A stretch of DNA of 64,000 bases, taken from positions 192,001 through 256,000 of the forward strand of contig CBDUPA010000007.1 in assembly GCA_965368975.1 (NCBI GenBank). Reading direction: 5' to 3'. The stretch's first letter is position 1, and each line of letters opens with the position of its first letter. The DNA is from an uncultured bacterium (GTDB lineage: Bacteria > Acidobacteriota > Thermoanaerobaculia > Multivoradales > JAHZIX01). Shown here one piece after another: positions 1-64,000 of this stretch. A program made the translations under genes and the position numbers. The notes under the pieces are model-generated. The model worked only from the letters and a program-made list of their open reading frames with translations, ran no database searches and was not told the DNA's origin.

Positions 1-1886
1 CGACCGAGGGTGTCGAAGAGACCCTGAGCGTCTGGGGCCAGTTGATCGCGCCAGGCATTGAGCCAGCTGCCGTCGTGCTGGCTGAGGACCCAGGCACCGA
101 GGTTGAGCAGCGTCCAGTAGCGGCGCCAGGCCAGATCACTGCCACTACCCTGGCCGCCCAGCTGCTCGGCGGCCCGCTGCAGGAGGCCGGGACGGCACCA
201 ACCGCTGGCGTCGAGGTGCTGGCCCAGCCAGCTGGCAAGTCCCTGGAAAGCCCTGCCCTGAGCCCAGGCAGCGACAGGTAGCGGGAACGCGGTCTTGGGT
301 GCCGACGCCAGCGCGCCGAGCCGAGCACGGAAGGCGCGCCGTAGGTAGCGTTTGTTGGCGGGCGTGTCGCGAGTACCGGCGTCCAGGTTGCGTACCGGGT
401 CGAGGGGCAGCAGTGCCGAGACAAACTCGGTATCCAAGAACGGCACCCGCGTTTCGATGCTCGCGGCCAGGCCAGCGCGGTCGATGCGCATCAGCAGGTT
501 GCGCAGGTAGTTGTGGCGGTCGAAGTGCAGCTTGCGGCGCAGACCTCGGTAGTCGGTCGCCGCCGGGGAGAAGGTGGTGGCGAGCCGTTGACGCAGCCGC
601 TCCCAGGATGCAGCTCCTGCGGCTTCCGGTGGCAACCAACCGTGGAGCACCTCTTGCCACGGCAGGATGTCTTCGTCGTCGTCGAGCAGGAATTCCGGCG
701 TACCATCGTCGCTGCGCTGGGCGTAGCGCGCGTAACGCTGGTAGCCGCAGAACAGCTCGTCGGCGCCTTCGCCGGACAGCATCACCTTGGCGCCTTGCAG
801 GCGTGCGGTGCGACTCATCCAGAAGAGCGGTACGCCGGAGTTGAACATCACCGGTGTACCACTGACGCGCAACATCCATGGCCAGATGGCGAGGAAGGCG
901 TCCGGCGTCAGGGTGGTTTCCTGTAGCTCCAGGCCCAGAAAACCGGCGGCCCGGCGAGCCTCGGCGCGCTCGTCGAGCATCGGTTCGGCGTCGAAGCCGG
1001 CAGCCAGGCAGGGTAGGCGGTGCGGGTGCTCTTGGGGTAGCAGGGACGCGAGGATCGTCGAGTCGAGCCCACCGCTCAGGAAAAGGCTGAAGCGGACGTG
1101 CTCGGGCAGGCGGATGTCGACCGATTCGCGCAACAGAGTTGCTAGCTCGGTGTCGGGTCCCGTGCCGCTGTCGGTTCCCGTGCCGCTGGCGGCGGCGAAG
1201 GCGTCGGGAGCGAAACGGCCGGTGCGGACGTCGAGGCCGTCCGGGGTCTCACGGAAGGTGACGGTCTGGCCCGGCAGCACCGCCTTGACGCCGGCCCACA
1301 TCGTCGAGGGCTCGAGCGGTTGGCGCAGCACCAGACACTCGAAGCGGCTCTGCAGGTCGGGAGTGTCGGGAGCCAGGCCTTGCTCGACGAGTCCTTGCGG
1401 TTCGGAACCGAAGGCAACATGGCCTGCGGCATGGCTGTAGTAGAGCGGCCGAATACCGACACGGTCGCGGGCCAGGGTCAGCTGCCGCGCCTGCCGATCA
1501 TAGACCGCGACGGCGAACATGCCGCGCAGGCGGGCGAGGAAGTCGAGGCCATACTCGGCAATGCCCTGCGCCACCAGCTGGCAGTCCGAGCCGGTGGGGA
1601 ACAGGCCGCCAGCCAACCGTGGGTCCCGGCGTAGCTCATGATGGTTGTAGAGCTGGCCGTTCATCACCACGGCAAAGCGGCCGTCGCGGCTGAGAAACGG
1701 GACGCCACCGCTTTCGGGGTCGGTGATCAGCAGGAAGGTCTGGCCGAGCAGGCAGCCTGGCTCGATGAACAGAGTGTAGCCGTCCGGACCGCGGCGCCGG
1801 ATCGCCGCCAGGGCACGGCCCACAGCGGACGCGACCTCCGCTTGCCGAGGTTCCGGGACGAACGCGACGCCGACGATGCCACACAT
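1..1886 (-). CDS. asnB: Asparagine synthase (glutamine-hydrolysing) family amidotransferase, 3' end truncated by window edge
   Basis: Absent from the ORF track (no stop in window). Manual translation from ATG 1886 gives MCGIVG (Ntn Cys2), RRRGPDG, FLSGGLDST, KVMLSGEGADELFCGY and ETRVPFLD. Confidence 0.9.
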   Translation of the reverse strand, partial: MCGIVGVAFVPEPRQAEVASAVGRALAAIRRRGPDGYTLFIEPGCLLGQTFLLITDPESGGVPFLSRDGRFAVVMNGQLYNHHELRRDPRLAGGLFPTGSDCQLVAQGIAEYGLDFLARLRGMFAVAVYDRQARQLTLARDRVGIRPLYYSHAAGHVAFGSEPQGLVEQGLAPDTPDLQSRFECLVLRQPLEPSTMWAGVKAVLPGQTVTFRETPDGLDVRTGRFAPDAFAAASGTGTDSGTGPDTELATLLRESVDIRLPEHVRFSLFLSGGLDSTILASLLPQEHPHRLPCLAAGFDAEPMLDERAEARRAAGFLGLELQETTLTPDAFLAIWPWMLRVSGTPVMFNSGVPLFWMSRTARLQGAKVMLSGEGADELFCGYQRYARYAQRSDDGTPEFLLDDDEDILPWQEVLHGWLPPEAAGAASWERLRQRLATTFSPAATDYRGLRRKLHFDRHNYLRNLLMRIDRAGLAASIETRVPFLDTEFVSALLPLDPVRNLDAGTRDTPANKRYLRRAFRARLGALASAPKTAFPLPVAAWAQGRAFQGLASWLGQHLDASGWCRPGLLQRAAEQLGGQGSGSDLAWRRYWTLLNLGAWVLSQHDGSWLNAWRDQLAPDAQGLFDTLG

Positions 1887-1972
1887 ACTCCTGCCTCCTG
1901 TGAAATTCTAGCGGCTGCTGGATTCCGTATACGCAGGAGGAGGCAGTGAGTTCTGGGGCGGTCGTCAGGATC

Positions 1973-2857
1973 TCAGGTCGTACCGACGGCGCGCCGCAGG
2001 GTTCGTGTCTCGTCGCGCAGGTCACGAGCTGCCTGCACGAGTTCTTCTGTGATCGATGCCGGAAGTGGAAGAGCCACGGGGTCGCCGGTCTCGACCGGCT
2101 CGTAGGGATCTTCCAGGCTGGAGATTTCCACGGCTTCGTGCGGGCTCTCGTCGTCCGCATCTCCCAGACCGGTTCCGCGTTCCCGTGTCAGCCGCTCGCG
2201 AATTCGATCCCGCAGCGCGCGGGCGTCCTCCAGACCGCGGAAGCGGCCCAGGTGTAGGGTCTTGCCCTCCAACTCGTCCAGATCCGTCGGCAGATTGCCG
2301 CCGCCGGCGGTGTGAACTTCCAGATCGGCGATGCCGAACAGTCGCTGAATCGGGCCCTGCTTCACTTTCATATTCTGGATGTTGGCGATGCGGATGGTCT
2401 GCTCGTGTACCGTCCAGAGGCCCTCGCGCAAGCGCAGGAACTCTTCACCCACCATGTACCAGCGCAGCTCCCAGTCGAGCTTGAGCAGCAGCAGGGAAGC
2501 GAAGAACTGCACCGCGAATGTGACGACGGCGGTGCCTTCGATCAGCATCAGGACATGACTGGGCGCCCACTCGAAGGAGAAGAAACTGATGTTGATGTTG
2601 TTGCCAATGCGCTCACTGATGCGTTCGATGACCATGTCCAGACCGCCGAAGCGGATGAAGCCGACGTCGATGAGACCGAAGAAGGCGAGCGAGACAAGCA
2701 GGCCGAAGAAACCGGCGATCTGCTTGGGGAGCCAGCGGGCGGCGTTGTAGTAGAGGTGGCGCCGAGAAGCGCGGAAGGTGCGTAGGTCGGTATCGATGCC
2801 CGGTGGTGGATCGGGCTTCTCACGGATGCGCAGCAGGTGCAGGAGACGCTCTCTCAT
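1973..2857 (-). CDS. bPH_2 (bacterial PH) domain membrane protein, YdbS/YdbT-like
   Basis: Two TM stretches followed by IRIANIQNMKVKQGPIQRLFGIADLEVHTAGG, the typical bPH_2 pattern. Confidence 0.8.
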   Translation of the reverse strand: MRERLLHLLRIREKPDPPPGIDTDLRTFRASRRHLYYNAARWLPKQIAGFFGLLVSLAFFGLIDVGFIRFGGLDMVIERISERIGNNINISFFSFEWAPSHVLMLIEGTAVVTFAVQFFASLLLLKLDWELRWYMVGEEFLRLREGLWTVHEQTIRIANIQNMKVKQGPIQRLFGIADLEVHTAGGGNLPTDLDELEGKTLHLGRFRGLEDARALRDRIRERLTRERGTGLGDADDESPHEAVEISSLEDPYEPVETGDPVALPLPASITEELVQAARDLRDETRTLRRAVGTT

Positions 2858-3531
2858 GATGCTTCTCCTTGCTGGTGGGCGCCCTGCTGCCGTGCCAGTT
2901 CCTGGCGCAGGGCTCGCAGTTCGGCTGTCGTTTCCTGCAGTGCACTGACGACCTGACGGAGAGGCTCGTCCGCCGGTATCGAGGTGGGCGCCGGCATAGA
3001 GGAGGGCGCCGGCACAGAGGTGGGCGTCGGTGGCGAGGGGGCGGTGTCCTGGACGCCAGCGTGGGTCGATGCTCCGGACCGCCTTGACCCTGTCGATCGC
3101 TTCGAGCGCCGCATGCGGGCGTAGAGAAAGTCGCGGACCGCCTCGAAGTTGGACAGACCCTCGATCGTGATCTCGGCCACCGACGAGCCCGAGGCTGTCT
3201 GGATCTGCACGCGCGCGAGTCCCAACCAGCGCTCCAGGGCGTTGCTGATCAGGTGGATGTCCTGGATGCGCGCGTAGGTCAGGCTGATCTCGCGCCGGAA
3301 CAGGATGCCCCAGTGCATGCTGACGCCTTCGTCGTCGAAGTCGTAGCGCAGTGTCTTGAACCGGAAGTAGAAGTAGAGGGCGGCAATCGGGAAGCCGGGG
3401 CCGAAGAGCAGCGACTTGAACAGGTAGTAGGTGAGCAGGCTACGTTCGGGCTGATGATGGCCGTGGACGGCGCTTACCTTCTCGGCGTCGTCCGTCGGAT
3501 CGGTGGCCGCCAGAGCGGCTAAATCTTGCAT
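2854..3531 (-). CDS. bPH_2 domain membrane protein
   Basis: LTYARIQDIHLISNALERWLGLARVQIQTASG motif; 4-nt overlap with the downstream paralog. Confidence 0.8.
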   Translation of the reverse strand: MQDLAALAATDPTDDAEKVSAVHGHHQPERSLLTYYLFKSLLFGPGFPIAALYFYFRFKTLRYDFDDEGVSMHWGILFRREISLTYARIQDIHLISNALERWLGLARVQIQTASGSSVAEITIEGLSNFEAVRDFLYARMRRSKRSTGSRRSGASTHAGVQDTAPSPPTPTSVPAPSSMPAPTSIPADEPLRQVVSALQETTAELRALRQELARQQGAHQQGEAS

Positions 3532-3626
3532 GATGGTCTCCGAGTCTCGGTGTTGGGCTTACGGGTCAGGAGAACTGCCCGAGTCTCTAGCACCTACTAC
3601 GGAAGGAACGCGGGTAAGATTACTCC

Positions 3627-4061
3627 ATGGTGCGCTTTCTCACGTGGACGTGGTTCGGACTATTGGTAGGTGCTCTCATTGCGACGTTGGCCAAGTTCCA
3701 GGCGTCGACGCTCGAGCGTGCCACCGCCTTCGAGGTCGGAAAGGTCACCTTCCAGGCCTTCAGCCATGCCGAATGGGGCTTGTGCATCGCGCTGATCGCC
3801 GCCGCTTTCGTGGCTCGACGAAGAGGGGCTTTCGGTCGACTGGGTTGGCTTCTCACGGCCGTGATCGTGGCCATGGTGGCGCTACAGGGAGCTTGGGTGC
3901 TGCCAGTGCTCTACCACCGGGTCGACTTGCTGATGGCCGGCGAGCCGTTGCCGCCGTCGTCCTTGCATCGTGTTTACAGCGTGCTGGAGTTGGTCAAGGT
4001 CGTCAGCTTGCTATGGCTCGGAGCCTTGAGCCAGCCACGCACTCTCTCCAACCAACGGTAA
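3627..4061 (+). CDS. Small 4-TM membrane protein (DUF4149-like)
   Basis: Four hydrophobic segments, LHRVYSVLELVK near the C-terminus; lies directly upstream of cydA. Confidence 0.55.
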   Translation: MVRFLTWTWFGLLVGALIATLAKFQASTLERATAFEVGKVTFQAFSHAEWGLCIALIAAAFVARRRGAFGRLGWLLTAVIVAMVALQGAWVLPVLYHRVDLLMAGEPLPPSSLHRVYSVLELVKVVSLLWLGALSQPRTLSNQR

Positions 4062-4082
4062 TCCTCGAATCTGGAGCTTGCC

Positions 4083-5402
4083 ATGACTCATCTCGAGTTA
4101 GCCCGCAGCCAGATGGCCTTCTCGCTGGGCTTCCACATCATCTTCGCCTCGATCTCGATGGTGATGCCTTTCTTGATGTGTCTGGCGTATCGTCGCTACC
4201 TTGCCAGCGGCGATCCACTGGATTTGCGCTTGACCAAGGCATGGATGCGGGGAACGGCGATTCTCTTCGCGACCGGGGCCGTCAGCGGCACTGCCTTGAG
4301 TTTTCAACTGGGACTCCTGTGGCCGACGTTCATGGAACACGCTGGTCCGATTTTCGGCATGCCGTTCTCACTCGAAGGGGCCGCCTTCTTCTTGGAGGCG
4401 ATCTTCCTGGGGCTGTTTCTCTACGGCTGGGACCGGCTGCCGCCGCGCGTCCACCTGTTCTGCGCCTGGATGGTGGGGTTGTGTGGGGTGGCATCCGGTG
4501 TACTGGTCGTCGCCGCCAATGGCTGGATGAACGCGCCCGCCGGCTTCACCTGGGTCGACGGGCAAGCTGTCGACATCGATCCATGGGCAGCGATGTTCAA
4601 CCAGGCGTGGCCGCTGCAGGCGACGCACATGCTGGTGGCGGCCTTCCAGGCGACCTGCGCCGCGGCCGCGGGCCTCCATGCTTGGGGGTTGTTGCGTGGC
4701 GACGGCGAGCGGTTTCACCGCAGAGCCCTGAGCTATGTCTTGCCGATTCTGGCTGTGAGCTCGCTTCTCCAGCCGGTGATCGGGCACTTCAGTGCCGAGT
4801 CTGTCGCTGAACGGCAGCCGGAAAAACTGGCCGCCATGGAAGCCCACTTCCACACCTCAACGGCAGCGCCATTGTGGATCGGCGGCTGGCCGGACGAAGA
4901 GGCGCAGCAGGTGAAGTGGGGCTTGCCCATTCCCGGTGGCTTGAGCTTCTTGGCACATGGTGATTTCGCTGCCGAGGTCACGGGGCTGGACGCGTTCCCG
5001 AAGGAAGAGCAGCCGCCGGTCCTGATCGTCCATCTGGCCTTCCAGGTGATGGTGGGTCTTGGCATGCTGCTGGCGGCGGTGTCTGTGCTCTACCTGGGTG
5101 CCCGCTGGCGCAAGGTCGACTTGTTGCGACGGCGCTGGTGGTTGACCCTACTCACGGTCTTGACGCCCGCGGGATTCCTGGCCTTGGAGGCAGGATGGGT
5201 GGTCACAGAGGTAGGGCGTCAGCCCTGGATCATTTACCGGGTGATGAAGACGGCCGAGGCAGTGACACCGGTGCCGGGCCTGGGCTGGAGCTTTGCGATC
5301 ATCGTACTGCTCTACAGTACCCTGGGGACGATCTCGATGCTTCTGCTCTGGAAGTGGTTTCGGCTCGAATCGCGGGTTGCTGAAGCTAGGGAGGAGGGTT
5401 GA
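4083..5402 (+). CDS. cydA: Cytochrome bd ubiquinol oxidase subunit I (short Q-loop, CIO-like)
   Basis: GFHIIF, FQLGLLWP, QPEKLAAME and EAGWVVTEVGRQPW motifs. Confidence 0.95.
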   Translation: MTHLELARSQMAFSLGFHIIFASISMVMPFLMCLAYRRYLASGDPLDLRLTKAWMRGTAILFATGAVSGTALSFQLGLLWPTFMEHAGPIFGMPFSLEGAAFFLEAIFLGLFLYGWDRLPPRVHLFCAWMVGLCGVASGVLVVAANGWMNAPAGFTWVDGQAVDIDPWAAMFNQAWPLQATHMLVAAFQATCAAAAGLHAWGLLRGDGERFHRRALSYVLPILAVSSLLQPVIGHFSAESVAERQPEKLAAMEAHFHTSTAAPLWIGGWPDEEAQQVKWGLPIPGGLSFLAHGDFAAEVTGLDAFPKEEQPPVLIVHLAFQVMVGLGMLLAAVSVLYLGARWRKVDLLRRRWWLTLLTVLTPAGFLALEAGWVVTEVGRQPWIIYRVMKTAEAVTPVPGLGWSFAIIVLLYSTLGTISMLLLWKWFRLESRVAEAREEG

Positions 5403-5404
5403 AC

Positions 5405-6418
5405 ATGGAGATCACGCTAGCTTTTCTCCTGGTTGCTCTGGCAGCCTACACTCTGTTCGGCGGCGCTGACTTCGGTGGCGGTGTGCTCGAAGCTTCGTTG
5501 TGGCGGCACCCAGCGCTACAGAAGAAGCTGCAGGCGACGCTGGCCCCGGTCTGGGAGGCCAATCACGTTTGGCTGATTGCCGTGATCGTGATCCTGTTCG
5601 TTGGTTTCCCGGCCGCCTACGCACGGCTGTGTACCCTGCTCTTCGTGCCGCTGTCTTTGGTGCTCCTCGGAATCATCCTGCGCGGTGCCTTCTTTACCTT
5701 TCGCAAGTACGATCCCGAACCGGGAATGCGTCAGCGTGGCTACAGCTGGCTGTTTCGGGTCAGCTCACTGCTCACGCCGCTGATGTTCGGATTCATCGTC
5801 GCTGCCTTGCTTCGGCCTTTCCTGCCGACGGCCATCGCAGCCGAAGAAGGCTTTGCTGCGGTCTACATCTATCCGTGGACGAACACCCTGGGCCTGCTGT
5901 GTGGGTTGTTCGTCAGCGCATTGTTCGGTTACCTGGCAGCCGTCTTCTTCTTCGGTGAGCTACGTGACGCCGCGGAGCGGGCCGTGCTGCGTACGAGGAT
6001 CCTCGGTTTCTTCGCCGCGACCTTCGTGAGCGGTGGCGGGGTGCTGCTCTGGGGCGCGCATAGCGGCACTGTGGATTTGCGTCAGGTGTTGAGTCCGCTC
6101 CAGGTTACAGTCCAGGCGGTCGCGCTGCTCGGCGTTGTCTGGTTGCTTCGCAGCTTGCGAGCGCCACGGATCTGGCAGATGCGCCTGGCTGCCGGCCTGC
6201 AGGTGCTAGCGATTTTGGCTGGCTGGTTCGGGACGCAGTTCCCGGTCTTCCTACGCTTCACGGATGGTTCCGAGGTCACGGTGCACAACAGCGCCGCGCC
6301 CCAGGTGACGCTGTTCTGGCTCAACCTGGGCCTACTGGTGGTGCTATCACTCGTGGTGCCGCTGATGGCGTACCTATACAAGGTGTTCAGCGCGCGCCAC
6401 CAACACACGGAGGTCTGA
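5405..6418 (+). CDS. cydB: Cytochrome bd ubiquinol oxidase subunit II
   Basis: GGADFGGG and APVWEANHVWLI motifs; follows cydA; ATG at 5405 behind a GGAGG RBS. Confidence 0.93.
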   Translation: MEITLAFLLVALAAYTLFGGADFGGGVLEASLWRHPALQKKLQATLAPVWEANHVWLIAVIVILFVGFPAAYARLCTLLFVPLSLVLLGIILRGAFFTFRKYDPEPGMRQRGYSWLFRVSSLLTPLMFGFIVAALLRPFLPTAIAAEEGFAAVYIYPWTNTLGLLCGLFVSALFGYLAAVFFFGELRDAAERAVLRTRILGFFAATFVSGGGVLLWGAHSGTVDLRQVLSPLQVTVQAVALLGVVWLLRSLRAPRIWQMRLAAGLQVLAILAGWFGTQFPVFLRFTDGSEVTVHNSAAPQVTLFWLNLGLLVVLSLVVPLMAYLYKVFSARHQHTEV

Positions 6419-6491
6419 GTTCCGGGACCTCTCAGCACCCGAGGCGGTGCTGGAGGTCCGTTCGCTCGAGAGCGCGACCAAGGTCGCCGAG

Positions 6492-9400
6492 TTACCACAT
6501 GACGCGCACGCCGAGCTGGAACTGGCGCGGGTCACCGAGGCCACTCTGCACCGTGCCATCGAAGTTGAACAGCAGGCCGGTGGCTTCGGGTTGGCGTAGA
6601 TTGCGCTCGTTGGTCAGGTTGAACACCTCGGCGATGCCCTCGATCTCCAGATTGCCGACGCGGAAGATCTTGGACAGACGCAGGTCGATGGACGAGAACT
6701 TGTTGTCCTTGCGACCCAGGTTGCGGCGGGTGACGGTGCCGTCGTCGTTGATGCGGTCGGTCGGTGAGGCGGCATCGGCGCCGGTCTCGGTGATCGACTT
6801 GGGCTGGGCCGAGCGGTACGAATAACGCGCGTTGACGTTGATGCCGTGAGGCGCCTGCCAGGTAGCCCAGGCGTTGAAACGGTGGCGTTGATCGCGGTCG
6901 GACCAACTCCACTCCTTGTCCAAGTCAGTGATGCGGGCGTAGCGCAGGGAGAAGGGGTCGCGCTCGTTGTCGTCGCTACTGCGGTCCTTGGAGTAGGTGT
7001 AGAAGGCGTTGAACTGGAACGCACCGCCGCGCTTGGACAGGCCGAACGTGTAGCCGTGGTAGAGGCTGTTGGCGGTGGACTCGACGGTGGTCAACTGGCC
7101 GATGCCGTTGCTGCCGTCCGTGCCCAGACCGGTCGACCAGGGAGAGCCGAGCAGCGGGTCGTTGCGGTTGACGAAGCGCGTCAGGTGCTCGGTGTCGGCG
7201 TAGTTGAACTTGACCAGGGCCGACAGGCCGTTGCCGATCTCACGCTCGTATGCGATCGAGGCCGCGACGGTGCGCGGATTCTGGAAGTCCTCGTCGAACA
7301 CGAACACGTCCGGACGGAAGGGGTCGCCGACTTCGGCGGCCGGGATCAAGCCGCCGTAGGCCGGTGGAGGTCCGAGGAAGGGCGAGGCGGCGCTGTTGCG
7401 GAACAGCGTCTGACCGAGGCTGCCGTTGGTCGAACGGCTGGAGGCCAGCACCAACCCTGGGATGCGGGCGTAGAAGAGACCGGCATTGGCGCGCAGTACG
7501 GATTTGCCATCGCCCTTCGGATCCCAGGAGATGCCCAGGCGCGGTTGCCACATGTCGTAGTCGGACGGAATGGTGCCGTCGGACGGGAAGCGTTGGCCGT
7601 TGACGGTCTGGCCGATGAAGGCGCTGTAGAAGACCTGGCTCGGCGGCGTGATCGGGTCGGGCTGGATCTGGGCTTCCCAGCGCAGGCCGTAGTTGATGGT
7701 CAAGTTGGAGCGCGGCTGCCAGGTATCCTGCAGGAAGACTGCTGGCTCCTCCTGCGTGATGGTCTGGGTGCCGGCCTGCTCGGGCGTCAGGCCACCGACG
7801 CCAGCGAACTGCAGGTACAACTCGACCGGGCCGGTGATCGAGGCGCCGGTCGGGCAGGCGCCGGTCTGCGAGCTGCTGCCGTCCGAGCACTCGACATAGT
7901 TGGGGTTGTCCAGGTAGTTGAGGAAGCCGTCGACCGACTGGAAGATCATGCGGCCGTTGGCGAAGCCGACGAAGGTCTGGAACGCGGAAGTCTGGTTCCA
8001 CTCGAAGCCGGCCTTCACAGTGTGCGCGCCGCGCAGCAAGGTGACGTTTTCGTTCACCTGCCAGCGCGTGTCGTGGTAGACGACCGGGATGAAGAAGGGC
8101 ATGCCGAAGCGGTAGCCGCGGAAGAAGTCGATGCCGGTGTCCGGGAAGGGGCGGCCGGTGACCGAGTTGATCGGACCATCGTAGGGCCGCGGCCGGTCTT
8201 CACGCGCGTACTGGAAGCGGAATTCATTGAACGTGTTCTCGTTCAGCGTCGACACCAGCGCGCCGTTGCCGGAGTGCGACTCGGCTTGCTCGACAGCGTT
8301 GGCGCTGGCGCCCCAGGGGTCGACGTCGAAGGTGCCGTTGACTTGCTCGGAGTCGAAGTAGTTGTATCGCAGGGTCAGCAGATTGCGCTCGCTCAGGCGC
8401 CAGTCCACCTTGCCCAGGAACACCAGTGCGTCGTTGGTGCGGGTGATCGGCGCGTTCTCGTTCGGACTACCGATGGCGGCGAAGGCGTCGACCAGGCGCG
8501 AGTCGATGCGCGTGGGATCGTTCTGCTTGGTGGAGTCGGCGTCCTGGTAGTCGAAGGCGGTGAAGAAGAAGATCTCGTCTTGCTTCAAGGGGCCGCCGAG
8601 GGTGAAGCCGATCTGTCCCTCCTCGGAATCGAAATCCGGCTCGCGGTCGCCGTCGGCGCGTTCGGCGCGGGTGGACATCGAGTCGTTGTCGAAGAAGAGG
8701 TGGGCCGTGCCGCGGTACTGGTTGGTGCCGGACTTGGTGACCACATTGACGAAACCACCGGAGGAGCGTCCGAACTCGGCCGGCGCGCCGTCGGCCACCA
8801 CGACGTATTCCTGCACCGCATCCTGGTTGAAGGTGAAGGCTGGGCGCTGGCCGCCGCGCTGCTCGCCGAAGAAGGGGTTGTTGAAGTCGGCGCCGTCGAC
8901 CGAGATGTTGTTCTGGATGCCCTTCTGGCCGTTGATCGTCAACTCGTCGCCGTCGGGTCCTTGGACCAGCGCGACGCCCGGCGTCATCTGGGTGAACTCG
9001 AGGAAGTTGCGGCCGTTGTTGGGGATCTCGTTGAGCGTCTCGCGGTCTATGGTGACCGTGTTCTGGGTGCTGCTGGTGGCGATCTGCGGCGCCGCGCTGG
9101 TCACCACGATCTCTTCCTCGACGGCCGAGATCTGCAGGGTGAAATCGACCACCAACGTGCGGCCGACGGTCAGTTGCAGTCCTTGGCGCACCTGGGTGGT
9201 GAAGCCTTCGAGTTGGGCTGTGACCTTGTAGGGGCCAAGAGGGAGCAGCACGCCGCGGTAGCGGCCGCGGGAGTCGGTGATCGTGGTCTGCTCGAAGTTG
9301 GTCGCCGTGTTCAGCAGCGTCACCAGGACACCGGGCAGAGAGTCGTCATTGTCATCTGTCACGGTGCCTTCGATGATGCCGGTCGTGGCTTGTGACTGAG

Positions 9401-9518
9401 CCGTGGCTGTGCCTGGTGTCAACAAGACGACCGGTGCCAGCAAGGCCGCGGCCAGCAAGACCGGGAGCGCAGTAAGCCGTAGGTGGATGCGCAGGGTATC
9501 CATGTTCTCGTCCTCCAT
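6492..9518 (-). CDS. TonB-dependent receptor, Oar-like, with N-terminal carboxypeptidase-regulatory-like domain
   Basis: Signal peptide, GTVTD..G..V/LPLGPYKVTA domain, plug motif AEFGRSSGGFVNVVTKSGTN, C-terminal PRQFQLGVRVMW. Confidence 0.9.
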   Translation of the reverse strand: MEDENMDTLRIHLRLTALPVLLAAALLAPVVLLTPGTATAQSQATTGIIEGTVTDDNDDSLPGVLVTLLNTATNFEQTTITDSRGRYRGVLLPLGPYKVTAQLEGFTTQVRQGLQLTVGRTLVVDFTLQISAVEEEIVVTSAAPQIATSSTQNTVTIDRETLNEIPNNGRNFLEFTQMTPGVALVQGPDGDELTINGQKGIQNNISVDGADFNNPFFGEQRGGQRPAFTFNQDAVQEYVVVADGAPAEFGRSSGGFVNVVTKSGTNQYRGTAHLFFDNDSMSTRAERADGDREPDFDSEEGQIGFTLGGPLKQDEIFFFTAFDYQDADSTKQNDPTRIDSRLVDAFAAIGSPNENAPITRTNDALVFLGKVDWRLSERNLLTLRYNYFDSEQVNGTFDVDPWGASANAVEQAESHSGNGALVSTLNENTFNEFRFQYAREDRPRPYDGPINSVTGRPFPDTGIDFFRGYRFGMPFFIPVVYHDTRWQVNENVTLLRGAHTVKAGFEWNQTSAFQTFVGFANGRMIFQSVDGFLNYLDNPNYVECSDGSSSQTGACPTGASITGPVELYLQFAGVGGLTPEQAGTQTITQEEPAVFLQDTWQPRSNLTINYGLRWEAQIQPDPITPPSQVFYSAFIGQTVNGQRFPSDGTIPSDYDMWQPRLGISWDPKGDGKSVLRANAGLFYARIPGLVLASSRSTNGSLGQTLFRNSAASPFLGPPPAYGGLIPAAEVGDPFRPDVFVFDEDFQNPRTVAASIAYEREIGNGLSALVKFNYADTEHLTRFVNRNDPLLGSPWSTGLGTDGSNGIGQLTTVESTANSLYHGYTFGLSKRGGAFQFNAFYTYSKDRSSDDNERDPFSLRYARITDLDKEWSWSDRDQRHRFNAWATWQAPHGINVNARYSYRSAQPKSITETGADAASPTDRINDDGTVTRRNLGRKDNKFSSIDLRLSKIFRVGNLEIEGIAEVFNLTNERNLRQPEATGLLFNFDGTVQSGLGDPRQFQLGVRVMW

Positions 9519-9741
9519 CTCCCACCGGTACGTCGACCAGTGAGGGTTGTCCCGTTCATCGTGAGCTGCCGTTGCAGGAGCTTGCCGGTGCGGGCTGCCT
9601 TTGGGGCTGTTGATGCAAGGATTATGGGCGGATTTGCTACGGAATGTCTACTGAACAGCCTTCTCTCGGCGTTCCTCGGGCTCGTGGGGCCTGGACGCGA
9701 CGGGCTCTTTGGTTCTCTGACCTCGGCGGCAGGGGTCGCTT

Positions 9742-12258
9742 GTGGTAAAACCCGCTGCCATGGGCGCTGCTCTGCTGATCCTGTTCTACCTGCTGACCTC
9801 CGTCGTGCTCGCCGCCTTCGGTTGGCCGCTGCGACGGCGGCCGTCGTGGATGGCGTTTGCGCTCTTGACGCTGCTGCCGCTGGCCTTCGCCGCTTCCGGT
9901 TTGCTGCCAGGCAAGACGCTGGCGCCCACCGGCACCTTGACCCACCTGGCACCGTGGACCGATCCAGACTTCGCGGCAGCGGTGCACGCGGCGTCGTCAC
10001 AGGACAATCCGCTGCTGCTGGACCCGCTCACGCAGATGGAGCCCTGGCGGCGCGCGGGGCGTCAGGACATCTTGTTCAATCCGGCGCAGAACGCGGGGGC
10101 GGCGCTGCTCGGCAATGCGCAGTCGGCGATCTTCTCCCCGCCCGAGGCGTTGTCGCGCCTGCTGCCGCAGACGCGGGCGACGACCTACGTACAGTTGACG
10201 CGGCTGCTGCTGGCTGCCTGGGGCATGTTCCTCTTGCTGCGCCTGCTGGCGCTGCCGGAGCTGGCGGCGCTGGCCGGTTCGACGGTATTGCTCGGTGGTG
10301 GTTTCCTGCAGCTGTGGCGGGCGTACCCGATGGGTGCGGTCGCGGCGTTGACGCCGTGGCTGCTGATCGCCTTTGTCCAGCTGCTGCGGCGGCCCGGCCC
10401 GTTGAGTGCCCTGGGCCTGGCGCTGGCGGGGGCCCTCGGGGTGACGGCGGGGCATCCGGAGACGCTGCTGCAATGCATGTTCTTCTGCGTCTTCGCCCTG
10501 GTGCCGGTGCTCTTCAGGGTGCCGCGGGCGCGCTGGCGGCGGGTGCTCTCCTGGGGTGCCGCGGCGGCCCTGACGTCGGTGCTGCTAGCGGCGCCGGCCT
10601 TGCTGCCCTTCGTCGAGACGCTGGCGGTGTCCTACGGCTGGCAGGAGCGCGAGCATGGAGTCCACCAGCAAGTCGAGATCCGCCTGCCCGACGCTCTCGG
10701 TCGGCTGACGCTGGCCCTCGATCCGCTGACCTTCGGCGATCCGCTGGACGGCGACTGGACCGGACCGGAGAACCTGGCCGAGACGGCAGGCGGTGCGGTG
10801 GCGCTGGCGGCGCTGGCGCTGGTGCCGGCGGCTTTCGTGCGCCGACGTCGCACGGCTTACAGTCGCGCTGGGGCCTGGGGTTGGTTGCTCCTGGCTCTGC
10901 TGGGGCTGCTGGTGGCTTGTCACTTCCCGCTGGTGTCGCGACCCTTCGGCTGGATCCCGCTGCTCGCCGAGTCGCTGCTCAAACGCTTGACGCTCTGGTG
11001 GTTGTTGGCGCTGGCGGTGCTGGCCGCAGGCGGCGTCGCGGCCCTGCTGCGGCGAGAGAGCCGGCGGCGGGCGGCGTTGGTAGTGACATTGAGTGCGGGG
11101 GGTGTCGCCGGGCTGCTGCTGTGGGTGGACGCGACCTACGCCAGCTATCACGAGCCGCTGTGGCTGGGCGTGCAGCTTCTCGAGTTGTTGACGGTGGTCA
11201 CCGCCGCCTGGCTGCTGGCGTCTGGGCAGTGGAGGCCGCGGCCGGCTGTCCAGCGCCCCGGGGCGGGGCCGACGGTCAGCTGGCGGGCGTCGTTCGGGCT
11301 GGCCCTCTTGCTCCTGGCGCTGCTGCTGCCGCGCGCTCTGACGTGGAGTCGCTGGATGCCGGTGACCCCCGCTTTTGCTTTCTATCCTGAGACTCCGTCG
11401 ATCCAGTTCGTGCAGGGGCGTCTGGGAGAGAATGCCGCCGGCTATCGCGTCGCCGGCATGACATCGGCATTGGTGCCGCATTCCGCGGCCTTCTACGGCT
11501 TCGGCGAGGTGCGCGGCTACGATCCTCTGTCCTTCGCCGATTACGTGTTGTTTTCCGAGGCACTGGGTCCGCGGGACTTCTCCTGGCCGCGGCTATCGGC
11601 GCGGCGCGGTCCCGCGCTCGATTACTTGGGCGTGCGCTATGTCTTCGATCACCCGACGATGTACGCCTACGAGTCGGGCGATGTGCGACAGGTGTGGGAA
11701 GGCGAGGACGCACTCGTATTCGAGAACCCGCGTGCCTTCGAGCGCCTGTTCGTACCGGCGCGCTTGCGCCTGTTCCGCGATGCCGAGGCGGGGCACGAGC
11801 AGGCGCTAGAACGGGCCGTGACGATCCAGGACTTCGCGCACCTGGCGGCGGTGTTCGATCCGGACGGCACCGTACCGGCGGGCCCCGAGCGCCGACGCAA
11901 CGGCCGCGCGCGGGTCGACGAGCTCCGTGTCGAGGGGCGCTCGGTGCGCGCCCGCGTGCACGCTGATGAGGCGGCGCTGGTGGTCAGTTCGCAGCCGGCG
12001 ATCCCTGGCTGGCAGCTGTGGATCGATGGCGTGCGAACCTCGCCACTACGCGTCAACGGCGCCTTCTTGGGGGCGTGGGTCGCGGCCGGCGAGCACCAGC
12101 TCGAGCTGCGCTATGCGCCGGCGAGTTTCCGCTGGGCCGTCCTCTTGTTCGTCTTCGGCGGTCTGCCCTGTGCCGGGTTGCTGCTCGTGCTCGGCCGTCG
12201 CGGCTCTGGTTCAGGTGTGCACTCTGGTGGGTTCGGGATCAGGATGGGCTCGCGGTGA
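9742..12258 (+). CDS. YfhO-family multi-pass membrane protein (GT-C-like glycosyltransferase)
   Basis: Many TM helices; FNPAQNAGAALLGN, GHPET, and C-terminal PGWQLWIDG...VNGAFLG...GEHQLELRYAP. Confidence 0.75.
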   Translation: MVKPAAMGAALLILFYLLTSVVLAAFGWPLRRRPSWMAFALLTLLPLAFAASGLLPGKTLAPTGTLTHLAPWTDPDFAAAVHAASSQDNPLLLDPLTQMEPWRRAGRQDILFNPAQNAGAALLGNAQSAIFSPPEALSRLLPQTRATTYVQLTRLLLAAWGMFLLLRLLALPELAALAGSTVLLGGGFLQLWRAYPMGAVAALTPWLLIAFVQLLRRPGPLSALGLALAGALGVTAGHPETLLQCMFFCVFALVPVLFRVPRARWRRVLSWGAAAALTSVLLAAPALLPFVETLAVSYGWQEREHGVHQQVEIRLPDALGRLTLALDPLTFGDPLDGDWTGPENLAETAGGAVALAALALVPAAFVRRRRTAYSRAGAWGWLLLALLGLLVACHFPLVSRPFGWIPLLAESLLKRLTLWWLLALAVLAAGGVAALLRRESRRRAALVVTLSAGGVAGLLLWVDATYASYHEPLWLGVQLLELLTVVTAAWLLASGQWRPRPAVQRPGAGPTVSWRASFGLALLLLALLLPRALTWSRWMPVTPAFAFYPETPSIQFVQGRLGENAAGYRVAGMTSALVPHSAAFYGFGEVRGYDPLSFADYVLFSEALGPRDFSWPRLSARRGPALDYLGVRYVFDHPTMYAYESGDVRQVWEGEDALVFENPRAFERLFVPARLRLFRDAEAGHEQALERAVTIQDFAHLAAVFDPDGTVPAGPERRRNGRARVDELRVEGRSVRARVHADEAALVVSSQPAIPGWQLWIDGVRTSPLRVNGAFLGAWVAAGEHQLELRYAPASFRWAVLLFVFGGLPCAGLLLVLGRRGSGSGVHSGGFGIRMGSR

Positions 12259-12296
12259 GGGCTGGGTCGCGGTAAGATGCAGCGAGGCTTGAAACT

Positions 12297-13055
12297 ATGC
12301 GCTTGACTCTCTTCGACATAGACGGAACGCTGCTACGCTGCGGCAGCCAGGTGCGCGACATCTTCGCGTCGGCGCTGCGCGATGTCTACGGGTGCGTTGG
12401 CCCGCTCGAGAAGTACAGTTTCGCAGGCCGTACCGACCCCGGCATCGTGCTCGACCTGATGAGCGGTGCCGGCCTCGAGAGGCCGCACATTCTGGACCAG
12501 CTGGAGCGCATGCGCGAGCTGTACCTGGAGCGCTTGGAGGAGGGCCTGGAAGCCCATCGCATGCGCCTGTTGCCGGGCGTGCTCGACCTGCTCGAGACTC
12601 TGGCCGAGCGTGCCGATACCGTCCTGGGCCTGCTCACCGGCAACTGGCAGCTGGGAGCCCGCATCAAGCTTTCGCGTTTCGATCTCAATCGCTTCTTCGA
12701 CTTCGGTGCCTTTGGTGACGATGGCGCCGATCGCCGCCAACTGCCGCCGGTGGCGCTGGAGCGCGCGCGCGTGAGCGCGGGACGTACGTTCACCCCTGAG
12801 CAGACTCTGATCATTGGTGACAGCTTGCTGGATGTTGCCTGTGGTCGAGCGCATGGTGTGCCGGTGATGGCCGTCGCAACCGGCTTTACTCGTGCTGAAG
12901 ATCTGGCTGATGCCGGTGCAGATTGGGTGCTGCCCGATCTCGTGGCAGCTGGCTTCCATTTGACGCAGTTGGCGACCCGGCGCCCGGCATCTCCCTCTCC
13001 CGACTTGCCCCAAGATGCCGCGGTACCCGGTAGCCCTTCCCATCCCTTGTGCTGA
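12297..13055 (+). CDS. HAD-superfamily hydrolase
   Basis: LFDIDGTLL motif I, LLTGN motif II, IIGDSLLDV motif IV. Confidence 0.9.
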   Translation: MRLTLFDIDGTLLRCGSQVRDIFASALRDVYGCVGPLEKYSFAGRTDPGIVLDLMSGAGLERPHILDQLERMRELYLERLEEGLEAHRMRLLPGVLDLLETLAERADTVLGLLTGNWQLGARIKLSRFDLNRFFDFGAFGDDGADRRQLPPVALERARVSAGRTFTPEQTLIIGDSLLDVACGRAHGVPVMAVATGFTRAEDLADAGADWVLPDLVAAGFHLTQLATRRPASPSPDLPQDAAVPGSPSHPLC

Positions 13056-13075
13056 TATTTGAGGAGATCGCCCCC

Positions 13076-13354
13076 ATGAAGGTAACTCTACAAATCGCCC
13101 CGAACGTTCGAGACCAGCTGCGCCAGTCTCTGGTGCCGGAGCAGGATCTGCTCAACATCCTGTCCAAGCAGCAACGTCACCCGGTGCCGGACGAGCCGAA
13201 CTCCTTCCGCTACAGTTGTCCGATTCCCTTGCCACGGCCGATGGATCCAGAGACCGCGGAGATGCGGGTGCTCGATGTCTTTCTACGCCCGCAGTCGGAA
13301 GGGGTGTGGGAGATCTATCGCGTCGAGGGATTGCCCGAGGAAACCGCCGACTAG
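13076..13354 (+). CDS. Hypothetical protein (92 aa)
   Basis: ATG at 13076 preceded by GAGGAG; protein-like composition. Confidence 0.6.
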   Translation: MKVTLQIAPNVRDQLRQSLVPEQDLLNILSKQQRHPVPDEPNSFRYSCPIPLPRPMDPETAEMRVLDVFLRPQSEGVWEIYRVEGLPEETAD

Positions 13355-13427
13355 CACGGTCACTACGCTGTTGGGCCGTGGACTCCAGCTCTGGTCGCGT
13401 GGTTCTGGGACCGGGGCCGGGGCGCCG

Positions 13428-16400
13428 CTACGCGGTGTGCGATCCACCGGTGAGCAGCGCCCGCAGTCGCCGTGCCGTCTCCTCGACGTGTGGTGGTTGC
13501 AGGATGCTGTAGTGGTTGCCCGGCAGTATGGCTTCGTGGATCGGGCCCTCGATCAGCTCTGCCCAGCCCAGAGCCGGCGCGGCGATTTCGGCGTTGGCGC
13601 CATCGGCCGCACGCCAGACGTGGACAGGGCCCTCGAGCGGCTCGACGTCCGCGGTCCAGGTCTCACCACGGCCATAGGTGAAGAGGGCCTGGTAGTTGGC
13701 GGCGAAGCGACGGAAGGGGCCTTCGAGGCCGCCGGAAGCCTGGTCTGACGTCGTCAGCGCCGCCAGGTCTTGCTCGAAGACACGGCGCAGCGCTTGGTCC
13801 TGCAGGTAAGGGTCATCGCGGCGTTGCGAGGGCGCGCGCACATCGAGCAGTACGATCCAAGCGACCGCCTCACCCAGTCTGCGCAGCTGTCGAGCCAGCT
13901 CGAAGGTCACCAGACCGCCCATCGACCAGCCGGCCAGCCGGTAGGGACCGCTCGGCTGTACCTCACGCACGGCCTCGAGGTAGCGGGCTGCCAGCTCCTC
14001 GATGCTCGGCGCGCTCTGGGATTGCGTCGCTGGCAAGTCGGGGGACTGGAGACCATAGACGGGGCAGAGGTCGGCCAGGCGGCGCGCGAGCGGTAAGTAG
14101 CACAGTACCTCACCGCCCACGGGGTGAACGAGGAACAGGGGCTGGCGGTCCGCGTCTTTGTCCTGGTTGCGGGCATGCTGCAGCGCGACGCACAGCGGGC
14201 GCGTCCTGGCGGCCGGTCCGCGCGTTGGGTGACGGCGCAGGCAGGCGGCGAAGGTCTCGGGGGTGCCATGGTCGAACAGCGTCGAGAGCGGCAGCTCGAC
14301 GCCGAAGCGCCGGTGCACCTCCGCCATGAGACGCACGGCGAGCAGGGAGTGCCCACCGGCCGTGAAGAAGTCTGTGTGCACGTGTGGCTGGCCGGGCAGC
14401 AGTTCTTGCCACAGGTGCAGCACGCGCAGCTCCAGCTCGTCGCGCGGTGCCTTCGCGGCGTCGGGATCGGTGGTGGCGTCGCCGTCGGCGGTCTCAGCGC
14501 TAGACTCGGCCTCGGCGGCGATCGCTTCCAGGCCTCGGCGGTCGAGCTTCTGGTTGGCCGTCAGGGGCAGGGTGTCGAGGAAGTGCCAGACGGCGGGAGT
14601 CATGTACTCGGGAAGGTCGGCGCGCAAGAATTCGACCAGGCGCGGCTCGATGGCGCTGGCTACCGGCGGCGATGAGCGCGGCACCACGAACGCCTCCAGG
14701 CGTAGGTCGCGGCTGCGACCACCGCGGCGGGCCAGCACGGCGGCCGCCTCGACATCCGGATGGCGGTTCAGCTGGCTGACGACTTCGCCCGGTTCGATGC
14801 GGAAGCCACGGATCTTGACCTGATGGTCCCGGCGGCCGAGGAAGTCGATACAGCCGTCGGGCAGGAAGCGGGCCAGGTCTCCCGTGCGGTAGAGGCGTGC
14901 ACCCGGCGTCTCGGCCCACGGGTCGGGCACGAAGGCCTCGGCGGTCCGGCGCGGGCGATCGTGGTAGCCGCGCGCCAGGCTGGCGCCGCCGATCTGCAGC
15001 TCACCCTGGACGCCGATCGGCACCACTCGGCCGCGGGCGTCGACGATACGTGCGCACAGGTTGTCGAGCGGTCGGCCGATCGACGGTCGCGTCAGCCCCG
15101 CAGGCGGCACCGAGGTGTGCGTCGCGATGACGGCGGTCTCGGTGGGGCCGTAGAGGTTGAACAGGGTGAAGGGATAGCCGGGCGGTGGCGGGCCGTGCAG
15201 AGCGTCGCCACCGGTGAGGATGGCGCGCGGCCCAGCGCTGGTCTCCCGGTGACAAGACTCGGTATTGGAAAGCCCGCTTTCTGCAGGCTCCACACCCGAG
15301 GGCCACGGTACGCCCAGTAACTGTTCGGTCAGCGGCGTGACCAGCATCACCAGCGAGATGGCGCGCCGGCGCAGCCAGCGTCCGAACGCGGCGGCGGTGA
15401 GTTGGCGCAGATCGAGTAGATCGAGGCAGATGCCGGCACTCAGGTGGCCCCAGACCTCGAAGACCATGCCGTCGAAGCCGAGGCCGAAGGTCTGCGATGC
15501 GCGGTCGTCGGGGCAGCAGGCGAAGCGCTCGTGGTACCAGTTGAGCAGGTTGGCGAGGGCGCCGTGGCTCACCTCGACGCCCTTGGGCCGGCCAGTGGAA
15601 CCCGAGGTGTAGATCAAGTAGGCGAGGTTGCCTGCGTGCACGGGTTCGAGCGCGGAGCCTGGCTCGACCGCAGCGGCCAGCCCGGGTTCCTGGGCTTCCT
15701 CGCGCAGCCAGCGCTCGACATCGAACCAGCGCGGCGTAGCCTGGGCCTGCGAGGGGGGCTCGTCGTTCTGCAGCCGTTGCCACAGCTGTTCCTGGGTCAG
15801 CACGCCGGTGGCGCCGGAGTCGGCGAGCAGCCAGCGCAGTCGCTGCGGTGGCAGAGTTGGGTCGAGCTGCAGGAAGGCAGCACCCGTCGTGAGGACCGCC
15901 AGTTGCGCCAGGACCAGCTCGGGCGAGCGCGGCAGGCAGACGGCGAGAACGTGCTCGGGACCGAGGCCGGCACCGGGCCAGGCTGCGCGCAGACGGGTCG
16001 CGAGCGCGGCGGCGTGCCGGCACAGCAGGCCGAAGCTGAGGTGGCGGTGGCCGTGCAGGAGGGCGATGGCGTCAGGGCGCTGCCGTGCTTGTGCATAGAC
16101 GCGCAGATGCACTCCGGAGCTGGGCGGCCGTGGACGCTGGGTGTCCTGCCACTGCTGCAGCAGCTGTGCGCGCTCGGCGGCGGACAGCAGGCTGAAGTTG
16201 TCGACGCTGTACCCTTGCGCCGCGTTACGCGAGGCGGCTTCGAGCTCTTCGGAATGCAGATGCCGTAGCAGTGTGTTCAGCAGGCGGTCGAAGTGGCCAG
16301 CGAGACGTTGCACTGTGGTGCCGTCGAACAGCTCGGTGCTGTACTCGACTTTCAGGAAGAGATCCTGTTCGTAGGTCTCCAGCGTACCGAGCAGGTCCAT

Positions 16401-17612
16401 GCGTGACGTGCGTCGCTCTTCGCCCAGTACTTCGAGTTCCAGGTCGCCGAGCTGCAGCTGCTCCGAGGGGGTGTTGTGCACCGCGAAGACGACCTGGAAC
16501 ATCGGGTGGCGGGCAGCGTCGCGTTGCGGGCTCAGCTGCTCGACCAGCAATTCGAAGGGGATGTCGGCGTGCTCTTGCACCGCCAGCACACAGCGCCGAC
16601 CCTGTTCGAGCAGATCGGCGGCGCTGCGCGTGCGATCCGCGTCCTCGAGGGTGCCCCAGGGCAAGACCAGCGTGGCGGCGAAGAAGCCGATCAGCTCCTC
16701 CAGCTCGACCCGATCACGTCCGGCCACGACACTGCCGAGGAGAAAGCTCTGGCGCCCGCTGTAGCGTTCGAGCAGCAGGGCGAAGACACTCAGGCCGACC
16801 ATGAACGGTGTCACGCCGAAACGCGTGCAAACGTGGTCGAGACGTGGCGCGGAGGTGGCGAGGCGGAAGAGTTGCTGCGTGCCCTGAAAGCTCAGGCGCG
16901 CGGGGCGCGGCCGATCGCCCAGCAGCTCCAGCGGCTCGACGCCGACCAGGTGTCGGCGCCACCAACGCAGGCCGTGCTCCAAGCGCTCTCCCTGCAGTCG
17001 CTTGTTCTGCCAGCGGGCGAAGTCGAGGTACTGCAGCTTGGGTTCGGGTAGCGGCGAAGGGTGGCCGCGGAGGAAGGCGTGGTAGAGCAACGTCGTCTCG
17101 CGGACGAACACGGCTTGCGACCAGGCATCCGAAACGATGTGGTGGGCGCTGAACAGCAGCAGGTGGTGCCGCGGAGCCAGGCGGAGCAGCTGCAGCAGCA
17201 GCATCGGTCCGCGCGCCAGGTCGAAGGGGCGGTGGTTGGCGCTGTCGAGCAGACTGCGAGCCCGCGCTTCGGCGTCGGATAGCGGCAGATGCGTCAAGTC
17301 GAGCACCGGCAAGATCTGGGGTTGCCAGGGCAGCGGCCACTGGACGGGCTGGCCGTCGACTTCTGGAAAGGCGGTGTTGAGCACGCGGTGGCGGCGTGTG
17401 ATCTCGCCCAGCGCGCGCGCCAGGGCCGCCGTATCCAGGTCGCCCTGCAGACGCAACAGCAAGGCTCCGTTGTACAGCGTCTTGTCGCCGTACAGGCGCT
17501 CCAGGAACCACAGGCGACGCTGGGAGAACGACAGCGGTTGGCGCTGGATCAGCAGCTTGCGCTTGGCCTCGGACAGCGACTGGAGGCGCGCGCTCAGGGT
17601 CATGGACACCAC
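13428..17612 (-). CDS. Mono-modular non-ribosomal peptide synthetase (C-A-T-TE)
   Basis: C: PLSFSQRRLWFL and HHIVSDAWS. A: YLIYTSGSTGRPKG, NLYGPTE, LYRTGDL, QVKIRGFRIEPGE. T: FFTAGGHSLLA. TE: GWSMGG and GNHYS. Start is GTG 17612 or ATG 17603. Confidence 0.95.
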   Translation of the reverse strand: MVSMTLSARLQSLSEAKRKLLIQRQPLSFSQRRLWFLERLYGDKTLYNGALLLRLQGDLDTAALARALGEITRRHRVLNTAFPEVDGQPVQWPLPWQPQILPVLDLTHLPLSDAEARARSLLDSANHRPFDLARGPMLLLQLLRLAPRHHLLLFSAHHIVSDAWSQAVFVRETTLLYHAFLRGHPSPLPEPKLQYLDFARWQNKRLQGERLEHGLRWWRRHLVGVEPLELLGDRPRPARLSFQGTQQLFRLATSAPRLDHVCTRFGVTPFMVGLSVFALLLERYSGRQSFLLGSVVAGRDRVELEELIGFFAATLVLPWGTLEDADRTRSAADLLEQGRRCVLAVQEHADIPFELLVEQLSPQRDAARHPMFQVVFAVHNTPSEQLQLGDLELEVLGEERRTSRMDLLGTLETYEQDLFLKVEYSTELFDGTTVQRLAGHFDRLLNTLLRHLHSEELEAASRNAAQGYSVDNFSLLSAAERAQLLQQWQDTQRPRPPSSGVHLRVYAQARQRPDAIALLHGHRHLSFGLLCRHAAALATRLRAAWPGAGLGPEHVLAVCLPRSPELVLAQLAVLTTGAAFLQLDPTLPPQRLRWLLADSGATGVLTQEQLWQRLQNDEPPSQAQATPRWFDVERWLREEAQEPGLAAAVEPGSALEPVHAGNLAYLIYTSGSTGRPKGVEVSHGALANLLNWYHERFACCPDDRASQTFGLGFDGMVFEVWGHLSAGICLDLLDLRQLTAAAFGRWLRRRAISLVMLVTPLTEQLLGVPWPSGVEPAESGLSNTESCHRETSAGPRAILTGGDALHGPPPPGYPFTLFNLYGPTETAVIATHTSVPPAGLTRPSIGRPLDNLCARIVDARGRVVPIGVQGELQIGGASLARGYHDRPRRTAEAFVPDPWAETPGARLYRTGDLARFLPDGCIDFLGRRDHQVKIRGFRIEPGEVVSQLNRHPDVEAAAVLARRGGRSRDLRLEAFVVPRSSPPVASAIEPRLVEFLRADLPEYMTPAVWHFLDTLPLTANQKLDRRGLEAIAAEAESSAETADGDATTDPDAAKAPRDELELRVLHLWQELLPGQPHVHTDFFTAGGHSLLAVRLMAEVHRRFGVELPLSTLFDHGTPETFAACLRRHPTRGPAARTRPLCVALQHARNQDKDADRQPLFLVHPVGGEVLCYLPLARRLADLCPVYGLQSPDLPATQSQSAPSIEELAARYLEAVREVQPSGPYRLAGWSMGGLVTFELARQLRRLGEAVAWIVLLDVRAPSQRRDDPYLQDQALRRVFEQDLAALTTSDQASGGLEGPFRRFAANYQALFTYGRGETWTADVEPLEGPVHVWRAADGANAEIAAPALGWAELIEGPIHEAILPGNHYSILQPPHVEETARRLRALLTGGSHTA

Positions 17613-17681
17613 AGGCTCATCGACACCATAGTTTCATGGACCCAAGCTTCATGGACTCGACAGCCGCTGTATCCGGCTAGG

Positions 17682-18788
17682 TCAGGCAGTTTCCAGCCGC
17701 GGTGCTCGGTCGAGCGCGGCGTGGATCATCAGGAACTCGCCGACGTTCTCAGAGGTCAGCAGGCCGGTCAGCTGTCCCTGCTCGTTCAACACCGGCATGG
17801 TGCGTGAGTCGTCGCGCTGCAGACGGACGAAAGCGGATTCGAGTGTCTCGTTGGCATGCGTGGTCTGGAAGCGGTCATGCATGGTGCTCTCGACGGTACC
17901 GTCCTCGCCCTGTTCGTGCAGGCCGCGCATCAGGTCCTGGCGCGTCAAGATGCCGGTGACTCGCCGTTCGCCGTCGATCACCGGGAAATCCTGCTGACTG
18001 CCCGCCAGGATCAAGCTCATCGCGTGTCCGAGACGGTCCCCGGCGTCGAGCGTGTGGTACTCGCGCAGCATCGCCTGGTTGACCGAGATGCCGGTTAGCG
18101 CGGTACGGATCTGCACCCAGCTGGCTTCCTGCGAGGCGCCGATCCAGACGAAGGCGGCGATCAGCAGCAGGAAAGGGTTGAACGGCTTCGACAGCAGTCC
18201 CAGCAGCCCGAACAGCATCGCCATCGCCTGGCCGACGACCGCCGCGATCTGCGTCGCGCGGTTGTAGTTGGTGCCGAAGGCGAGCAGGGCGCGCAACACT
18301 CGACCACCGTCCATCGGGAAGGCGGGCAGGAGGTTGAACACCACCAGCATCACGTTCACCAGCATCAGTCGTTGCCAGAAGGGGCCGCCTTCGACATCCA
18401 GCTGCGCCAGCGGCACAAGCCGACCGGAGAGCGTCAAGACAGCGTAGAGCACGGCGGCGATGACCACGTTGACCGCCGGTCCGGCGAGCGCCACCAGGAG
18501 TTCCTGGCCGGGCTTGTCGGGCATCTTCTCGAGGCGTGCGACACCGCCGATCGGTAGCAAGACAATGCTGCGCGTGCGGATACCGTAGCGGCGCGCGGTG
18601 AGCGCGTGGCCCAACTCGTGCAGCACCACGCAGGCGAACAGCAGCAGCACGAACGCGATTCCCTCGAGCGTCGCGGCAGTGCCGCGACCGGCATAGAGGA
18701 ACACCACCCACACGATGATCAGGAAGAATGTGGCGTGCATGCGCAGGGGGATCCCCGCCAGCCTACCGATCTGCCAGGACCACTTCAT
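17682..18788 (-). CDS. Site-2 protease (M50) with two CBS domains
   Basis: HELGH zinc motif, NLLPAFPMDGGR, C-terminal CBS pair. Confidence 0.93.
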   Translation of the reverse strand: MKWSWQIGRLAGIPLRMHATFFLIIVWVVFLYAGRGTAATLEGIAFVLLLFACVVLHELGHALTARRYGIRTRSIVLLPIGGVARLEKMPDKPGQELLVALAGPAVNVVIAAVLYAVLTLSGRLVPLAQLDVEGGPFWQRLMLVNVMLVVFNLLPAFPMDGGRVLRALLAFGTNYNRATQIAAVVGQAMAMLFGLLGLLSKPFNPFLLLIAAFVWIGASQEASWVQIRTALTGISVNQAMLREYHTLDAGDRLGHAMSLILAGSQQDFPVIDGERRVTGILTRQDLMRGLHEQGEDGTVESTMHDRFQTTHANETLESAFVRLQRDDSRTMPVLNEQGQLTGLLTSENVGEFLMIHAALDRAPRLETA

Positions 18789-18829
18789 CTCTGCTCGCCT
18801 CCTCGCTGTGGTGGTTCAGCTGTGGTGGT

Positions 18830-20032
18830 TCAGTCGACGTCGATCAGCCGAACAGAGACGCGTCGTGAACGACCATCGCGCGCTACGGTCAGGTCGACCT
18901 GCGCGCCGACGCCTGCTTGTTCGAAGGCGTCCTGCAGATCGTCGAGGCTACCGACCGACGTGCCGTCGACCGCCTCGATGACGTCGCCGAGGACCGGCCG
19001 ACGGCTGCCGCGGGGGTAGCGGAGACCGACGAGGCCGGCTTGCTCCGCCGGTGTGCCGCGGAGAACTTCCTGGATCGGTACACCGGCGATGCCGCGCTTG
19101 TACACCAAGCGCGGATCCAGCGGCTGGATGCCGATGCCGGGCCGGATTGGCCGACCGTTGCGGATCAACTGCGGCACCAGCCGGCGGACGGTGTCGGCTG
19201 GCACCGCGAAGCCGATGCCTGCCGAGTCGCCGCCGGTGGAGTAGATGGCGGTGTTGATACCGATCAGACGGCCGCGTGAGTCGAGCAAAGGGCCGCCGGA
19301 GTTGCCCGGGTTGATCGCCGCATCGGTCTGGATCAGGTCGCGGATCAGACGGCCACTGGGGGATTGCAGCTCGCGCCCCAGGGCGCTCACGACGCCGACC
19401 GTCAGCGTGTGGTCGAGGCCGAACGGATTGCCAATGGCGAGCACCCGCTGCCCGACCACCAGGTCGGTCGAGCGTCCGAGGTTGACTGCCTGCAGTTTCT
19501 CGCGTGGTGCCTCGATGCGCAGCACGGCGAGATCCTTGTCAGGAGCTGCCCCGACCAGCTGCGCCGGCCACTCGCTCTGATCGGAGAGGGTGACGGCGAA
19601 GCGCTGACTCTCGGCCACCACGTGGAAGTTGGTGACCACGTGCCCCTGGAGGTCCCAGAGGAAGCCGCTGCCAGAGCCCGCCGGCATCTGGTAGACGTTG
19701 CGCGAGAAGTAGTCGCGCCGCAGCTGAATGCTGGCGATCGACACCACCGAGTCGGCGGCGCTACGGAAAATCGAGATGATGCGCTGCTCTTCGCTGGTGA
19801 GGTCGTCGGGCAGCGGCTGGAAGATCTGCGACGGTGTCAGCGGTTGGGCGCTGGCGCGCGAGTCGAGTGCGGCCAGCGGGCGAGCCCCGCTGTTCGACGC
19901 CCCATCGTCCGGCTCTGCCGTCGACGAGGTCGCGATTTTCGCTGGATCGTCGGCCGGCCACGGCGTGTGGACCACCTGGCCCAAGAGCAGGCCGACGAGG
20001 AGAGCACAACAGACAAGTACGGTCGTTCGCAT
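18830..20032 (-). CDS. HtrA/DegP-like trypsin serine protease with PDZ domain
   Basis: GSGSGF, VTNFHVV, DLAVL and IQTDAAINPGNSGGPL motifs; ATG at 20032 with AGGAG upstream. Confidence 0.93.
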   Translation of the reverse strand: MRTTVLVCCALLVGLLLGQVVHTPWPADDPAKIATSSTAEPDDGASNSGARPLAALDSRASAQPLTPSQIFQPLPDDLTSEEQRIISIFRSAADSVVSIASIQLRRDYFSRNVYQMPAGSGSGFLWDLQGHVVTNFHVVAESQRFAVTLSDQSEWPAQLVGAAPDKDLAVLRIEAPREKLQAVNLGRSTDLVVGQRVLAIGNPFGLDHTLTVGVVSALGRELQSPSGRLIRDLIQTDAAINPGNSGGPLLDSRGRLIGINTAIYSTGGDSAGIGFAVPADTVRRLVPQLIRNGRPIRPGIGIQPLDPRLVYKRGIAGVPIQEVLRGTPAEQAGLVGLRYPRGSRRPVLGDVIEAVDGTSVGSLDDLQDAFEQAGVGAQVDLTVARDGRSRRVSVRLIDVD

Positions 20033-20083
20033 CACAAGATCTCCTGGGGCGCAGCCTAACACACGCTCGGAGTGCGGTGAAAC

Positions 20084-20113
20084 TTGACTTACGCTGTGTT
20101 ACCGCCGTACACT
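20084..20113 (+). promoter_or_regulatory. Putative sigma70 promoter of lexA (leaderless transcript)
   Basis: TTGACT-18 nt-TACACT, ending 6 nt before ATG 20120; no SD sequence in between. Confidence 0.55.
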
Positions 20114-20119
20114 GCCGGC

Positions 20120-20899
20120 ATGGCTAGCTCAACCCGCTCCACCTCTGCCGGCGCTACCTCGGCCGGCGCTACCTCTGCCGACGCTACCTCGGCCGGCTCT
20201 ACCGTAGCCAGAACCGATGTCTCCAGCCAGGGCCGATCCGCCGTGCCGGCGAAGGGGCGCAAGCGTGGCGACCGCAATGCGCCGTCGTACCTGACCGAGC
20301 GGCAGCGCGCGATTCTCGAGTTCATCGAGGAGTCACAGCGCCGTCGCAGCATCGCGCCGACCCACCGTGAGATCTGTGAGCATTTCGGCTATTCTTCCTA
20401 CGGCACCGTCTACAAGCACCTCAAGCTGCTCGAACAGAAGGGTTTCCTGACCCGAGATTGGAACCAGAAGCGGGGCATCGAGTTGACCCGTCCGGTGCGC
20501 GCCGAGGACGACGGCGACCTACCCTTTCTGGGCCTTATCGCTGCCGGCCGGCCGATTCAAGCACTGCCCGAACCCGAAACTCTGCAGGTGCCGCACCACT
20601 TGCTGCGACCGCGTTCCGGCGGCGAGCACTTCGTGCTACAGGTGATGGGCGACTCGATGATCGACGAAGGCATCCACGACGGTGACTTCGTCGTCGTCTT
20701 GCGGCGCCAGACCGCGGCGCCGGGTGAGATGGTGGTAGCCTTGGTCGAAGATCAGGACGCGACCCTCAAGCGCTTCTACCCTGAGGGGCCGATGGTGCGC
20801 TTGCAGCCATCGCACCCGACCATGGAGCCGATCTTGGTCGATGCCCGCGAAGTCAAGATCCAGGGCATCGTCGTCGGCCTGATGCGCCGGTACGCCTGA
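20120..20899 (+). CDS. lexA: LexA repressor with low-complexity N-terminal extension
   Basis: LTERQRAILEFI wHTH, Ala-Gly cleavage site (IAAGRP), catalytic Ser (VMGDSM) and Lys (TLKR). Confidence 0.93.
   Translation: MASSTRSTSAGATSAGATSADATSAGSTVARTDVSSQGRSAVPAKGRKRGDRNAPSYLTERQRAILEFIEESQRRRSIAPTHREICEHFGYSSYGTVYKHLKLLEQKGFLTRDWNQKRGIELTRPVRAEDDGDLPFLGLIAAGRPIQALPEPETLQVPHHLLRPRSGGEHFVLQVMGDSMIDEGIHDGDFVVVLRRQTAAPGEMVVALVEDQDATLKRFYPEGPMVRLQPSHPTMEPILVDAREVKIQGIVVGLMRRYA
20141..20203 (+). repeat. 4 x 15-bp tandem repeat encoding TSAGA-like units in the LexA N-terminus
   Basis: acctctgccggcgct acctcggccggcgct acctctgccgacgct acctcggccggctct. Confidence 0.85.
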
Positions 20900-21057
20900 G
20901 CTTTCGCGCCGTAAGAGGCCTCGATCGGCGGTGGTTCTGCCGCCATATGTGGTCGATGTTTGGAGCTGCCGAGCCAAACCGCTAGAATGCTCGGCGCCGG
21001 TGCTGTTCCCCCCCCAACAGGATACGCCCGCTGAACTCGACTCCTTTACGAGGTGCT

Positions 21058-22449
21058 ATGGAGCTTGACGCGTTACTTAAGTTCATGACCAAGAAGGGCG
21101 CTTCGGATCTGCATCTGAAGCCGACCCGGCCGCCTCTGCTACGCATCAACGGCAAGATCATCCCCATCGACATGGACCCCTTCAAGCCGGGGGACATCGA
21201 CAAGATGGTGCTCGGGATCTTGAACCCGAAGCAGAAGGAGCGTTTGGAGGAACGGTTATCGGTCGATCTGGGGTACGGTGTCCCTGGATGTGCCCGCTTC
21301 CGTGGCAACATCTATATGCAGCGGGGAACCCTGGCGGCGTCGTTCCGTCGCATCCCGTTCCAGATCCGCGACGTCGAGGAACTCAACCTTCCCGACGTTT
21401 TGCTCGAGTTCGCCAGCTTGCCGATGGGGCTGGTGCTGGTCACCGGACCGACCGGTAGCGGCAAGTCGACTACCCTGGCAGCGCTGATCAAGTACATCTC
21501 GGCCAACCGGCCGGTGCACGTGATCACCGTCGAGGACCCGATGGAGTTTCTGTTCACCGACAACGTGGCGACCCTGTCGCAGCGTGAGATCGGCACTGAC
21601 ACCATTAGCTTCGCCGAAGCCCTGCGCAACGCGATGCGCCAGGACCCGGACGTCATCATGGTCGGCGAGATGCGCGATCCCGAGACCATCGCGACGGTGA
21701 TCACCGCTGCCGAGACCGGACATTTGTGCTTCTCGACACTGCACACCAACAGTGCTGGCCAGACCATCGACCGTATTCTCGACGCCTTCCCGCCGGATCA
21801 GCAGGCACAGGTCCGCTCGCAGCTGGCGCAGTTGCTCAGGGGGGTCGTGTCGATCAAGTTGGTCGAGCGCAAGGGAGGCGATGGCCGCATGGCCGCGCTC
21901 GAGATCATGCGCGGTTCGCCCAAGATCGCCGATCTGATCGAGAAGGGCAAGACCGCCAACATCCTGGAAGAAATCGAATCCTCCGTCGGCTACTACCGCA
22001 TGCAGTCGATGAACCAATCCTTGCTGGCACTGCTGGCCAACGGAGAAATCTCGCCCGAAGAGGCCATGCGGCAGTCCCCGGACGCCGAAGACCTCTCGCT
22101 CAAGTTGCGCAAGATGTTCCCCAAGATCGTGGAGGGAGACATGGCTACCTCGGACTTTTCCCAGATTCTCGAACTGCAGGAGTTCCGCCGCCTCTACGAA
22201 GAGCAGGAGGAGAAGATCAAGCTGACTCTGGCGGAGAAAGATCAGACCATCTCTGAGCGTGATGAGATGCTGGCCGACCGGGATCGTCAGATGAACGAGC
22301 TCCACGACGAGATGAACCGCATACAGGAGCAGGTGGACAAGCAGGAGCAGGATTACAATCGTCTCAAGACCGAGGCGCAGGACAAGATCGACAAGCTGAT
22401 GGAGCGCATCCGGCAGCTGAATCAGCGGCTCACCGGCGCCGCCCGCTGA
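21058..22449 (+). CDS. pilT: PilT/PilU-family type IV pilus ATPase with ~100-aa C-terminal coiled coil
   Basis: ASDLHL, GPTGSGKSTT, ITVEDPME, RQDPDVIMVGEMRD and AETGHLCFSTLHTN motifs; heptad-rich tail. Confidence 0.85.
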   Translation: MELDALLKFMTKKGASDLHLKPTRPPLLRINGKIIPIDMDPFKPGDIDKMVLGILNPKQKERLEERLSVDLGYGVPGCARFRGNIYMQRGTLAASFRRIPFQIRDVEELNLPDVLLEFASLPMGLVLVTGPTGSGKSTTLAALIKYISANRPVHVITVEDPMEFLFTDNVATLSQREIGTDTISFAEALRNAMRQDPDVIMVGEMRDPETIATVITAAETGHLCFSTLHTNSAGQTIDRILDAFPPDQQAQVRSQLAQLLRGVVSIKLVERKGGDGRMAALEIMRGSPKIADLIEKGKTANILEEIESSVGYYRMQSMNQSLLALLANGEISPEEAMRQSPDAEDLSLKLRKMFPKIVEGDMATSDFSQILELQEFRRLYEEQEEKIKLTLAEKDQTISERDEMLADRDRQMNELHDEMNRIQEQVDKQEQDYNRLKTEAQDKIDKLMERIRQLNQRLTGAAR

Positions 22450-22478
22450 CCTCCGACGGCGCACACCCCGGTGGGCCC

Positions 22479-22865
22479 ATGGAGTTGACCACCCGAGACG
22501 TCCGACACCTTGCACGGCTGGCGCGCCTGCAGCCGGCAGACGGCCCAGCTGAAGGCTGGGCCGGAGCGCTCAAAGAGATGCTCGCCTACGTCCATCAACT
22601 TTCTGTCGTGGAGCCCGAGACTACAGACCGCTCGGTGGCCGCTGAGGGACTAGCTGAGGGGCTGCCAGTGGCCGTCCAGGAGCTAGAAACCACCGCTGAG
22701 GTTGGTGGTGTGCGTGCCGACGAGCCCGGCACGTGCTTGCCGGCGGCGGTCGTTCTGGCCAATGCGCCGGCACACAACAAGGGCTGGGTGATGGTCGCGC
22801 CACCGGCCGGCCATGCGCGAGCTTCCGTGGAGGCGGCGCGCGACGGAGGTGGGGAAGCGGCATGA
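22479..22865 (+). CDS. gatC: Asp/Glu-tRNA amidotransferase subunit C (divergent)
   Basis: DVRHLARLARL...MLAYVHQL...RADEP...LANAP; overlaps the gatA start. Confidence 0.8.
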   Translation: MELTTRDVRHLARLARLQPADGPAEGWAGALKEMLAYVHQLSVVEPETTDRSVAAEGLAEGLPVAVQELETTAEVGGVRADEPGTCLPAAVVLANAPAHNKGWVMVAPPAGHARASVEAARDGGGEAA

Positions 22866-24346
22866 GTATGGCCGCCACACAGGCCTGGAGTTGGAGTGCC
22901 GCGACCATTGCTCGGCGTGTGCGTGCCGGTGACGTGTCCGCGCGCGCCGTAGTCGATGCTTGCTTGCATCGCACCCACAGCGTCGAGCCGGCTCTCAATG
23001 CCTATCTGGAAGTGTTCGACCCTGCAGCCCGCGAGCGTGCCGACGCACTCGATCGCCGACGTCGACGAGGGGAGACACTCGGCGCGCTGGCGGGGGTACC
23101 GGTGGCGGTCAAAGACAACCTGAATATCGCAGGTCAGGCACTCAGCTGCGGCTCCCGCCTGCTCGAGGGCTACCGGGCACCCTACACCGCCACGGCCGTC
23201 GAACGCCTCCTGCGGGCTGACGCCGTGCTGCTCGGGCGCACCAATCTCGATGAGTTCGCCATGGGCTCCTCCGGTGAGACCTCGGCCTTCGGTGCCACCC
23301 GCAACCCGTGGGCTCGTGAGCGTGTTCCCGGTGGCTCGAGTAGCGGCTCGGCGGCGGCGGTCGCTGCCGGCAGCGTCCCTTTGGCCCTGGGTAGCGATAC
23401 CGGTGGCTCAGTGCGCCAGCCAGCTGCGCTGTGCGGCCTGGTCGGCGTCAAGCCAACGTACGGCCGCGTCTCGCGCTATGGCCTGACCGCTTACGCTTCC
23501 AGTCTCGACCAGGTTGGTCCGCTGGCCCGCGACGCCAACGATGCAGCGCTGGCCCTGGCCGTGCTCAGCGGTCACGATCCGTGCGACGCAACGTCGAGCC
23601 GCCGGGCACCGCCGCAGCTCGGGAGCGAAGTCCGCTGGCGTGGACTGCGCGCAGGCGTGCCCCGTGAGCTGTCGCTCGACGCGCTCAGTCACGCTGCTGC
23701 CAGCAACTGGACCGAGGCGCTGGAGCGCGTGCGGGGGCTGGGTGGCGAGGTCGTCGAGGTCAGTGTGCCGGCGTTGCCGCGCGCGCTGGCGGTCTATTCT
23801 CTGATCGCCAACAGCGAGGCGAGCAGCAACCTGGCGCGCTTCGATGGCGTGCGGTTCGGCACCAGACCTCCCCGCCCCAGGGGAGAGGACGTCGACGCAT
23901 CGATCACGCATGCGCGCTCGCAGGGTTTCGGTGCCGAAGTCCAGCGTCGTATCCTGCTCGGCACGTTCGCGCTCTCGGCAGGCTATCGGCATGCCTACTA
24001 CGCACGGGCGTGTCGGCTGCGTGCGGCCCTGGCATCTCAACTGCGCGACGCCCTGTGCTCGGTCGACCTGCTGCTGACGCCGACCACGCCGTCGGCCGCC
24101 TTCCCGCTAGGGGAGATGGTAGGGGCCTCGCTGCAGATGGCGCTCTCGGACCTGTTCACCGTGCCGGCCAGCCTCGCCGGCCTACCGGCGGTCGCGGTCC
24201 CTTCGGGCTACAGTGACGATGACATGCCGCTGTCGCTGCAGTTGATCGGCGACGCCTTCGATGAAGCCCGCTTGCTGCCGCTGGCGCAGGCCTTCCAAGA
24301 TCACGTCGAGTGGGAGGTGCGTCCTGCGCGCCCTGCTGCCCTCTAG
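22862..24346 (+). CDS. gatA: Asp/Glu-tRNA amidotransferase subunit A
   Basis: GVPVAVKDN, PGGSSSGSAAAVA, LGSDTGGSVRQPA, SSNLARFDGVRFG and EVQRRILLGTFALS motifs. Confidence 0.92.
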   Translation: MSMAATQAWSWSAATIARRVRAGDVSARAVVDACLHRTHSVEPALNAYLEVFDPAARERADALDRRRRRGETLGALAGVPVAVKDNLNIAGQALSCGSRLLEGYRAPYTATAVERLLRADAVLLGRTNLDEFAMGSSGETSAFGATRNPWARERVPGGSSSGSAAAVAAGSVPLALGSDTGGSVRQPAALCGLVGVKPTYGRVSRYGLTAYASSLDQVGPLARDANDAALALAVLSGHDPCDATSSRRAPPQLGSEVRWRGLRAGVPRELSLDALSHAAASNWTEALERVRGLGGEVVEVSVPALPRALAVYSLIANSEASSNLARFDGVRFGTRPPRPRGEDVDASITHARSQGFGAEVQRRILLGTFALSAGYRHAYYARACRLRAALASQLRDALCSVDLLLTPTTPSAAFPLGEMVGASLQMALSDLFTVPASLAGLPAVAVPSGYSDDDMPLSLQLIGDAFDEARLLPLAQAFQDHVEWEVRPARPAAL

Positions 24347-24356
24347 CTCCTCACCT

Positions 24357-26315
24357 GTGAAGCAGCAGCAGTCTGCGCGTTTCCTGTCCGCAGGTAGCGG
24401 GCGGTCCTGTCTGGCTCTGCTGTTCTTCCTCGCTGCCTTGGTCACCAGCCAACCCGGACACGCAGCCGAGCTGCGCGTCGTCGTGACAGCGGCTGGTGCA
24501 GACGAACATGGTGGCCTGTGGGCCGTGATGACCGGCGACCACGAGTTCTTCCTCGAAGCCGAGCCGTTGGCTGGCGAAGGGCTGTACGCGTTCAGTCGTC
24601 GTCTCACAGGTGGCCGTGCGCGCGCTGCCGACATCCGCCGGGCTCACGGGGGGCGCAGCCGGCTCTACGCAGGCCGCCGCTATCGGCTGCCGCTCGACTG
24701 GGTCACCGAGCCCTTGCGGCGGCGAGCCCTGGCGGCTTTGCTGCCGGGGGACGGTGTACGGCCCGGCGAGTGGGTTCACGAGGTTCGCGACTATGACGGC
24801 TTGCCGCAGGAGAGTCTGTGGCGCGTCGCCGCACGCTTCACCGGCGATGGTCGCAACCATCCCCAGCTACGCCGACACAATGCTCTACCCGACAACGGGA
24901 TCTACCGCGGACAGAAGCTCCGCCTCCCCGCGGACCTGCTGCTGCCACTGTTTCGCAATCTGGTGCCCGATGCGCCGAGCGGCCCTGTGGAGACAGTCGG
25001 CGAACCCGCGACCGTCACAGCTGCGCCGCCGACCGGGCCGGCCGTGCCGACCGCTCCGATCCCGGAGCCGCCGCTACCGCGGGGCGAGAGTCCGCCGGCC
25101 ACCGAGACTCCGGAAGCCCAGCCCACGACCTCGACCACCCGTCCTACAGGCAGTCCGGCGGCTCCGGTGCGCGAACCCAACACCTACGATTTGGAATATG
25201 TGCGCGATGGCGACCAAGAGTTCGCCGTCTACCGTCTGAAGGCTGGAGAAGCCATCTACTCTGCGGTGGTCGTGCGCTTCACCGGCCGCATCTACGCCAC
25301 GGACGTCAACGCGCTGTCGGCTCAGCTGGCCCAGCTCAATGGAATCGAAGATGTGACCGACATGCCGATCGGGTTCCCGGTGCGTATCCCCTTCGACTTG
25401 CTACAGCCCGAGTTCCTGCCCCCGGGCCATCCACGGCGTCAGGAGTACGAGGAGGCGCAACTGGCCAGTGCCCAGTTCAGCAACACCGTGCGCTCTCGTG
25501 ACCTGGCCGGCATCACGATCGTGCTCGATGCCGGTCATGGTGGCCGCGATCCCGGGGCCTCGAAGGACGGCGTGTGGGAAAGCCTCTACGTCTACGACAT
25601 CCTGCTGCGCCTGCGCCAGTTCCTCCAAGAGCGCACCTCCGCCGAGGTCCACACCACCGTCCGCGACGGTGACAGCTATCGCATCATCGATCGCGACGTC
25701 CTGCCGTACACCCAGGGCCACAAGGTGCTCACCGATCCGCCCTATGACCTTGGTGACGGTGACCCGCGGGTCGGCGTGAACCTGCGCTGGTACCTGTCGA
25801 ACAGCCTGTACCGGCGGGCCCAGAGCCAGGGGCGCAACCACGAACAGGTCTTGTTCCTGTCGATTCACGCGGATTCGCTGCACCCGAGCATCCGCGGCGC
25901 CATGGTCTACATTCCCGACGCCCACCTGCGCCGCGGCAGCTACCAGAAGAGTGGCCGTGTCTACACCTCACGGCGTGAAGTGCGCGAGCAACCGCGGGTC
26001 AGCTTCTCGAACCAGGAGCGCACGCGCAGCCAGGGGCTGTCTCGCCAGCTCGCCGAGGAACTGATGGACGCCTTCCGCGACCGCGACCTCGGTATCCACC
26101 CGGACCAGCCGATCCGTCAGAAGATCTACCGTGGCCGGCGTCCCTGGGTGCCGGCGGTGCTGCGCTACAACGCGGTGCCGGCGTCGGTGCTGGTGGAAGT
26201 GTGCAACCTGGCCAACAGCGAGGACCGCAAGCTCCTGCAGAGTCGCGAGTTTCGCCAACACGCCGCAGAGGCGATCGCGGCCGGTATTCTGGCCTACTAC
26301 GAGAACTCGCGCTAG
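24357..26315 (+). CDS. N-acetylmuramoyl-L-alanine amidase (Amidase_3) with LysM-like N-terminal repeats
   Basis: IVLDAGHGGRDPGA, FLSIHADS and SVLVEVCNL motifs; signal peptide; start position uncertain. Confidence 0.85.
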   Translation: MKQQQSARFLSAGSGRSCLALLFFLAALVTSQPGHAAELRVVVTAAGADEHGGLWAVMTGDHEFFLEAEPLAGEGLYAFSRRLTGGRARAADIRRAHGGRSRLYAGRRYRLPLDWVTEPLRRRALAALLPGDGVRPGEWVHEVRDYDGLPQESLWRVAARFTGDGRNHPQLRRHNALPDNGIYRGQKLRLPADLLLPLFRNLVPDAPSGPVETVGEPATVTAAPPTGPAVPTAPIPEPPLPRGESPPATETPEAQPTTSTTRPTGSPAAPVREPNTYDLEYVRDGDQEFAVYRLKAGEAIYSAVVVRFTGRIYATDVNALSAQLAQLNGIEDVTDMPIGFPVRIPFDLLQPEFLPPGHPRRQEYEEAQLASAQFSNTVRSRDLAGITIVLDAGHGGRDPGASKDGVWESLYVYDILLRLRQFLQERTSAEVHTTVRDGDSYRIIDRDVLPYTQGHKVLTDPPYDLGDGDPRVGVNLRWYLSNSLYRRAQSQGRNHEQVLFLSIHADSLHPSIRGAMVYIPDAHLRRGSYQKSGRVYTSRREVREQPRVSFSNQERTRSQGLSRQLAEELMDAFRDRDLGIHPDQPIRQKIYRGRRPWVPAVLRYNAVPASVLVEVCNLANSEDRKLLQSREFRQHAAEAIAAGILAYYENSR

Positions 26316-26472
26316 CTGGTACTTCTGCGCGACCGCCACGGTGAGTCCGGCAACGAAACGAGGCGTGCCGAAGCACGCCTCGCAGATCTTCCGGCGGACT
26401 GATTGGCCCCAGCTCCTTGGAGGAGCCGGTTGTTGAGCCACGGATACTCTCTAGGCTTCTAGCAGGTCCTGA

Positions 26473-27432
26473 TCAGTTGCAGGACGGGTGCTGGAACAGC
26501 GGATCGACCCACTGGATCTGATCCAGCGGCTGCGGTAGCAGGAAGTCGGTCTTGGTGCGGACGCCACCGGCGTTGTCGATCGCGACGTGGATCGGCGTGC
26601 CGTCGGTGTAGGACGTGGTCGCGGCGTCGATGAACGCCTGGGGAGTTCCGGCCGGGAACTCGATCCACGCCTGCAGCCTGTCGAGGCCGATGATCATGTT
26701 GCCATTGCCGTTGAACTGGATGTCGACGACTGTCTGGTAGTGGTACTCCCAGCCTGTCGCCGGGTCGATGAAGATTGGGATGGTGGCATAGGCGGCGGCG
26801 CAGCCGTTGCTCGTCGCATTGACCGTGGCGACGCGGCTGGCGCGGGTGACACGCTTACCGTCGGTTTGGTCGGTGCCGTCGGTCGAGGGCTTGCCGTCTC
26901 CGTCCTCGCCCCGGCGCGCTTCGACTTCGCGCTCGGCGGCTTCCACGTCCTCGTCCGTGGTTGGTTCGCAGTAGTAGCCCCAGTAGGACCCGAACTTGCG
27001 CTCGTAAGTCCCGCCCGGGCACTCGTACTCGGTGTTCCAATCGTCTTCACTGAGAACCTCGCCTTCGAGGCCGTCCATGACGAAGGTCTCGACGCCGTTC
27101 TCGGTGTAGCAGGTCATGGTGCACGCCTGATGGTAGCGCCAGCCGGGGTAGGCACCCGGCGGCCACTTGACGAAGACCGTGTCGAGGTAGCAGCCTTCCG
27201 GCAGCTTGCCACTGTCCTGGATCGCCTTGCAGATCAGGATCGAGCGGGCCCAGCAGCCGTCCGAGGTGTCGCCGTTGTAGCCGAACGGGTCGCCGGGGGC
27301 GTTGACGATGTCGTCGTAGATGCCCTGGGCTGTGTCACACATGGCGGTGCCGGTGCTGGTGGCGAAGACGGCAGGGGTGAGTCCGAGCGCAAAGATTGCG
27401 CACAGGATACCGATAGTGATTCTGAATCGCAT
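26473..27432 (-). CDS. Secreted protein with protein-glutaminase-like (Cys-His-Asp) domain
   Basis: Signal peptide ending AVFA; DGCWAR (C60), WRYHQA (H101), FVMD (D120); AAGGAG RBS. Confidence 0.65.
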   Translation of the reverse strand: MRFRITIGILCAIFALGLTPAVFATSTGTAMCDTAQGIYDDIVNAPGDPFGYNGDTSDGCWARSILICKAIQDSGKLPEGCYLDTVFVKWPPGAYPGWRYHQACTMTCYTENGVETFVMDGLEGEVLSEDDWNTEYECPGGTYERKFGSYWGYYCEPTTDEDVEAAEREVEARRGEDGDGKPSTDGTDQTDGKRVTRASRVATVNATSNGCAAAYATIPIFIDPATGWEYHYQTVVDIQFNGNGNMIIGLDRLQAWIEFPAGTPQAFIDAATTSYTDGTPIHVAIDNAGGVRTKTDFLLPQPLDQIQWVDPLFQHPSCN

Positions 27433-27548
27433 TGTTACTCCTTCAACTCCAATGGTAGATGCGGCTCTGGCACTTCATGGCCGCTAGAAGATCGAAGGAA
27501 CGATAGCATGCGAATGCGTAGGACCCCAATCGAACTTATTTCTCGGGC

Positions 27549-30500
27549 TCAATGCAGGCTGTGGACGCCATGGTCGGCGGTACCGGCGTACAGACGGCCG
27601 GTGCCGTCGGTCACCAGCTGGGTGATACCGCGCGACAAGGCGCCGTGGGCACCGGCCGGTAGCGGCTGCCAGGAGTCGCCGCCGTCCGTACTTTGGTAGA
27701 TTCCGGTGTCCATTCCTGCGTAGATGGTGCCGTCATTCGCCACGGTGATCGAGCGCACGGGGCCCGGGGGCAGGCCCTGGTTGCCGGTAGCGGTCGCGAC
27801 GCCCGTGGAGCCGGCACGGAGCACGCCGTCCTCCAGAGTGGCGGCATAGAGGGTGCCGGGTTGGCTCGGGTCGAAGGCGAAGTCGAAGGTGGTGGGTCCC
27901 CGGAACTCTGTGCCGGCGATGGGTTCCCACTTGCCCGGGGCCGAGCGGAACAGGCCGGGACCGGCGGCGTAGAGGCGCGTGGGGTCCGAGGGATCGACAG
28001 CGACTCGGTAGAACGCCGGCGGTTGGTGGCTGGCGGAGACGGACGTCCAGGTGGTGCCGCCGTCCGTGCTCTTGAACAGGCTAGAGCTCGGGAAGTCGTA
28101 ATCGAAGATGTCCTGGCCCGCGACGTAGACGCTCATCGGATCGGTGGCATCGACGGCGAGGCTGAGCGGGAGGAAGGCTTGGAAGTTGGTGGGCTCGAGC
28201 CACGTCGCACCGCCGTTGTCGCTACGCCAGATGTTGAGCGGACCGCCGGCGTAGAGCACTTGTGGATCCGAGGGGGCCGCAGCCAGGCTGAGTGTGTTGC
28301 CCGCCGATGGCTCGTTGAGTCGCTGCCAGTTGTTGCCACCGTCGAGGCTGCGCCAGCCGCGACCGCCCGCGACCAGGAGCAGGTGACCTGCGACGGACGG
28401 GTGAGGAGTCAGTTCTTCGACCGGCCAGGCCTGCAGGCCGGCGTCCATCGGCGTCCACAGTACGCCACCGCCGCGCGTGCGCAGTACACCGGTATTGGTG
28501 GCCAGGTAGGCGCGGGGGCCGCTGCCTTCCGCGGTCAGGCCCGGGGCGTAGCGCACGGCGTGCAACTCTCTGGCGTCGAGGTCTGGATCGTCGACGCGCG
28601 TGTAGCTGACTCCGTCGTTCTCGCTGCGCAGCAACTGATCCGCGGCGGCTGCCAGGCGCACGTGGGGCTCCAGCGGGTGCACCGCCAGGGCGCGCAATCG
28701 CTGCGCTGGCAGGCCCTGTCCCCGCGGGTACCAGCGCTGACCATCGAAGCTCTCGAGCAGAGGCTTCAGGTAGCCGGTCGCCGCGATGCGCTCGGCGTCC
28801 ACAGGATCGGTGAACAGACGGGGACCGAGAGGGTCAGACCTCAGCTGCTGCCAGGAGTTGCCACCGTCGTCGCTACGCCACAGGCCGAACTGACGATCCG
28901 CCACAGGTTGATCGAGAGCGCAGGGGCGAGCCAGGACGGTGCTGCCATCCGTGGGCAGCGACAGCTGGCAGAAGGGGGGTTCACCCTCGTAGACCTGGGT
29001 CCAGGTGTCACCGGCGTCGAGACTGCGGTAGACGTTGCCCGCCGCCAGGTAGAGGGTGCCACCGAGGTGGGGATGCACGGCCAGCCGCTGGGGTAGGGGG
29101 AACCGGTCGGAGACGTCGACTTCTGTGCCCGCCGGGGGATCGCCGAGGCCGCTGGTCAGGAGCCGCCAGGCGAGCCCGGCGTCGTCACTGCGCCAGAGTC
29201 CGTCCTGACCGCCGTCGACGTAGATCCGGTCCGCGTCGTCGGCGTCGCAGTTCAGCTCCAGGATCTGTCCCGTTGGCAGGACGCCGCCCAGCTGCCAGCT
29301 CTGGGCACTGTCGCGGCTGACGAAGACGTGGTGCTGGGCCGCAGCGTAGACCGTCTCGTTGTGACTCGGACACACCGCCAGGTTGGCGATCGGGCCGCCT
29401 TGCGGACCCAGCGGTGTCCAGTCCGTGGTGCGGGGGACGAGCTGTGCTGCCGGGCTGGAGGCGGGCGTCGTCACTGAAGTGGTCTGGCTCCGCGTCGTCG
29501 TCGTGGGTGTCCGAGCTGCCGTCGCGAAGGGAGGAGACGGGCAACCGCGACAGGTGCGCGGCGGGGAAGTGGCTTCGAGAGGCCAGCGATAGAGCTGCTG
29601 TGGGGTCAGCACGTACAGGTCGTTGCCGAAGCGGGGTTCGAGCTTCAGGTCGCGCACCTCGACGCCCGTAGGCAGGCCGGTTTGCAGTGGTTGGAAACTG
29701 GTCCCACCGTCGATCGAGCGCAGGATCTCGTCAGCCATGGTGCGGACGAAGAGGACGCGATCATCGCGCGGATCACCTTCGACCAGGTCGAGGGACAGGC
29801 CTACTGCGCCCGCGGGGGTTTCAAAGGTCGCTCCGCCGTCGCTGCTCTTCAGGAGCTTGCTGTTCGCCACCACGTAGAGGGTCTGGTCGTCCGGCCCCCC
29901 GAAGGCAAGGTCTGCAACGTTGTAACGAAGGCCGTTGAAGTCGAAGGGCAGTAGGGTCTGCCAGTTCTCGCCGCCATTGCTGCTGCGGTAGAGGCCACCG
30001 CCGCCGATGTAGAGCCGATTCGGGTTGTGGGGAGCGAAGCTCAGGAACAGGTACTGGAGAGTGCCGATTGGGGACCACCGCTTCCATGTTTCGCCGCCGT
30101 CCAGGCTACGATAGCCAGAAAGAAACCTGTCGACGTCCTCCGTGGTGTAGCCGACGACGTAGGCGACGGACGGATCTCGCGGGTTGAAATGGGCCTCGAG
30201 GAAGGTGTTGATGCCGTAGATGCGGAACTGGTTCCAGGTGCGACCCTGGTTCTCGGTCTTGAGCAGGCGATCATTCAGGATCCAGAGGAAGCGAGCCGGG
30301 TCGAGCGGATCGATCGCGAGGGTCTGGGAGAAACTCGGAAGGTCGAACGACGGGTCCTGGTCCGGCGGCACCTTCATCCGCTGCCAGGTGCGGCCGCCGT
30401 CGTCGAGTTGCAAGAGGGCTTTGCCGAGGACGAAGAAGCGGCCGTGATCGCCGTGCGGATGGAAGTACAGTCTGCGCGCAGAGACGTCGAGCTGTTCGAG

Positions 30501-30629
30501 ATCTGGTCCCACGGGTTCCCAGCTCTGCGCCATGAGCGGGACCGATCCGACGCTCAGGCAGAGTCCGAGCATCAGCAAGCCGGTGAGTCGACGCAGACTG
30601 CGTTCTGACCTGTCTGGTCTGTTGTGCAT
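27549..30629 (-). CDS. Secreted BNR/Asp-box repeat beta-propeller protein (VPS10/Ycf48-like)
   Basis: Signal peptide and many S-x-D-(G/A)-G-x-(T/S)-W repeats in two blocks joined by a Thr-rich linker. Confidence 0.85.
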   Translation of the reverse strand: MHNRPDRSERSLRRLTGLLMLGLCLSVGSVPLMAQSWEPVGPDLEQLDVSARRLYFHPHGDHGRFFVLGKALLQLDDGGRTWQRMKVPPDQDPSFDLPSFSQTLAIDPLDPARFLWILNDRLLKTENQGRTWNQFRIYGINTFLEAHFNPRDPSVAYVVGYTTEDVDRFLSGYRSLDGGETWKRWSPIGTLQYLFLSFAPHNPNRLYIGGGGLYRSSNGGENWQTLLPFDFNGLRYNVADLAFGGPDDQTLYVVANSKLLKSSDGGATFETPAGAVGLSLDLVEGDPRDDRVLFVRTMADEILRSIDGGTSFQPLQTGLPTGVEVRDLKLEPRFGNDLYVLTPQQLYRWPLEATSPPRTCRGCPSPPFATAARTPTTTTRSQTTSVTTPASSPAAQLVPRTTDWTPLGPQGGPIANLAVCPSHNETVYAAAQHHVFVSRDSAQSWQLGGVLPTGQILELNCDADDADRIYVDGGQDGLWRSDDAGLAWRLLTSGLGDPPAGTEVDVSDRFPLPQRLAVHPHLGGTLYLAAGNVYRSLDAGDTWTQVYEGEPPFCQLSLPTDGSTVLARPCALDQPVADRQFGLWRSDDGGNSWQQLRSDPLGPRLFTDPVDAERIAATGYLKPLLESFDGQRWYPRGQGLPAQRLRALAVHPLEPHVRLAAAADQLLRSENDGVSYTRVDDPDLDARELHAVRYAPGLTAEGSGPRAYLATNTGVLRTRGGGVLWTPMDAGLQAWPVEELTPHPSVAGHLLLVAGGRGWRSLDGGNNWQRLNEPSAGNTLSLAAAPSDPQVLYAGGPLNIWRSDNGGATWLEPTNFQAFLPLSLAVDATDPMSVYVAGQDIFDYDFPSSSLFKSTDGGTTWTSVSASHQPPAFYRVAVDPSDPTRLYAAGPGLFRSAPGKWEPIAGTEFRGPTTFDFAFDPSQPGTLYAATLEDGVLRAGSTGVATATGNQGLPPGPVRSITVANDGTIYAGMDTGIYQSTDGGDSWQPLPAGAHGALSRGITQLVTDGTGRLYAGTADHGVHSLH

Positions 30630-30905
30630 GGGGGCTCCTCTCTCGGGGAGTGTTCACTCTTGGTATAGCACGCCGTTCTCAGGGGTACTGATGAAGATCA
30701 GCCCTGCGCTTGTGGAATGTTGCGAGAAGAACCTCGCGAGGTTCGGGCATGCGGGGGTTCCTCTTCGTAGGATAGGGAGGGCGTCGGCTCTCTTATGCTT
30801 TTTTAGCATTAGATGATCCGATCCACAAGCCTCAAAGAGGCTCCGGTCACTCGCACTGACGGTCTACGAGGCACTACAGCCGAGCTACTGTCGGAAGGGC
30901 TATCG

Positions 30906-32663
30906 TTACGGGATGACCAGCACCTGACGCGGATAGATCGTGTTCGATGTCAGGTTGTTGGCGCGTTTGAGGGCACCGATACTGATGCCGTAGCGGCGGG
31001 CGATCTTGCTCAGGTTGTCACCGCGACGCACCGTGTGGCGCTGCGCCTCGGTGCTGCTGGCGACCGTGGTGCTGGCAGCGCTGGAGGCACGCCAGTTGGC
31101 GCCTGGCGGAATCAGCAGTACCTGGCCGATCGAGATGCGGTGCACGCTGCGCAGGCGATTGGCGCGCTGCAGGGCGGCGGTCGTGGTGCCGAAGCGCCGC
31201 GCGATCTTGCCCAGGGTATCGCCGCTGCGGACCTTGTAGCGGAAGCCCAGTTGACGGTGCATCTTGCGTTCGTCCGGCAGGGCCGCGTAGGCGGCATGGA
31301 AGGTGTCGCCGGTGCCTGGCGGTACACGCAGCGAATAGTCCTTGGGCAGCAATAGGTTGCCGGACCACACTTCCCGGTTGAGGCCCGGGTTGAGCAGCTT
31401 CAGGGTCGACACGGAGATGCCGGCTTGGTTCGCCAGATCCTGTACCGCGATGTAGTGCTGGGTACGGAAGTCGTCGAACGTCATCAGTGGATCGGGCTGG
31501 ACGTCCGGGAAGTAGTGGTGGCGGTTCAGGTAGACCAGTGCCGCGGCCATGAATTCGGCATAGAAGTTGCGCGACGCGAAGCCAAAGCTGCGCGAGCGGT
31601 AGCGCTCGACGATGACGCCGAGATCGTCGGTGCCGAGGCTGCGCTTGGCGCGCGCCATGCCGTAGCGACCGTGGTTGTAGGCGGTGATCGCCAGGGGCCA
31701 GCTTCCCAGGTGCTGGTAGTTTTCGGCCAGGAGCCGTGCGGCCGCCTCGCTGGCGCGGATCGGGTCGTAGCGTTCGTCTTTCTCGAGATCGATGGCGAGG
31801 AAGCGGCGGCCCGTAGAGGGCATGAACTGCCACATTCCGGCGGCAGCGACGGCGGAGCGAGCGGTTTCCTGGAACATCGACTCGACGAACGGTATGCGCG
31901 TCAGTTCGGTGGGCAAGCCTTGATCGCGGAAGGCGGCCTCGAACCAGGGCAGGTAGCGTCCGCTGCGTTGCAGTGCGCCTGCGAAGACGTCACTCAGTCC
32001 GCTCTGGCTGCGCAGGCGCAACGCCGCGTCGCGGTACTTGCCGCGGTCGCCGGGCAAGTGCGCGAGCAAACGGCGCAGCTCTTGCGCTTGCGCCGTGTCA
32101 GTCGGCGTCTTGCCGGCGGCCAGTTCGCGCAACGTGAGGCTCAGTTCTTGCTTGGCGTCGCGGATGGTCTGCTGTCGGCGTGTGCGCCGGGCGCGGTCGT
32201 TGAGGTTCTCCAGGCTGCTGAAGTCGAGGACGGTATAGATGACATCGAGATGGACCTCGTCGTGGACCACCACGTGCGCGCTGGAGTGCTGGCTGAAGAT
32301 GTCGACCCAGAAGGCGACATGCGGCCGCAGGCTGAAGGGCACCGGGAACAGCTCCGGGTCCAGGACCTGCAGCTGGAGAGGGGGCGCCTGCCCCTCGGCC
32401 TCGGCCTCGGTAGTGCCGATGAGCGATGCGCGTCGTATCGGTGGCGCTGGGTCCACCGCGGGATCGTTGCCCAGTTCGGCGACCTCCCCCGTCGGTGCTG
32501 CCAGAGCGCCGGGTTCAAGGGCACTCGTTTCCAGGCTGCTGGGCAAGGTCGAGAGTTCCTGCAGCGTGCGTACGTCGACGCTGGCGCCGTGACATCGCGT
32601 GGCCAGCGGTCCCAGGAGGAGGGTGAGAGCGGCGGACGATGCGAGGATCCAGCGAAAAGTCAC
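30906..32663 (-). CDS. Lytic murein transglycosylase (MltD-like) with LysM domains
   Basis: VESMF catalytic Glu, AAGMWQFMPSTG, AITAYNHG, C-terminal LysM repeats (YKVRSGDTLGKIA, HTVRRGDNLSKIA). Confidence 0.9.
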   Translation of the reverse strand: MTFRWILASSAALTLLLGPLATRCHGASVDVRTLQELSTLPSSLETSALEPGALAAPTGEVAELGNDPAVDPAPPIRRASLIGTTEAEAEGQAPPLQLQVLDPELFPVPFSLRPHVAFWVDIFSQHSSAHVVVHDEVHLDVIYTVLDFSSLENLNDRARRTRRQQTIRDAKQELSLTLRELAAGKTPTDTAQAQELRRLLAHLPGDRGKYRDAALRLRSQSGLSDVFAGALQRSGRYLPWFEAAFRDQGLPTELTRIPFVESMFQETARSAVAAAGMWQFMPSTGRRFLAIDLEKDERYDPIRASEAAARLLAENYQHLGSWPLAITAYNHGRYGMARAKRSLGTDDLGVIVERYRSRSFGFASRNFYAEFMAAALVYLNRHHYFPDVQPDPLMTFDDFRTQHYIAVQDLANQAGISVSTLKLLNPGLNREVWSGNLLLPKDYSLRVPPGTGDTFHAAYAALPDERKMHRQLGFRYKVRSGDTLGKIARRFGTTTAALQRANRLRSVHRISIGQVLLIPPGANWRASSAASTTVASSTEAQRHTVRRGDNLSKIARRYGISIGALKRANNLTSNTIYPRQVLVIP

Positions 32664-32806
32664 GGGCGTCTCTCCTTGCCGTGCGGTCAGTTTCAGGGAG
32701 CGTGATTATGTCATAAAAGCCTAGTTGAAGTGTGGCCTTCTCTCTATACGACCCGCGAGGGTGGCGAGTTATTCCGCGTTGGAGTTCTCGTCCCGTGCCG
32801 CCCGTC

Positions 32807-34678
32807 TCAAGCCATCCTCAGCCCGCCGCCCTTGCGGCCGCCGGCAGGAACCGGCTCCTTTTTCTTGGCTGGCGTAAAGTCCTCCCCGGGATTGACGTAG
32901 CGATTGCGCTCCAGGCGGAACTGCTTGTCGTGCAGCTGTTTGTAGCGTCCGTTGGCGTCGAGCAGTTCCTGGTGACTCCCACGTTCGACGATCTCGCCGT
33001 CGTCGAGCACCAGGATCTGGTCGGCGTTGTAGATGGTCGACAGCCGATGCGCGATGACGAAGGTCGTGCGTCCCTGGCGCAGGGTGTCGAGGCCATCCTG
33101 GATCTTCTCTTCGCTCTCGCTGTCGAGGCTGGAGGTGGCTTCGTCGAGGATCAGGATCTTCGGGTCGGCGAGGATCGCGCGCGCGATCGACAGCCGCTGC
33201 CGCTGGCCACCGGACAGCTTGACACCACGCTCGCCGATCACCGTCTCGTAGCCGTCCTCGAACTCGCTGACGAAGTCGTCGCAGTGGGCGATGCGCGCCG
33301 CTTCCAGCACCTGCTCGCGCGCCGCATTCGGGTTGCCGTAGGCGATGTTCTCGGCGATCGTTCCGTCGAACAGGAAGCTCTCCTGTAGCACCACGCCGAG
33401 GTGCGAGCGGAAGTCGGCCAGTCGTACCGAGCCAAGATCCAGGCCGTCGACCAAGATGCAGCCGCTCTTGGGCCGGTTGAACGCCATGACCAGGCTGATC
33501 ACCGTGCTCTTGCCCGAGCCGCTGGGTCCCACCAGTGCGGTGGTCGAGCCGGCCGGCGCGTTGAAGCTGACACCGCGCAGTACCGGCTTGTCCTCGACGT
33601 ACTCGAAGCCGACATCCTCGAAGGTGATGTCGCCCTGGACTCCGCGCAGTCGCGCGCGCTCGGCTTCTCCATCCATTTCGGTGGGCTCTTCGAGCACCTC
33701 CTGGATGCGGTCGAGGCCGGCGAAGGCTTGCGTGATCTCGGTGCCAATGGCGCTGATCTGGACCATCGGTGTCACCAGCATCATGGTGAAGGCGCCGTAC
33801 ATGAAGAGGTCACCGACCGTCATCACGCCAGCCATCACCTCACGCGCGCCGAACACCAGGATCAGCGTCGCGGTGATGCCAAACAGGATCGCCGACACCG
33901 CATTGACCCCCGACACCGCGACGATCGACTTGATGATATTGCGCAGCAGCCGGTGCGCGCCCTTGGCGAAGACAATCTCCTCGCGCTTTTCAGCCTGGTA
34001 GGCCTTGACCACCCGGATGCCGCCTAGCGCTTCGGTCAAGCGTCCGGTGACCTGCGCGTTCAGCTCGTTGCGCTCGCGGAACAGCGGTCGTAGTTTCTTG
34101 AACGCCACGGTCATCATGCCGGCGAACAAACCGAGGGTGACGAGGGTCAGCGAGGTGAGCCGCCAGTTGATCCAGAACAGCACGGAGAGCGCCACCGCGG
34201 CGGTGAAGAAGCCGCCGATCAGCTGCACGAAACCGGTGCCGACCAGGTTGCGGATGCCTTCCGCGTCGCTCATGACGCGGGAGATCATCTCGCCGGTCTT
34301 GTGGTCGTCGAAGTAGCGTACCGGCAATTGTTCGACGTGCCGCTGTACCCGCCGTCGCAAGTCAGTGACGGTGCGCTGCGCCGGAATGCTCAGCAGCATC
34401 GCCAGCCCGAAGCCGCTCAGTGCCTGGACCACCGAGGCGGCGGCGAACAAGCCGGCCATGGGCAGCAGCAACTCGGTCTGCTGCTGCCCGATCACGTTGT
34501 CGATCAGGAACTTCGTCGAGCCGGGCAAGACCATCGAGGCGCCGCGGCTGATGGCCAGCAGCAGCAAACCCAGGAGCATGCGGTAACGTCGGGCCCACAG
34601 CAGGTCGCGTGCCTGTTGCCAGACGAAGGACAGGGAGATCTTCTTTTTCTTCTTCTTGTCGTCAGAGTTCTCAGCCAT
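32807..34678 (-). CDS. ABC exporter, fused permease/ATPase (MsbA-like)
   Basis: TM domain plus GPSGSGKS, LSGGQRQR, ILDEATSSLD and IAHRLST. Confidence 0.93.
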   Translation of the reverse strand: MAENSDDKKKKKKISLSFVWQQARDLLWARRYRMLLGLLLLAISRGASMVLPGSTKFLIDNVIGQQQTELLLPMAGLFAAASVVQALSGFGLAMLLSIPAQRTVTDLRRRVQRHVEQLPVRYFDDHKTGEMISRVMSDAEGIRNLVGTGFVQLIGGFFTAAVALSVLFWINWRLTSLTLVTLGLFAGMMTVAFKKLRPLFRERNELNAQVTGRLTEALGGIRVVKAYQAEKREEIVFAKGAHRLLRNIIKSIVAVSGVNAVSAILFGITATLILVFGAREVMAGVMTVGDLFMYGAFTMMLVTPMVQISAIGTEITQAFAGLDRIQEVLEEPTEMDGEAERARLRGVQGDITFEDVGFEYVEDKPVLRGVSFNAPAGSTTALVGPSGSGKSTVISLVMAFNRPKSGCILVDGLDLGSVRLADFRSHLGVVLQESFLFDGTIAENIAYGNPNAAREQVLEAARIAHCDDFVSEFEDGYETVIGERGVKLSGGQRQRLSIARAILADPKILILDEATSSLDSESEEKIQDGLDTLRQGRTTFVIAHRLSTIYNADQILVLDDGEIVERGSHQELLDANGRYKQLHDKQFRLERNRYVNPGEDFTPAKKKEPVPAGGRKGGGLRMA

Positions 34679-34693
34679 GACGCGGAGCATCCC

Positions 34694-35560
34694 ATGCCAA
34701 AGCGAATCTGTCCATGTCCTCCACGAACGATCCTCGGTGGCCTGCTACCGTTGGCGCTGCTGGCCTGCCTGGCTTTGCAAGCATGCGGCAACTCAGCTCC
34801 CCGGCCCACCGCGCCGCCGGTTTCCGACTCCGGCGAGCGCGCCCGGACTCCCGACCTGGCTGCCGCTTGGCTCGAAGCCGCCATTTTCGAAGCCACCAAC
34901 GCGCAACGCCAGCGCCACGACCGAGACCGCCTGCAGTCGGAGGACCGCCTGGCCGACATCGCTCGCGGTCACAGCGAAGCCATGCTCCGGCGCGGCTTCT
35001 TCGACCACGTCGACCCGGATGGCCTGCATCCCGCCGACCGGGTCGCGCACCACCACCGGACGCTGGTGGGGACCAGCGGCGAGAATCTGTGGACCGGCAC
35101 CGGCTTCGAGATCCGCAGCCGTCAAGACGCCGAAGAGATGGCCGAGCGTATCGTCGACGGCTGGATGAACAGCCGCGGCCACCGCGAGAACATCCTGCGC
35201 CCCGAGTTCGACTACCTGGGTGTCGGCGTGGTGGTAGAGGACCGCGAGCTACGTGCGACGCAAGTGTTTGCGCACGTCGTGGCACGGCTCGACGCACCCC
35301 TGCCGGAACACCTGCGCGTCGGCGCCACGCTGCGCATCCGAGCGACGGCGGCCAGGGGTGTCGAGGAGCCGGAGCTGTGGGATCTGGCACCGGCTGGCGG
35401 TGGTGAGCCGCTCGGGCCGTGGGGTCTGGGGGAGAGAGTCGAGCTCGACGAGCTGGCGGACGGCGAGCGGTACCAGCTGCGGCTCTACCTGCTCGAAGGC
35501 GTCGAGCGGCAGCGGCGCAAGTACGAAGTGTTCTCTGGGCCCGAGGTGGTGGTGCGGTAG
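34694..35560 (+). CDS. CAP/SCP-domain lipoprotein
   Basis: Lipobox-like LQAC; HSEAM...FFDH, GENL and GWMNSRGHRENIL motifs; start uncertain. Confidence 0.85.
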   Translation: MPKRICPCPPRTILGGLLPLALLACLALQACGNSAPRPTAPPVSDSGERARTPDLAAAWLEAAIFEATNAQRQRHDRDRLQSEDRLADIARGHSEAMLRRGFFDHVDPDGLHPADRVAHHHRTLVGTSGENLWTGTGFEIRSRQDAEEMAERIVDGWMNSRGHRENILRPEFDYLGVGVVVEDRELRATQVFAHVVARLDAPLPEHLRVGATLRIRATAARGVEEPELWDLAPAGGGEPLGPWGLGERVELDELADGERYQLRLYLLEGVERQRRKYEVFSGPEVVVR

Positions 35561-35591
35561 GCGGCGCGGCGACGCCGCCTGGGGCGCAAGA

Positions 35592-37937
35592 TCAATCCGC
35601 CATCAAATGCCGGTCGAAGAACTCCGCTATCCGTTCCAGGAAATGCTTGAAGGCCGGGGCCTGGAAGCCGTGCTTCTGGCGCGGGTAGAAGGCTTGTTCG
35701 AACGGGATTCCCGCCTCGACCAAGGGGTGGGAGAAGGCGATGGAGTTCTGTGGGTGGACGTTGTCGTCGGCGGTGCCGTGGACGAGGAGTAGAGGGTCCT
35801 CGAGCTGGCGCGCGAAGGTGAGCGGCGATGACAGGCGGTAGCCTTCCTTGTTGCTCTCCGGGTGGTCGAGGTAGCGCTCGGTCCAGATGCTGTCGTAGAG
35901 ATACCAGTCGGTCACGGGAGCCCCCGCGACGCCGGCGGCCCAGATGCCGGGGCGGTGGAGCAGGGCGTGCAGGGTGTGGAAGCCGCCGCCGGACCAGCCC
36001 CACAGGCCGATGTGATCGGTGTCGACGTAGCCGAGGGTCTTCAAGTACTCGACGCCGGCGAGGATGGCCTCCAGGTTGTTGGGCCCGAAGCGCCGGTGGA
36101 CGCGGTCGCCACCCTTCTTGCCGAAGAAGTTGGAGACGCGGTTGTCCACTTGCAGCACGACATAGCCGCGCGTTGCCATCCACTTGTGCCACAGGTCGCG
36201 GCGGCGGCCGTCCCAGCGGTCGGTGATCGACTGGGCTTCGGGACCACCGTAGTGGTATTGGATGGCCGGGTATTTCTTGCCGGCTTCGCGCTGCAGCGGT
36301 TCGAGCAGGCGTGCCGGCAGGCCGACGCCATCGGGTCCGGGGACGGTCACGTACCGCCATTGCGGCAGCGTCATGGTGTCGATGCCGGTGCCTGGGGTGA
36401 AGGGCAGTTCGCCGACGCGGTCGCCTTCGGCAGTGTGGAGCACCAGCGGCCGCGGAGTCTCGTCGGCGTTCTGGTAGCCGTGGACCCAATTGCCGTTGCT
36501 CGCCGTCGTAGCGCTGTGCCAGCCGGCCTCGGTGGTCGAGAGTGCCATGGGTTCGACGCTGCCGTCGGCCAAGGAGAGACGCAGCAGGCGACGACCAGCG
36601 GCACCGAAGAAGCCTTCGTGGTAGGCGTTGAACAGGACCGTGGCGCCGCCCTGGCCGCTGGGGATGACGGCGTCGATGCCGGTGATGTGACCGTCGAGGT
36701 CAGTCAGGCGCCGCGGGCCACTGCCGTCGGCTTCGAACAGGTAGAGTTGACGCCAGCCCCAGGTCGCGCGGTCGTCGAGATCGGCGGGCGCTTCCGTCTC
36801 GACTTGGCCGTCGGGGCCACGCAATTCGGAGCTCCACAGGAAGCGACCATCGGCCAGGAACTGGGCCTCGTCACTGGGGTTGACCCAGGTCTTGGCGCTC
36901 TCGGTGAACCAGGTCTTGCACTGTCCGTCGGCAGCGGTGCAGCGGAGCATGTCGAGACGATTCTGGTCGCGGTTCAGGGTCTGTACGGCCAGCTCTTCAC
37001 TGTCGACGGTCCAGGTGACTCGCGCCAGGTAGGTGTCGAGCGGGTCGCCGCTGTCGAGCCAGGCGACGCTCCCGCTGGGCACCTCGACGACGCCCATCTT
37101 GACTAGGGGGTTGTCCTGGCCGGCCTTGGGATAGCGTTGCGCTTCGACCTCCGGGTAGGTCGGCAAGTAGTTGACCAGTGGATAGGTGGGGACGGGACGC
37201 TCGTCGAAGCGATAGAAGACGATGCGTTTGCCGTTAGGGCTCCACCAGTAGCCTGTCGAGTCGCGACCCCACAGCTCTTCCCAGTACAGCCAGTCGGTCT
37301 GGGCGTTGAGGATCTCGTTCGCCTTGCCGTCGTGCGTCAACTGGCGCTCGTCGCCGGCCGCCGGCTTGCCGCGCCGGGATTCGAGTTCGAGCACGTAGAG
37401 GTTCTGGTCGCGCACGAAGGCGACGTGGCGGCCGTCAGGCGCGACGGTCGCGTCTTGCTCGGCGGCTTCGGTTTCGGTGAGACGGACGAGCTTGGTGCTG
37501 TCGGTGAGCGCCAGGTAGAGGTCACCGCCGGCGTGCAGCAATAGGTACGTGCTCTCCGGCCCCCAGCTGAACTCGTCGATCGCCGATAGCGCGCCGTTGC
37601 CGGTCGTTGTATGTCCGGGACGCAGGAGCACGCGGCTCTTGCCCGTGCTGGCGTCCATCAGGTGCAGCGCTTCTCCCGGGCCGTCGTTCCAGGTGTAGGC
37701 CAGCGTCGAGCCATCGGGGCTCCACTGCAGATTGCTGGGCAGTTTGGTGTCGCCCTCGGAGCCAGGGAAGGCACCGAATGGTGACGGTGGGGTGGCCAGG
37801 GCGGCTGGAACCGATACGAGAACCAGGGCGAGAAAGGACAGTGCGACCAGGCTCGACGTCAGTAGAGTCCGTGGCGGCAGGCTCAGAAGACGACGGAGAC
37901 GGTGGACGCGGGGAGAGCTGGGGCGGCAGAAACTCAT
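35592..37937 (-). CDS. Dipeptidyl-peptidase IV family (S9B) peptidase
   Basis: GWSGGG nucleophile, HGTADDNVH and KHGF; DPPIV N-terminal WLYWEE...YPKAG; AAGGAGG RBS before ATG 37937. Confidence 0.92.
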   Translation of the reverse strand: MSFCRPSSPRVHRLRRLLSLPPRTLLTSSLVALSFLALVLVSVPAALATPPSPFGAFPGSEGDTKLPSNLQWSPDGSTLAYTWNDGPGEALHLMDASTGKSRVLLRPGHTTTGNGALSAIDEFSWGPESTYLLLHAGGDLYLALTDSTKLVRLTETEAAEQDATVAPDGRHVAFVRDQNLYVLELESRRGKPAAGDERQLTHDGKANEILNAQTDWLYWEELWGRDSTGYWWSPNGKRIVFYRFDERPVPTYPLVNYLPTYPEVEAQRYPKAGQDNPLVKMGVVEVPSGSVAWLDSGDPLDTYLARVTWTVDSEELAVQTLNRDQNRLDMLRCTAADGQCKTWFTESAKTWVNPSDEAQFLADGRFLWSSELRGPDGQVETEAPADLDDRATWGWRQLYLFEADGSGPRRLTDLDGHITGIDAVIPSGQGGATVLFNAYHEGFFGAAGRRLLRLSLADGSVEPMALSTTEAGWHSATTASNGNWVHGYQNADETPRPLVLHTAEGDRVGELPFTPGTGIDTMTLPQWRYVTVPGPDGVGLPARLLEPLQREAGKKYPAIQYHYGGPEAQSITDRWDGRRRDLWHKWMATRGYVVLQVDNRVSNFFGKKGGDRVHRRFGPNNLEAILAGVEYLKTLGYVDTDHIGLWGWSGGGFHTLHALLHRPGIWAAGVAGAPVTDWYLYDSIWTERYLDHPESNKEGYRLSSPLTFARQLEDPLLLVHGTADDNVHPQNSIAFSHPLVEAGIPFEQAFYPRQKHGFQAPAFKHFLERIAEFFDRHLMAD

Positions 37938-38062
37938 GGAACCTCCTTCGGGGCGTGACGAGCTCGTCAAACGATGAAAGCCGGCCTATCCTACATGCGA
38001 AACATCCGCGCTCTCCAGCGCGTAGGGCCGGCTATGAACGAGACTCGTACGGAGGAAACATC

Positions 38063-39271
38063 ATGAAGTCGCTTCCAGCATTCCATTCACGCTCGGCGCT
38101 GGCCCCTTCCCGCTCGGCGCCGATCCTGGTACTGGCCTTGGCGCTGCTCCTGATCGCGCCGACCGCTTGCATCATCGTCGACGCCGAACCGGTCGAGACG
38201 ACGACGCGCAGCTTTGAGCATTCCTTGCCCCTGGCTGCCGGTGAAACACTGCGTCTGGCGAACCTGGCGGGCAGCGTCGAGTTTGTGGCCGCCGAGGCTG
38301 GCGTCGAGGCGGTGCGCATCGAGGCGACGGTGCACGCGAATGCGCGCGATGAGGCTACGACGCAGCGTCTGCTCGACGACATGGCCTGGGTTGCGAGCGA
38401 GGACCCGAAGGGTCGTGCCGAGTGGGCGCTGGCGTATCCGGTCGAGGACTACGACACCTTCCACTACCAGCGCGAGAGGGGCTTCAGCTGGGGCTGGAAC
38501 TCCAGCACCCGCTACCGTGGCGAACGGGTGACGATCCGCGGCTCCAAGGGGCGTGCCCCGAGTCTGTGGGTCGACCTACGCATTGCACTGCCGGCCCAGG
38601 GCAAGCTGGTCCTGCGCAACCTCAGTGGCCGCGTGCGCGGTGGCAGCTTGCAGGGCAGCCTGGTGGTCGACACTGGCGATGGTGACGTCGAGTTCGACAG
38701 TTTCGACGGCGAGTTGCTGGTCGACACCGGCAGTGGCGAGGTCGAGCTGGGCACAGTGCGGGGGCAGATCACGGTCGATACCGGCAGCGGTGATATCCGC
38801 GTCGACGAGGCGATTGGCAATGTCGATCTCGACACGGGCAGCGGCGACGTGCGCGTCGAGAAGCTCGCGGCTGGACGCTTGGTGGTGGATACGGGGAGCG
38901 GCAGCGTGGTGGTGGCTGACGGCAGCGCCGGAGATTTGGAGATCGACACCGGCAGCGGCGATGTGGTGCTCGACGGCGTCGACGCGGTCAACGCGCTGAT
39001 CGACACCGGCAGTGGCGACGTGCGTGTCGACAGTCCGCTCGAACAGGCGCGCGTGCTGACCATCGACACGGGCAGTGGTGATGTACGCATCCGCGCTGGA
39101 GCCGACGCCAGCTTCGCTCTGAGCGCCAACATGCGGCGGCGCGAGGTCGACATTGGCTACGACGACGTCAGCGTGCAGTCGAGCCGGGGCACGCAAGTGC
39201 TGCGCGGCGATGGCCGCACGCGCATCGAGGTCCGCACCGGCAGCGGTTCCTGCTCGATCCGTCCACGCTAG
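38063..39271 (+). CDS. DUF4097-like beta-strand repeat (adhesin-like) lipoprotein
   Basis: Repeated (V/I)DTGSG(D/E/S)(V/I) units; GGAGG RBS before ATG 38063; hydrophobic leader ending TAC. Confidence 0.8.
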   Translation: MKSLPAFHSRSALAPSRSAPILVLALALLLIAPTACIIVDAEPVETTTRSFEHSLPLAAGETLRLANLAGSVEFVAAEAGVEAVRIEATVHANARDEATTQRLLDDMAWVASEDPKGRAEWALAYPVEDYDTFHYQRERGFSWGWNSSTRYRGERVTIRGSKGRAPSLWVDLRIALPAQGKLVLRNLSGRVRGGSLQGSLVVDTGDGDVEFDSFDGELLVDTGSGEVELGTVRGQITVDTGSGDIRVDEAIGNVDLDTGSGDVRVEKLAAGRLVVDTGSGSVVVADGSAGDLEIDTGSGDVVLDGVDAVNALIDTGSGDVRVDSPLEQARVLTIDTGSGDVRIRAGADASFALSANMRRREVDIGYDDVSVQSSRGTQVLRGDGRTRIEVRTGSGSCSIRPR

Positions 39272-39305
39272 GTCGACGACGTCTTCCCCGCTCCGCCCGT
39301 GCGCG

Positions 39306-39376
39306 GTGTCTGGGGCGTGCGTGTCTGCGGGGCGCGCTGTCTGCGGGGCGTGCGTGTCTGCGGGGTGGGAGTGTCC
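39306..39376. repeat. Intergenic imperfect 15-17 bp tandem repeat (TGTCTGCGGGGCGTGCG-like, about 4 copies)
   Basis: Read directly from the sequence; contains four GGGG tracts. Confidence 0.75.
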
Positions 39377-39525
39377 GCTAGCGTGCAGCGTGCGTCCCGC
39401 GGCCGGACACTCTGCGCGCTCGAGCGGCAGCGCGGGGCCTGAGCGGGCACGGCTTTCAGGCTGGAACAGGGCTTGCAACATGTTGGGCGAGTAGAACCGC
39501 AATCCGGCTCTTCAGGAGAATCGCC

Positions 39526-41964
39526 ATGCATGGTTGGACCGTCGACATCCGCAGTGCCGTGCGCGCCTTGCGCAAGAATCCCGAAATTTACGGCGTCGCG
39601 ATCTTCGCCATGGCGCTGGCGATCGGAGCTACGAGTACCGTGTTCAGCGTCGTCGATGGGGTAGTGCTGCATCCGCTGCCCTACGACGACGCTGACCGTC
39701 TGGTCGCCGTGTGGCAGATCGATCCGGCCCACCCGGATACCTGGGTGCAGACATCGGCCGGTAATTTCGCCGACTGGCGAAATCTGAACAGCTCTTTGGA
39801 AACCACCGCCGCGGCGGTCAACGCGTCGGTCACCTTCACGGACTTCGAAGATCCGGAGACTCCTTTGGTGCGCCGGGTCAGTCACGACTACTTCGATGTG
39901 CTGGGTATCCAGCCGGCCCTCGGGCGCGGTTTTGCGGCGGACGAAGATCGGGCTGGTGGGCCGGCGGTGACCGTGCTCAGCCATGAACTCTGGCAGCGTC
40001 GTTTCGCTGGCGATCCTGACGTCCTGGGGCGCACGATCGGCCTCGACGGTGTGCCGCACGAGATCGTCGGCGTCATGCCGGCGGATTTCGTCGCCACCTT
40101 CATTGGCTTGGCCGAGACGCCCAAGTTGTGGCTGCCGCTGGCCGACCCTGCGAGTGGCCTCGACCGCGGGCGCCGCCGCTACGTGGTGGTGGCCCGGCTG
40201 CGCGACGGTGTCAGCGTCGAGCAGGCGCGCGATGACCTGCAGGGGGTGTCCCTCGCCCTGCGCGAGCAGTACCCCGAGCAGCTGGCACAGGTCGAGGCCT
40301 TGGTGACGCCGCTGGCCGAGCGCTCGATTCGCCAGGTTCGGCCAGCCTTGCTACTGCTTTTCGCCGCGGTGGCCTGCGTGCTCTTGGTGGCCGGGGGCAA
40401 TGTCGCCAACCTACTGCTCTCCCGGACGCTGGAACGTCGCCGCGAACTGGCGCTGCGCCGGGCCCTGGGAGCACGCGCCGGGCGCATTCTGCGTCAGTTG
40501 ACCGTCGAGAGCCTGGTGTTGACGCTGCTGTGCGCCGGCCTGGGCTTGCTGCTGGCGGCCTGGGGCACCGGTACCGTCAACTTGTTGGTGCCGGCCGGTG
40601 GTTTCAACATGCCGGACCTCGACACCGGTGTCAGTGCACGAGTGCTGCTCTTCACTCTCGGCCTGGCACTGCTCACCGGTCTCGTCTTCGGCGCTGTACC
40701 GGCCACCTACGCCCTGCGCTTGCGCCTCGACGACGCGCTCAGTGCCGGTGCGGTGCGCTCGGTGGGGGAGCGGCGCAGCCGGCGACTGCAGCGGGCACTG
40801 GTGGTGGCGGAAGTCGCGGTGTCGCTGATGTTGCTGATCGGTGCCGGGCTGATGGTGCGTAGCTTCGCCTCGCTGCAGCAACTGGATCCAGGCTTCGACG
40901 CCGACAACCTGCTGACCTTTCGCGTCTCGACGCGCGGGCCCGAGTACGGAACGCCCGAGGCGCGCGAGGCGTTTTTCCGCCAGGTCAACGAGCGAATTCG
41001 CGAGCAGTCGGGGGTGGTAGCCAGCGGCGCGTCGCAGGCGTTGCCCTTCTTTCCGCAGTTCGCCACGCTGCCGGCAAGCGTCGATTCGGCGCCGTCCGAG
41101 CCGGGGCATGAGCCACGGGTGGCGGTACGACGTAGCACGCCGGACTATCTGTCGACACTACGGGTGCCGCTGCTGCGGGGGCGTACCCTCGAGGCCATGG
41201 ACACAATGGCCAGCCCCGCTGTCGCCGTCATCAGCCGCACAGCGGCGGTCGAGCTGTGGGGGCAGCGGGACCCTCTCGGCGACAGCCTGACGCTGATCGA
41301 TGCTTCCCCGGGCGGCCGTTCGCTGCGCGTCGTCGGCATCGTCGGCGACACGCGCAGCGACGGTGTGCCGCCGGAGCCGCAGCCCGTGGTCTACATCCCG
41401 CTGGCCCAAGACGCGGCGCCGGTTACCAGTATGGGGTATGCGGTGCGCACCAGCGGCTATCCTCTGAGCTACCTGCCCGCGGTCCAGCGTGCGGTGGCGC
41501 GCGTCGACCGCGGTATGCCGGTCTACCTGGTGGCTTCGATGGACCAGGTGATCGAGCGCATGGACTGGCGCTCGCGTCTGACCATGGTGCTGCTCGCTAG
41601 CTTCGCCTTCCTCGCCTTGGTGCTGGCAGCCACCGGCATGTATGCCGTGCTCTCCTACACGGTGTCGCGACGCACCCGAGAGATCGGTATTCGCATGGCT
41701 CTGGGCGCTCACCGCGACGACGTCGTTGCCCTGGTGCTGCGTGGTGCCGGCAAGCTGGCTGTGTTCGGTATCGGCTTGGGGCTGGCCGGGGCCGTGGCAC
41801 TGTCGCGCTTCCTGAGTAGCCAACTCTACGGAATCAGTGCCACCGATCCAGCGACTTACGGTGCGCTGGCTGGCTTGTTGGCGGGGGTCGTGCTTCTTGC
41901 TGGTTTCGTGCCCGCACGCCGGGCGACGCACGTCGATCCGGTGACCGCGTTGCAGCAGGATTGA
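39526..41964 (+). CDS. ADOP-type duplicated MacB/FtsX ABC permease
   Basis: Two MacB_PCD-FtsX halves; ANLLLSR...RELALRRALGA and RTREIGIRMALGA; ends RRATHVDPVTAL. Confidence 0.9.
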   Translation: MHGWTVDIRSAVRALRKNPEIYGVAIFAMALAIGATSTVFSVVDGVVLHPLPYDDADRLVAVWQIDPAHPDTWVQTSAGNFADWRNLNSSLETTAAAVNASVTFTDFEDPETPLVRRVSHDYFDVLGIQPALGRGFAADEDRAGGPAVTVLSHELWQRRFAGDPDVLGRTIGLDGVPHEIVGVMPADFVATFIGLAETPKLWLPLADPASGLDRGRRRYVVVARLRDGVSVEQARDDLQGVSLALREQYPEQLAQVEALVTPLAERSIRQVRPALLLLFAAVACVLLVAGGNVANLLLSRTLERRRELALRRALGARAGRILRQLTVESLVLTLLCAGLGLLLAAWGTGTVNLLVPAGGFNMPDLDTGVSARVLLFTLGLALLTGLVFGAVPATYALRLRLDDALSAGAVRSVGERRSRRLQRALVVAEVAVSLMLLIGAGLMVRSFASLQQLDPGFDADNLLTFRVSTRGPEYGTPEAREAFFRQVNERIREQSGVVASGASQALPFFPQFATLPASVDSAPSEPGHEPRVAVRRSTPDYLSTLRVPLLRGRTLEAMDTMASPAVAVISRTAAVELWGQRDPLGDSLTLIDASPGGRSLRVVGIVGDTRSDGVPPEPQPVVYIPLAQDAAPVTSMGYAVRTSGYPLSYLPAVQRAVARVDRGMPVYLVASMDQVIERMDWRSRLTMVLLASFAFLALVLAATGMYAVLSYTVSRRTREIGIRMALGAHRDDVVALVLRGAGKLAVFGIGLGLAGAVALSRFLSSQLYGISATDPATYGALAGLLAGVVLLAGFVPARRATHVDPVTALQQD

Positions 41965-42152
41965 CGCGCTCTACAGGGATGTCTCGTCGACGCGGATAGC
42001 TGACGCTTTCCTGACGCTACCTGCCTACCCTGGGTCGGGCTGGTGCACAGTTTTCGATCCTGTTGCTGATGAAGCTCTGGCCGCAACAGCCTTACAAAGG
42101 CGATCCTCCTGAGGCAGCACCTACCGAGACACAAGAAGGAAACAGCGATCAA

Positions 42153-43340
42153 ATGAGCATACGAGTCTTGACAGGTGTGGGCCAGGGAACCGCTAGCCAG
42201 GTGACGGAGACGATTCTCCGCGAAGTGCGTTCTGAGCTGGCGGAGGCCCCGGCGCTGTTGGCTGTTTTTGCTTCGACCCAGCAACCGCTGACGGAACTTG
42301 TGCCACCCTTGGCAGAGGCCTTCGCGGACACGGTTGTTCTGGGTGCTTCGACCGCTGGCGAGTTCACGGAGAAGGGTGACGTCAAGGGAGGTGTCACCTA
42401 TCTGGCGCTGTCTGGAGATCTCCGGGTGCACGCGGGCCTGGGGACAGATCTGCAAGCTGAACCCATGAAGGCGGTCGCGGAGGCCCGGGCAGATCAGCCG
42501 GAAGTGGTCGAAGGTTTTCCGCACCGCACCGGCATCCTGCTGCTCGATCCGCTGGCGGGGAACGGAGAGGAGACTGTTCTCAGCATGGCGTTGGCGCTGG
42601 GCCCGAGTTTCTCCCTGGCCGGCGGTGCCGCTGGCGACGACTTGCACATGGCTGCCACGCAGGTGGCCCTGGGTAACCGGGTCGCGTCCGACGCGCTGGT
42701 ATTGGCAACCGTCTTCTCGCGGACGCCTCTTGGCATCGGCGTCTGTCATGGTCATCGGCCGTTGTCGGGACCGCTGACCGTGACGCGAGCCGAAGGGAGC
42801 GTCGTTTACGAGGTCGAGGGGCGTCCGGCCTGGGACGTTTGGCGCGAGGAAACTCGGGAGGACGCCAAGAGTCAGGGTCTCAGCCTGGAAGGCACGAGCA
42901 CCGAAGAGGAGAACGCCTTTCTGCTGCGCTACGAAGCTGGCCTGGCAGTGGGCGAGGAGTACAAGGTGCGGGCGCCCCTCTCGCGCGACGACGATGGTTC
43001 CATCCACTTCGCGACGGGCGTACCCGAGGGTTCAGTCATCCAGATCACCCGAAGCTCCACGGACTTGCAAGTCGAGAGCGCTCGCCGTGCAGCGCGTGCC
43101 GCCCGCGAGGAACTCGGGGGCCGTCCAGTTGCCGGAGCGCTGGTCTTCGATTGTATTTGCCGCAACCTGATCTTGGGGCCCCGCTTTGGCGAAGCCGTCC
43201 GCGGTATGTCCGAAGAACTGGGGGGTGCGCCGCTGGCGGGTTTCGAAACCTATGGTGAGATCGCGCTCGCGGCCGGGGATCTGTCCGGCTTCCACAACAC
43301 GACGACCGTAGTGCTCGCTTTTCCTGGCGAGGATGAGTGA
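42153..43340 (+). CDS. FIST-domain sensory protein
   Basis: GASTAGEF, LAGGAAGDD, FDCICR and GFETYGEI...FHNTT motifs. Confidence 0.9.
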   Translation: MSIRVLTGVGQGTASQVTETILREVRSELAEAPALLAVFASTQQPLTELVPPLAEAFADTVVLGASTAGEFTEKGDVKGGVTYLALSGDLRVHAGLGTDLQAEPMKAVAEARADQPEVVEGFPHRTGILLLDPLAGNGEETVLSMALALGPSFSLAGGAAGDDLHMAATQVALGNRVASDALVLATVFSRTPLGIGVCHGHRPLSGPLTVTRAEGSVVYEVEGRPAWDVWREETREDAKSQGLSLEGTSTEEENAFLLRYEAGLAVGEEYKVRAPLSRDDDGSIHFATGVPEGSVIQITRSSTDLQVESARRAARAAREELGGRPVAGALVFDCICRNLILGPRFGEAVRGMSEELGGAPLAGFETYGEIALAAGDLSGFHNTTTVVLAFPGEDE

Positions 43341-43641
43341 GATCGAGCGACCAGATGCAAGATCCTGGTCCTGGACCAACGAGGAGTTGACCGTGGGTGA
43401 GAACCACAGCCGTGAGAGCCTGATCGCTATGCTCGCCAGTGCCTTGGGACAGGCCAAGGCCACAGACCTCATCGATACTGCCGCCCGCAAGCTGGCGCTG
43501 TCCTCGGAGCCCTACGATCACAACCAGGCGATCACCTTGCTCACTGAGATCGGCGAGGCGCCCGGCCTCGTTGGAGTGACGGCGAGCCTCGCTTCGAGTC
43601 GCCTTTACTTCTCTCGCAGCTTGACCCGCATGGCATCCTGA
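43333..43641 (+). CDS. Small hypothetical protein coupled to the FIST gene
   Basis: Overlaps the FIST stop; alternative GTG start at 43393 with GAGGAG RBS. Confidence 0.6.
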   Translation: MSEIERPDARSWSWTNEELTVGENHSRESLIAMLASALGQAKATDLIDTAARKLALSSEPYDHNQAITLLTEIGEAPGLVGVTASLASSRLYFSRSLTRMAS

Positions 43642-43860
43642 TCCGTCCACAGACCTCATTCTTCGTCCACCCCCGGCCGCGGGCGACTCCCCCCCCCCCA
43701 CGGCCGTAGCCGGGGGCAGGACGGTTTTTCTCATCCCGTCTCTAGTCTTGGCCTTGGGCTTGGGGCTGGCGGACTTCCTCGGGCCCGGTTATCTGGAACC
43801 AGGGTGACGGTGCTGGAGCGACGCTCTGGAGAAATACTCTCGCCGAGGTAGCGCTCTGTC

Positions 43861-45555
43861 TCACATCCGGCTGTAGCTCGGACCGCCGCCACCCTCCGGG
43901 GTAACCCAGTCGATGATCTGGTACGGGTCCATGATGTCGCAGGTCTTGCAGTGGACGCAGTTCGAGGCGTTGATCTGGAGTCGCTGCTTGGGGCCATCCT
44001 CGACCATCTCGTAGACCGCGGCGGGGCAGAAATACTGGCACGGGTTGCCGTACTCGACGGTGCACTGGTCGACGCAGATGTTGGTGTCGCGCACCTTGAG
44101 ATGAACGGGCTGGTCTTCGTCGTGGGAGGTGCCGGAATTGTAGATGTCGGCCAGCTTGTCGAAGGTCAGCTCACCGTCGAAGCTCATGCGTTCGCGCTCC
44201 TCAAGGGCCTGACCCGCGGGCGTATCCAGCTTGGCCATGCGGCTGTGGCCGGGCTCGGTGTGCAGGCGGTCGAACAGGCCCCAACCGCGGCCGGCGGTGA
44301 GGGTGCTCAGAGCTGCGTTGGCCATGCCCGCCCACAGTCCCTTGTCGAAGGCCTGGTGGAAGTTGCGCACACCGTACATCTCGCGCTTGACCCAGCTGCG
44401 CTCGATCAACTGCTCGTAGCGCGCCAGCTGGGCGGCGGTGATCTCGCCGTCGCCGCTTTCCTTGAGTGCCTCGAAGATGGTGTCAGCGGCCAGCATGCCG
44501 GACTTCATTGCCAGGTGAATGCCCTTCAGACGCTGGCCGTTGAGGAAGCCGCCGCTGTCGCCGCAGAGCAGGAAGCCGTCACCCCACAGCTTGGGCATCG
44601 ACCACCAGCCGCCTTCCGGGATCGCCTTGGCGCCGTAGAAGGCCATCTTGCCGCCTTCGAGGAGCTGGCGGATGCGCGGGTGGGTCTTGAAGCGTTGGAA
44701 TTCTTCGTGCGGGTCGAGGCGCGGATTCTCGTAGTCCAGGCCGATGACCAGGCCGATGATCAGCTGGTCGTCCTTCATGCCGTAGATGAAGCCGCCGCCG
44801 AAGACGTCGGTACCGAGCGGCCAGTGGACGGTGTGGATGACGTCGCCGGCCTGGACGCGTCCTTCCGGCAGCTCCCAGACTTCCTTGATGCCGATGGCGT
44901 AGACCTGTGGATTCTTCCCCTCGGACAGGCCCAACTCGCCGTCGAGCTGCTTGGCCAGCGTGCCGCGTGGCCCCTCGCCGAGCACCGTGACGCGGGCGTG
45001 AATGTCGGCGCCGGGTTCGTAGTTGGCCTTCTTCTCACCTTCCTTGGAGATGCCGCGGTCTCCGGTACGCACGCCGATAACGCGGCCGTTCTCGAGCAGC
45101 GCCTGCGCGGCCGGGAACTCACAGAACACCTCGACGCCGACTTCCTCCAACTTGGGCTCGAACCACTTGAGCAGCCGGCCGAGGGAGACGACGTACTTGC
45201 CGTGATTGTCCATCGGTGGCGGTACCGGCATCGGGAAGGCCTTGTCCTCGGTCAGCCACCACATCTGGTCGTTCTCGACTTTGCCCTCGAACGGTGCGTC
45301 TTCCCAGTCGTGCGGGAACAGCTCACGCAAGGTGCGCGGATCGAGCACGGCGCCGGAGAAGGCGTGTGCGCCGATGTCTTTACCCTTCTCGAGAATCGCG
45401 ATCTCGACCTCGATCGGTTCGCCGTCGATCTTGCCCGCTTGTACCAGTTCGTTGTGCTGTTGGATGCGGCGGCCGAGATGGTAGGCACCGGCCATGTTGG
45501 CTGGACCGGCGCCGATGAAAACGACGTCTAGGGGCAGGACTTCACGCTCGCTCAT
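43861..45555 (-). CDS. Electron transfer flavoprotein-ubiquinone oxidoreductase
   Basis: FAD motif IGAGPA, KGIHLAMKSG, C-terminal 4Fe-4S CPAAVYE...NCVHCKTCDI...PEGGGGPSY. Confidence 0.93.
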   Translation of the reverse strand: MSEREVLPLDVVFIGAGPANMAGAYHLGRRIQQHNELVQAGKIDGEPIEVEIAILEKGKDIGAHAFSGAVLDPRTLRELFPHDWEDAPFEGKVENDQMWWLTEDKAFPMPVPPPMDNHGKYVVSLGRLLKWFEPKLEEVGVEVFCEFPAAQALLENGRVIGVRTGDRGISKEGEKKANYEPGADIHARVTVLGEGPRGTLAKQLDGELGLSEGKNPQVYAIGIKEVWELPEGRVQAGDVIHTVHWPLGTDVFGGGFIYGMKDDQLIIGLVIGLDYENPRLDPHEEFQRFKTHPRIRQLLEGGKMAFYGAKAIPEGGWWSMPKLWGDGFLLCGDSGGFLNGQRLKGIHLAMKSGMLAADTIFEALKESGDGEITAAQLARYEQLIERSWVKREMYGVRNFHQAFDKGLWAGMANAALSTLTAGRGWGLFDRLHTEPGHSRMAKLDTPAGQALEERERMSFDGELTFDKLADIYNSGTSHDEDQPVHLKVRDTNICVDQCTVEYGNPCQYFCPAAVYEMVEDGPKQRLQINASNCVHCKTCDIMDPYQIIDWVTPEGGGGPSYSRM

Positions 45556-45702
45556 GGGGGCTCTCTCCTTCGCCAGCTAGCCAACTGGCCTCCGCGGGAC
45601 ACCGGACGTGTTGTAGTGGAAATTAGGGCCCGGAAGCCGAGTTCCGGGGCGTCAGCTTACCATGACGTCTCGGCTTGGATGGCGTGCTAAGCTGCGCCGA
45701 TC

Positions 45703-46683
45703 GTGGCCCTCGCCGAACGTCCCGAACCCGTAGCGAATCTCTCCATCTGGCGCACCCTGCGCTACCGGCTGGAGTATGGCTTGTACCTGGCCGTGCGTGC
45801 TCTGTTGCGCTGTCTGCCACACCGCTGGGTGAGGCGTTGTGGCCGTGTTTTTGGCTCGTTCGCGCACCGGGTGGCCGGCCGCGATCGGCGGCGTGCGATC
45901 GACAACCTGGCACGCGTGCTGCCCGAGCTCCCGCCGCAAGAGCGAGCGGAATTGGCGCGCCAGAGCTTCCGTAACCTCGGGGCGGCCGTGTTCGACACCT
46001 TGTCGGTGCACCGCTTCGACGCGGAACAGCTGGCAGGGCGGGTGGAGGTGCGGGGCTGGGAGCACGTCGAGGCCGCGCTGGCCGCTGGTCGGGGTGCTTT
46101 CCTGCTGAGTGCTCACCTCGGCGCCTGGGAAGTGCCAGCGTACGCCGCGGCGCTGCGCGGCAAGAAGATCTCGCTGGTCAGCAACACCATGCAGAACCCG
46201 CGTTTCGACCGCGAATTGCGCCGTCTGCGGGCTCGCCTCGGTGTCGGCATCATCGACAAGCGGGGGGCGTCACGCAAGATGTACCGTCAGCTGATCAGCG
46301 GCGGCCTGGTCGGCATCGCCATGGACCAGCGTGTGCCCGAGGACGACGCCATTCACACCCAGTTCCTGGGGCAGAGATCGTTGATCAGTCCGCTGCCGGC
46401 CTACCTGTGTTTGTGGACGGGTGCTGCCGGTGTGCCGACCTTCGCGGTGCCGGATGGTGACGGGTACACGGTGACCTTCGAGGCCCCGATCCTGCCGCCG
46501 GCCGACGCCGAACTCGGTCCGCGGCAAGAGCCGGAGGCGATTGCGGCGTTCACGCGCTGGCTGGTCGAGCCGGTAGAGCGACGGATCCTGGAGCATCCGG
46601 AAGCCTGGATCTGGTTGTACCGCCGCTGGAAGCCAACGGATAGCGAGCCGCACGCGGCTCGCTCTTCGTTGGCTTCGATGTAG
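45703..46683 (+). CDS. Lipid A late acyltransferase (LpxL/HtrB family)
   Basis: AHLGAWE (HxxxxE), MDQ, and C-terminal HPEAWIWLYRRWK. Confidence 0.85.
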   Translation: MALAERPEPVANLSIWRTLRYRLEYGLYLAVRALLRCLPHRWVRRCGRVFGSFAHRVAGRDRRRAIDNLARVLPELPPQERAELARQSFRNLGAAVFDTLSVHRFDAEQLAGRVEVRGWEHVEAALAAGRGAFLLSAHLGAWEVPAYAAALRGKKISLVSNTMQNPRFDRELRRLRARLGVGIIDKRGASRKMYRQLISGGLVGIAMDQRVPEDDAIHTQFLGQRSLISPLPAYLCLWTGAAGVPTFAVPDGDGYTVTFEAPILPPADAELGPRQEPEAIAAFTRWLVEPVERRILEHPEAWIWLYRRWKPTDSEPHAARSSLASM

Positions 46684-46760
46684 CTGTCGCGCGCTCCGCG
46701 CGCGGTGGCACCGGATCGCGAGCCGCCCGCGGCTGGCTCTTCGTTGGCTTGGATGTAGCT
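46637..46760. repeat. ~49-bp direct repeat, two copies, period 75 nt
   Basis: cggatagcgagccgcacgcggctcgctcttcgttggcttcgatgtagct vs cggatcgcgagccgcccgcggctggctcttcgttggcttggatgtagct. Confidence 0.85.
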
Positions 46761-46852
46761 TGTTGGGCTCCGCGCGCGCTTGACGAAATACGGTGCGACT
46801 GCTGTAATCCCAGGGCAACAAGTCACCACCCACCGCTCGCTCTATCTCACTC

Positions 46853-48397
46853 ATGCAAAAGGCTACTCTGATCGGCACCCTGACGCTCCTGCCGTCACGT
46901 GATGGTGCCGAATTGACGCAGCTGCCGCCGCAGCTGGACTGGTTGGAAGTGCGTGCCGACCGAGTCGGCGAGCCGGACGTCTCCATGCTGCGGCGTCACT
47001 TCGCGGGCAAGCTGGTCTACACCCTACGCAGCCGTGCCGAGGGCGGTGGTTTCGCGGGTGACGCCGAGCAGCGCGCACGTCACCTTCGCACCGCGGCGCA
47101 AGAGTACGACTATGTCGACCTGGAAGCTCAGCGCGACCTGGCTCCTGAGGTGCTGGAGGCGGTGCCGGCGCAGAAGCGTCTCCTCTCCTGGCACGGCCCA
47201 CCGTCGACCCTGGCCGAGCTGACCGCTCGCTTCGAACGGATGGCGGCCACCGAGGCGGCTTGGTACAAGCTGATTCCCGAGGCGCGCCGTCCCGGTGACG
47301 AGTTGGCGCCTCTGCTGCTGCTCCACGCCCTGGGGCGCCGCGACGTCGTCTCCTTTGCCAGCGGCGAGCACGGAACCTGGACCCGCCTGCTAGCGCCGCG
47401 CTTGGGAGGGCCGCTGGTCTATGCCGCGATCCAGACGGACGCCATCCAGGGTGAGCCGGGGGCGCCCGGGCAACTTGAATTGCAGCGCCTGGTGAACGAC
47501 TACGGCTTGCCGGATCTGCCGCCGGTCTCGGCTTTGTGCGGGATTGTCGGTGACCCGGTGCGCCACTCTCTGTCGCCGCGTCTGCACAACGCCGCATACC
47601 GGGCTCTGGACCTGCCCTTTCTTTACCTGCCCTTCGGTACCGATTCCTTTGCCGACTTCTGGCTCGGTGTGGTCGAGAACGACAACCTGAGCGCCATCGG
47701 CTACCCGTTGCGCGGCCTGAGTGTCACGGCGCCCTACAAGGACATCGCGCTGGCGATCTCGGGGGCCTCCAGTCCGTTGGCCGAGCGCATCGGTGCTGCC
47801 AACACGCTGGTGCTGCACGAAGGCGTCTGGGAGGCCGAGTCCACCGACCCGGCCGGAGTCGTCGAGCCTCTGCGTGCACGTGGCGTCGAGCTGCAGGGGC
47901 GACGCGCGGCCGTCGTTGGCTGTGGTGGTGCTGGTCGCTCGGCTGCCATCGGGCTGGCGCTCGCCGGTGTCCGAGTGACGCTGAGCAACAGGAGTCGGCG
48001 ACGCGGCGAAGAGGCTTCCCAGGCTCTCGGCCTGCCCTTCGTGCCGCTCGACGATCTGGCGGTTCGCCTGGCCGAGGACTTCGACATCTTGGTCAATGCC
48101 ACGTCGCTGGGTCGCTCGGACGACGATCCGCTGCCTTTCGACGTCGAAGCCTTGCCCACCGAGCGTGCGCCGATCCTCGTCGACCTGGTCTACCGCCGAC
48201 GTCCAACCCCCCTGGTCGAAGCTTGCCGTCGTCGTGGCCTAGGCATTGTCGACGGTCGAGAGGTCTTGCTCTTCCAGGCGGTCGACCAGTTCCGCTGGAT
48301 GATCGGCCACGACCTGCCTCTGGACATCGCCCGCCAACAACTCGGCTTGCTTGCAGACTCACCAGCTCCACCTGACTCACCAGCTCTACCAGACTGA
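46853..48397 (+). CDS. Bifunctional type I 3-dehydroquinate dehydratase / shikimate dehydrogenase (AroD-AroE fusion)
   Basis: LEVRAD, TLRSRAEGG and APGQ (AroD); HSLSPRLHN, SVTAPYK, ANT, GCGGAG and NATSLG (AroE). Confidence 0.9.
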   Translation: MQKATLIGTLTLLPSRDGAELTQLPPQLDWLEVRADRVGEPDVSMLRRHFAGKLVYTLRSRAEGGGFAGDAEQRARHLRTAAQEYDYVDLEAQRDLAPEVLEAVPAQKRLLSWHGPPSTLAELTARFERMAATEAAWYKLIPEARRPGDELAPLLLLHALGRRDVVSFASGEHGTWTRLLAPRLGGPLVYAAIQTDAIQGEPGAPGQLELQRLVNDYGLPDLPPVSALCGIVGDPVRHSLSPRLHNAAYRALDLPFLYLPFGTDSFADFWLGVVENDNLSAIGYPLRGLSVTAPYKDIALAISGASSPLAERIGAANTLVLHEGVWEAESTDPAGVVEPLRARGVELQGRRAAVVGCGGAGRSAAIGLALAGVRVTLSNRSRRRGEEASQALGLPFVPLDDLAVRLAEDFDILVNATSLGRSDDDPLPFDVEALPTERAPILVDLVYRRRPTPLVEACRRRGLGIVDGREVLLFQAVDQFRWMIGHDLPLDIARQQLGLLADSPAPPDSPALPD

Positions 48398-48452
48398 TGC
48401 CGCGTCAACCCGACTCGTCAGTCTGATTCGTCGAATCGCTACCGGAGACCTC

Positions 48453-49484
48453 GTGCCCCACCGGAAAAAGAAACGCTCGATCCCCCGCTACGCCGCCCGC
48501 GTCCTCGATGCAGGCTTCGATCAGACTAGCTTCGTCGATGAAGTGCGCCAAGGTCTGACCGCCTCTCCCAAAGCTCTGTCACCGAAGTTCCTGTACGACG
48601 AGCTCGGCTCCCAGCTCTTCGACGCGATCTGCCTGCTGCCCGAGTACTATCCCACGCGCACTGAAAGCGTCATCCTCGCTGGCTGCGCCGACGAAATCGT
48701 CTCCTGCCTGCCGGCGCCGCTACGCATCGTCGAGTTGGGTAGTGGTAGCTCGATCAAGACGCGTCACCTGCTGGAGGCGCAGCTGCGGCGTCAAGAGACG
48801 CTGACCTACATCCCTATCGACGTTTCCGAAGCACCCATCGAGCGCAGCTCGCGCGAACTCCTGCACACCTTCAGAGGGCTGTCCGTTCAAGCCTATGTCG
48901 CTGACTACTTCGACGCGCTGGAGCACTTGGCTGTGAACCCTCCGGTCGCCACTGGAGATACCGCGGAGGTGCCACGGACGCTCGCCCTCTTCCTGGGTTC
49001 GACCATCGGTAACATGAACCACGACGAAGGCGTCGAACTACTGCGCGCCGTCCACCGCATCCTGGTTCCCGGCGATGGTCTGCTTCTCGGTGCCGATCTC
49101 AAGAAATCGCTCGACGTCCTCCTTCCCGCCTACAACGACGCCCTAGGCGTTACAGCTGCCTTCAACAAGAACCTGTTAGTCCGCTTCAATCGCGAACTCG
49201 GCGGTCACTTCGACCTCGACTGTTTCCGCCACGAGGCGCGCTGGAACGAAGCTGAGAGCCGCGTCGAGATGCACCTGGTCAGCTGCCGTGCGCACACGGT
49301 GCGCCTGGACGAACTGGATCTCGACATCAATTTTGACGAGGGCGAGAGCATCCATGCCGAGAGCAGCCACAAGTTCGACCTGGCACAGCTCCACGAGTTG
49401 GCCGCCGCGTCGGGTTTTCGGCTCGAACGTTCGTGGTTCGATCCAGATCGTCGATTCAGCGAGAACCTGCTGATCGCGGTCTAG
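48453..49484 (+). CDS. egtD: L-histidine N-alpha-methyltransferase
   Basis: PKFLYDELGSQLFDAICLLPEYYPTRTE, ELGSGS, FLGSTIGN and AYNDALGVTAAFNKNLL motifs. Confidence 0.9.
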   Translation: MPHRKKKRSIPRYAARVLDAGFDQTSFVDEVRQGLTASPKALSPKFLYDELGSQLFDAICLLPEYYPTRTESVILAGCADEIVSCLPAPLRIVELGSGSSIKTRHLLEAQLRRQETLTYIPIDVSEAPIERSSRELLHTFRGLSVQAYVADYFDALEHLAVNPPVATGDTAEVPRTLALFLGSTIGNMNHDEGVELLRAVHRILVPGDGLLLGADLKKSLDVLLPAYNDALGVTAAFNKNLLVRFNRELGGHFDLDCFRHEARWNEAESRVEMHLVSCRAHTVRLDELDLDINFDEGESIHAESSHKFDLAQLHELAAASGFRLERSWFDPDRRFSENLLIAV

Positions 49485-49489
49485 AACCT

Positions 49490-49518
49490 TTGACAGCGGC
49501 TGCAATTCTGGCTAGGAT
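49490..49518 (+). promoter_or_regulatory. Sigma70-type promoter of tRNA-His
   Basis: TTGACA-17 nt-TAGGAT, ending 14 nt upstream of the tRNA. Confidence 0.7.
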
Positions 49519-49532
49519 TCCGCTTCCTGTGT

Positions 49533-49611
49533 GCCGAGGTAGCTCAGTTATGGTTAGAGCGCCTGACTGTGGATCAGGAGGTCGGCGGTTCAAACCCGCC
49601 CCTCGGTACCA
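49533..49611 (+). tRNA. tRNA-His (GUG), CCA encoded; probable integration site
   Basis: Acceptor GCCGAGG/CCTCGGT, D arm GCTC..GAGC, anticodon arm CCTGA-CTGTGGA-TCAGG, T arm GGCGG-TTCAAAC-CCGCC, 3' ACCA. Confidence 0.95.
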
Positions 49612-49773
49612 ACCAAACCCCCTTAAATCCCCTGTACAAAGCGCTTTAGGACAAGGACTTAGGCTGTCCTGTTGGTCCTTAGTATTTAATTGATTCTCAG
49701 GTTCTGTTGAATTTTGCCGGGTTTTGCTATCCTCAAGGTCGCGGGAAGGTCGCGGGAAAATCGGAGGTAGCGC

Positions 49774-51189
49774 ATGGCATATCGGTCCCGGCACAGACAG
49801 AAGCTCACGCAAGCCCTGGTGAAGAAGGTCCGGAAGGAGCAGCTCCAAGCTTGCGAGGATGCAGCAGGGCGGCGCCTGCCGGATCGGTACATATGGGATT
49901 CCGAATCGCCGCTCGGATTGCGGCTCCACGGCACCGGCGGCGCGAGCTGGGTCCTGAAGCCCTACGCAGTGCAGATGGCCGGTCGCCGCGAGCCGCGGCG
50001 GCACACCTTCGGCCTGGTCTCTGACGTGACGCTGGAAGATGCACAGGACCGGGCGCGGGATCTGTGGGGGAGATACCTGGACGGCGAGGACCCGGTGGGG
50101 GAGATTCAGCAGCGCAAGCTTCTGGCTCGGCAGGGCCGAGCTAGCGACCCGACTGTGGGAGACCTTGCAGAGCGCTACATGAAGGAGGTTGCCGCCAGCA
50201 ACAAGCCCGCTACACGGCGAGAGAAGCAGAGAGGCTGGGATCAGGTCGTAAGGCTGATCGGCGAGCGGCAGGTAGCCAAGGTGGACGCTGAGGACATCGA
50301 GTTCGTGTTGCGCTCCATTGGTGACGGAAAGCCCGTCTGGGCGAACCGCGTTCGAAGCCTCCTGTCGCACGCCTTCAACGTTTGCTCGCGCTGGCGCACA
50401 GTAGAGGGAGAGAGATGGCGAGAACTCAACGCAAACCCGGTTCTAGAGACCGATCCGAACCGTGAGAGAGGTAAGGGTCGCACCTACTCAGATGTCGAAC
50501 TGAGGGCGATCTGGACAGCCTTGGGTCGGCTTGAGGGGCAAGACGAGATTGATTGGGTGCTGGCCATTCTGATCCGGATCTTGATCTACACCGGAGCTCG
50601 GCCGGGCGAACCCGCCAGCGCGCGCTGGTCGAACTGGGATCCGACCAAGCAGCTCATCTGGCTCGAGGAGTCGAAAGCGGATCGCGGCGTAGCCCTGGGT
50701 CGGCGGATCTACCTTCCGACACAGGTACTGGAGTGGGTGCCGTACCTCGGTGCGGCACAGAGCGAGTTCATGTTCCCGCGCCGCAAGCTGAATGCCTCCT
50801 GGAGACAGGAGCGCCAGAAGGATGCCAGCGTCACGAAGACGGCCTGGCGGAAGACATGGCAGAAGGTTGCCGAGGAAGCCGGCCTGGTCGAGACTGCGGG
50901 TGTCGCGCCGCAGCTGCGTCACCTGCGCAACACCTGGATCTCCATGGCTCAACAGGCGGGCATCAAGCAGGCTGAGGCGGGATGGATGGCCGGGCATCGG
51001 CCCAGGGGTATGACGGCCCACTACACGGCGCAGCCGGACGAGTACTGGCTTGAGCAAGCAGAGATCGCCGGCGACTTCATCCGGAAGGCGATTGGCGCTC
51101 AGCCCTTGTCGGCGTCGTCCTCGGGCTCTGGAAGGGCTGCGGTGATCACCTTCAAGCCGGGAATCACCCGGCCGTTGTCCGGGATCTGA
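49774..51189 (+). CDS. int: Tyrosine recombinase / phage integrase
   Basis: Arm-binding N-terminus (KLTQALV...WDSESPLGLR); catalytic R (YTGARPGE), K (SKAD), RHLRNT, GH and Y (AHYT). Confidence 0.9.
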   Translation: MAYRSRHRQKLTQALVKKVRKEQLQACEDAAGRRLPDRYIWDSESPLGLRLHGTGGASWVLKPYAVQMAGRREPRRHTFGLVSDVTLEDAQDRARDLWGRYLDGEDPVGEIQQRKLLARQGRASDPTVGDLAERYMKEVAASNKPATRREKQRGWDQVVRLIGERQVAKVDAEDIEFVLRSIGDGKPVWANRVRSLLSHAFNVCSRWRTVEGERWRELNANPVLETDPNRERGKGRTYSDVELRAIWTALGRLEGQDEIDWVLAILIRILIYTGARPGEPASARWSNWDPTKQLIWLEESKADRGVALGRRIYLPTQVLEWVPYLGAAQSEFMFPRRKLNASWRQERQKDASVTKTAWRKTWQKVAEEAGLVETAGVAPQLRHLRNTWISMAQQAGIKQAEAGWMAGHRPRGMTAHYTAQPDEYWLEQAEIAGDFIRKAIGAQPLSASSSGSGRAAVITFKPGITRPLSGI

Positions 51190-51572
51190 TAGACGACGAT
51201 CGGGTCCGGCTCTTCCTTGGCGGCTTCCTCGAGGTAGTCCTTGGGTCGCCGCAGCTCGGCCAGCCTCAGTAGGCCAGAACTCTGCACCATGGCGTGATAG
51301 CCGTCGTTCGGGTTTTGGTCGAATTGCGCGGCGTAGGTCGGGTCCATCATCCTCAGAGCGTGCTCTGCGTCCTCTTCGAGCGGGAAAGAGGACTCCTGGT
51401 AGGCATCGATGTACATGGCCCGGAAAGCGGCGTTCTCGCGCCGCCAGTTGCAGGGCGTAGCCTTGCAGGGCATCTCGGGATCCAGCACGATCTGGCGCAG
51501 GGTCTCTCCAGCAGCTATTCGATCACAGATCTTTCTTCCCAGTGTCTTGTTGTAGGAGCTGCTGCGCGCCAT
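51099..51572 (-). CDS. Terminase small subunit-like protein (Sf6/P22-type N-terminal HTH)
   Basis: SSYNKTLGRKICDRIAAGETLRQIVLDPEMP...W....AAFRAMY..A resembles the YxxExxxxICxxIAxGESLRxIC...MP TerS pattern. Confidence 0.65.
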   Translation of the reverse strand: MARSSSYNKTLGRKICDRIAAGETLRQIVLDPEMPCKATPCNWRRENAAFRAMYIDAYQESSFPLEEDAEHALRMMDPTYAAQFDQNPNDGYHAMVQSSGLLRLAELRRPKDYLEEAAKEEPDPIVVYQIPDNGRVIPGLKVITAALPEPEDDADKG

Positions 51573-51843
51573 AGTCAATCCGGCTGAAAAATTCATCCGG
51601 ATCGACACCGATGCGGATGAGTATCTCTATCGCCGTGACCAGGGTCAGAGAGCTGTACCCCTGGAGCTGGTGATAGAGCGTCGACGGCGCCATAGACAGC
51701 TGGCTCGCAAGGGAACTGACGGTTTGCCCTTGGCGCTTGACCTCCTCGCGCAGTAGGCGCCCCAGCGTCTCGGCGGCTGCTCGCGCCATGTTCGCAGGCT
51801 CCGCCATTTGGTCGAGAGTATCAGATTTGGATGTTTCATCCAT
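51523..51843 (-). CDS. XRE-family HTH regulator
   Basis: GQTVSSLASQLSMAPSTLYHQLQG...IGVDPDEFF. Confidence 0.8.
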   Translation of the reverse strand: MDETSKSDTLDQMAEPANMARAAAETLGRLLREEVKRQGQTVSSLASQLSMAPSTLYHQLQGYSSLTLVTAIEILIRIGVDPDEFFSRIDYGAQQLLQQDTGKKDL

Positions 51844-52163
51844 TAGGTCGACATCTTGAGCTTGCCGGCTCTAACTAGAGCGATGATCTTCTGCTCCTGA
51901 CGCCAGTCGCCATAGAGCGCCAGGAATTGGGAGAGGCTCCCGGCGAGAACATGAGCGACTGCGATCAGCGTTTCTACCCGAAGCTCCTTTCTTCCACGGG
52001 CTTCTCGGTATATGGCTTGCTCGTTGTGGCCGGTGGCTTCAGCTATTTTTCGGAAGCTCATCCGCTTCTCTTTCGCAAGCAATCTTATGTACTCGGCCAT
52101 GCCCCTGGCTTCCTCTTGGGCCATCTCGGCGACCTCGGGGGCTTGCATTGTTTCGTCACTCAT
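51843..52163 (-). CDS. XRE-family HTH regulator (CI-like)
   Basis: KRMSFRKIAEATGHNEQAIYREARGRKELRVETLIAVA; GGAGG RBS. Confidence 0.8.
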   Translation of the reverse strand: MSDETMQAPEVAEMAQEEARGMAEYIRLLAKEKRMSFRKIAEATGHNEQAIYREARGRKELRVETLIAVAHVLAGSLSQFLALYGDWRQEQKIIALVRAGKLKMST

Positions 52164-52218
52164 GGTTGAATTCCTCCACGGCTGATCCTTTTACTCATAC
52201 CGAAAGAGAGGGTACTAC

Positions 52219-52473
52219 ATGAGCGCACCAACAATCAAAGAGGTTGAGGGCGGGCATCTGGCGAAGCTACGAGAGCGGGCGAACCTGACCAAGAGGGAGT
52301 TGGCGGCAAAGTCGAAGCTCTACGAGAGCATAGTTGCGCGCATTGAGAACGGTAGTGTTCGGCCTGATCCCAAGTACATAGAGCCACTCCGCCTGCTCGG
52401 GACCTTCGAGGAGATCTGGGCGGCGATCGGCCGCGACCGCCTGGCATTTCTGCGGCGGAGGTCGGCAGCATGA
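52219..52473 (+). CDS. Cro-like XRE HTH protein
   Basis: LAKLRERANLTKRELAAKSKLYESIVARIENG; divergent from the CI-like pair across 55 bp. Confidence 0.8.
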   Translation: MSAPTIKEVEGGHLAKLRERANLTKRELAAKSKLYESIVARIENGSVRPDPKYIEPLRLLGTFEEIWAAIGRDRLAFLRRRSAA

Positions 52474-52706
52474 GCTTCTGGAAGGACACCCTGCTCCCGC
52501 TGCTGCGCCGCCGGCAGAAGAGCTCGCGCGTGATCCGCTGGCGCGACCCGAAGGTCGAAGCACCGGAGAGCAGCGTCAGCTACCTGGTGCTGGCCCGCCG
52601 GCCATCGTCCCGGCAGCTCTACCACGCTATCCGCCAAGGCGTCGGATTCGGCGAGTCGGTGGTTCGCTACGCCAGTCTGCCCAGTCCTCCTGAGGAGGTG
52701 CGCTGA
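52470..52706 (+). CDS. Hypothetical phage protein
   Basis: ATGA and TGATG overlaps with both neighbours. Confidence 0.55.
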   Translation: MSFWKDTLLPLLRRRQKSSRVIRWRDPKVEAPESSVSYLVLARRPSSRQLYHAIRQGVGFGESVVRYASLPSPPEEVR

Positions 52707-53092
52707 TGACCCCTGAGGAGTTCGCGCTGCACGAGGACGTGTTCGCTGCCAGCCCACACGCCTTCGAGGCCTACCAGTCGGCACTGTCCGAGGTTCTAGG
52801 CGACATCGAGAACCCGCAGAAGACGGCGGCCGCGGTGCGCAAGCTGCAGATCTCGATCACGTTCCTGCCCAGCGAGCGCCGCGACGAGGTTGCCCTCGGC
52901 GTAGACGTCAAAGTCGCCAAGCTCGGCCCGTACATCGGTTCCGCGGGTAAGGCCTATCTCGACACCGACCACAACACCGGTGAACGCAAGTTTGCCGTCG
53001 AGAACCCGCGACAGCGGCGCCTGGAGTTCGAAGACGAGCCAGCGCCGACACCCGAGAACAACGTTCGACCGATGAGGAGTACAGATCGATGA
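52706..53092 (+). CDS. Conserved phage protein (YfdP-like / 'replication terminator'-annotated family)
   Basis: LSEVLGDIENPQK...RKLQISITFLP...V.VK.KL.P pattern; paired with the next gene as in many prophages. Confidence 0.55.
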   Translation: MTPEEFALHEDVFAASPHAFEAYQSALSEVLGDIENPQKTAAAVRKLQISITFLPSERRDEVALGVDVKVAKLGPYIGSAGKAYLDTDHNTGERKFAVENPRQRRLEFEDEPAPTPENNVRPMRSTDR

Positions 53093-53817
53093 TGAACGCA
53101 GAGTTCGTAGACAGTATCGCCGAGCTGGCCCAATGGGCGCTGCAATCCGCGAGCGAGCAGCATTTCTTGGTCGGCCCCCGCGGCATACACAACCTGACCG
53201 AGTTGGCCGACAGGGCGGTGGCGGTTGAGAAGCTCAATCTCGTCACACTGGGTGCCCTTGGGGACTACGCCAAGACCCTTGACCCGGTAGCGAAGGATCT
53301 CTTCCTGGTTGCGGCGCACTCTGTCGCGAACATCGTCTCGGGCCCGAACGAGCTGGGCCGGCGCGACGTCTACGCGAGCGTGATCGCGCCCTGCCACGAG
53401 ATCCCGCACCTTCTGCAGCTCTCCCAGCAGGACTTTCGGCGGGAGGTGGGCGCGCGTTTCGTCGAGTCGACCGTGCGTGCCGACCTGCTCGAGCTGGCCT
53501 CCGCCTTGAGCGCGGAGCACGCGGCCGAGTTCAAGGATGACGGACTGAGCATCGAGACGACGTTGCGCCGCAAGGGCGGAGCGCCGAAGCGTGAGAGTAG
53601 CTCGCCCATCTACCTGCTTCAGCCGTGGTGCACCTGGCCCGAGATCGAGCAGCCGACGGTGACGTTCCGCCTGCAAGTGCATTCCACCGATGACGGCTAC
53701 TTCTTGAGCCTCGATCCGTCCATCTCGCCGCTCTGGAAGAGCGAGGCCGCACGCGCGGCCGGTGATTGGCTGCGCGAACAGCTGCCCGAGCCCTGGCACG
53801 GCCGCATCCTGACCTGA
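53089..53817 (+). CDS. Conserved phage protein (YfdQ/DUF2303-like partner)
   Basis: DDGLS...PIYLLQPWCTWPEIEQP...FRL...WKSEA...WLREQL pattern. Confidence 0.55.
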   Translation: MMNAEFVDSIAELAQWALQSASEQHFLVGPRGIHNLTELADRAVAVEKLNLVTLGALGDYAKTLDPVAKDLFLVAAHSVANIVSGPNELGRRDVYASVIAPCHEIPHLLQLSQQDFRREVGARFVESTVRADLLELASALSAEHAAEFKDDGLSIETTLRRKGGAPKRESSSPIYLLQPWCTWPEIEQPTVTFRLQVHSTDDGYFLSLDPSISPLWKSEAARAAGDWLREQLPEPWHGRILT

Positions 53818-53949
53818 TCCCCTTCTGGGTGGTCTCTGGATCCCAGGGGGGAGCGACCCGTCCCGCTCGCGTTACGTGTGGTCTCGCGGGTAAGCCAAGG
53901 GCTTCGAGTGGGGGCGGGTCGCCGTTTTCTCAAGAGGGGGGGCAGTTGG

Positions 53950-54252
53950 ATGCAACACGTGAATTCGGGTTTGGAGTTCAAGGTGCCGGTCACCTGGATT
54001 GTCTGCCGCAGTGATGGAAGGGATGAGGGCACCGTCAAGGTAAAGGCCTATTCCGCCCTGGATGCGGCGCGAGAAGCTGGCGAGCGACTGCATGCGAGCA
54101 GCCCGCTGCTATCGGGCCTGGGATGGCCAAGTCAGACCGATGTCTACGTGCGCCTGGAGCACGCCACGCGCGGCGACCACTATCGGGTGCAAAGCTGCTG
54201 GGAGGTGTCGACGACCGTAAGAGCAATCCGGCCAGGGGAGGCGGGCCTGTGA
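53950..54252 (+). CDS. Hypothetical phage protein
   Basis: ORF coupled by a GTGA overlap to the DUF5131 gene; start uncertain. Confidence 0.5.
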   Translation: MQHVNSGLEFKVPVTWIVCRSDGRDEGTVKVKAYSALDAAREAGERLHASSPLLSGLGWPSQTDVYVRLEHATRGDHYRVQSCWEVSTTVRAIRPGEAGL

Positions 54253-55202
54253 CCACTTCGATCTCCTGGACTGACGAGACCATCAACCCGCTAGTGATGC
54301 AGCGCCCAGGCGGCAAGCTCGGGCACTTCTGCGTGAAGCTCAGCCCAGGCTGTGCGAACTGCTACGCGGCCACGATGTCGGCGCGGAAACTCCCCTCTCG
54401 GCCTGCTGGGTTCAAGTACACCGCCAAGGGCGCAGAGGGTGCGGTGCCAGTCTGCCTGGAAAGCGCGCTCGAGAAGATCAAGCGACCAGGTTCGCCGAGA
54501 AGGATGTTTGTCTGCTCGATGACGGATCTGTTCCTTGATCAGTGGTGGCCTCGGTCGGCGCCGTTCAAGGAATACGCCCAGGCTGCCGACGTGCTAGGGG
54601 CTTGCGCGGGGGCCGTCGAGGACGGTCACGTCGTCCAGATTCTGACCAAGCGGCCCGAAGCAATCCCAGACTGGCTCGGGCGCGTCTTGCAGAGAGATGG
54701 CAACCCCCGTCTCATGATCGGCGTCTCGATCGAGAGTCCGGCGCAGCTGTGGCGCTGGAAAGCTCTTGTCGAGAAGCTCGGCCATACCGCCTGCTCGCTG
54801 TGGATCAGCTTCGAACCGCTCCTCGAGGAGATCACCCTCGGAGACCTGCGGCGTGCCTTCGCTTCGCGCGTACCGGATTTGGTCGTGCTCGGCGGCGAGT
54901 CGGGGCCAGGTGCCAGGCCCTCTGAGCCTCACTGGTACCGCAACCTGATCACGTGGGCGTCCGCGCGCTCGAAGCGTGTTCCGGTCTGGATGAAGCAGTT
55001 CGGAGCCAGACTCAAGGTTGCCGGCACGGACACCTTCGGCGAATACGGCCCAGGCAGGGAGATCGGAACTTCCGGCTACTACCTGGTCAAGACAGGCAGC
55101 AAGGCTGAGGCGCCGGCAAAGTGGCCTGAGTGGGCTCGTATCCGGCAGCTGCCGGAGTGGGCGCGTGAGGACTTCGGGCACTGCTTCATGGAGCCGGGGT
55201 AA
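54249..55202 (+). CDS. DUF5131 (phage Gp37/Gp68) family protein
   Basis: TSISWTDETINP, CVKLSPGCANCYA (Cx6Cx2C), FVCSMTDLF, QILTKRP, SFEPLL, GGESGPGARP and KQFG. Confidence 0.9.
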   Translation: MTTSISWTDETINPLVMQRPGGKLGHFCVKLSPGCANCYAATMSARKLPSRPAGFKYTAKGAEGAVPVCLESALEKIKRPGSPRRMFVCSMTDLFLDQWWPRSAPFKEYAQAADVLGACAGAVEDGHVVQILTKRPEAIPDWLGRVLQRDGNPRLMIGVSIESPAQLWRWKALVEKLGHTACSLWISFEPLLEEITLGDLRRAFASRVPDLVVLGGESGPGARPSEPHWYRNLITWASARSKRVPVWMKQFGARLKVAGTDTFGEYGPGREIGTSGYYLVKTGSKAEAPAKWPEWARIRQLPEWAREDFGHCFMEPG

Positions 55203-55432
55203 TGCCGAAGTACATAGGGTTCTCGGACGAATTGCATCGCACGCTGGAAGCGCGAGCCAATGCGCTGAATATGGACGTCCTCGGGTACGTCAGGCAGGCT
55301 CTTTCGGTCTTCAATGCACTGGTGGAAGAGGAAGAGCGCGGCGGTTCGATTGTCTCGCGGCGGGCGGGCGGGGAGGAGTTTGGACTGGCATTGCTTTGGC
55401 CGGACTTCGAGTCTCAGGAGGTTCCGTCATGA
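55202..55432 (+). CDS. Ribbon-helix-helix (CopG-like) protein
   Basis: Short N-terminal beta strand plus two helices; VRQALSVFNALVEEEERGG. Confidence 0.6.
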   Translation: MPKYIGFSDELHRTLEARANALNMDVLGYVRQALSVFNALVEEEERGGSIVSRRAGGEEFGLALLWPDFESQEVPS

Positions 55433-55872
55433 AGCGCTCCGCCCCCCCTCGCCGACGGACCCCGCTGAAGCGCGGCAAGCCTCCGACCAGGAAGGCGCGT
55501 CTACGAGCGATCACCAAGGACGCCCGCAAGAAGCTGATGCGCTTCGAGCGGCAGTTCGGGAGCGAAGAGCGTGTCGACTGGATGCAGGCGCAGCACTGCT
55601 GCATCTGTGGCACCAGGCCAGTGGACTGTCACCACGTCAAGACGCGCGGTGCTGGCGGTACCGCAGACGACATGGTGCCCCTGTGCAGGACCTGTCATCA
55701 GATCTGGCACAGCCGCGGGCGCGCGTGGTTCGAGAACGAATTCGATATCGACGCCGGCGTGTTGGCACAACGCTACACACGGTGGTGGAGAGAACACCAG
55801 AAGCAGGAAGGAGCAAGGCATGAGCACGACACTGCCGCCACACCAAAAGAAGGGTGGCGTGATGCACGTTGA
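55429..55872 (+). CDS. HNH-type nuclease (DUF968/Ref-like)
   Basis: MKRS..RRRTPLKR basic N-terminus; CCICG...DCHHVKTRGAGG...VPLCRTCHQIWH. Confidence 0.8.
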   Translation: MKRSAPPRRRTPLKRGKPPTRKARLRAITKDARKKLMRFERQFGSEERVDWMQAQHCCICGTRPVDCHHVKTRGAGGTADDMVPLCRTCHQIWHSRGRAWFENEFDIDAGVLAQRYTRWWREHQKQEGARHEHDTAATPKEGWRDAR

Positions 55873-56803
55873 CCGGATTGAAGCGGAGGCCTTCGAAGGC
55901 GGTGGCGTCTGGGGGCATGCCTACGTACCCGTGCTGGAAAGCCTGCTCGAGGCAGGGGCGAACCCGCGCATGCATGCCGGTACTTCAGCCGGTGCGATTG
56001 TCGCCTTCCTGCGCGCTCTCCGGTACCCACCGAGCGAGATCGGAAGACTTCAAGAGTCCACCGACTGGGCGAAGTGGGCCCAGATTGATTTCTCGGCTCT
56101 GTGGCGCCTTCCGTTCAAGAAGGGGCTGGCCTCGACCAAGGTGCCGCGCGAGTGGCTCGAGGAGCGGCTGCTCGATCTCGGCCTGCGCCTGGACCTCACG
56201 TTCAGGGAGCTGCAAGAGGCAACCGAGCACCAGCTGTGCGTAGTCGCAACCCGCTACGCCTGGATCGACGGCCGACCGGATGCTACCCCCCGGGTGTTTT
56301 GCCCAGTCCGAACACCGCACGCCGTTGTTGTTGATGCCGTCCTGGCTTCGATGGCGGTTCCAGGGCTCTGGCCTCCGGTCCAGGTGCGCGAGCATAAGCG
56401 CGCCAGCTACTGGTACTGCGACGGGGGTGCCGGCTACAACCACCCGATCGACCTCTTTCACCATCTGCCCGACGAGAAGGTGATCGGCGTTCGCGTCGAC
56501 ACCTCCCGCGAGATCGAGTTCAGGCGCGCCAGCGTTGAGCCTCGACGCCCGATGCTGGTGCATGCGGTTCGCGCACTAGTGGCAATGCTACGGCGGGAGG
56601 CCAACAGGGCTCACGTCGATCGATGGCACCGCATCGTCCGGATCAACGTCGGGGACCTGCGCGCGCTCGAGTTCGACCTGCCGCCCGAGGACATCGAGGC
56701 GCTGCGTAAGGCCGGCCGGAGGGCGTGGAAGAAGTGGACGGCGCCGGCGCCCAGGATCACCGGTGGCTACGCCTACTTCAGTCAGGCGGAGGTGGAGTCG
56801 TGA
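55820..56803 (+). CDS. Patatin-like phospholipase
   Basis: EGGGVWG (oxyanion), AGTSAG (Ser nucleophile), ASMAVPGLW and CDGG (catalytic Asp); start 55820 or 55862. Confidence 0.88.
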   Translation: MSTTLPPHQKKGGVMHVDRIEAEAFEGGGVWGHAYVPVLESLLEAGANPRMHAGTSAGAIVAFLRALRYPPSEIGRLQESTDWAKWAQIDFSALWRLPFKKGLASTKVPREWLEERLLDLGLRLDLTFRELQEATEHQLCVVATRYAWIDGRPDATPRVFCPVRTPHAVVVDAVLASMAVPGLWPPVQVREHKRASYWYCDGGAGYNHPIDLFHHLPDEKVIGVRVDTSREIEFRRASVEPRRPMLVHAVRALVAMLRREANRAHVDRWHRIVRINVGDLRALEFDLPPEDIEALRKAGRRAWKKWTAPAPRITGGYAYFSQAEVES

Positions 56804-57045
56804 GCAGGAATTGCCGCTTGACGATGGAGGTCACGCCGAAGCTGTGGACCAGGCTCAGCAAGATGTGCACCCCAGAGGGTATTGACTACTTCTGTCTCAT
56901 TCGGCGTGCGCTGGCAGTGTACGAGGCGCTTCTTGCTGAAGAGCGGGCCGGCAACGTCCTGGTGTCGAAGCGTCCAGACGGCACAGAGAAGCGGGTTCTG
57001 CTACGGCCGGATGATGTAGCGCATGATGCGGCGGCGGAGTCATGA
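56800..57045 (+). CDS. Ribbon-helix-helix protein, paralog of 55202-55432
   Basis: RLTMEVTPKLWTRL...IRRALAVYEALLAEERAGNVLVSKRPDG. Confidence 0.6.
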   Translation: MSRNCRLTMEVTPKLWTRLSKMCTPEGIDYFCLIRRALAVYEALLAEERAGNVLVSKRPDGTEKRVLLRPDDVAHDAAAES

Positions 57046-57467
57046 AGTCCCTCACCCTCCACCAGCCGCACACGCACAGCGTCGCCCACCTCGGGAAGCG
57101 GATCGAGAACCGGAACTGGACACCGCCCGCCCACCTGGTCGGCGAGGTGATCGCCATCCATGCCGGCAAGAAGCTTGACCTCGAGGCGCTGGAGGACCTG
57201 CAGCAGAGGGGGTACGAGATCCCCGACGAGCTGCCCGCCAAAGCCGTCGTAGCCGTCGCCCGCTTGGTCAGCGTCGTCGAGGTCGCACCGCCTGAGTCTC
57301 ACCCGCAGCGGCAGTGGTGGATCGGTCCATATGGCTGGATCCTGGACGACGTTGTAGCACTGCCGTCTCCGGTGCCCTGTCGTGGGTATCAGAGGCTCTG
57401 GAACCTGCCGAGTGATGTGGCTGAGGCCGTGTACGAGCAGTGGGGAAAGGCTGAGGTGGCGGCGTGA
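57042..57467 (+). CDS. ASCH domain protein
   Basis: MKSLTLHQP...GKRIENRNW...IAIHAGK...GPYGWIL..V..L..PVPCRGYQRLW. Confidence 0.88.
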   Translation: MKSLTLHQPHTHSVAHLGKRIENRNWTPPAHLVGEVIAIHAGKKLDLEALEDLQQRGYEIPDELPAKAVVAVARLVSVVEVAPPESHPQRQWWIGPYGWILDDVVALPSPVPCRGYQRLWNLPSDVAEAVYEQWGKAEVAA

Positions 57468-57748
57468 GTGACTACGACTGGCACCGACCGCCGGCGACGC
57501 TGAAGGAGGCGGAGATTCTCCAGGGCGCCGTGCTCGAGCAGATGTTGGCCGCCGCCGAGAGCGGCGAAGTCGCCTGCGTGTGTTCCCGTACCCGGCCGCT
57601 GGTCGATGCTTACCGGTGCTACTGCTGTGGGCTTTGGTTCTGCTTGGCGTGCGCCCGGAAGCACTTCGGACCCCGGCCGAAGGCCTTCGGTGACGTGGTT
57701 GAGACGCGACCGAGTGCGGCCTGCTGCACCGGGGAAGGTGCGCCGTGA
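57464..57748 (+). CDS. Cys-rich hypothetical protein (possible zinc finger)
   Basis: CVC...CYCC...CLAC...H; coupled by overlaps on both sides. Confidence 0.55.
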   Translation: MSDYDWHRPPATLKEAEILQGAVLEQMLAAAESGEVACVCSRTRPLVDAYRCYCCGLWFCLACARKHFGPRPKAFGDVVETRPSAACCTGEGAP

Positions 57749-57963
57749 TCTCGGACGTGCAGCTCCGAGGCCTCGACGCCAGCCTACAGCGTGCCTACCT
57801 GCGTGCGCAGGGGCTGCTCCGAGAGATGGGCCCCGCTTCTACGGTGGAGCACCGTAGGGCCACGGCGGCGGCGCTGGCGGGGCTGCGCTACGCAGCGCAA
57901 GTTGCAATGGATGAGATCGACGCTGACCTGGGCGCCGAGCAGGAGCGGAGGGCTACGGCGTGA
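57745..57963 (+). CDS. Hypothetical helical protein
   Basis: GTGA overlap with the upstream gene. Confidence 0.5.
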   Translation: MISDVQLRGLDASLQRAYLRAQGLLREMGPASTVEHRRATAAALAGLRYAAQVAMDEIDADLGAEQERRATA

Positions 57964-58147
57964 CGGCTTCGTCCTCTTCGTCTGGGTCCGGGATGGGTTC
58001 GCCGAGGATGCGCTGTGCTTCCTGCAAGGCGAGGTGTCGCATCCATGAGGCGCGACTCAAGCCGACCCGCTGCGCTGCGCGGTTCAGGTACTCGGCCTGC
58101 GTCTCCTTGATGCGCATGGTGATCGTCTTCTCGAAGGTGCTTCCCAT
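57953..58147 (-). CDS. Ribbon-helix-helix regulator (DUF1778/CopG-like), probably leaderless
   Basis: EKTITMRIKETQAEYLNRAAQRVGLSRASWMRHLAL. Confidence 0.75.
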   Translation of the reverse strand: MGSTFEKTITMRIKETQAEYLNRAAQRVGLSRASWMRHLALQEAQRILGEPIPDPDEEDEAVTP

Positions 58148-58153
58148 ATTTCA

Positions 58154-58206
58154 ATCTTACCATGGCTGGGTGAGTTCTTGACACATGGAGCCGCATTGAC
58201 TAGCAT
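58154..58206. promoter_or_regulatory. Back-to-back promoters
   Basis: Plus strand: TTGACA (58178)-17 nt-TAGCAT (58201). Minus strand: extended -10 TGgTAAGAT ending 6 nt before ATG 58147. Confidence 0.65.
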
Positions 58207-58253
58207 TTGGAGTTTCAATGGAGTTCCACTAACGACAAGCAAAGGAGGCCTTG

Positions 58254-58595
58254 ATGCCTGAGGAGACACCGCTGAACCAACTGAACCCCGAAACCCGAGC
58301 TGGCCTCGCCCACCTGCAAGACCTGACCAGGAAGGTGGGAAAGCAGATCGCCGGCAGAGTCGCCGCCCAGGAAGAGGCGACGAAGACACCGAAGCATCAC
58401 CCCTCGGTGAGTGCCTTGCTTTGCTTCTTCCGGTTCGAACACCTACCCGAGCACCTGCAGCGAGTTGCGAGCCCGTTCGGTGAGCTGGCAAACCAGGTAG
58501 CGGATCGTGCGCCGTTCAACCCTGAGACAACCGTTGCCCTGCGCAAGCTGCTCGAGGCGAAGGATTGCGCAGTGCGCGCGGCGCTAGCCGGCTGA
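58254..58595 (+). CDS. Small phage helical-hairpin protein, Acb2/Tad1-like candidate
   Basis: C-terminal FFRFEHLPEHLQRVASPFGELANQV...PETTVALRKLLEAKDCAVRA; AAGGAGG RBS. Confidence 0.55.
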   Translation: MPEETPLNQLNPETRAGLAHLQDLTRKVGKQIAGRVAAQEEATKTPKHHPSVSALLCFFRFEHLPEHLQRVASPFGELANQVADRAPFNPETTVALRKLLEAKDCAVRAALAG

Positions 58596-58713
58596 TCACG
58601 AGATTTCAACGGGCCCCGATGGCCCAACGAAAGAGACCTACGGCGGGTTGTCGATCAATGAGCCGAGGCCGTGCGACACGGCCACCTTTCACGAATCGAT
58701 CTGGAGGTATGGC

Positions 58714-60810
58714 ATGGGCGCTCCGAGAAGACCAGCAGCACACAGGAACTTCACCTTGAAGCCAGAGCTCTTGCACGGATTGGCTTGGCGGACCCTCTTG
58801 CCGATGACTCGACTCCTGTACATCGAGCTAGGAATGCTCGCTGCCTGTAACGATCGAAGTCCCGGCAAGCTCACGGCGTTCGACGGTGCGTGGCCCTCAT
58901 TGGCTAACGTGTTGCGAGGCTGGAATGCGGCGGATCTTAAACATCATCTCGCAGCTCTTAGGGAGGCTCGGCTCATTGAGACTGACCCCGAGACCGGTCT
59001 CGACTACTTTCCTGAATTGGTGGAGAAGGAAGAGAGACGCCAGGCTGCTGCCGCGAAGAGGGAAGCCAAGAGATCGCAAGGCCGCGTTGCGTCGATGACG
59101 CAGGAAGTCAAAGACCCGGCTCAGATCGATGAAGTGAATGGAAGGCTCGAGGTTCTTGTCGAGGCCGCTCGGGAGCACGAACACGAAGTCTTTAAAGACG
59201 CAACAGGCGACGAGTGGACTCGGCTAGCCGAAGTCCCGCCTGACGTTCTTGCCAACGGCGAAGAGCCTGGTTCCACGAACGACTTCCCACCCACCGAAGA
59301 AGAGCTGGTGCAGCAGTGGGAGCGCCGAAGGGCTGCGCGCCAGGCAGCTGCCGAGGCCGCCCCCGACCCGGACGATCAGGATCCTGACGACCCCCCCGAC
59401 GACGATCCTGCCGGTTCACCACCGCCGGCAGACCCAGATTCAGAACCTCCCCCACCGCCACCGGCGGGAGGGAATCCCGAAACCGGAGGTGATGCCCAGC
59501 AATCAGGCGGCACCTCGGCGGCAGTCGCAGACGAACAGACGCTTGATAGGGAAGAGGGGCGCGTGGCCCCAGTTGAGGCGACTGCTGCCGAGGAATCCCG
59601 TCCCTTGAGACTCAGACTGAAGGAGCGCCTGCAGCAGGAGATGGATCCCGAAGAGTACGCGAGGTGGTTTGACCCGCTGAGGGTTTCGTCCGAGACCGCC
59701 GACAGAATTGTGCTGCGCGTTCCACACGAGCGCTTCCTGCTCGCCCTCGAGGAAGGGCACAGGCCACTCATCAACAGACTGGAAGAGGAAGGAGGCTTCA
59801 CCGTGGAGCTGGCTACCAAGGAGCAAGTACGCGACGCCGAGGAGGCGCGCAGGCTGGCCGAGCTGAGGGAGCAGGGGCCCGCGCCCTTCTACCAGACGCC
59901 GGTGATGACCGGGGAGGCCTACCGAGAGCAGTTCCCGGACCTGGTCGAGCAGGCCGAGAAGGCCGAGAAGGACGAAGGCGAGGGTGCCGCCTGCGCGCGA
60001 GACGGTGCCGCAAGCACAGAAGGAGTTCGGGACGCCGGTACCGCCGGAAGTCGACCAGTGCTTGCGGCAGAAGGTGAAGAGCAGGGTGATCACGAGGGGC
60101 CAGGCGAAGTGGGCGAGCGCGGCGTCTCTGATGAAGGGCATCGCAGTGAAACTCCCTCCGCCCCGGACCAGGTATGGGATCGAGACGGGCGAGATGACGC
60201 GCACATCGGGGCGATGATGGCCGATGGACAGCCACCTCTGCGGTTCGGCCGGCCGCGCTGCGCGGAGGTCGTGCAGTTCCCGCAGACCGAGCCGCGGGCC
60301 GTTGAGGTGCGCGCGCTGGCGCCGGCGGCGATGACCGTTGCCTTGGAGCCTCCGGCGACGTCGAAGAGTGGCGCGGTGGTCGAGATCCTGGATTCCGACC
60401 TACCCGAAGGGGCAACCGAGGAGGAAGCCAAGACGGCGCGTGAAGGGTTCGCCCGCAGGGTTGCGAACGGCGAGGACCCCGAGGCGGCCAAGAGGATCGC
60501 CCTGCGTGCGCTGCGCTCCTTCATGAAGGGAAACATCCTCCGGCGCCAGCAGGCCGACTCTGAGGTGGAGTACCGGACCTGTGACAAGTGCCCGAGCCGG
60601 CAGCTGGCGTCACTGCTGATCAGTGGCGTGCGCTGCGAGTCCTGTGCGATTGAGCACGGTGTGCCGATGGTGGAGAAGGACTACGCCGAGTGTGACAAGT
60701 GCCACTACCGGTTCCGCGTGGCCAAGTTGGTGGGTGGTGTCCGGTGCGAGACCTGTGTTGCCAAGCACGGCGAGAAACAGCAGAACCTGCAGAAGGAGAT
60801 GTTCGGATGA
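58714..60810 (+). CDS. Large phage replication-initiator-like protein (wHTH-like N-terminus, DnaA domain I-like segment, two C4 zinc fingers)
   Basis: TRLLYIEL...L..L....LI N-terminus; LQQEMDPEEYARWFDPL...IVLRVPHERF; two CDKC-x14-CE(S/T)C units; GGAGG RBS before ATG 58714. Confidence 0.6.
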   Translation: MGAPRRPAAHRNFTLKPELLHGLAWRTLLPMTRLLYIELGMLAACNDRSPGKLTAFDGAWPSLANVLRGWNAADLKHHLAALREARLIETDPETGLDYFPELVEKEERRQAAAAKREAKRSQGRVASMTQEVKDPAQIDEVNGRLEVLVEAAREHEHEVFKDATGDEWTRLAEVPPDVLANGEEPGSTNDFPPTEEELVQQWERRRAARQAAAEAAPDPDDQDPDDPPDDDPAGSPPPADPDSEPPPPPPAGGNPETGGDAQQSGGTSAAVADEQTLDREEGRVAPVEATAAEESRPLRLRLKERLQQEMDPEEYARWFDPLRVSSETADRIVLRVPHERFLLALEEGHRPLINRLEEEGGFTVELATKEQVRDAEEARRLAELREQGPAPFYQTPVMTGEAYREQFPDLVEQAEKAEKDEGEGAACARDGAASTEGVRDAGTAGSRPVLAAEGEEQGDHEGPGEVGERGVSDEGHRSETPSAPDQVWDRDGRDDAHIGAMMADGQPPLRFGRPRCAEVVQFPQTEPRAVEVRALAPAAMTVALEPPATSKSGAVVEILDSDLPEGATEEEAKTAREGFARRVANGEDPEAAKRIALRALRSFMKGNILRRQQADSEVEYRTCDKCPSRQLASLLISGVRCESCAIEHGVPMVEKDYAECDKCHYRFRVAKLVGGVRCETCVAKHGEKQQNLQKEMFG

Positions 60811-60984
60811 AGACAACAAGCTCGCGAGCGTTCAGTTGGCGATCTTCCGAGCGCTGATTGAAACATCAAGACTTACGCTGTGGTTTTGGAGCCCTCTGAG
60901 AAATCAGCACTTGACACGGGATCCGACCACGAGGAAGATCAAAGCACTATGCCTTTTGAAAGCCATTAGGAGGAAGTTGAGAAT

Positions 60985-62394
60985 ATGCGTTACGGACGTC
61001 ATGTGTGGAATGGTGCGACTCTGCGGCAGTTGACGATCTTGGAATTGGCCAACATCCTGGATGAGCAATCGGAGGCGGCCGCGTTGCACATGCCAGCGAT
61101 GTTGGATCTCTTTCGGTCCAACGAGATTACCGGGGCGATGGCGGAGCGGCTCGAAGAAGATCAGCTGGACTTGGGTGGACTTTACGGGTTTCGGAAGTCC
61201 TACATGCAGCGACGGGCTGGTCGCATCGAGGTACTAGAGGCGCTAGAGAAGGATCAGTTCCGGGCGCTGTTCGAGTCCGAGCCGGAAGCGGAAACAGCTC
61301 CGGTGATCCAGTGGAAGAATCTCGAAGCCGTCGTCGCGGAGATGGTCAAGCGAAGCCGGAGCACCGTAGATGCCCAGCCGGAGGCTGGGTGGTGGTGGGC
61401 CAAGCTGGCGTACGACCTTGCGCATCGCATGAGGCGTCGATGGGAGGGTGAGAGTCCCGAATCGAAGCTCGAAGTCGCGCTAGGACCCGGCGGTGGACTC
61501 CAGGCCTCCGGGAGCCTGGATGAGGACGGCCCGCTGGGGCACGACTCAGAGAATGAAGCCGAGGTGGAGGCGTGGCGGTTTCTTGAGGCTCGGAGCCTTC
61601 GCGCTCTGGCCAATGCCACGCGCGCTATCGGACGTCTGACGGAAGCAGGGCGACTCTTTGGCGAGGCCGAGCAGTGCGTGGCCGCGAGGGCTTCCGGAGG
61701 AGCGTTGACTGCGGAGGTCTGTGACTTGCTCTCGCTGGAGGCTTCCTTGGAGACTGACAGGGGCAACTGGGAGCGAGGCATAGAGCTTCTGGAACTGCAC
61801 GGGCAGTTGGCGGACGGAGGGGAGTGGCACAAGGGACGCATCAAACTGGCCAAGTTGCACTACGAGCGCGACGACGTGGAGACGGCTATCGCGATAAGCC
61901 TAGACTTGGTTCAGCAGATGCCGGCAGGGCGAATGAGGGATGCCGCTACCCTTAATGTGTGCCTCTACCTGGTTGAGGCGGGGCATGTGCAAGATGCAGA
62001 GGATCGACTTCAGGCGAACAAGCTCGCTGGCGTCCCGGACGAGCGCATCTCTTGGATTCGCGCGAAGATCTTGGCCGCAAAGGGCAGCAGCGAGGCGGAG
62101 CGCCACTTCGAGATCGCGCTCAACCGCCTACTGGCGAAGAGAAACGGACCTCTTGCAGCACTGGTTTGGCTTGAATGGGGGCTCTGGCTCGTGGAGATTA
62201 ACCGACCCCAGGATGCTGCCGAGAAGGCCAGCCTGGCAGGAGCGGTCTTGCAGGTGACGGACATGGAAAGAGAGGGCCTAGCCGCTGCCGTGCTAGACCT
62301 GCAGGCCAAGCTGCAGCAGCAGGCCCTCACGCTAAAGGTGGCCGCTCGGCTGCGCTCTGTCTTTGAGGCAGCCTGCAGTGGGCGGCGAGCCTAA
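60985..62394 (+). CDS. TPR-like all-helical protein, candidate peptide receptor/regulator
   Basis: TPR-like helical pairs (ALANATRAIGRLTEAGRLFGEAE; LEASLETDRGNWERGIELLE; LAKLHYERDDVETAIAI; YLVEAGHVQDAED; WLVEINRPQDAAE); AGGAGG RBS; no signal peptide. Confidence 0.7.
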   Translation: MRYGRHVWNGATLRQLTILELANILDEQSEAAALHMPAMLDLFRSNEITGAMAERLEEDQLDLGGLYGFRKSYMQRRAGRIEVLEALEKDQFRALFESEPEAETAPVIQWKNLEAVVAEMVKRSRSTVDAQPEAGWWWAKLAYDLAHRMRRRWEGESPESKLEVALGPGGGLQASGSLDEDGPLGHDSENEAEVEAWRFLEARSLRALANATRAIGRLTEAGRLFGEAEQCVAARASGGALTAEVCDLLSLEASLETDRGNWERGIELLELHGQLADGGEWHKGRIKLAKLHYERDDVETAIAISLDLVQQMPAGRMRDAATLNVCLYLVEAGHVQDAEDRLQANKLAGVPDERISWIRAKILAAKGSSEAERHFEIALNRLLAKRNGPLAALVWLEWGLWLVEINRPQDAAEKASLAGAVLQVTDMEREGLAAAVLDLQAKLQQQALTLKVAARLRSVFEAACSGRRA

Positions 62395-62495
62395 CCGTCA
62401 GGATCAATGGCGGCGGACTTGTTGCCCTCGTCTTCCGCCTGCGATGCCTCGCCACCACCGAACACGGTCTCTACGATCCAAATCAGAAGGTCCAT
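62391..62495 (-). CDS. 34-aa peptide precursor MDLLIWIVETVFGGGEASQAEDEGNKSAAIDPDG
   Basis: GGAGG RBS upstream of ATG 62495; leader and C-terminus match the adjacent repeat protein; stop codon overlaps the TPR gene stop. Confidence 0.75.
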   Translation of the reverse strand: MDLLIWIVETVFGGGEASQAEDEGNKSAAIDPDG

Positions 62496-62668
62496 AACAC
62501 TTTCCTCCAACCCGGCGAGTCGTCGATACACCACCCCCATGGCGGTGGACGCCCGCCGAAGTCCTAACTCTTCAAGGTACCAAAGCAGAGTCGGCAACGC
62601 ATGCCCGGCTCTGCTTAAGTACGCGAGTTAGGGGAGTGGTAGAGATCTGGAGAAGAGCGGGCGAGGGC

Positions 62669-63268
62669 TTAGGCTGGTTGACCGTTCGGGTCGATGGCCG
62701 CAGAGGCGCCGTTCGGATCGATCATCACGGACTTGTTGCCGTTCGGATCGATGGCAGCGGATCGCCCATCGGGGTCGATCATTACCGAGGCGCCATCCGG
62801 GTCGATCATTACGGACTTGGCGATCACGAACCCGTCGGGGTCGATGGCTGACGAGATGCCATCCGGATCAATCATCGCGGACCGACCGTTGGGGTCCAGT
62901 GCTGGCGACATCCCGTTCGGGTCGATCGCGGCAGACTTGCCATCGGGGTCAATCACTACCGAGCGTCCATTCGGGTCGATCGCGACCGACTTGGCGACGA
63001 GGCAGCCGTCCGGATCTATGGCCACCGATCGGCCGTTTGGATCGATCATTGCCGAAGCTCCGCCAGGATGACTGGCCACCGATTGACCGTTGGGGTCGAT
63101 GGCTACAGACGCGCCGTTGGGATCGATCGCGACTGAGCGACCATTTGGGTCGATGGCAGAGGAAAGGCCATCCGGGTCGATCATCACTGATCGGCCGTGC
63201 GGATCGATGAAGGTACCGGCGTTGTCGTGAGCGAAGACAGTCAGAAGAGTCAAGAGCAGTAGTTCCAC
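62669..63268 (-). CDS. 199-aa multi-copy peptide precursor with 19 xSxxIDP(N/D)G units
   Basis: GGAGGAG RBS before GTG; hydrophobic leader MELLLLTLLTVFA followed by 9-aa repeats. Confidence 0.8.
   Translation of the reverse strand: MELLLLTLLTVFAHDNAGTFIDPHGRSVMIDPDGLSSAIDPNGRSVAIDPNGASVAIDPNGQSVASHPGGASAMIDPNGRSVAIDPDGCLVAKSVAIDPNGRSVVIDPDGKSAAIDPNGMSPALDPNGRSAMIDPDGISSAIDPDGFVIAKSVMIDPDGASVMIDPDGRSAAIDPNGNKSVMIDPNGASAAIDPNGQPA
62681..63220 (-). repeat. 27-bp degenerate coding tandem repeat (19 units, three with short insertions)
   Basis: Recurring gg(a/g)tc(g/a/t)at cores on the plus strand at 27-nt spacing, with synonymous variation. Confidence 0.9.
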
Positions 63269-63416
63269 GGAAGGCTCCTCCAGAGCATGGGTGGGTGATG
63301 GCGAGTACTATATCTGAGAGTCTGGTGGTGGTGATTTCTCTTGAGTACGTGAGTTAGGATTGGGGCGCGGTTCGAGGTGACCTAGGACGAGCTAGCCAGC
63401 AGGAGGATGGTGATCC

Positions 63417-64000
63417 GTGGACAAGAAGAACTCTGTTGTTTATAGCGCTGGTTTCACGGTGCGAGACAATTCTGAGCTGAGCTCTCTATGCTTGGTCCAT
63501 GATCAGATCCTGTTGCCAGCAACTGGTGACCCTCCGGAACTCTCAGCAGGTGTGGATGACACTCCTGAGGAAGTCGCTGTGAATTACATCTTGATGACGA
63601 TTTTTGGGAAAGCGCCTGAATCATTTCTCAGTTGGGAGCGGCGTCATGCCTTGCTCTTTGATGAGTCAGTTCTTCAGCGCCTCGAGCCTCCAGTTGGCCG
63701 AGATTCGTTTCTTGATGCAGACTTGGAGGTAAGACTACAGAGGTCTCAGATACGAAAAGTCTTCTTTGGAATGATTGAAGATGTTCTTGAGTACTCACGT
63801 GGACTGGGGTCGACAAGTACGCCGATGAAGGTGCTTGGTAAATTAGATTCTGAGGCTCGGAGGCATGCTGTTTACTTCTGGGAAACTAGCTACCTGGCGA
63901 TGCACTTATCCCGCAAGGATCTGCCCAAAGACTTACCTTCAGTTGGCGTCGCTTCAGCCTCGGACCAACCGACGAACACTCAGCTTGCCGGCTCTGTGAT
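63417..64000 (+). CDS. Hypothetical protein with lower GC (moron-like), truncated by window edge
   Basis: Absent from the ORF track. Open frame from GTG 63417 (MDKKNSVVYSAGFTVRDNSELSSLCLVHDQILLP...) to the window end; AGGAGG upstream. Confidence 0.7.
   Translation, partial: MDKKNSVVYSAGFTVRDNSELSSLCLVHDQILLPATGDPPELSAGVDDTPEEVAVNYILMTIFGKAPESFLSWERRHALLFDESVLQRLEPPVGRDSFLDADLEVRLQRSQIRKVFFGMIEDVLEYSRGLGSTSTPMKVLGKLDSEARRHAVYFWETSYLAMHLSRKDLPKDLPSVGVASASDQPTNTQLAGSV

Follow-up and report, generated by a model that had tools for sequence, protein, structure and literature searches.

Textbooks describe a guanosine at position -1 (G-1) as a nearly universal hallmark of histidine tRNA. In the canonical system of Escherichia coli and Thermus thermophilus, G-1 is encoded and pairs with C73, and histidyl-tRNA synthetase (HisRS) has a glutamine in motif 2 and a Gly-Gly pocket (Tian 2015, PMC4357726). 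The closest described departure is a tRNA-His/HisRS pair that lacks G-1, known from the RRCH Alphaproteobacteria, for example Caulobacter crescentus and Sinorhizobium meliloti (PMC3064791, PMC3937112). The Caulobacter-type HisRS reads the anticodon together with U72/A73, and G-1 is dispensable (Yuan 2011, PMC3064791). The same paper describes a fixed 9-nt D-loop with U20a in alphaproteobacterial tRNA-His, and shortening the D-loop of the Caulobacter tRNA had only a small effect (Yuan 2011, PMC3064791). On the enzyme side, a change from Gln to Gly in the motif-2 loop is an RRCH mark that covaries with tRNA-His (Amrine 2014, PMC3937112), and the Gly72'-Gly73' pocket for G-1 in Thermus is replaced by two aspartates in Caulobacter HisRS (Tian 2015, PMC4357726).

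Two further cases are relevant. Protists without Thg1 (Acanthamoeba, Trypanosoma) have a G-1-independent HisRS (PMC9976931), and CPR bacteria have archaeal-type TyrRS and TrpRS identities (PMC5370408). For bacteria, a 2023 identity review names only Alphaproteobacteria as using the G-1-less pair (PMC9976931), PMC3937112 likewise treats it as alphaproteobacterial among bacteria, and PMC5389517 adds alphaproteobacterial phages and one alphaproteobacterium to the set. We found no report of a bacterial G-1-less pair outside Alphaproteobacteria (Acidobacteria, Planctomycetes or other phyla) in the literature covered, which takes in few subscription journals.

Here we describe such a pair in an uncultured bacterium. 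The window, meaning the whole stretch of 64,000 nucleotides that was analysed, lies on contig C7 of the host assembly (G000: 7.13 Mb, 65.4% G+C, 59 contigs, 99.32% complete, 0.09% contaminated). The gene at issue is described by two features:

49533..49611, forward strand: tRNA-His(GUG), found by ARAGORN and Rfam RF00005, with G1:U72, A73, an encoded CCA and an 11-nt D-loop
49532, forward strand: position -1, read from the sequence as T, so that no G-1 is encoded

Positions 49532-49611 read t (position -1) followed by GCCGAGG TA GCTC AGTTATGGTTA GAGC G CCTGA CTGTGGA TCAGG AGGTC GGCGG TTCAAAC CCGCC CCTCGGT A CCA. ARAGORN calls tRNA-His(gtg) at 49533-49611, and the Rfam tRNA model RF00005 matches 49533-49608 (68.8 bits, E 1.3e-14) with a standard 7-bp acceptor stem. 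In the acceptor end, G1:U72 is followed by C2-G71 and C3-G70, and A73 by the encoded CCA. An earlier note, made from the letters of this DNA, had pointed to T at -1, G1:U72 and A73; sequence, ARAGORN and Rfam agree on all of these. We ruled out reading the first G of the gene as G-1, because the 3' end would become U73-ACCA and CCA would fall out of register. The D-loop, at 11 nt, departs from the 9-nt form with U20a.

Whole-genome ARAGORN gives 48 tRNAs, of which the window copy is the only tRNA-His, and the canonical C72/C73 tRNA-His pattern has 0 matches in G000. An end with G1:U72 and A73 or G73 was found in 19 of 19 tRNA-His genes (30 loci from the host genome and 40 relatives, host gene included). 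Since the gene is the only tRNA-His in its genome and relatives have the same end, this end is no chance oddity. ARAGORN also reports in G000 a tRNA-SeC, a 97-nt tRNA-Pro(tgg) and, at G000:C9:166453-166549, a 'tRNA-???' with a four-base anticodon (caca).

The tRNA-His gene is also the site of an integrated element, and its surroundings are as follows:

48351..49484, forward strand: EgtD-like histidine-specific methyltransferase, the upstream neighbour on the host side (Pfam PF10017, E 1e-103)
49562..49611, forward strand: att core, tRNA positions 30-79, 50/50 identical to G000:C25:78220-78269 (reverse strand) by blastn against the genome
49612-64000 of the window and on to the end of C7: probable integrated element with an integrase gene, at least 41 kb long, abutting the tRNA-His 3' end
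49774..51189, forward strand: tyrosine integrase at the tRNA 3' end (Pfam Phage_integrase, Arm-DNA-bind_3, Phage_int_M)
51523..52163, reverse strand: two small Cro/C1-like HTH genes (Pfam HTH_31 and HTH_26, E ~7e-4, below the curated cut-offs)

Downstream of tRNA-His come the tyrosine integrase, the two HTH genes and a DUF5131 gene. The 50-nt repeat is the only other copy of any of the tRNA-His sequence that blastn finds in the genome. [quoted passage not shown] On C25, 1.4 kb separate the second att copy from the contig end, and hisS, the HisRS gene, follows 4.3 kb downstream of that copy. From this arrangement of the contig ends, C7 and C25 probably join across an element of at least 41 kb, and the layout would then be tRNA-His, element, attR, two opposite-strand genes and hisS. 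The histidine theme of the EgtD-like gene beside tRNA-His may be a coincidence.

The host belongs to the Acidobacteriota and is no alphaproteobacterium, because both its GuaB and its HisRS relatives are acidobacterial. GuaB served as an independent housekeeping marker. Among its best 120 relatives (76-81% identical), 10 have an organism name, in all 10 cases 'Thermoanaerobaculia bacterium', and NCBI taxonomy places Thermoanaerobaculia in Acidobacteriota. For HisRS, the named genome records that contain relatives 66-81% identical to the host enzyme bear the titles Thermoanaerobaculia, Holophagales or Acidobacteriota, with the exception of one 'bacterium' and one Phycisphaerae. This bears out the guess of an acidobacterial host, more exactly one of the class Thermoanaerobaculia. 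The proposal of an alternative pair had been staked on two things, a host outside Alphaproteobacteria and the lack of a working canonical tRNA-His and HisRS, and the genome agrees with it on both.

A TIGR00442 search gives one HisRS above the cut-off in the genome (G000:C25:72380-73921, reverse strand, 367.7 bits), with the remaining matches below it; no canonical HisRS was found by this search of the 99.32%-complete genome. The E. coli-like HisRS of canonical relatives in the host's order shares just 25-28% identity with the host enzyme. The host HisRS was also compared with PLSDB, a collection that takes in large secondary replicons of Rhodobacterales and Rhizobiales; hisS genes from these two orders are its best matches there, 38-44% identical over 90-99% of the length, C-terminus included. 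Among structures, 3net, 6nhi and human cytoplasmic HisRS are closest (E 1e-60 to 1e-69). The HisRS structures of E. coli, Thermus and S. aureus match only at E 1e-25 to 1e-27 with partial coverage, and the T. brucei and T. cruzi structures match at E 2e-47 and 4e-46, weaker than Nostoc-type or human HisRS. A search for the Thg1 family, PF04446, picked up the control genome, Methanosarcina, and gave nothing in G000 at E <= 0.001. G000 does have a bacterial type A RNase P RNA (277.7 bits).

We aligned 45 HisRS sequences. At the E. coli Gln118 site in the motif-2 loop, all 35 members of the G-1-less-type clade have G or D, and all 10 others have Q (E. coli, three canonical acidobacterial enzymes, Firmicutes, Bacteroidota, Archaea, Streptomyces and two further acidobacterial enzymes). 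The host has Asp here, not the RRCH residue Gly. A C-terminal extension of ~30-45 residues occurs in this alignment only in the acidobacterial/alphaproteobacterial G-1-less-type group. The turn that probably holds the G-1 pocket, D-R-N-G in E. coli, is D-D-D-(D/E) in alphaproteobacterial HisRS and P-E-K-E-E in the host, with the register of the turn relative to Thermus Gly72'/Gly73' set by residue numbers only. Canonical relatives in the order keep G-1, C72/C73, the Gln and the glycine turn. The host enzyme also differs from alphaproteobacterial HisRS in having Asp-Lys in the loop where they have Gly-Pro, and in lacking both the 'GKFLP' segment and an insertion before motif 3. Because of the motif-2 Asp and these two absences, the details of recognition may differ.

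To place the host among its relatives we used a sample of 201 genomes of its order (G000 and the unpublished G144 included), the genomes compared being MAGs or other assemblies. For the order counts, tRNA-His was identified with IUPAC patterns requiring an exact T-loop motif and an encoded CCA; these replaced a tRNA BLAST, which gave tRNA-Phe or tRNA-Thr at 10 of the 30 returned relatives' loci. The derived pattern, U72-R73-CCA, was found in 72 of 201 genomes and the canonical pattern, C72-C73-CCA, in 114; one genome (G026) has both and 16 have neither. HisRS of the host's own type was detected in 80 of 201 genomes at E <= 1e-20, and in 77 after removal of G028, G080 and G069, whose matches were weak partial ones to canonical enzymes. 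Every genome with the derived tRNA-His has own-type HisRS (72/72), and own-type HisRS is absent from 113 of the 114 canonical-tRNA genomes, G026 being the exception. Five genomes have own-type HisRS and neither tRNA pattern (G044, G053, G074, G081 and G160; 79-94% complete).

The derived tRNA is unevenly distributed over families. It is common in f1 (the host's own; 5/5), f3 (8/8), f6 (21/24), f7 (28/33) and f11 (6/10), and rare or missing in f2 (1/8), f10 (1/10), f4 (1/34), f8 (0/33) and f9 (0/33). Some genera are split: g59 has three derived genomes (G136, G169, G189) and two canonical ones (G121, G181), g51 has one (G104) and two (G099, G114), and g26 has one (G060) and three (G033, G042, G085). 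A HisRS family search likewise gives only the derived enzyme in G104 and only the canonical one in G099. In genus g21, G026 has both states and G053 only fragments of a derived hisS. G026 (89% complete, 850 contigs) carries a derived tRNA-hisS cassette, a third-kind, Gln-bearing HisRS and a canonical tRNA-His on contigs C62, C158 and C195; the two systems may truly coexist in it, or else the bin is mixed.

The sequences of these genes allow the identity elements to be compared. Among 59 unique tRNA-His genes of the U72 type, position -1 is T in 30, G in 19, C in 8 and A in 2; it is G in all six canonical genes. The -1 base is therefore not conserved among U72-type genes, and 19 of 59 with G is about the base-composition expectation, though with G in these 19 some lineages could keep a G-1:A73 mismatch. 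Of the same 59 genes, for which U72 was the selection criterion, 58 have G at N1; at N73, 50 have A and 9 have G. Their D-loops range from 7 to 11 nt (9 nt in 35, 7 nt in 13, other lengths in 11). The loose tRNA-His pattern also matched, in many genomes of the order among the rows listed, a tRNA-like 3' end, ...GTGGGGGTTCGAGTCCCCCCTTTCGCACCA, that is strongly conserved and follows a long arm; this element may belong to a tRNA with a long arm or to the tRNA-like part of tmRNA.

Gene order records where the canonical tRNA used to be. In canonical relatives, tRNA-His (G-1, C73) lies within a Pro(tgg)-Arg(tct)-His-Arg(ccg) operon. The host has the same operon with the His slot empty:

G000:C23:81338-81708, reverse strand: tRNA operon Pro(tgg)-Arg(tct)-Arg(ccg), with a 33-nt spacer between the two Arg genes

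We searched 121 genomes of the order for this operon. Among the matches listed, all 47 relatives with an unbroken Arg-Arg alignment have derived HisRS, and in canonical genomes the alignment ends at the end of Arg(tct); another 132 matches lie beyond those listed. All 12 derived genomes inspected have no tRNA in the His slot (spacers of 32-253 nt), while canonical G099 has tRNA-His there. The canonical tRNA-His has thus been lost from its old operon slot in derived genomes; no clear relic of it was seen in the Arg-Arg spacers of these 12.

The derived tRNA-His often sits next to its presumed partner. It is directly upstream of hisS on the same strand at 37 of 40 named-genome loci and 17 of 30 order-sample loci (the two sets overlap). 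In the host's own family the two genes are not adjacent, and in three alphaproteobacterial records with both they are 83 kb to 1.8 Mb apart. Two loci have tandem G-1-less tRNA-His copies upstream of hisS, ~150 nt apart in G239:C101 (L148) and ~840 nt apart in G100:C6. Replacement in place at hisS is not supported in the one pair of congeners compared: the G104 cassette and the canonical hisS locus of G099 share no neighbours within ~1.5 kb.

The pair extends beyond the order. In a phylum sample of 401 genomes, full-length own-type HisRS, aligned to the C-terminus at 47-69% identity, was found in 13 genomes outside the order. Five of them belong to f14, in a second order of the class, and the remaining eight (G361, G316, G371, G573, G562, G481, G203, G465) to other classes. 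In the nine of these 13 that were checked, tRNA-His has G1:U72/A73 in all nine and adjoins hisS in eight. A further ~70 genomes have the third kind of HisRS, which is 37-46% identical, ends near query residue 480 and keeps the Gln; the one such genome checked (G246) has a canonical G-1/C73 tRNA. Acidobacteriota thus hold three kinds of HisRS: E. coli-like, Bacteroidota/Clostridia-like with Gln, and G-1-less.

A second phylum also has carriers. The record titled Phycisphaerae (L041/G585:C143) contains a tRNA-hisS cassette whose HisRS is 66% identical to the host's and nested among acidobacterial enzymes; either the cassette seems to have crossed between phyla recently, or the contig is misplaced. 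In a sample of 151 genomes from the phylum of G585, which shares no genomes with the acidobacterial samples, 11 encode full-length own-type HisRS, with identities of 66% in G585 and 44-48% in the other ten. All ten of the latter lack the Gln and have the extension. The tRNA-His of all 11 ends in U72-A73 with CCA not encoded, while two 'type-x' controls (G607, G665) have tRNA-His ending in C72-C73. In G597 and G673, tRNA-His lies just upstream of hisS. Tracked this way, tRNA type and enzyme type strictly co-occur in two phyla. In a library of representatives clustered at 50% identity, the matches listed include 141 proteins with 400 residues or more, and 31 of these have a non-Gln loop and the extension; among the named members of ten such clusters are Planctomycetota MAGs, Candidatus Uabimicrobium, a Phycisphaerales MAG and Candidatus Lernaella stagnicola.

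We built three quick maximum-likelihood trees (LG+C20+F+G4, SH-aLRT support only), rooted on the Gln-bearing enzymes. G-1-less-type HisRS form one clade in every tree, with SH-aLRT 97 (33 rows), 99 (45 rows) and 100 (48 rows; 12 rows were left out of this tree), and the host enzyme groups with those of Rhizobiales and Rhodobacterales. Alphaproteobacteria are sampled by five sequences from two orders; in the 48-row tree these are monophyletic (99) and nested, joined by an acidobacterial f6 subtype (85), then by Lernaella (97), inside groups from the second phylum and Acidobacteriota. An AU test rejects holding the 35 non-alphaproteobacterial members together (delta log-likelihood 62.8, p = 0.0007), for a group named after the tree had been seen. 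tRNA comparisons rely on short sequences and so carry little weight. One acidobacterial f6 tRNA-His is 90.5% identical to that of Methylobacterium, and the host tRNA-His has a mean identity of 74.6% to three alphaproteobacterial genes and 68.2% to six canonical ones (five from the host's order, one from another class).

We conclude, with a probability of roughly 85%, that the host's only tRNA-His is a working tRNA that follows G-1-less identity rules and is charged by the only HisRS of the genome. By analogy with Caulobacter, an ordinary bacterial RNase P would make its usual cut between -1 and +1, since the acceptor helix is not lengthened by a G-1:C73 pair, and the mature tRNA would start at G1. 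The host HisRS would read the anticodon and U72/A73 with no need of G-1. Again as in Caulobacter, the derived pair would be orthogonal to the canonical pair, and such orthogonality would explain how a linked tRNA-hisS unit could enter a genome and later replace the resident pair.

Other explanations of the gene fare poorly. G-1 could be added after transcription by a Thg1-like or other enzyme, leaving a system that is functionally canonical or eukaryote-like with G-1 opposite A73, and A73 is indeed the eukaryotic discriminator opposite which Thg1 adds G-1. The earlier note had offered Thg1-like addition as an alternative, which lost ground with the lack of a PF04446 match in a 99.3%-complete genome when the Methanosarcina control was positive; the host HisRS, moreover, is without the Gln and, apparently, the glycine-turn signature tied to G-1 binding, and we regard such addition as very unlikely. 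The note's main proposal, an alternative HisRS/tRNA pair acquired by transfer or convergence, stands as to the pair, and of its two origins shared descent or transfer is preferred, because the enzymes form one clade with shared signatures. For convergence, an acidobacterial lineage would have lost G-1 alone and reshaped its own HisRS, unrelated to the alphaproteobacterial system. The loop of the host subfamily, D-K rather than G-P, and the absence of the alphaproteobacterial insertion are what one would expect of this, but all G-1-less-type enzymes stand in one clade apart from Gln-bearing HisRS (SH-aLRT 97-100) and have the C-terminal extension in common, and a reshaped resident enzyme sits badly with canonical HisRS of the same order only 25-28% identical to it. 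Convergence is thus extremely improbable. Least probable of all is an assembly or binning artefact, with the tRNA and hisS contigs foreign or the tRNA copy unused. The assembly is in 59 contigs, and the relative that holds both systems, G026 with its 850 contigs, could be a mixed bin; contamination of G000, however, is 0.09%, the tRNA and hisS lie on contigs of 281 kb and 80 kb, the genome has no other tRNA-His or HisRS, the same state recurs in 5/5 family members and 72/201 genomes of the order, and the old tRNA operon with its empty His slot is on a third contig.

How the pair came to its present distribution is a separate matter. We lean towards the view that the G-1-less system is no alphaproteobacterial invention, and that a self-sufficient, orthogonal cassette of two genes, tRNA-His immediately upstream of hisS, has moved among at least four phyla (Acidobacteriota, the Planctomycetota-labelled phylum, Lernaellota and Pseudomonadota), displacing the canonical system repeatedly and vacating its slot in the old tRNA operon, with RRCH as one late recipient lineage. 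A competing account, which we consider unlikely though plausible, is that the pair is old and vertical within Acidobacteriota and that it is patchy because canonical pairs later took its place again, not because the cassette was imported many times. Own-type HisRS with 47-81% identity is indeed shared by several families, a second order and further classes, and family patterns are mostly uniform (f1 5/5, f3 8/8, f8 0/33, f9 0/33). Against vertical descent, genera g51, g59 and g26 are split and g21 includes a bin with both; the two enzyme subtypes within family f6 share just 43-48% identity, and one is the sister of alphaproteobacterial HisRS; and a genome from another phylum (L041/G585) carries a HisRS nested among acidobacterial ones.

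Judged from genome sequences, the G-1-less rule set appears to be spread much wider than the literature states. New here are the census across the order, the vacant slot in the tRNA operon, the genera with both states, a second acidobacterial subtype beside alphaproteobacterial HisRS, and the AU test. If the pair is widespread in Acidobacteriota and beyond and travels as a linked unit, it can mark a clade only when backed by a phylogeny of the enzyme, the question of who donated alphaproteobacterial HisRS can be put to the test, and nature offers many orthogonal HisRS/tRNA-His pairs. Close genomes that differ only in the pair used would, if truly so, be natural experiments on swapping an essential tRNA identity rule.

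Compared with known systems, the host shares with the canonical one the anticodon, the class IIa family (TIGR00442) and the encoded CCA, but G-1, C72/C73, the Gln and, apparently, the glycine turn are all missing. Like the protists, it has a tRNA-His without G-1, no Thg1 and a non-canonical HisRS; the protist HisRS is eukaryotic, however, and was compared with the host enzyme by structure-match scores only. The CPR TyrRS/TrpRS case is similar in that a synthetase and matching tRNA identity elements occur outside the group of first description, but it concerns other amino acids and another donor domain, and here the tRNA and enzyme genes are often physically linked. The RRCH pair is the closest: the host tRNA-His has no conserved G at -1 and has G1:U72, A73 and G37; the host HisRS belongs to the same clade, lacks the motif-2 Gln and has the C-terminal extension and an acidic turn at the putative G-1 pocket; and no canonical pair is kept. 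The differences from RRCH are the phylum of the host, a D-loop not fixed at 9 nt, G73 in 9 of 59 unique genes, and the position of the tRNA directly upstream of hisS in many non-alphaproteobacterial genomes.

What the first reader, a model, noticed from the sequence alone, without database searches (positions are those of the whole stretch)
62669..63268. Polyprotein of 19 variant nonapeptides: signal library or multi-core RiPP precursor
Seen: after a 16-aa leader the units read AGTFIDPHG, RSVMIDPDG, LSSAIDPNG, RSVAIDPNG, ASVAIDPNG, QSVASHPGG (degenerate), ASAMIDPNG, RSVAIDPDG, [CLVA]KSVAIDPNG, RSVVIDPDG, KSAAIDPNG, MSPALDPNG, RSAMIDPDG, ISSAIDPDG, [FVIA]KSVMIDPDG, ASVMIDPDG, RSAAIDPNG, [N]KSVMIDPNG, ASAAIDPNG. 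No two units are identical. Positions 1, 3, 4 and 8 vary while S2, I5, D6, P7 and G9 are nearly fixed, and the codons differ synonymously, which points to protein-level selection rather than recent slippage. Known: multi-copy precursors occur in yeast alpha-factor, cyanobactins and dikaritins; DPNG/DPDG forms tight beta-turns. Inference: cleavage after each Gly would release a family of related peptides that could amplify a signal or address or jam several receptor variants. An uncleaved beta-solenoid or metal-binding repeat protein is the alternative. No modifying enzyme is visible nearby.
Basis: partly seen in the sequence, partly recalled or inferred. Interest (0 to 1): 0.85.

Follow-up and report, generated by a model that had tools for sequence, protein, structure and literature searches.

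The report
Prophage peptide array paired with TPR
A prophage gene encodes 19 slightly different copies of a nine-residue motif that, in this bacterial lineage, normally sits at the end of small secreted peptides encoded next to TPR proteins, so it looks like an amplified member of an undescribed peptide-and-receptor gene family rather than a modified-peptide precursor.

Summary
In detail: window 62669-63268 (-) is a 199-aa ORF with a 16-residue hydrophobic N-terminus and 19 non-identical units xSxxIDP[ND]G, kept by protein-level selection.

It is not isolated. The TPR neighbour (60985-62394) belongs to a family of 18 soluble TPR proteins in this genome. Of these, 12 of 18 have a small ORF ending in [GS]xx-hydrophobic-DPxG beside them, against 17 of 2519 control ORFs.

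- **Relatives:** 38 of 68 TPR loci carry such an upstream ORF, mostly with a signal-peptide-like start and 1-6 units.
- **Reverse test:** starting from the motif, 35 of 53 motif clusters lie beside a family TPR.
- **Setting:** the locus sits in a prophage at tRNA-His. A second, related prophage carries the same convergent TPR plus leaderless peptide pair.

Best reading: an amplified, multivalent ligand or propeptide for TPR receptors, analogous to but not homologous with RRNPP/arbitrium systems. Binding, secretion and cleavage are not shown.

No modifying enzyme is conserved, so the RiPP reading is unsupported.

The parts
62669..63268 (-). 199-aa ORF: hydrophobic 16-residue N-terminus, then 19 variant units xSxxIDP[ND]G
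63275..63281 (-). Shine-Dalgarno-like GGAGGAG, 6 nt before the GTG start of the 199-aa ORF
   Evidence: read from the sequence
63340..63358 (-). 19-nt element upstream of the 199-aa ORF; a copy 17 of 19 identical lies upstream of the 34-aa ORF; found nowhere else in the genome at up to 2 substitutions over its 15-nt core, apart from weaker look-alikes
62391..62495 (-). 34-aa paralogue: related hydrophobic N-terminus, acidic linker, one unit at the exact C-terminus; own GGAGGAA ribosome-binding site; its 3' end overlaps the TPR gene's 3' end by 4 nt
62614..62632 (-). second copy of the 19-nt upstream element, before the 34-aa ORF
60985..62394 (+). 469-aa TPR protein, a divergent (prophage-type) member of the TPR family coupled to motif peptides; convergent with the two peptide genes
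   Evidence: (E 5.6e-23 against a family model built without it; collinear over model positions 164-441)
63417..64000 (+). start of a 339-aa protein of unknown family (runs past the window end), divergent from the 199-aa ORF; lower G+C; membership of the module not shown
   Evidence: no Pfam, PHROG or PADLOC match
49533..51189 (+). tRNA-His followed by a tyrosine integrase: left end of the prophage that carries the locus

Best explanation
The 199-aa ORF is a real, prophage-borne, greatly amplified member of a lineage-specific family of small proteins. Their functional element is a short motif, [G/S]-x-x-hydrophobic-D-P-[N/D]-G, usually placed at or within three residues of the C-terminus. The family is genetically paired with soluble TPR proteins of about 450 aa. 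I propose that the motif is the ligand of the TPR domain. Most family members are Sec-exported propeptides (signal peptide, Trp-rich amphipathic helix, linker, 1-6 motifs) that could work like the peptide/TPR-receptor pairs of Bacillota (RRNPP, arbitrium). The window's two genes are leaderless variants that belong with the prophage's own TPR gene. The 19-unit protein would supply, whole or after cleavage, many slightly different ligands at once. Shown: the gene, the motif family, the gene pairing in both directions, the prophage setting, and the same pairing in a second prophage. Inferred: TPR-motif binding, export, processing, and any signalling output.
For: (1) Paralogues in the same genome carry the same unit: a 34-aa ORF directly downstream and small ORFs on contigs C1, C6 and C23. 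(2) The neighbour is a TPR-only protein family (TPR_12 in 36 of 37 members), with 18 members in G000. Of these, 12 of 18 have a motif ORF within 700 nt, against 17 of 2519 control ORFs of 350-600 aa (Fisher p 6e-21). Nine lie upstream on the same strand and three are convergent. (3) No other neighbour is conserved among the 17 loci compared. (4) In relatives, 38 of 68 TPR loci have an upstream motif ORF. Gly at position -3, which was not part of the search pattern, occurs in 56 of 59 units. Of the 40 motif ORFs, 32 start with a signal-peptide-like segment by my heuristic, 24 end within 3 residues of the motif and 15 end exactly at its Gly. (5) Genome-wide, GxxMDP[ND]G gives 78 places in 23 of 41 genomes, with 0 for the reversed-pattern control in all 41. 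Counts track TPR-family matches (Spearman 0.82): 22 of 23 genomes with at least 10 matches have the motif, against 1 of 18 with fewer. (6) Reverse test: 35 of 53 motif clusters lie beside a family TPR. I matched 24 by eye to coordinates listed, and 11 of the 29 others had a TPR in the fetched locus. (7) The locus is in a prophage with integrase, tape measure and endolysin. A related prophage on contig C28 (tape measure 42% identical) has a 27%-identical TPR with a convergent, overlapping, leaderless one-unit ORF in the same position. (8) A record labelled Thermoanaerobaculia has a 5-unit, signal-bearing ORF abutting a convergent family TPR. (9) Tandemly duplicated pheromone propeptides are documented for phage Rap-Phr systems (PMC11343458, abstract read).
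Against: No binding, export, cleavage or expression evidence exists. The 199-aa protein has no Sec-like leader, unlike 32 of 40 relatives' ORFs. Its N-terminus is only about 12 hydrophobic residues with no basic residue. Its units have Ser, not Gly, at -3, and in G000 that form was seen only at the 34-aa ORF and on C1 and C23; other genomes were not screened for the Ser form apart from the strict IDP[ND]G pattern scans. The window's TPR is a distant family member (83 bits, against 125-550 bits for the 16 stronger members) and lacks the H-x4-C-x2-C N-terminal motif of many members. No output domain was recognised in the TPR proteins. The strongest sequence matches of the 199-aa protein are repeat regions in large proteins, and 4 of 4 genomes holding the closest such proteins lack the TPR family at E<=1e-30, so the motif can exist without the TPR. 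6 of 18 TPR genes in G000 and 30 of 68 loci in relatives showed no motif ORF by my criteria. 12 of 53 motif clusters are orphan small ORFs. More distant class-level TPR homologues showed no convincing upstream motif ORF in 12 loci: 10 had no candidate, and the two ORFs that matched a looser pattern did not look like family members.
Confidence: 0.5

Rival explanations
1. An uncleaved, folded repeat protein. Each nonapeptide would be a short beta-strand plus a DP[ND]G turn, stacking into a single-layer beta-meander (as in the CPAP G-box) or a beta-roll-like solenoid that might bind Ca2+. It would serve the prophage or host as a structural, adhesive or matrix protein, and the TPR neighbour would be incidental.
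For: phmmer against 1.84 billion representatives gave 539 hits at E<=1e-3, mostly repeat regions of proteins of 400-7000 aa. Four of ten examined carry Tcp10_C (G-box) repeats. Against solved structures, the protein aligns in register at a 9-residue period with the CPAP G-box (4bxp, E 7e-7) and with designed propeller blades. The closest bacterial matches (P0001, P0003) are secreted 731-783-aa proteins with long arrays of the same motif, and their genomes lack the TPR family (0 of 4). Three consecutive hydrophobic residues before the turn suit a beta-strand.
Against: The same motif occurs singly at the extreme C-terminus of dozens of small ORFs, where it cannot form a repeat fold. The pairing with TPR genes is far above chance and recurs in a second prophage. 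Pfam Tcp10_C scores 12.8 bits against a cutoff of 36. The matches rest on a short turn motif, so they may reflect convergence. Both faces of the putative strand are hydrophobic, unlike soluble single-layer sheets (my reasoning, not tested).
Confidence: 0.25
2. A multi-core RiPP precursor: a leader peptide followed by 19 cores that are modified and excised by dedicated enzymes.
For: Leader-plus-repeated-core layout; variable and fixed positions within the units.
Against: No modifying enzyme, protease or transporter is conserved beside any of the 17 family loci compared. The neighbours in the window are TPR, phage and unknown proteins. There is no match to NCBIfam or Pfam precursor families. No Cys, Thr or aromatic residues of the kind most RiPP chemistry uses are conserved in the units.
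Confidence: 0.05
3. A cytoplasmic, uncleaved multivalent decoy. The leaderless 19-unit protein stays inside the lysogen and titrates or clusters TPR receptors, whether the prophage's own or the host's roughly 15 chromosomal ones.
For: No Sec-like leader. The TPR proteins look soluble, with no N-terminal hydrophobic segment apart from one over-extended start (crude hydropathy scan). By eye, the units include one identical to a unit of the C1 paralogue and ones a single residue away from units of C23 and of the 34-aa ORF.
Against: Purely inferential. Short leaderless forms also occur next to chromosomal TPR genes (L051, L055, L188), so being leaderless is not special to the prophage. No binding data exist.
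Confidence: 0.12
4. A selectively neutral runaway repeat expansion of the neighbouring 34-aa gene, with no function of its own.
For: It lies next to its one-unit paralogue and shares a 19-nt upstream element with it. Arrays this long were not seen in other TPR-linked ORFs, where the maximum was 6 units in 40 ORFs.
Against: The frame is open through 199 codons. Units have diverged to 62% nucleotide identity while five of nine residues stay fixed with synonymous codon variety. The gene has its own ribosome-binding site.
Confidence: 0.05

Closest known systems
RRNPP(A) peptide quorum-sensing pairs of Bacillota (Rap-Phr, NprR-NprX, PlcR-PapR) and phage arbitrium AimR-AimP
   Same: A two-gene unit: a 250-500-aa TPR protein next to a 10-100-aa ORF with a Sec-type leader, which is the operational definition quoted in PMC10075063 (passages read). 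The presumed active element sits at the C-terminus. There are many paralogous pairs per genome and copies on prophages. Tandemly duplicated pheromones are known in phage Phr propeptides (PMC11343458, abstract).
   Different: There is no detectable homology beyond generic TPR. RapF scores E 1e-7, below eukaryotic LGN/Pins and designed TPRs, and no RRNPP-specific Pfam domain was among the 25 families listed of 61 matched across the 37 members. No HTH or Rap-type N-terminal domain was found. The host lineage is not Bacillota: the named records that share the features are labelled Acidobacteriota or Thermoanaerobaculia. In most loci the peptide gene lies upstream of or convergent with the receptor gene. 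A conserved Trp-rich helix follows the signal peptide. The window's peptides are leaderless. 19 copies far exceeds known duplications (recalled).
CPAP/SAS-4 G-box (Pfam Tcp10_C), a single-layer beta-meander
   Same: A nine-residue period of strand plus a P-[DN]-G turn, with an in-register alignment to 4bxp and 4ld1 (E about 7e-7).
   Different: The G-box is a eukaryotic centriole protein domain. The Pfam model scores below threshold here (12.8 against 36 bits). The similarity is confined to the turn motif. No fold prediction was possible.
RTX nonapeptide beta-roll (GGxGxDxUx)
   Same: A nine-residue tandem unit with a conserved Asp and Gly and a hydrophobic position (motif recalled).
   Different: The consensus differs, with no GGxG. 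No RTX or HemolysinCabind family appeared among the Pfam matches at E<=1. No type I secretion genes were noted nearby.
Large secreted array proteins of other Acidobacteriota (P0001, P0003; loci L081, L095, L127)
   Same: The same [KR]G-x-x-hydrophobic-DPNG unit, often at a 9-10-residue period, with 14-59 motif hits (DP[NDHG]G) per open frame. These are the best phmmer hits (E 1e-50 and 1e-43).
   Different: They are 700 to over 1100 aa, with a signal peptide and flanking non-repeat domains, Gly rather than Ser at -3, and irregular spacing. Their genomes show no family TPR (0 of 4 at E<=1e-30).

Membership tests
RRNPP(A) / arbitrium receptor-propeptide systems | Receptor of 250-500 aa with a peptide-binding TPR domain | tested here: met
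   TPR_12 in 36 of 37 family members and TPR_MalT in 14 of 37; lengths 382-493 aa. That the TPR domain binds peptide is inferred, not shown.
RRNPP(A) / arbitrium receptor-propeptide systems | Sequence homology to Rap, NprR, PlcR, PrgX, Rgg or AimR families | tested here: not met
   A profile of 11 members against PDB sequences gives RapF at E 1e-7, behind many unrelated TPR proteins. No RRNPP-specific Pfam family appears among the 25 families listed of 61 matched.
RRNPP(A) / arbitrium receptor-propeptide systems | N-terminal effector domain (HTH DNA-binding domain or Rap three-helix bundle) | tested here: not met
   No such Pfam or NCBIfam domain was found. Many members instead have an H-x4-C-x2-C motif. 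Its resemblance to zinc-binding anti-sigma domains is recalled and was not detected by Pfam.
RRNPP(A) / arbitrium receptor-propeptide systems | Adjacent small ORF (10-100 aa) exported by Sec | tested here: inconclusive
   Adjacency is met. 32 of 40 relatives' ORFs look signal-bearing by my simple heuristic, but SignalP was not available. The window's 199-aa and 34-aa ORFs lack such a leader.
RRNPP(A) / arbitrium receptor-propeptide systems | Mature peptide released, re-imported and bound by the receptor | not testable with these tools
No RNA or peptide data exist.
RiPP multi-core precursor (cyanobactin-like and similar) | Co-located modifying enzymes and/or protease | tested here: not met
   No conserved neighbour other than the small ORF was found in the 17 family loci compared. 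Window neighbours have no enzyme families of that kind.
RiPP multi-core precursor (cyanobactin-like and similar) | Precursor matches a known precursor family | tested here: not met
   NCBIfam: 0 of 10 peptides matched, and the 199-aa ORF had only sub-threshold repeat artefacts. Pfam: 0 credible matches.
Tcp10_C / G-box repeat | Pfam PF07202 at or above the gathering score | tested here: not met
   12.8 bits against a cutoff of 36.
RTX beta-roll | GGxGxDxUx consensus and a HemolysinCabind match | tested here: not met
   The unit consensus differs, and no such family appears.
Motif-peptide / TPR module described here (unnamed) | Small ORF with [G/S]xx-hydrophobic-DP[ND]G near its C-terminus, within about 700 nt of a family TPR gene | tested here: met
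   The window's 34-aa and 199-aa ORFs lie convergent to TPR 60985-62394. The TPR scores E 5.6e-23 against a family model built without it.

The most novel reading that the evidence does not exclude
A temperate phage of an acidobacterium carries its own peptide/TPR communication pair and, next to it, a 19-variant ligand array. The array would let the prophage talk to, eavesdrop on or jam the host's roughly 15 chromosomal peptide-TPR circuits. That would be the first arbitrium/Rap-Phr-like peptide signalling outside Bacillota, with a built-in multi-specific 'signal library'.
Probability: 0.13. Interest if true: 0.9.

Novelty: new variant of a known kind. Interest (0 to 1): 0.7.

Why it matters
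Genetically encoded peptide signals read by cytoplasmic TPR receptors are treated as a hallmark of Bacillota and their phages (PMC10075063, introduction passage). This work finds a non-homologous but similarly built two-gene unit. It is expanded to about 15-40 copies per genome across several families of one bacterial order and also sits on prophages.

If the pairing reflects ligand and receptor, it would open peptide communication, or at least a large unknown regulatory layer, in a poorly studied and mostly uncultured lineage. It would also give a defined motif to synthesise and test.

The 19-unit gene is the extreme case. It would show how such signals diversify by tandem duplication.

If the array instead folds, it is a compact natural nine-residue beta-repeat with few solved precedents.

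Tried and rejected
**Homology searches that gave nothing useful**
- A word-index search of the 199-aa ORF at similar lengths found nothing.
- The same search with a chromosomal TPR gave 5 unnamed hits.
- The Pfam and NCBIfam hits of the 199-aa ORF (CN_hydrolase, TruB_C, FlgF and others) have no matched stretch passing on its own, or score far below cutoffs. I treat them as repeat artefacts.
- PADLOC: no defence-system match for the TPR, the 199-aa or the 339-aa proteins. Only the patatin gene matched a phospholipase effector model.

**Pattern and collection scans**
- Strict IDP[ND]G tandem pattern: 1 of 41 related genomes, G000 only.
- Phage collection: one weak hit for the array (E 2e-4) and none for the TPR.
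- IMG/VR pattern scan: 2 stretches, neither relevant.
- Metagenome pattern scan: 1 stretch, irrelevant.
- The genome-contig scan gave 76 stretches. Most are unrelated DPDG/DPNG low-complexity repeats in Actinomycetes and Bacillota. About a dozen are Acidobacteriota records.

**Other negative checks**
- attR of the prophage: no repeat of 13 nt or more from the tRNA 3' half or its flank was found downstream on the contig.
- Sigma-70 promoter scan: none near the genes.
- The window TPR has no close homologue in 40 relatives with this single-protein query, only 27-33% matches to the general family.
- Sequencing runs: no RNA holder listed.
- Literature: searches on the motif strings, DPNG plus TPR plus Acidobacteria, RRNPP plus Gram-negative, and arbitrium plus Acidobacteriota returned nothing describing this family. 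I saw listings only, except the two papers cited. Supplements are closed and were not seen.
- I considered a ribosome-stalling upstream ORF and dropped it, because most relatives' ORFs carry signal-peptide-like starts and some are convergent to the TPR gene.
Full report
**1. The observation**

Window 62669-63268 on the minus strand is an open frame of 199 codons that starts at GTG. An in-frame stop lies 15 codons upstream, so the N-terminus cannot be longer. A GGAGGAG ribosome-binding site sits 6 nt before the start.

One search splits the product into a 16-residue hydrophobic N-terminus and 19 units at a nine-residue period, with inserts of 4, 4 and 1 residues.

- No two units are identical; the best pair shares 8 of 9 residues.
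- Ser2 (18/19), Ile5 (17/19), Asp6 (18/19), Pro7 (19/19) and Gly9 (19/19) are nearly fixed.
- Positions 1, 3, 4 and 8 vary.
- The conserved Ser, Pro and Gly columns each use four codons, and the mean nucleotide identity between units is 0.62.
- Tandem Repeats Finder reports only 3.1 copies.

The codon-position G+C of this frame (0.64/0.49/0.71) follows the genome's coding pattern. The overlapping plus-strand ORF does not.

**2. It is one of a family in the same genome**

A six-frame scan of the 7.1-Mb assembly for hydrophobic-DP[NDHG]G clusters found four more small ORFs:

- a 34-aa ORF directly downstream (62391-62495, minus strand) with a related hydrophobic N-terminus and one unit at its very end;
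- a roughly 47-aa ORF on contig C1 with three units;
- a 43-aa ORF on C6 with three to four units;
- an 80-aa ORF on C23 with a classical signal peptide and four identical units.

Read by eye, one unit of the C1 ORF is identical to unit 7 of the array. Units of C23 and of the 34-aa ORF differ from array units by one residue.

The two window genes each have their own ribosome-binding site. They also share a 19-nt upstream element, 17 of 19 identical, that has no equally close copy elsewhere in the genome.

**3. The TPR neighbour is the conserved partner**

The 469-aa protein at 60985-62394 and the proteins beside the C6 and C23 ORFs are TPR proteins of similar size. The family consists of TPR repeats only: TPR_12 in 36 of 37 members and TPR_MalT in 14 of 37. 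A crude hydropathy scan shows no N-terminal hydrophobic segment apart from one over-extended start.

A family model built without the window protein finds 18 members under 600 aa in G000. The window protein scores E 5.6e-23 and aligns collinearly over model positions 164-441.

Of the 18, 12 have an ORF carrying [GS]xx-hydrophobic-DPxG in its last 30 residues within 700 nt. The control figure is 17 of 2519 other ORFs of 350-600 aa (Fisher p 6e-21). Nine of these lie upstream on the same strand. Three are convergent: C23, C28 and the window.

An all-against-all comparison of neighbours within 5 kb, covering the 17 family members found, found no other conserved gene.

**4. The pairing holds in other genomes, in both directions**

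The TPR family is present in 36 of 41 related genomes at E<=1e-10, often with 14-42 matches. That count includes some generic TPR proteins and is capped by the tool. At E<=1e-40 it appeared in 7 of 201 genomes sampled across the phylum, all within the same class.

In 68 TPR loci from relatives, 38 have an upstream motif ORF, giving 40 ORFs in all.

- 32 of 40 begin with a signal-peptide-like segment by my heuristic.
- Most then have a Trp-rich amphipathic stretch and a low-complexity linker (alignment A3).
- Unit numbers are 1 (28 ORFs), 2 (8), 3 (3) and 6 (1).
- 24 of 40 end within three residues of the last motif, and 15 end exactly at its Gly.
- Gly at -3, which the search pattern did not require, is present in 56 of 59 units, and position -5 is usually Asp, Lys or Glu.

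Starting instead from the motif, the pattern for GxxMDP[ND]G gives 78 places in 23 of 41 genomes and none for the reversed control. Counts correlate with TPR matches (Spearman 0.82). 22 of 23 genomes with at least 10 matches have the motif, against 1 of 18 with fewer. Relatives are not independent, so that statistic overstates the case.

The 78 places form 53 clusters.

- 24 lie beside a TPR listed. I matched these by eye.
- Of the other 29, fetched have a family TPR in the 6-kb locus.
- 6 lie inside large ORFs.
- 12 are orphan small ORFs, one of them on a truncated contig.

That makes 35 of 53 clusters TPR-linked.

More distant class-level TPR homologues showed no convincing upstream motif ORF in 12 loci. 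Ten had no candidate, and the two ORFs that matched a looser pattern did not look like family members.

**5. The window locus is prophage cargo, and a second prophage repeats it**

The region contains, in order:

- tRNA-His at 49533-49611, then a tyrosine integrase at 49774-51189;
- an Sf6-type small-terminase-like gene, DUF5131, and a patatin-like phospholipase;
- a 720-aa protein with a weak DnaA_N match;
- the TPR gene, the two peptide genes, and a 339-aa unknown;
- on the minus strand, a pentapeptide-repeat membrane protein, an M15 endolysin, a Laminin_G_3 protein, a 2088-aa tape measure and a minor tail protein.

Contig C28 carries a related prophage, with tape measure 42%, patatin 47% and endolysin 34% identical. 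In the same position it has a TPR 27% identical to the window's (E 1.6e-9). It also has a convergent, overlapping, leaderless small ORF with a related N-terminus and one motif.

The window's 34-aa ORF likewise overlaps the TPR's 3' end by 4 nt. The 34-aa ORF therefore looks like the canonical partner, and the 199-aa gene looks like its duplicated and expanded copy.

Convergent pairs also occur outside prophage context: C23; the Thermoanaerobaculia-labelled record L117/L208 with five units and a signal peptide; and L224, L232, L239 and L240. Leaderless short forms also occur next to chromosomal TPRs in relatives: L051 and L055 and L188.

**6. What it most likely does**

The evidence shows a two-gene unit in which the conserved, C-terminally placed motif is the common denominator of the small partner. 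TPR domains commonly bind short extended peptides, often C-terminal ones. That is established knowledge of Hop-EEVD, PEX5-PTS1 and RRNPP receptors, recalled here.

I therefore infer that the motif is the TPR ligand, and that most family members are exported propeptides. The residues just before DP vary between paralogues and between orthologues, as would be expected of specificity positions.

On this reading the 199-aa protein is a multivalent or multi-copy source of 19 related ligands. Tandemly duplicated pheromones in phage Rap-Phr propeptides are a documented precedent (PMC11343458, abstract). Whether the array is exported and cut, or acts intact in the cytoplasm, cannot be decided. It lacks the Sec-like leader. 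The output of the TPR proteins is unknown, since no effector domain was recognised.

**7. The main rival**

The strongest sequence matches of the array are repeat regions of large proteins. These include eukaryotic G-box proteins and two acidobacterial secreted proteins with long arrays of the same unit.

The array aligns in register with the solved CPAP G-box, a single-layer beta-meander, at E about 7e-7. Four of four genomes holding such large array proteins lack the TPR family.

The single-motif C-terminal ORFs, and the TPR coupling, argue that in this lineage the motif is used as a short linear element.

**8. Comparison with known systems and novelty**

By architecture the modules satisfy the operational definition used to detect RRNPP systems: TPR protein of 250-500 aa beside a 10-100-aa exported ORF (PMC10075063, figure legend passage). 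They fail tests of family membership.

- There is no specific homology.
- No HTH or Rap domain was found.
- The gene order is different.
- The phylum is different.

They are not RiPP clusters, RTX proteins or Tcp10_C members (see the membership table). My four literature searches found no description of the motif or the pairing; I saw listings only.

I rate it a new variant of a known kind. It is a peptide/TPR pairing of independent origin, with an unusually amplified prophage-borne member.

**9. Verdict**

| Claim | Confidence |
|---|---|
| Gene family and gene pairing are real | about 0.85 |
| The motif is the TPR ligand and the array a multivalent ligand or propeptide | about 0.5 |
| The system serves cell-cell or phage-host signalling | about 0.3 |

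Interest is 0.7.

Noticed in passing
window 49533-64000 and on to about C7:280000 (L194): A prophage integrated at tRNA-His. It has an integrase, a small-terminase-like gene, DUF5131, patatin, an M15 endolysin, a Laminin_G_3 tail protein, a 2088-aa tape measure and a minor tail protein. No attR repeat was found downstream.
   Followed up: partly
G000 contig C28, about 500-64000: A second, related prophage with syntenic tail, lysis, patatin and integrase genes at 26-47% identity. It has its own TPR plus a convergent leaderless motif ORF at C28:908-2390.
   Followed up: partly
C-termini of family TPR proteins (e.g. L031, L039, L041, L045): Many family TPR proteins end in a conserved tail of the form [DNQ]-P-x-L-[RK]-[FY]-x-[ED]-P. 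Whether it folds back as a pseudo-ligand is unknown.
   Followed up: no
N-termini of family TPR proteins (consensus): Many members carry H-x4-C-x2-C after a 'GEL/I-S-x-EE'-like stretch, which recalls zinc-binding anti-sigma domains (H-x3-C-x2-C, recalled). Pfam zf-HC2 was not detected, and the window's prophage-type TPR lacks the motif.
   Followed up: partly
P0001, P0003; loci L063/L112, L067, L081, L095, L127: Other Acidobacteriota encode large secreted proteins (700 to over 1100 aa) with 14-59 hits of the DPNG-type motif per open frame, between unknown N- and C-terminal domains. P0001 and P0003 also have a C-terminal acidic 'DEWD' repeat. Their genomes lack the TPR family.
   Followed up: partly
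L110 (Chitinophagales-labelled record), about 942-1122: A 60-codon open frame with a hydrophobic start and four near-identical nine-residue units ending in DPNG, outside Acidobacteriota. Its context was not examined.
   Followed up: no
window 63417-64000 (continues to C7:256436): A 339-aa protein, divergent from the array gene, with lower G+C (0.54 for 63000-63999). A hydrophobic C-terminal stretch is seen in its translation. It has no match in Pfam, NCBIfam (window-encoded part only), PHROGs or PADLOC.
   Followed up: partly
window 55571-56803 and C28:28303-29280: A patatin-like phospholipase is conserved in both prophages at 47% identity. It matches a PADLOC phospholipase effector model (E 5.6e-8) and may be a phage-borne defence or lysis accessory.
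   Followed up: no
window 58648-60810: A 720-aa protein just upstream of the TPR gene. It has a weak DnaA_N match, a long acidic, Pro-rich middle and paired CxxC motifs at its C-terminus, and may be the prophage replication or regulatory protein.
   Followed up: no
G000 C1:680710-682290: An orphan three-unit leaderless motif ORF lies beside a pentapeptide-repeat protein and a truncated M15-peptidase homologue that is 59% identical to the window prophage's endolysin. This may be a prophage remnant. No TPR gene is nearby.
   Followed up: partly
window 48351-49484: A histidine-specific SAM methyltransferase (Methyltransf_33, EgtD-like; E 1e-103) lies immediately before the tRNA-His attachment site.
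   Followed up: no
window 62694-63071 (+): A 125-aa shadow ORF on the opposite strand of the array reads as a 'PSGSI' repeat. Its codon-position G+C is atypical, so it is probably not a gene.
   Followed up: yes
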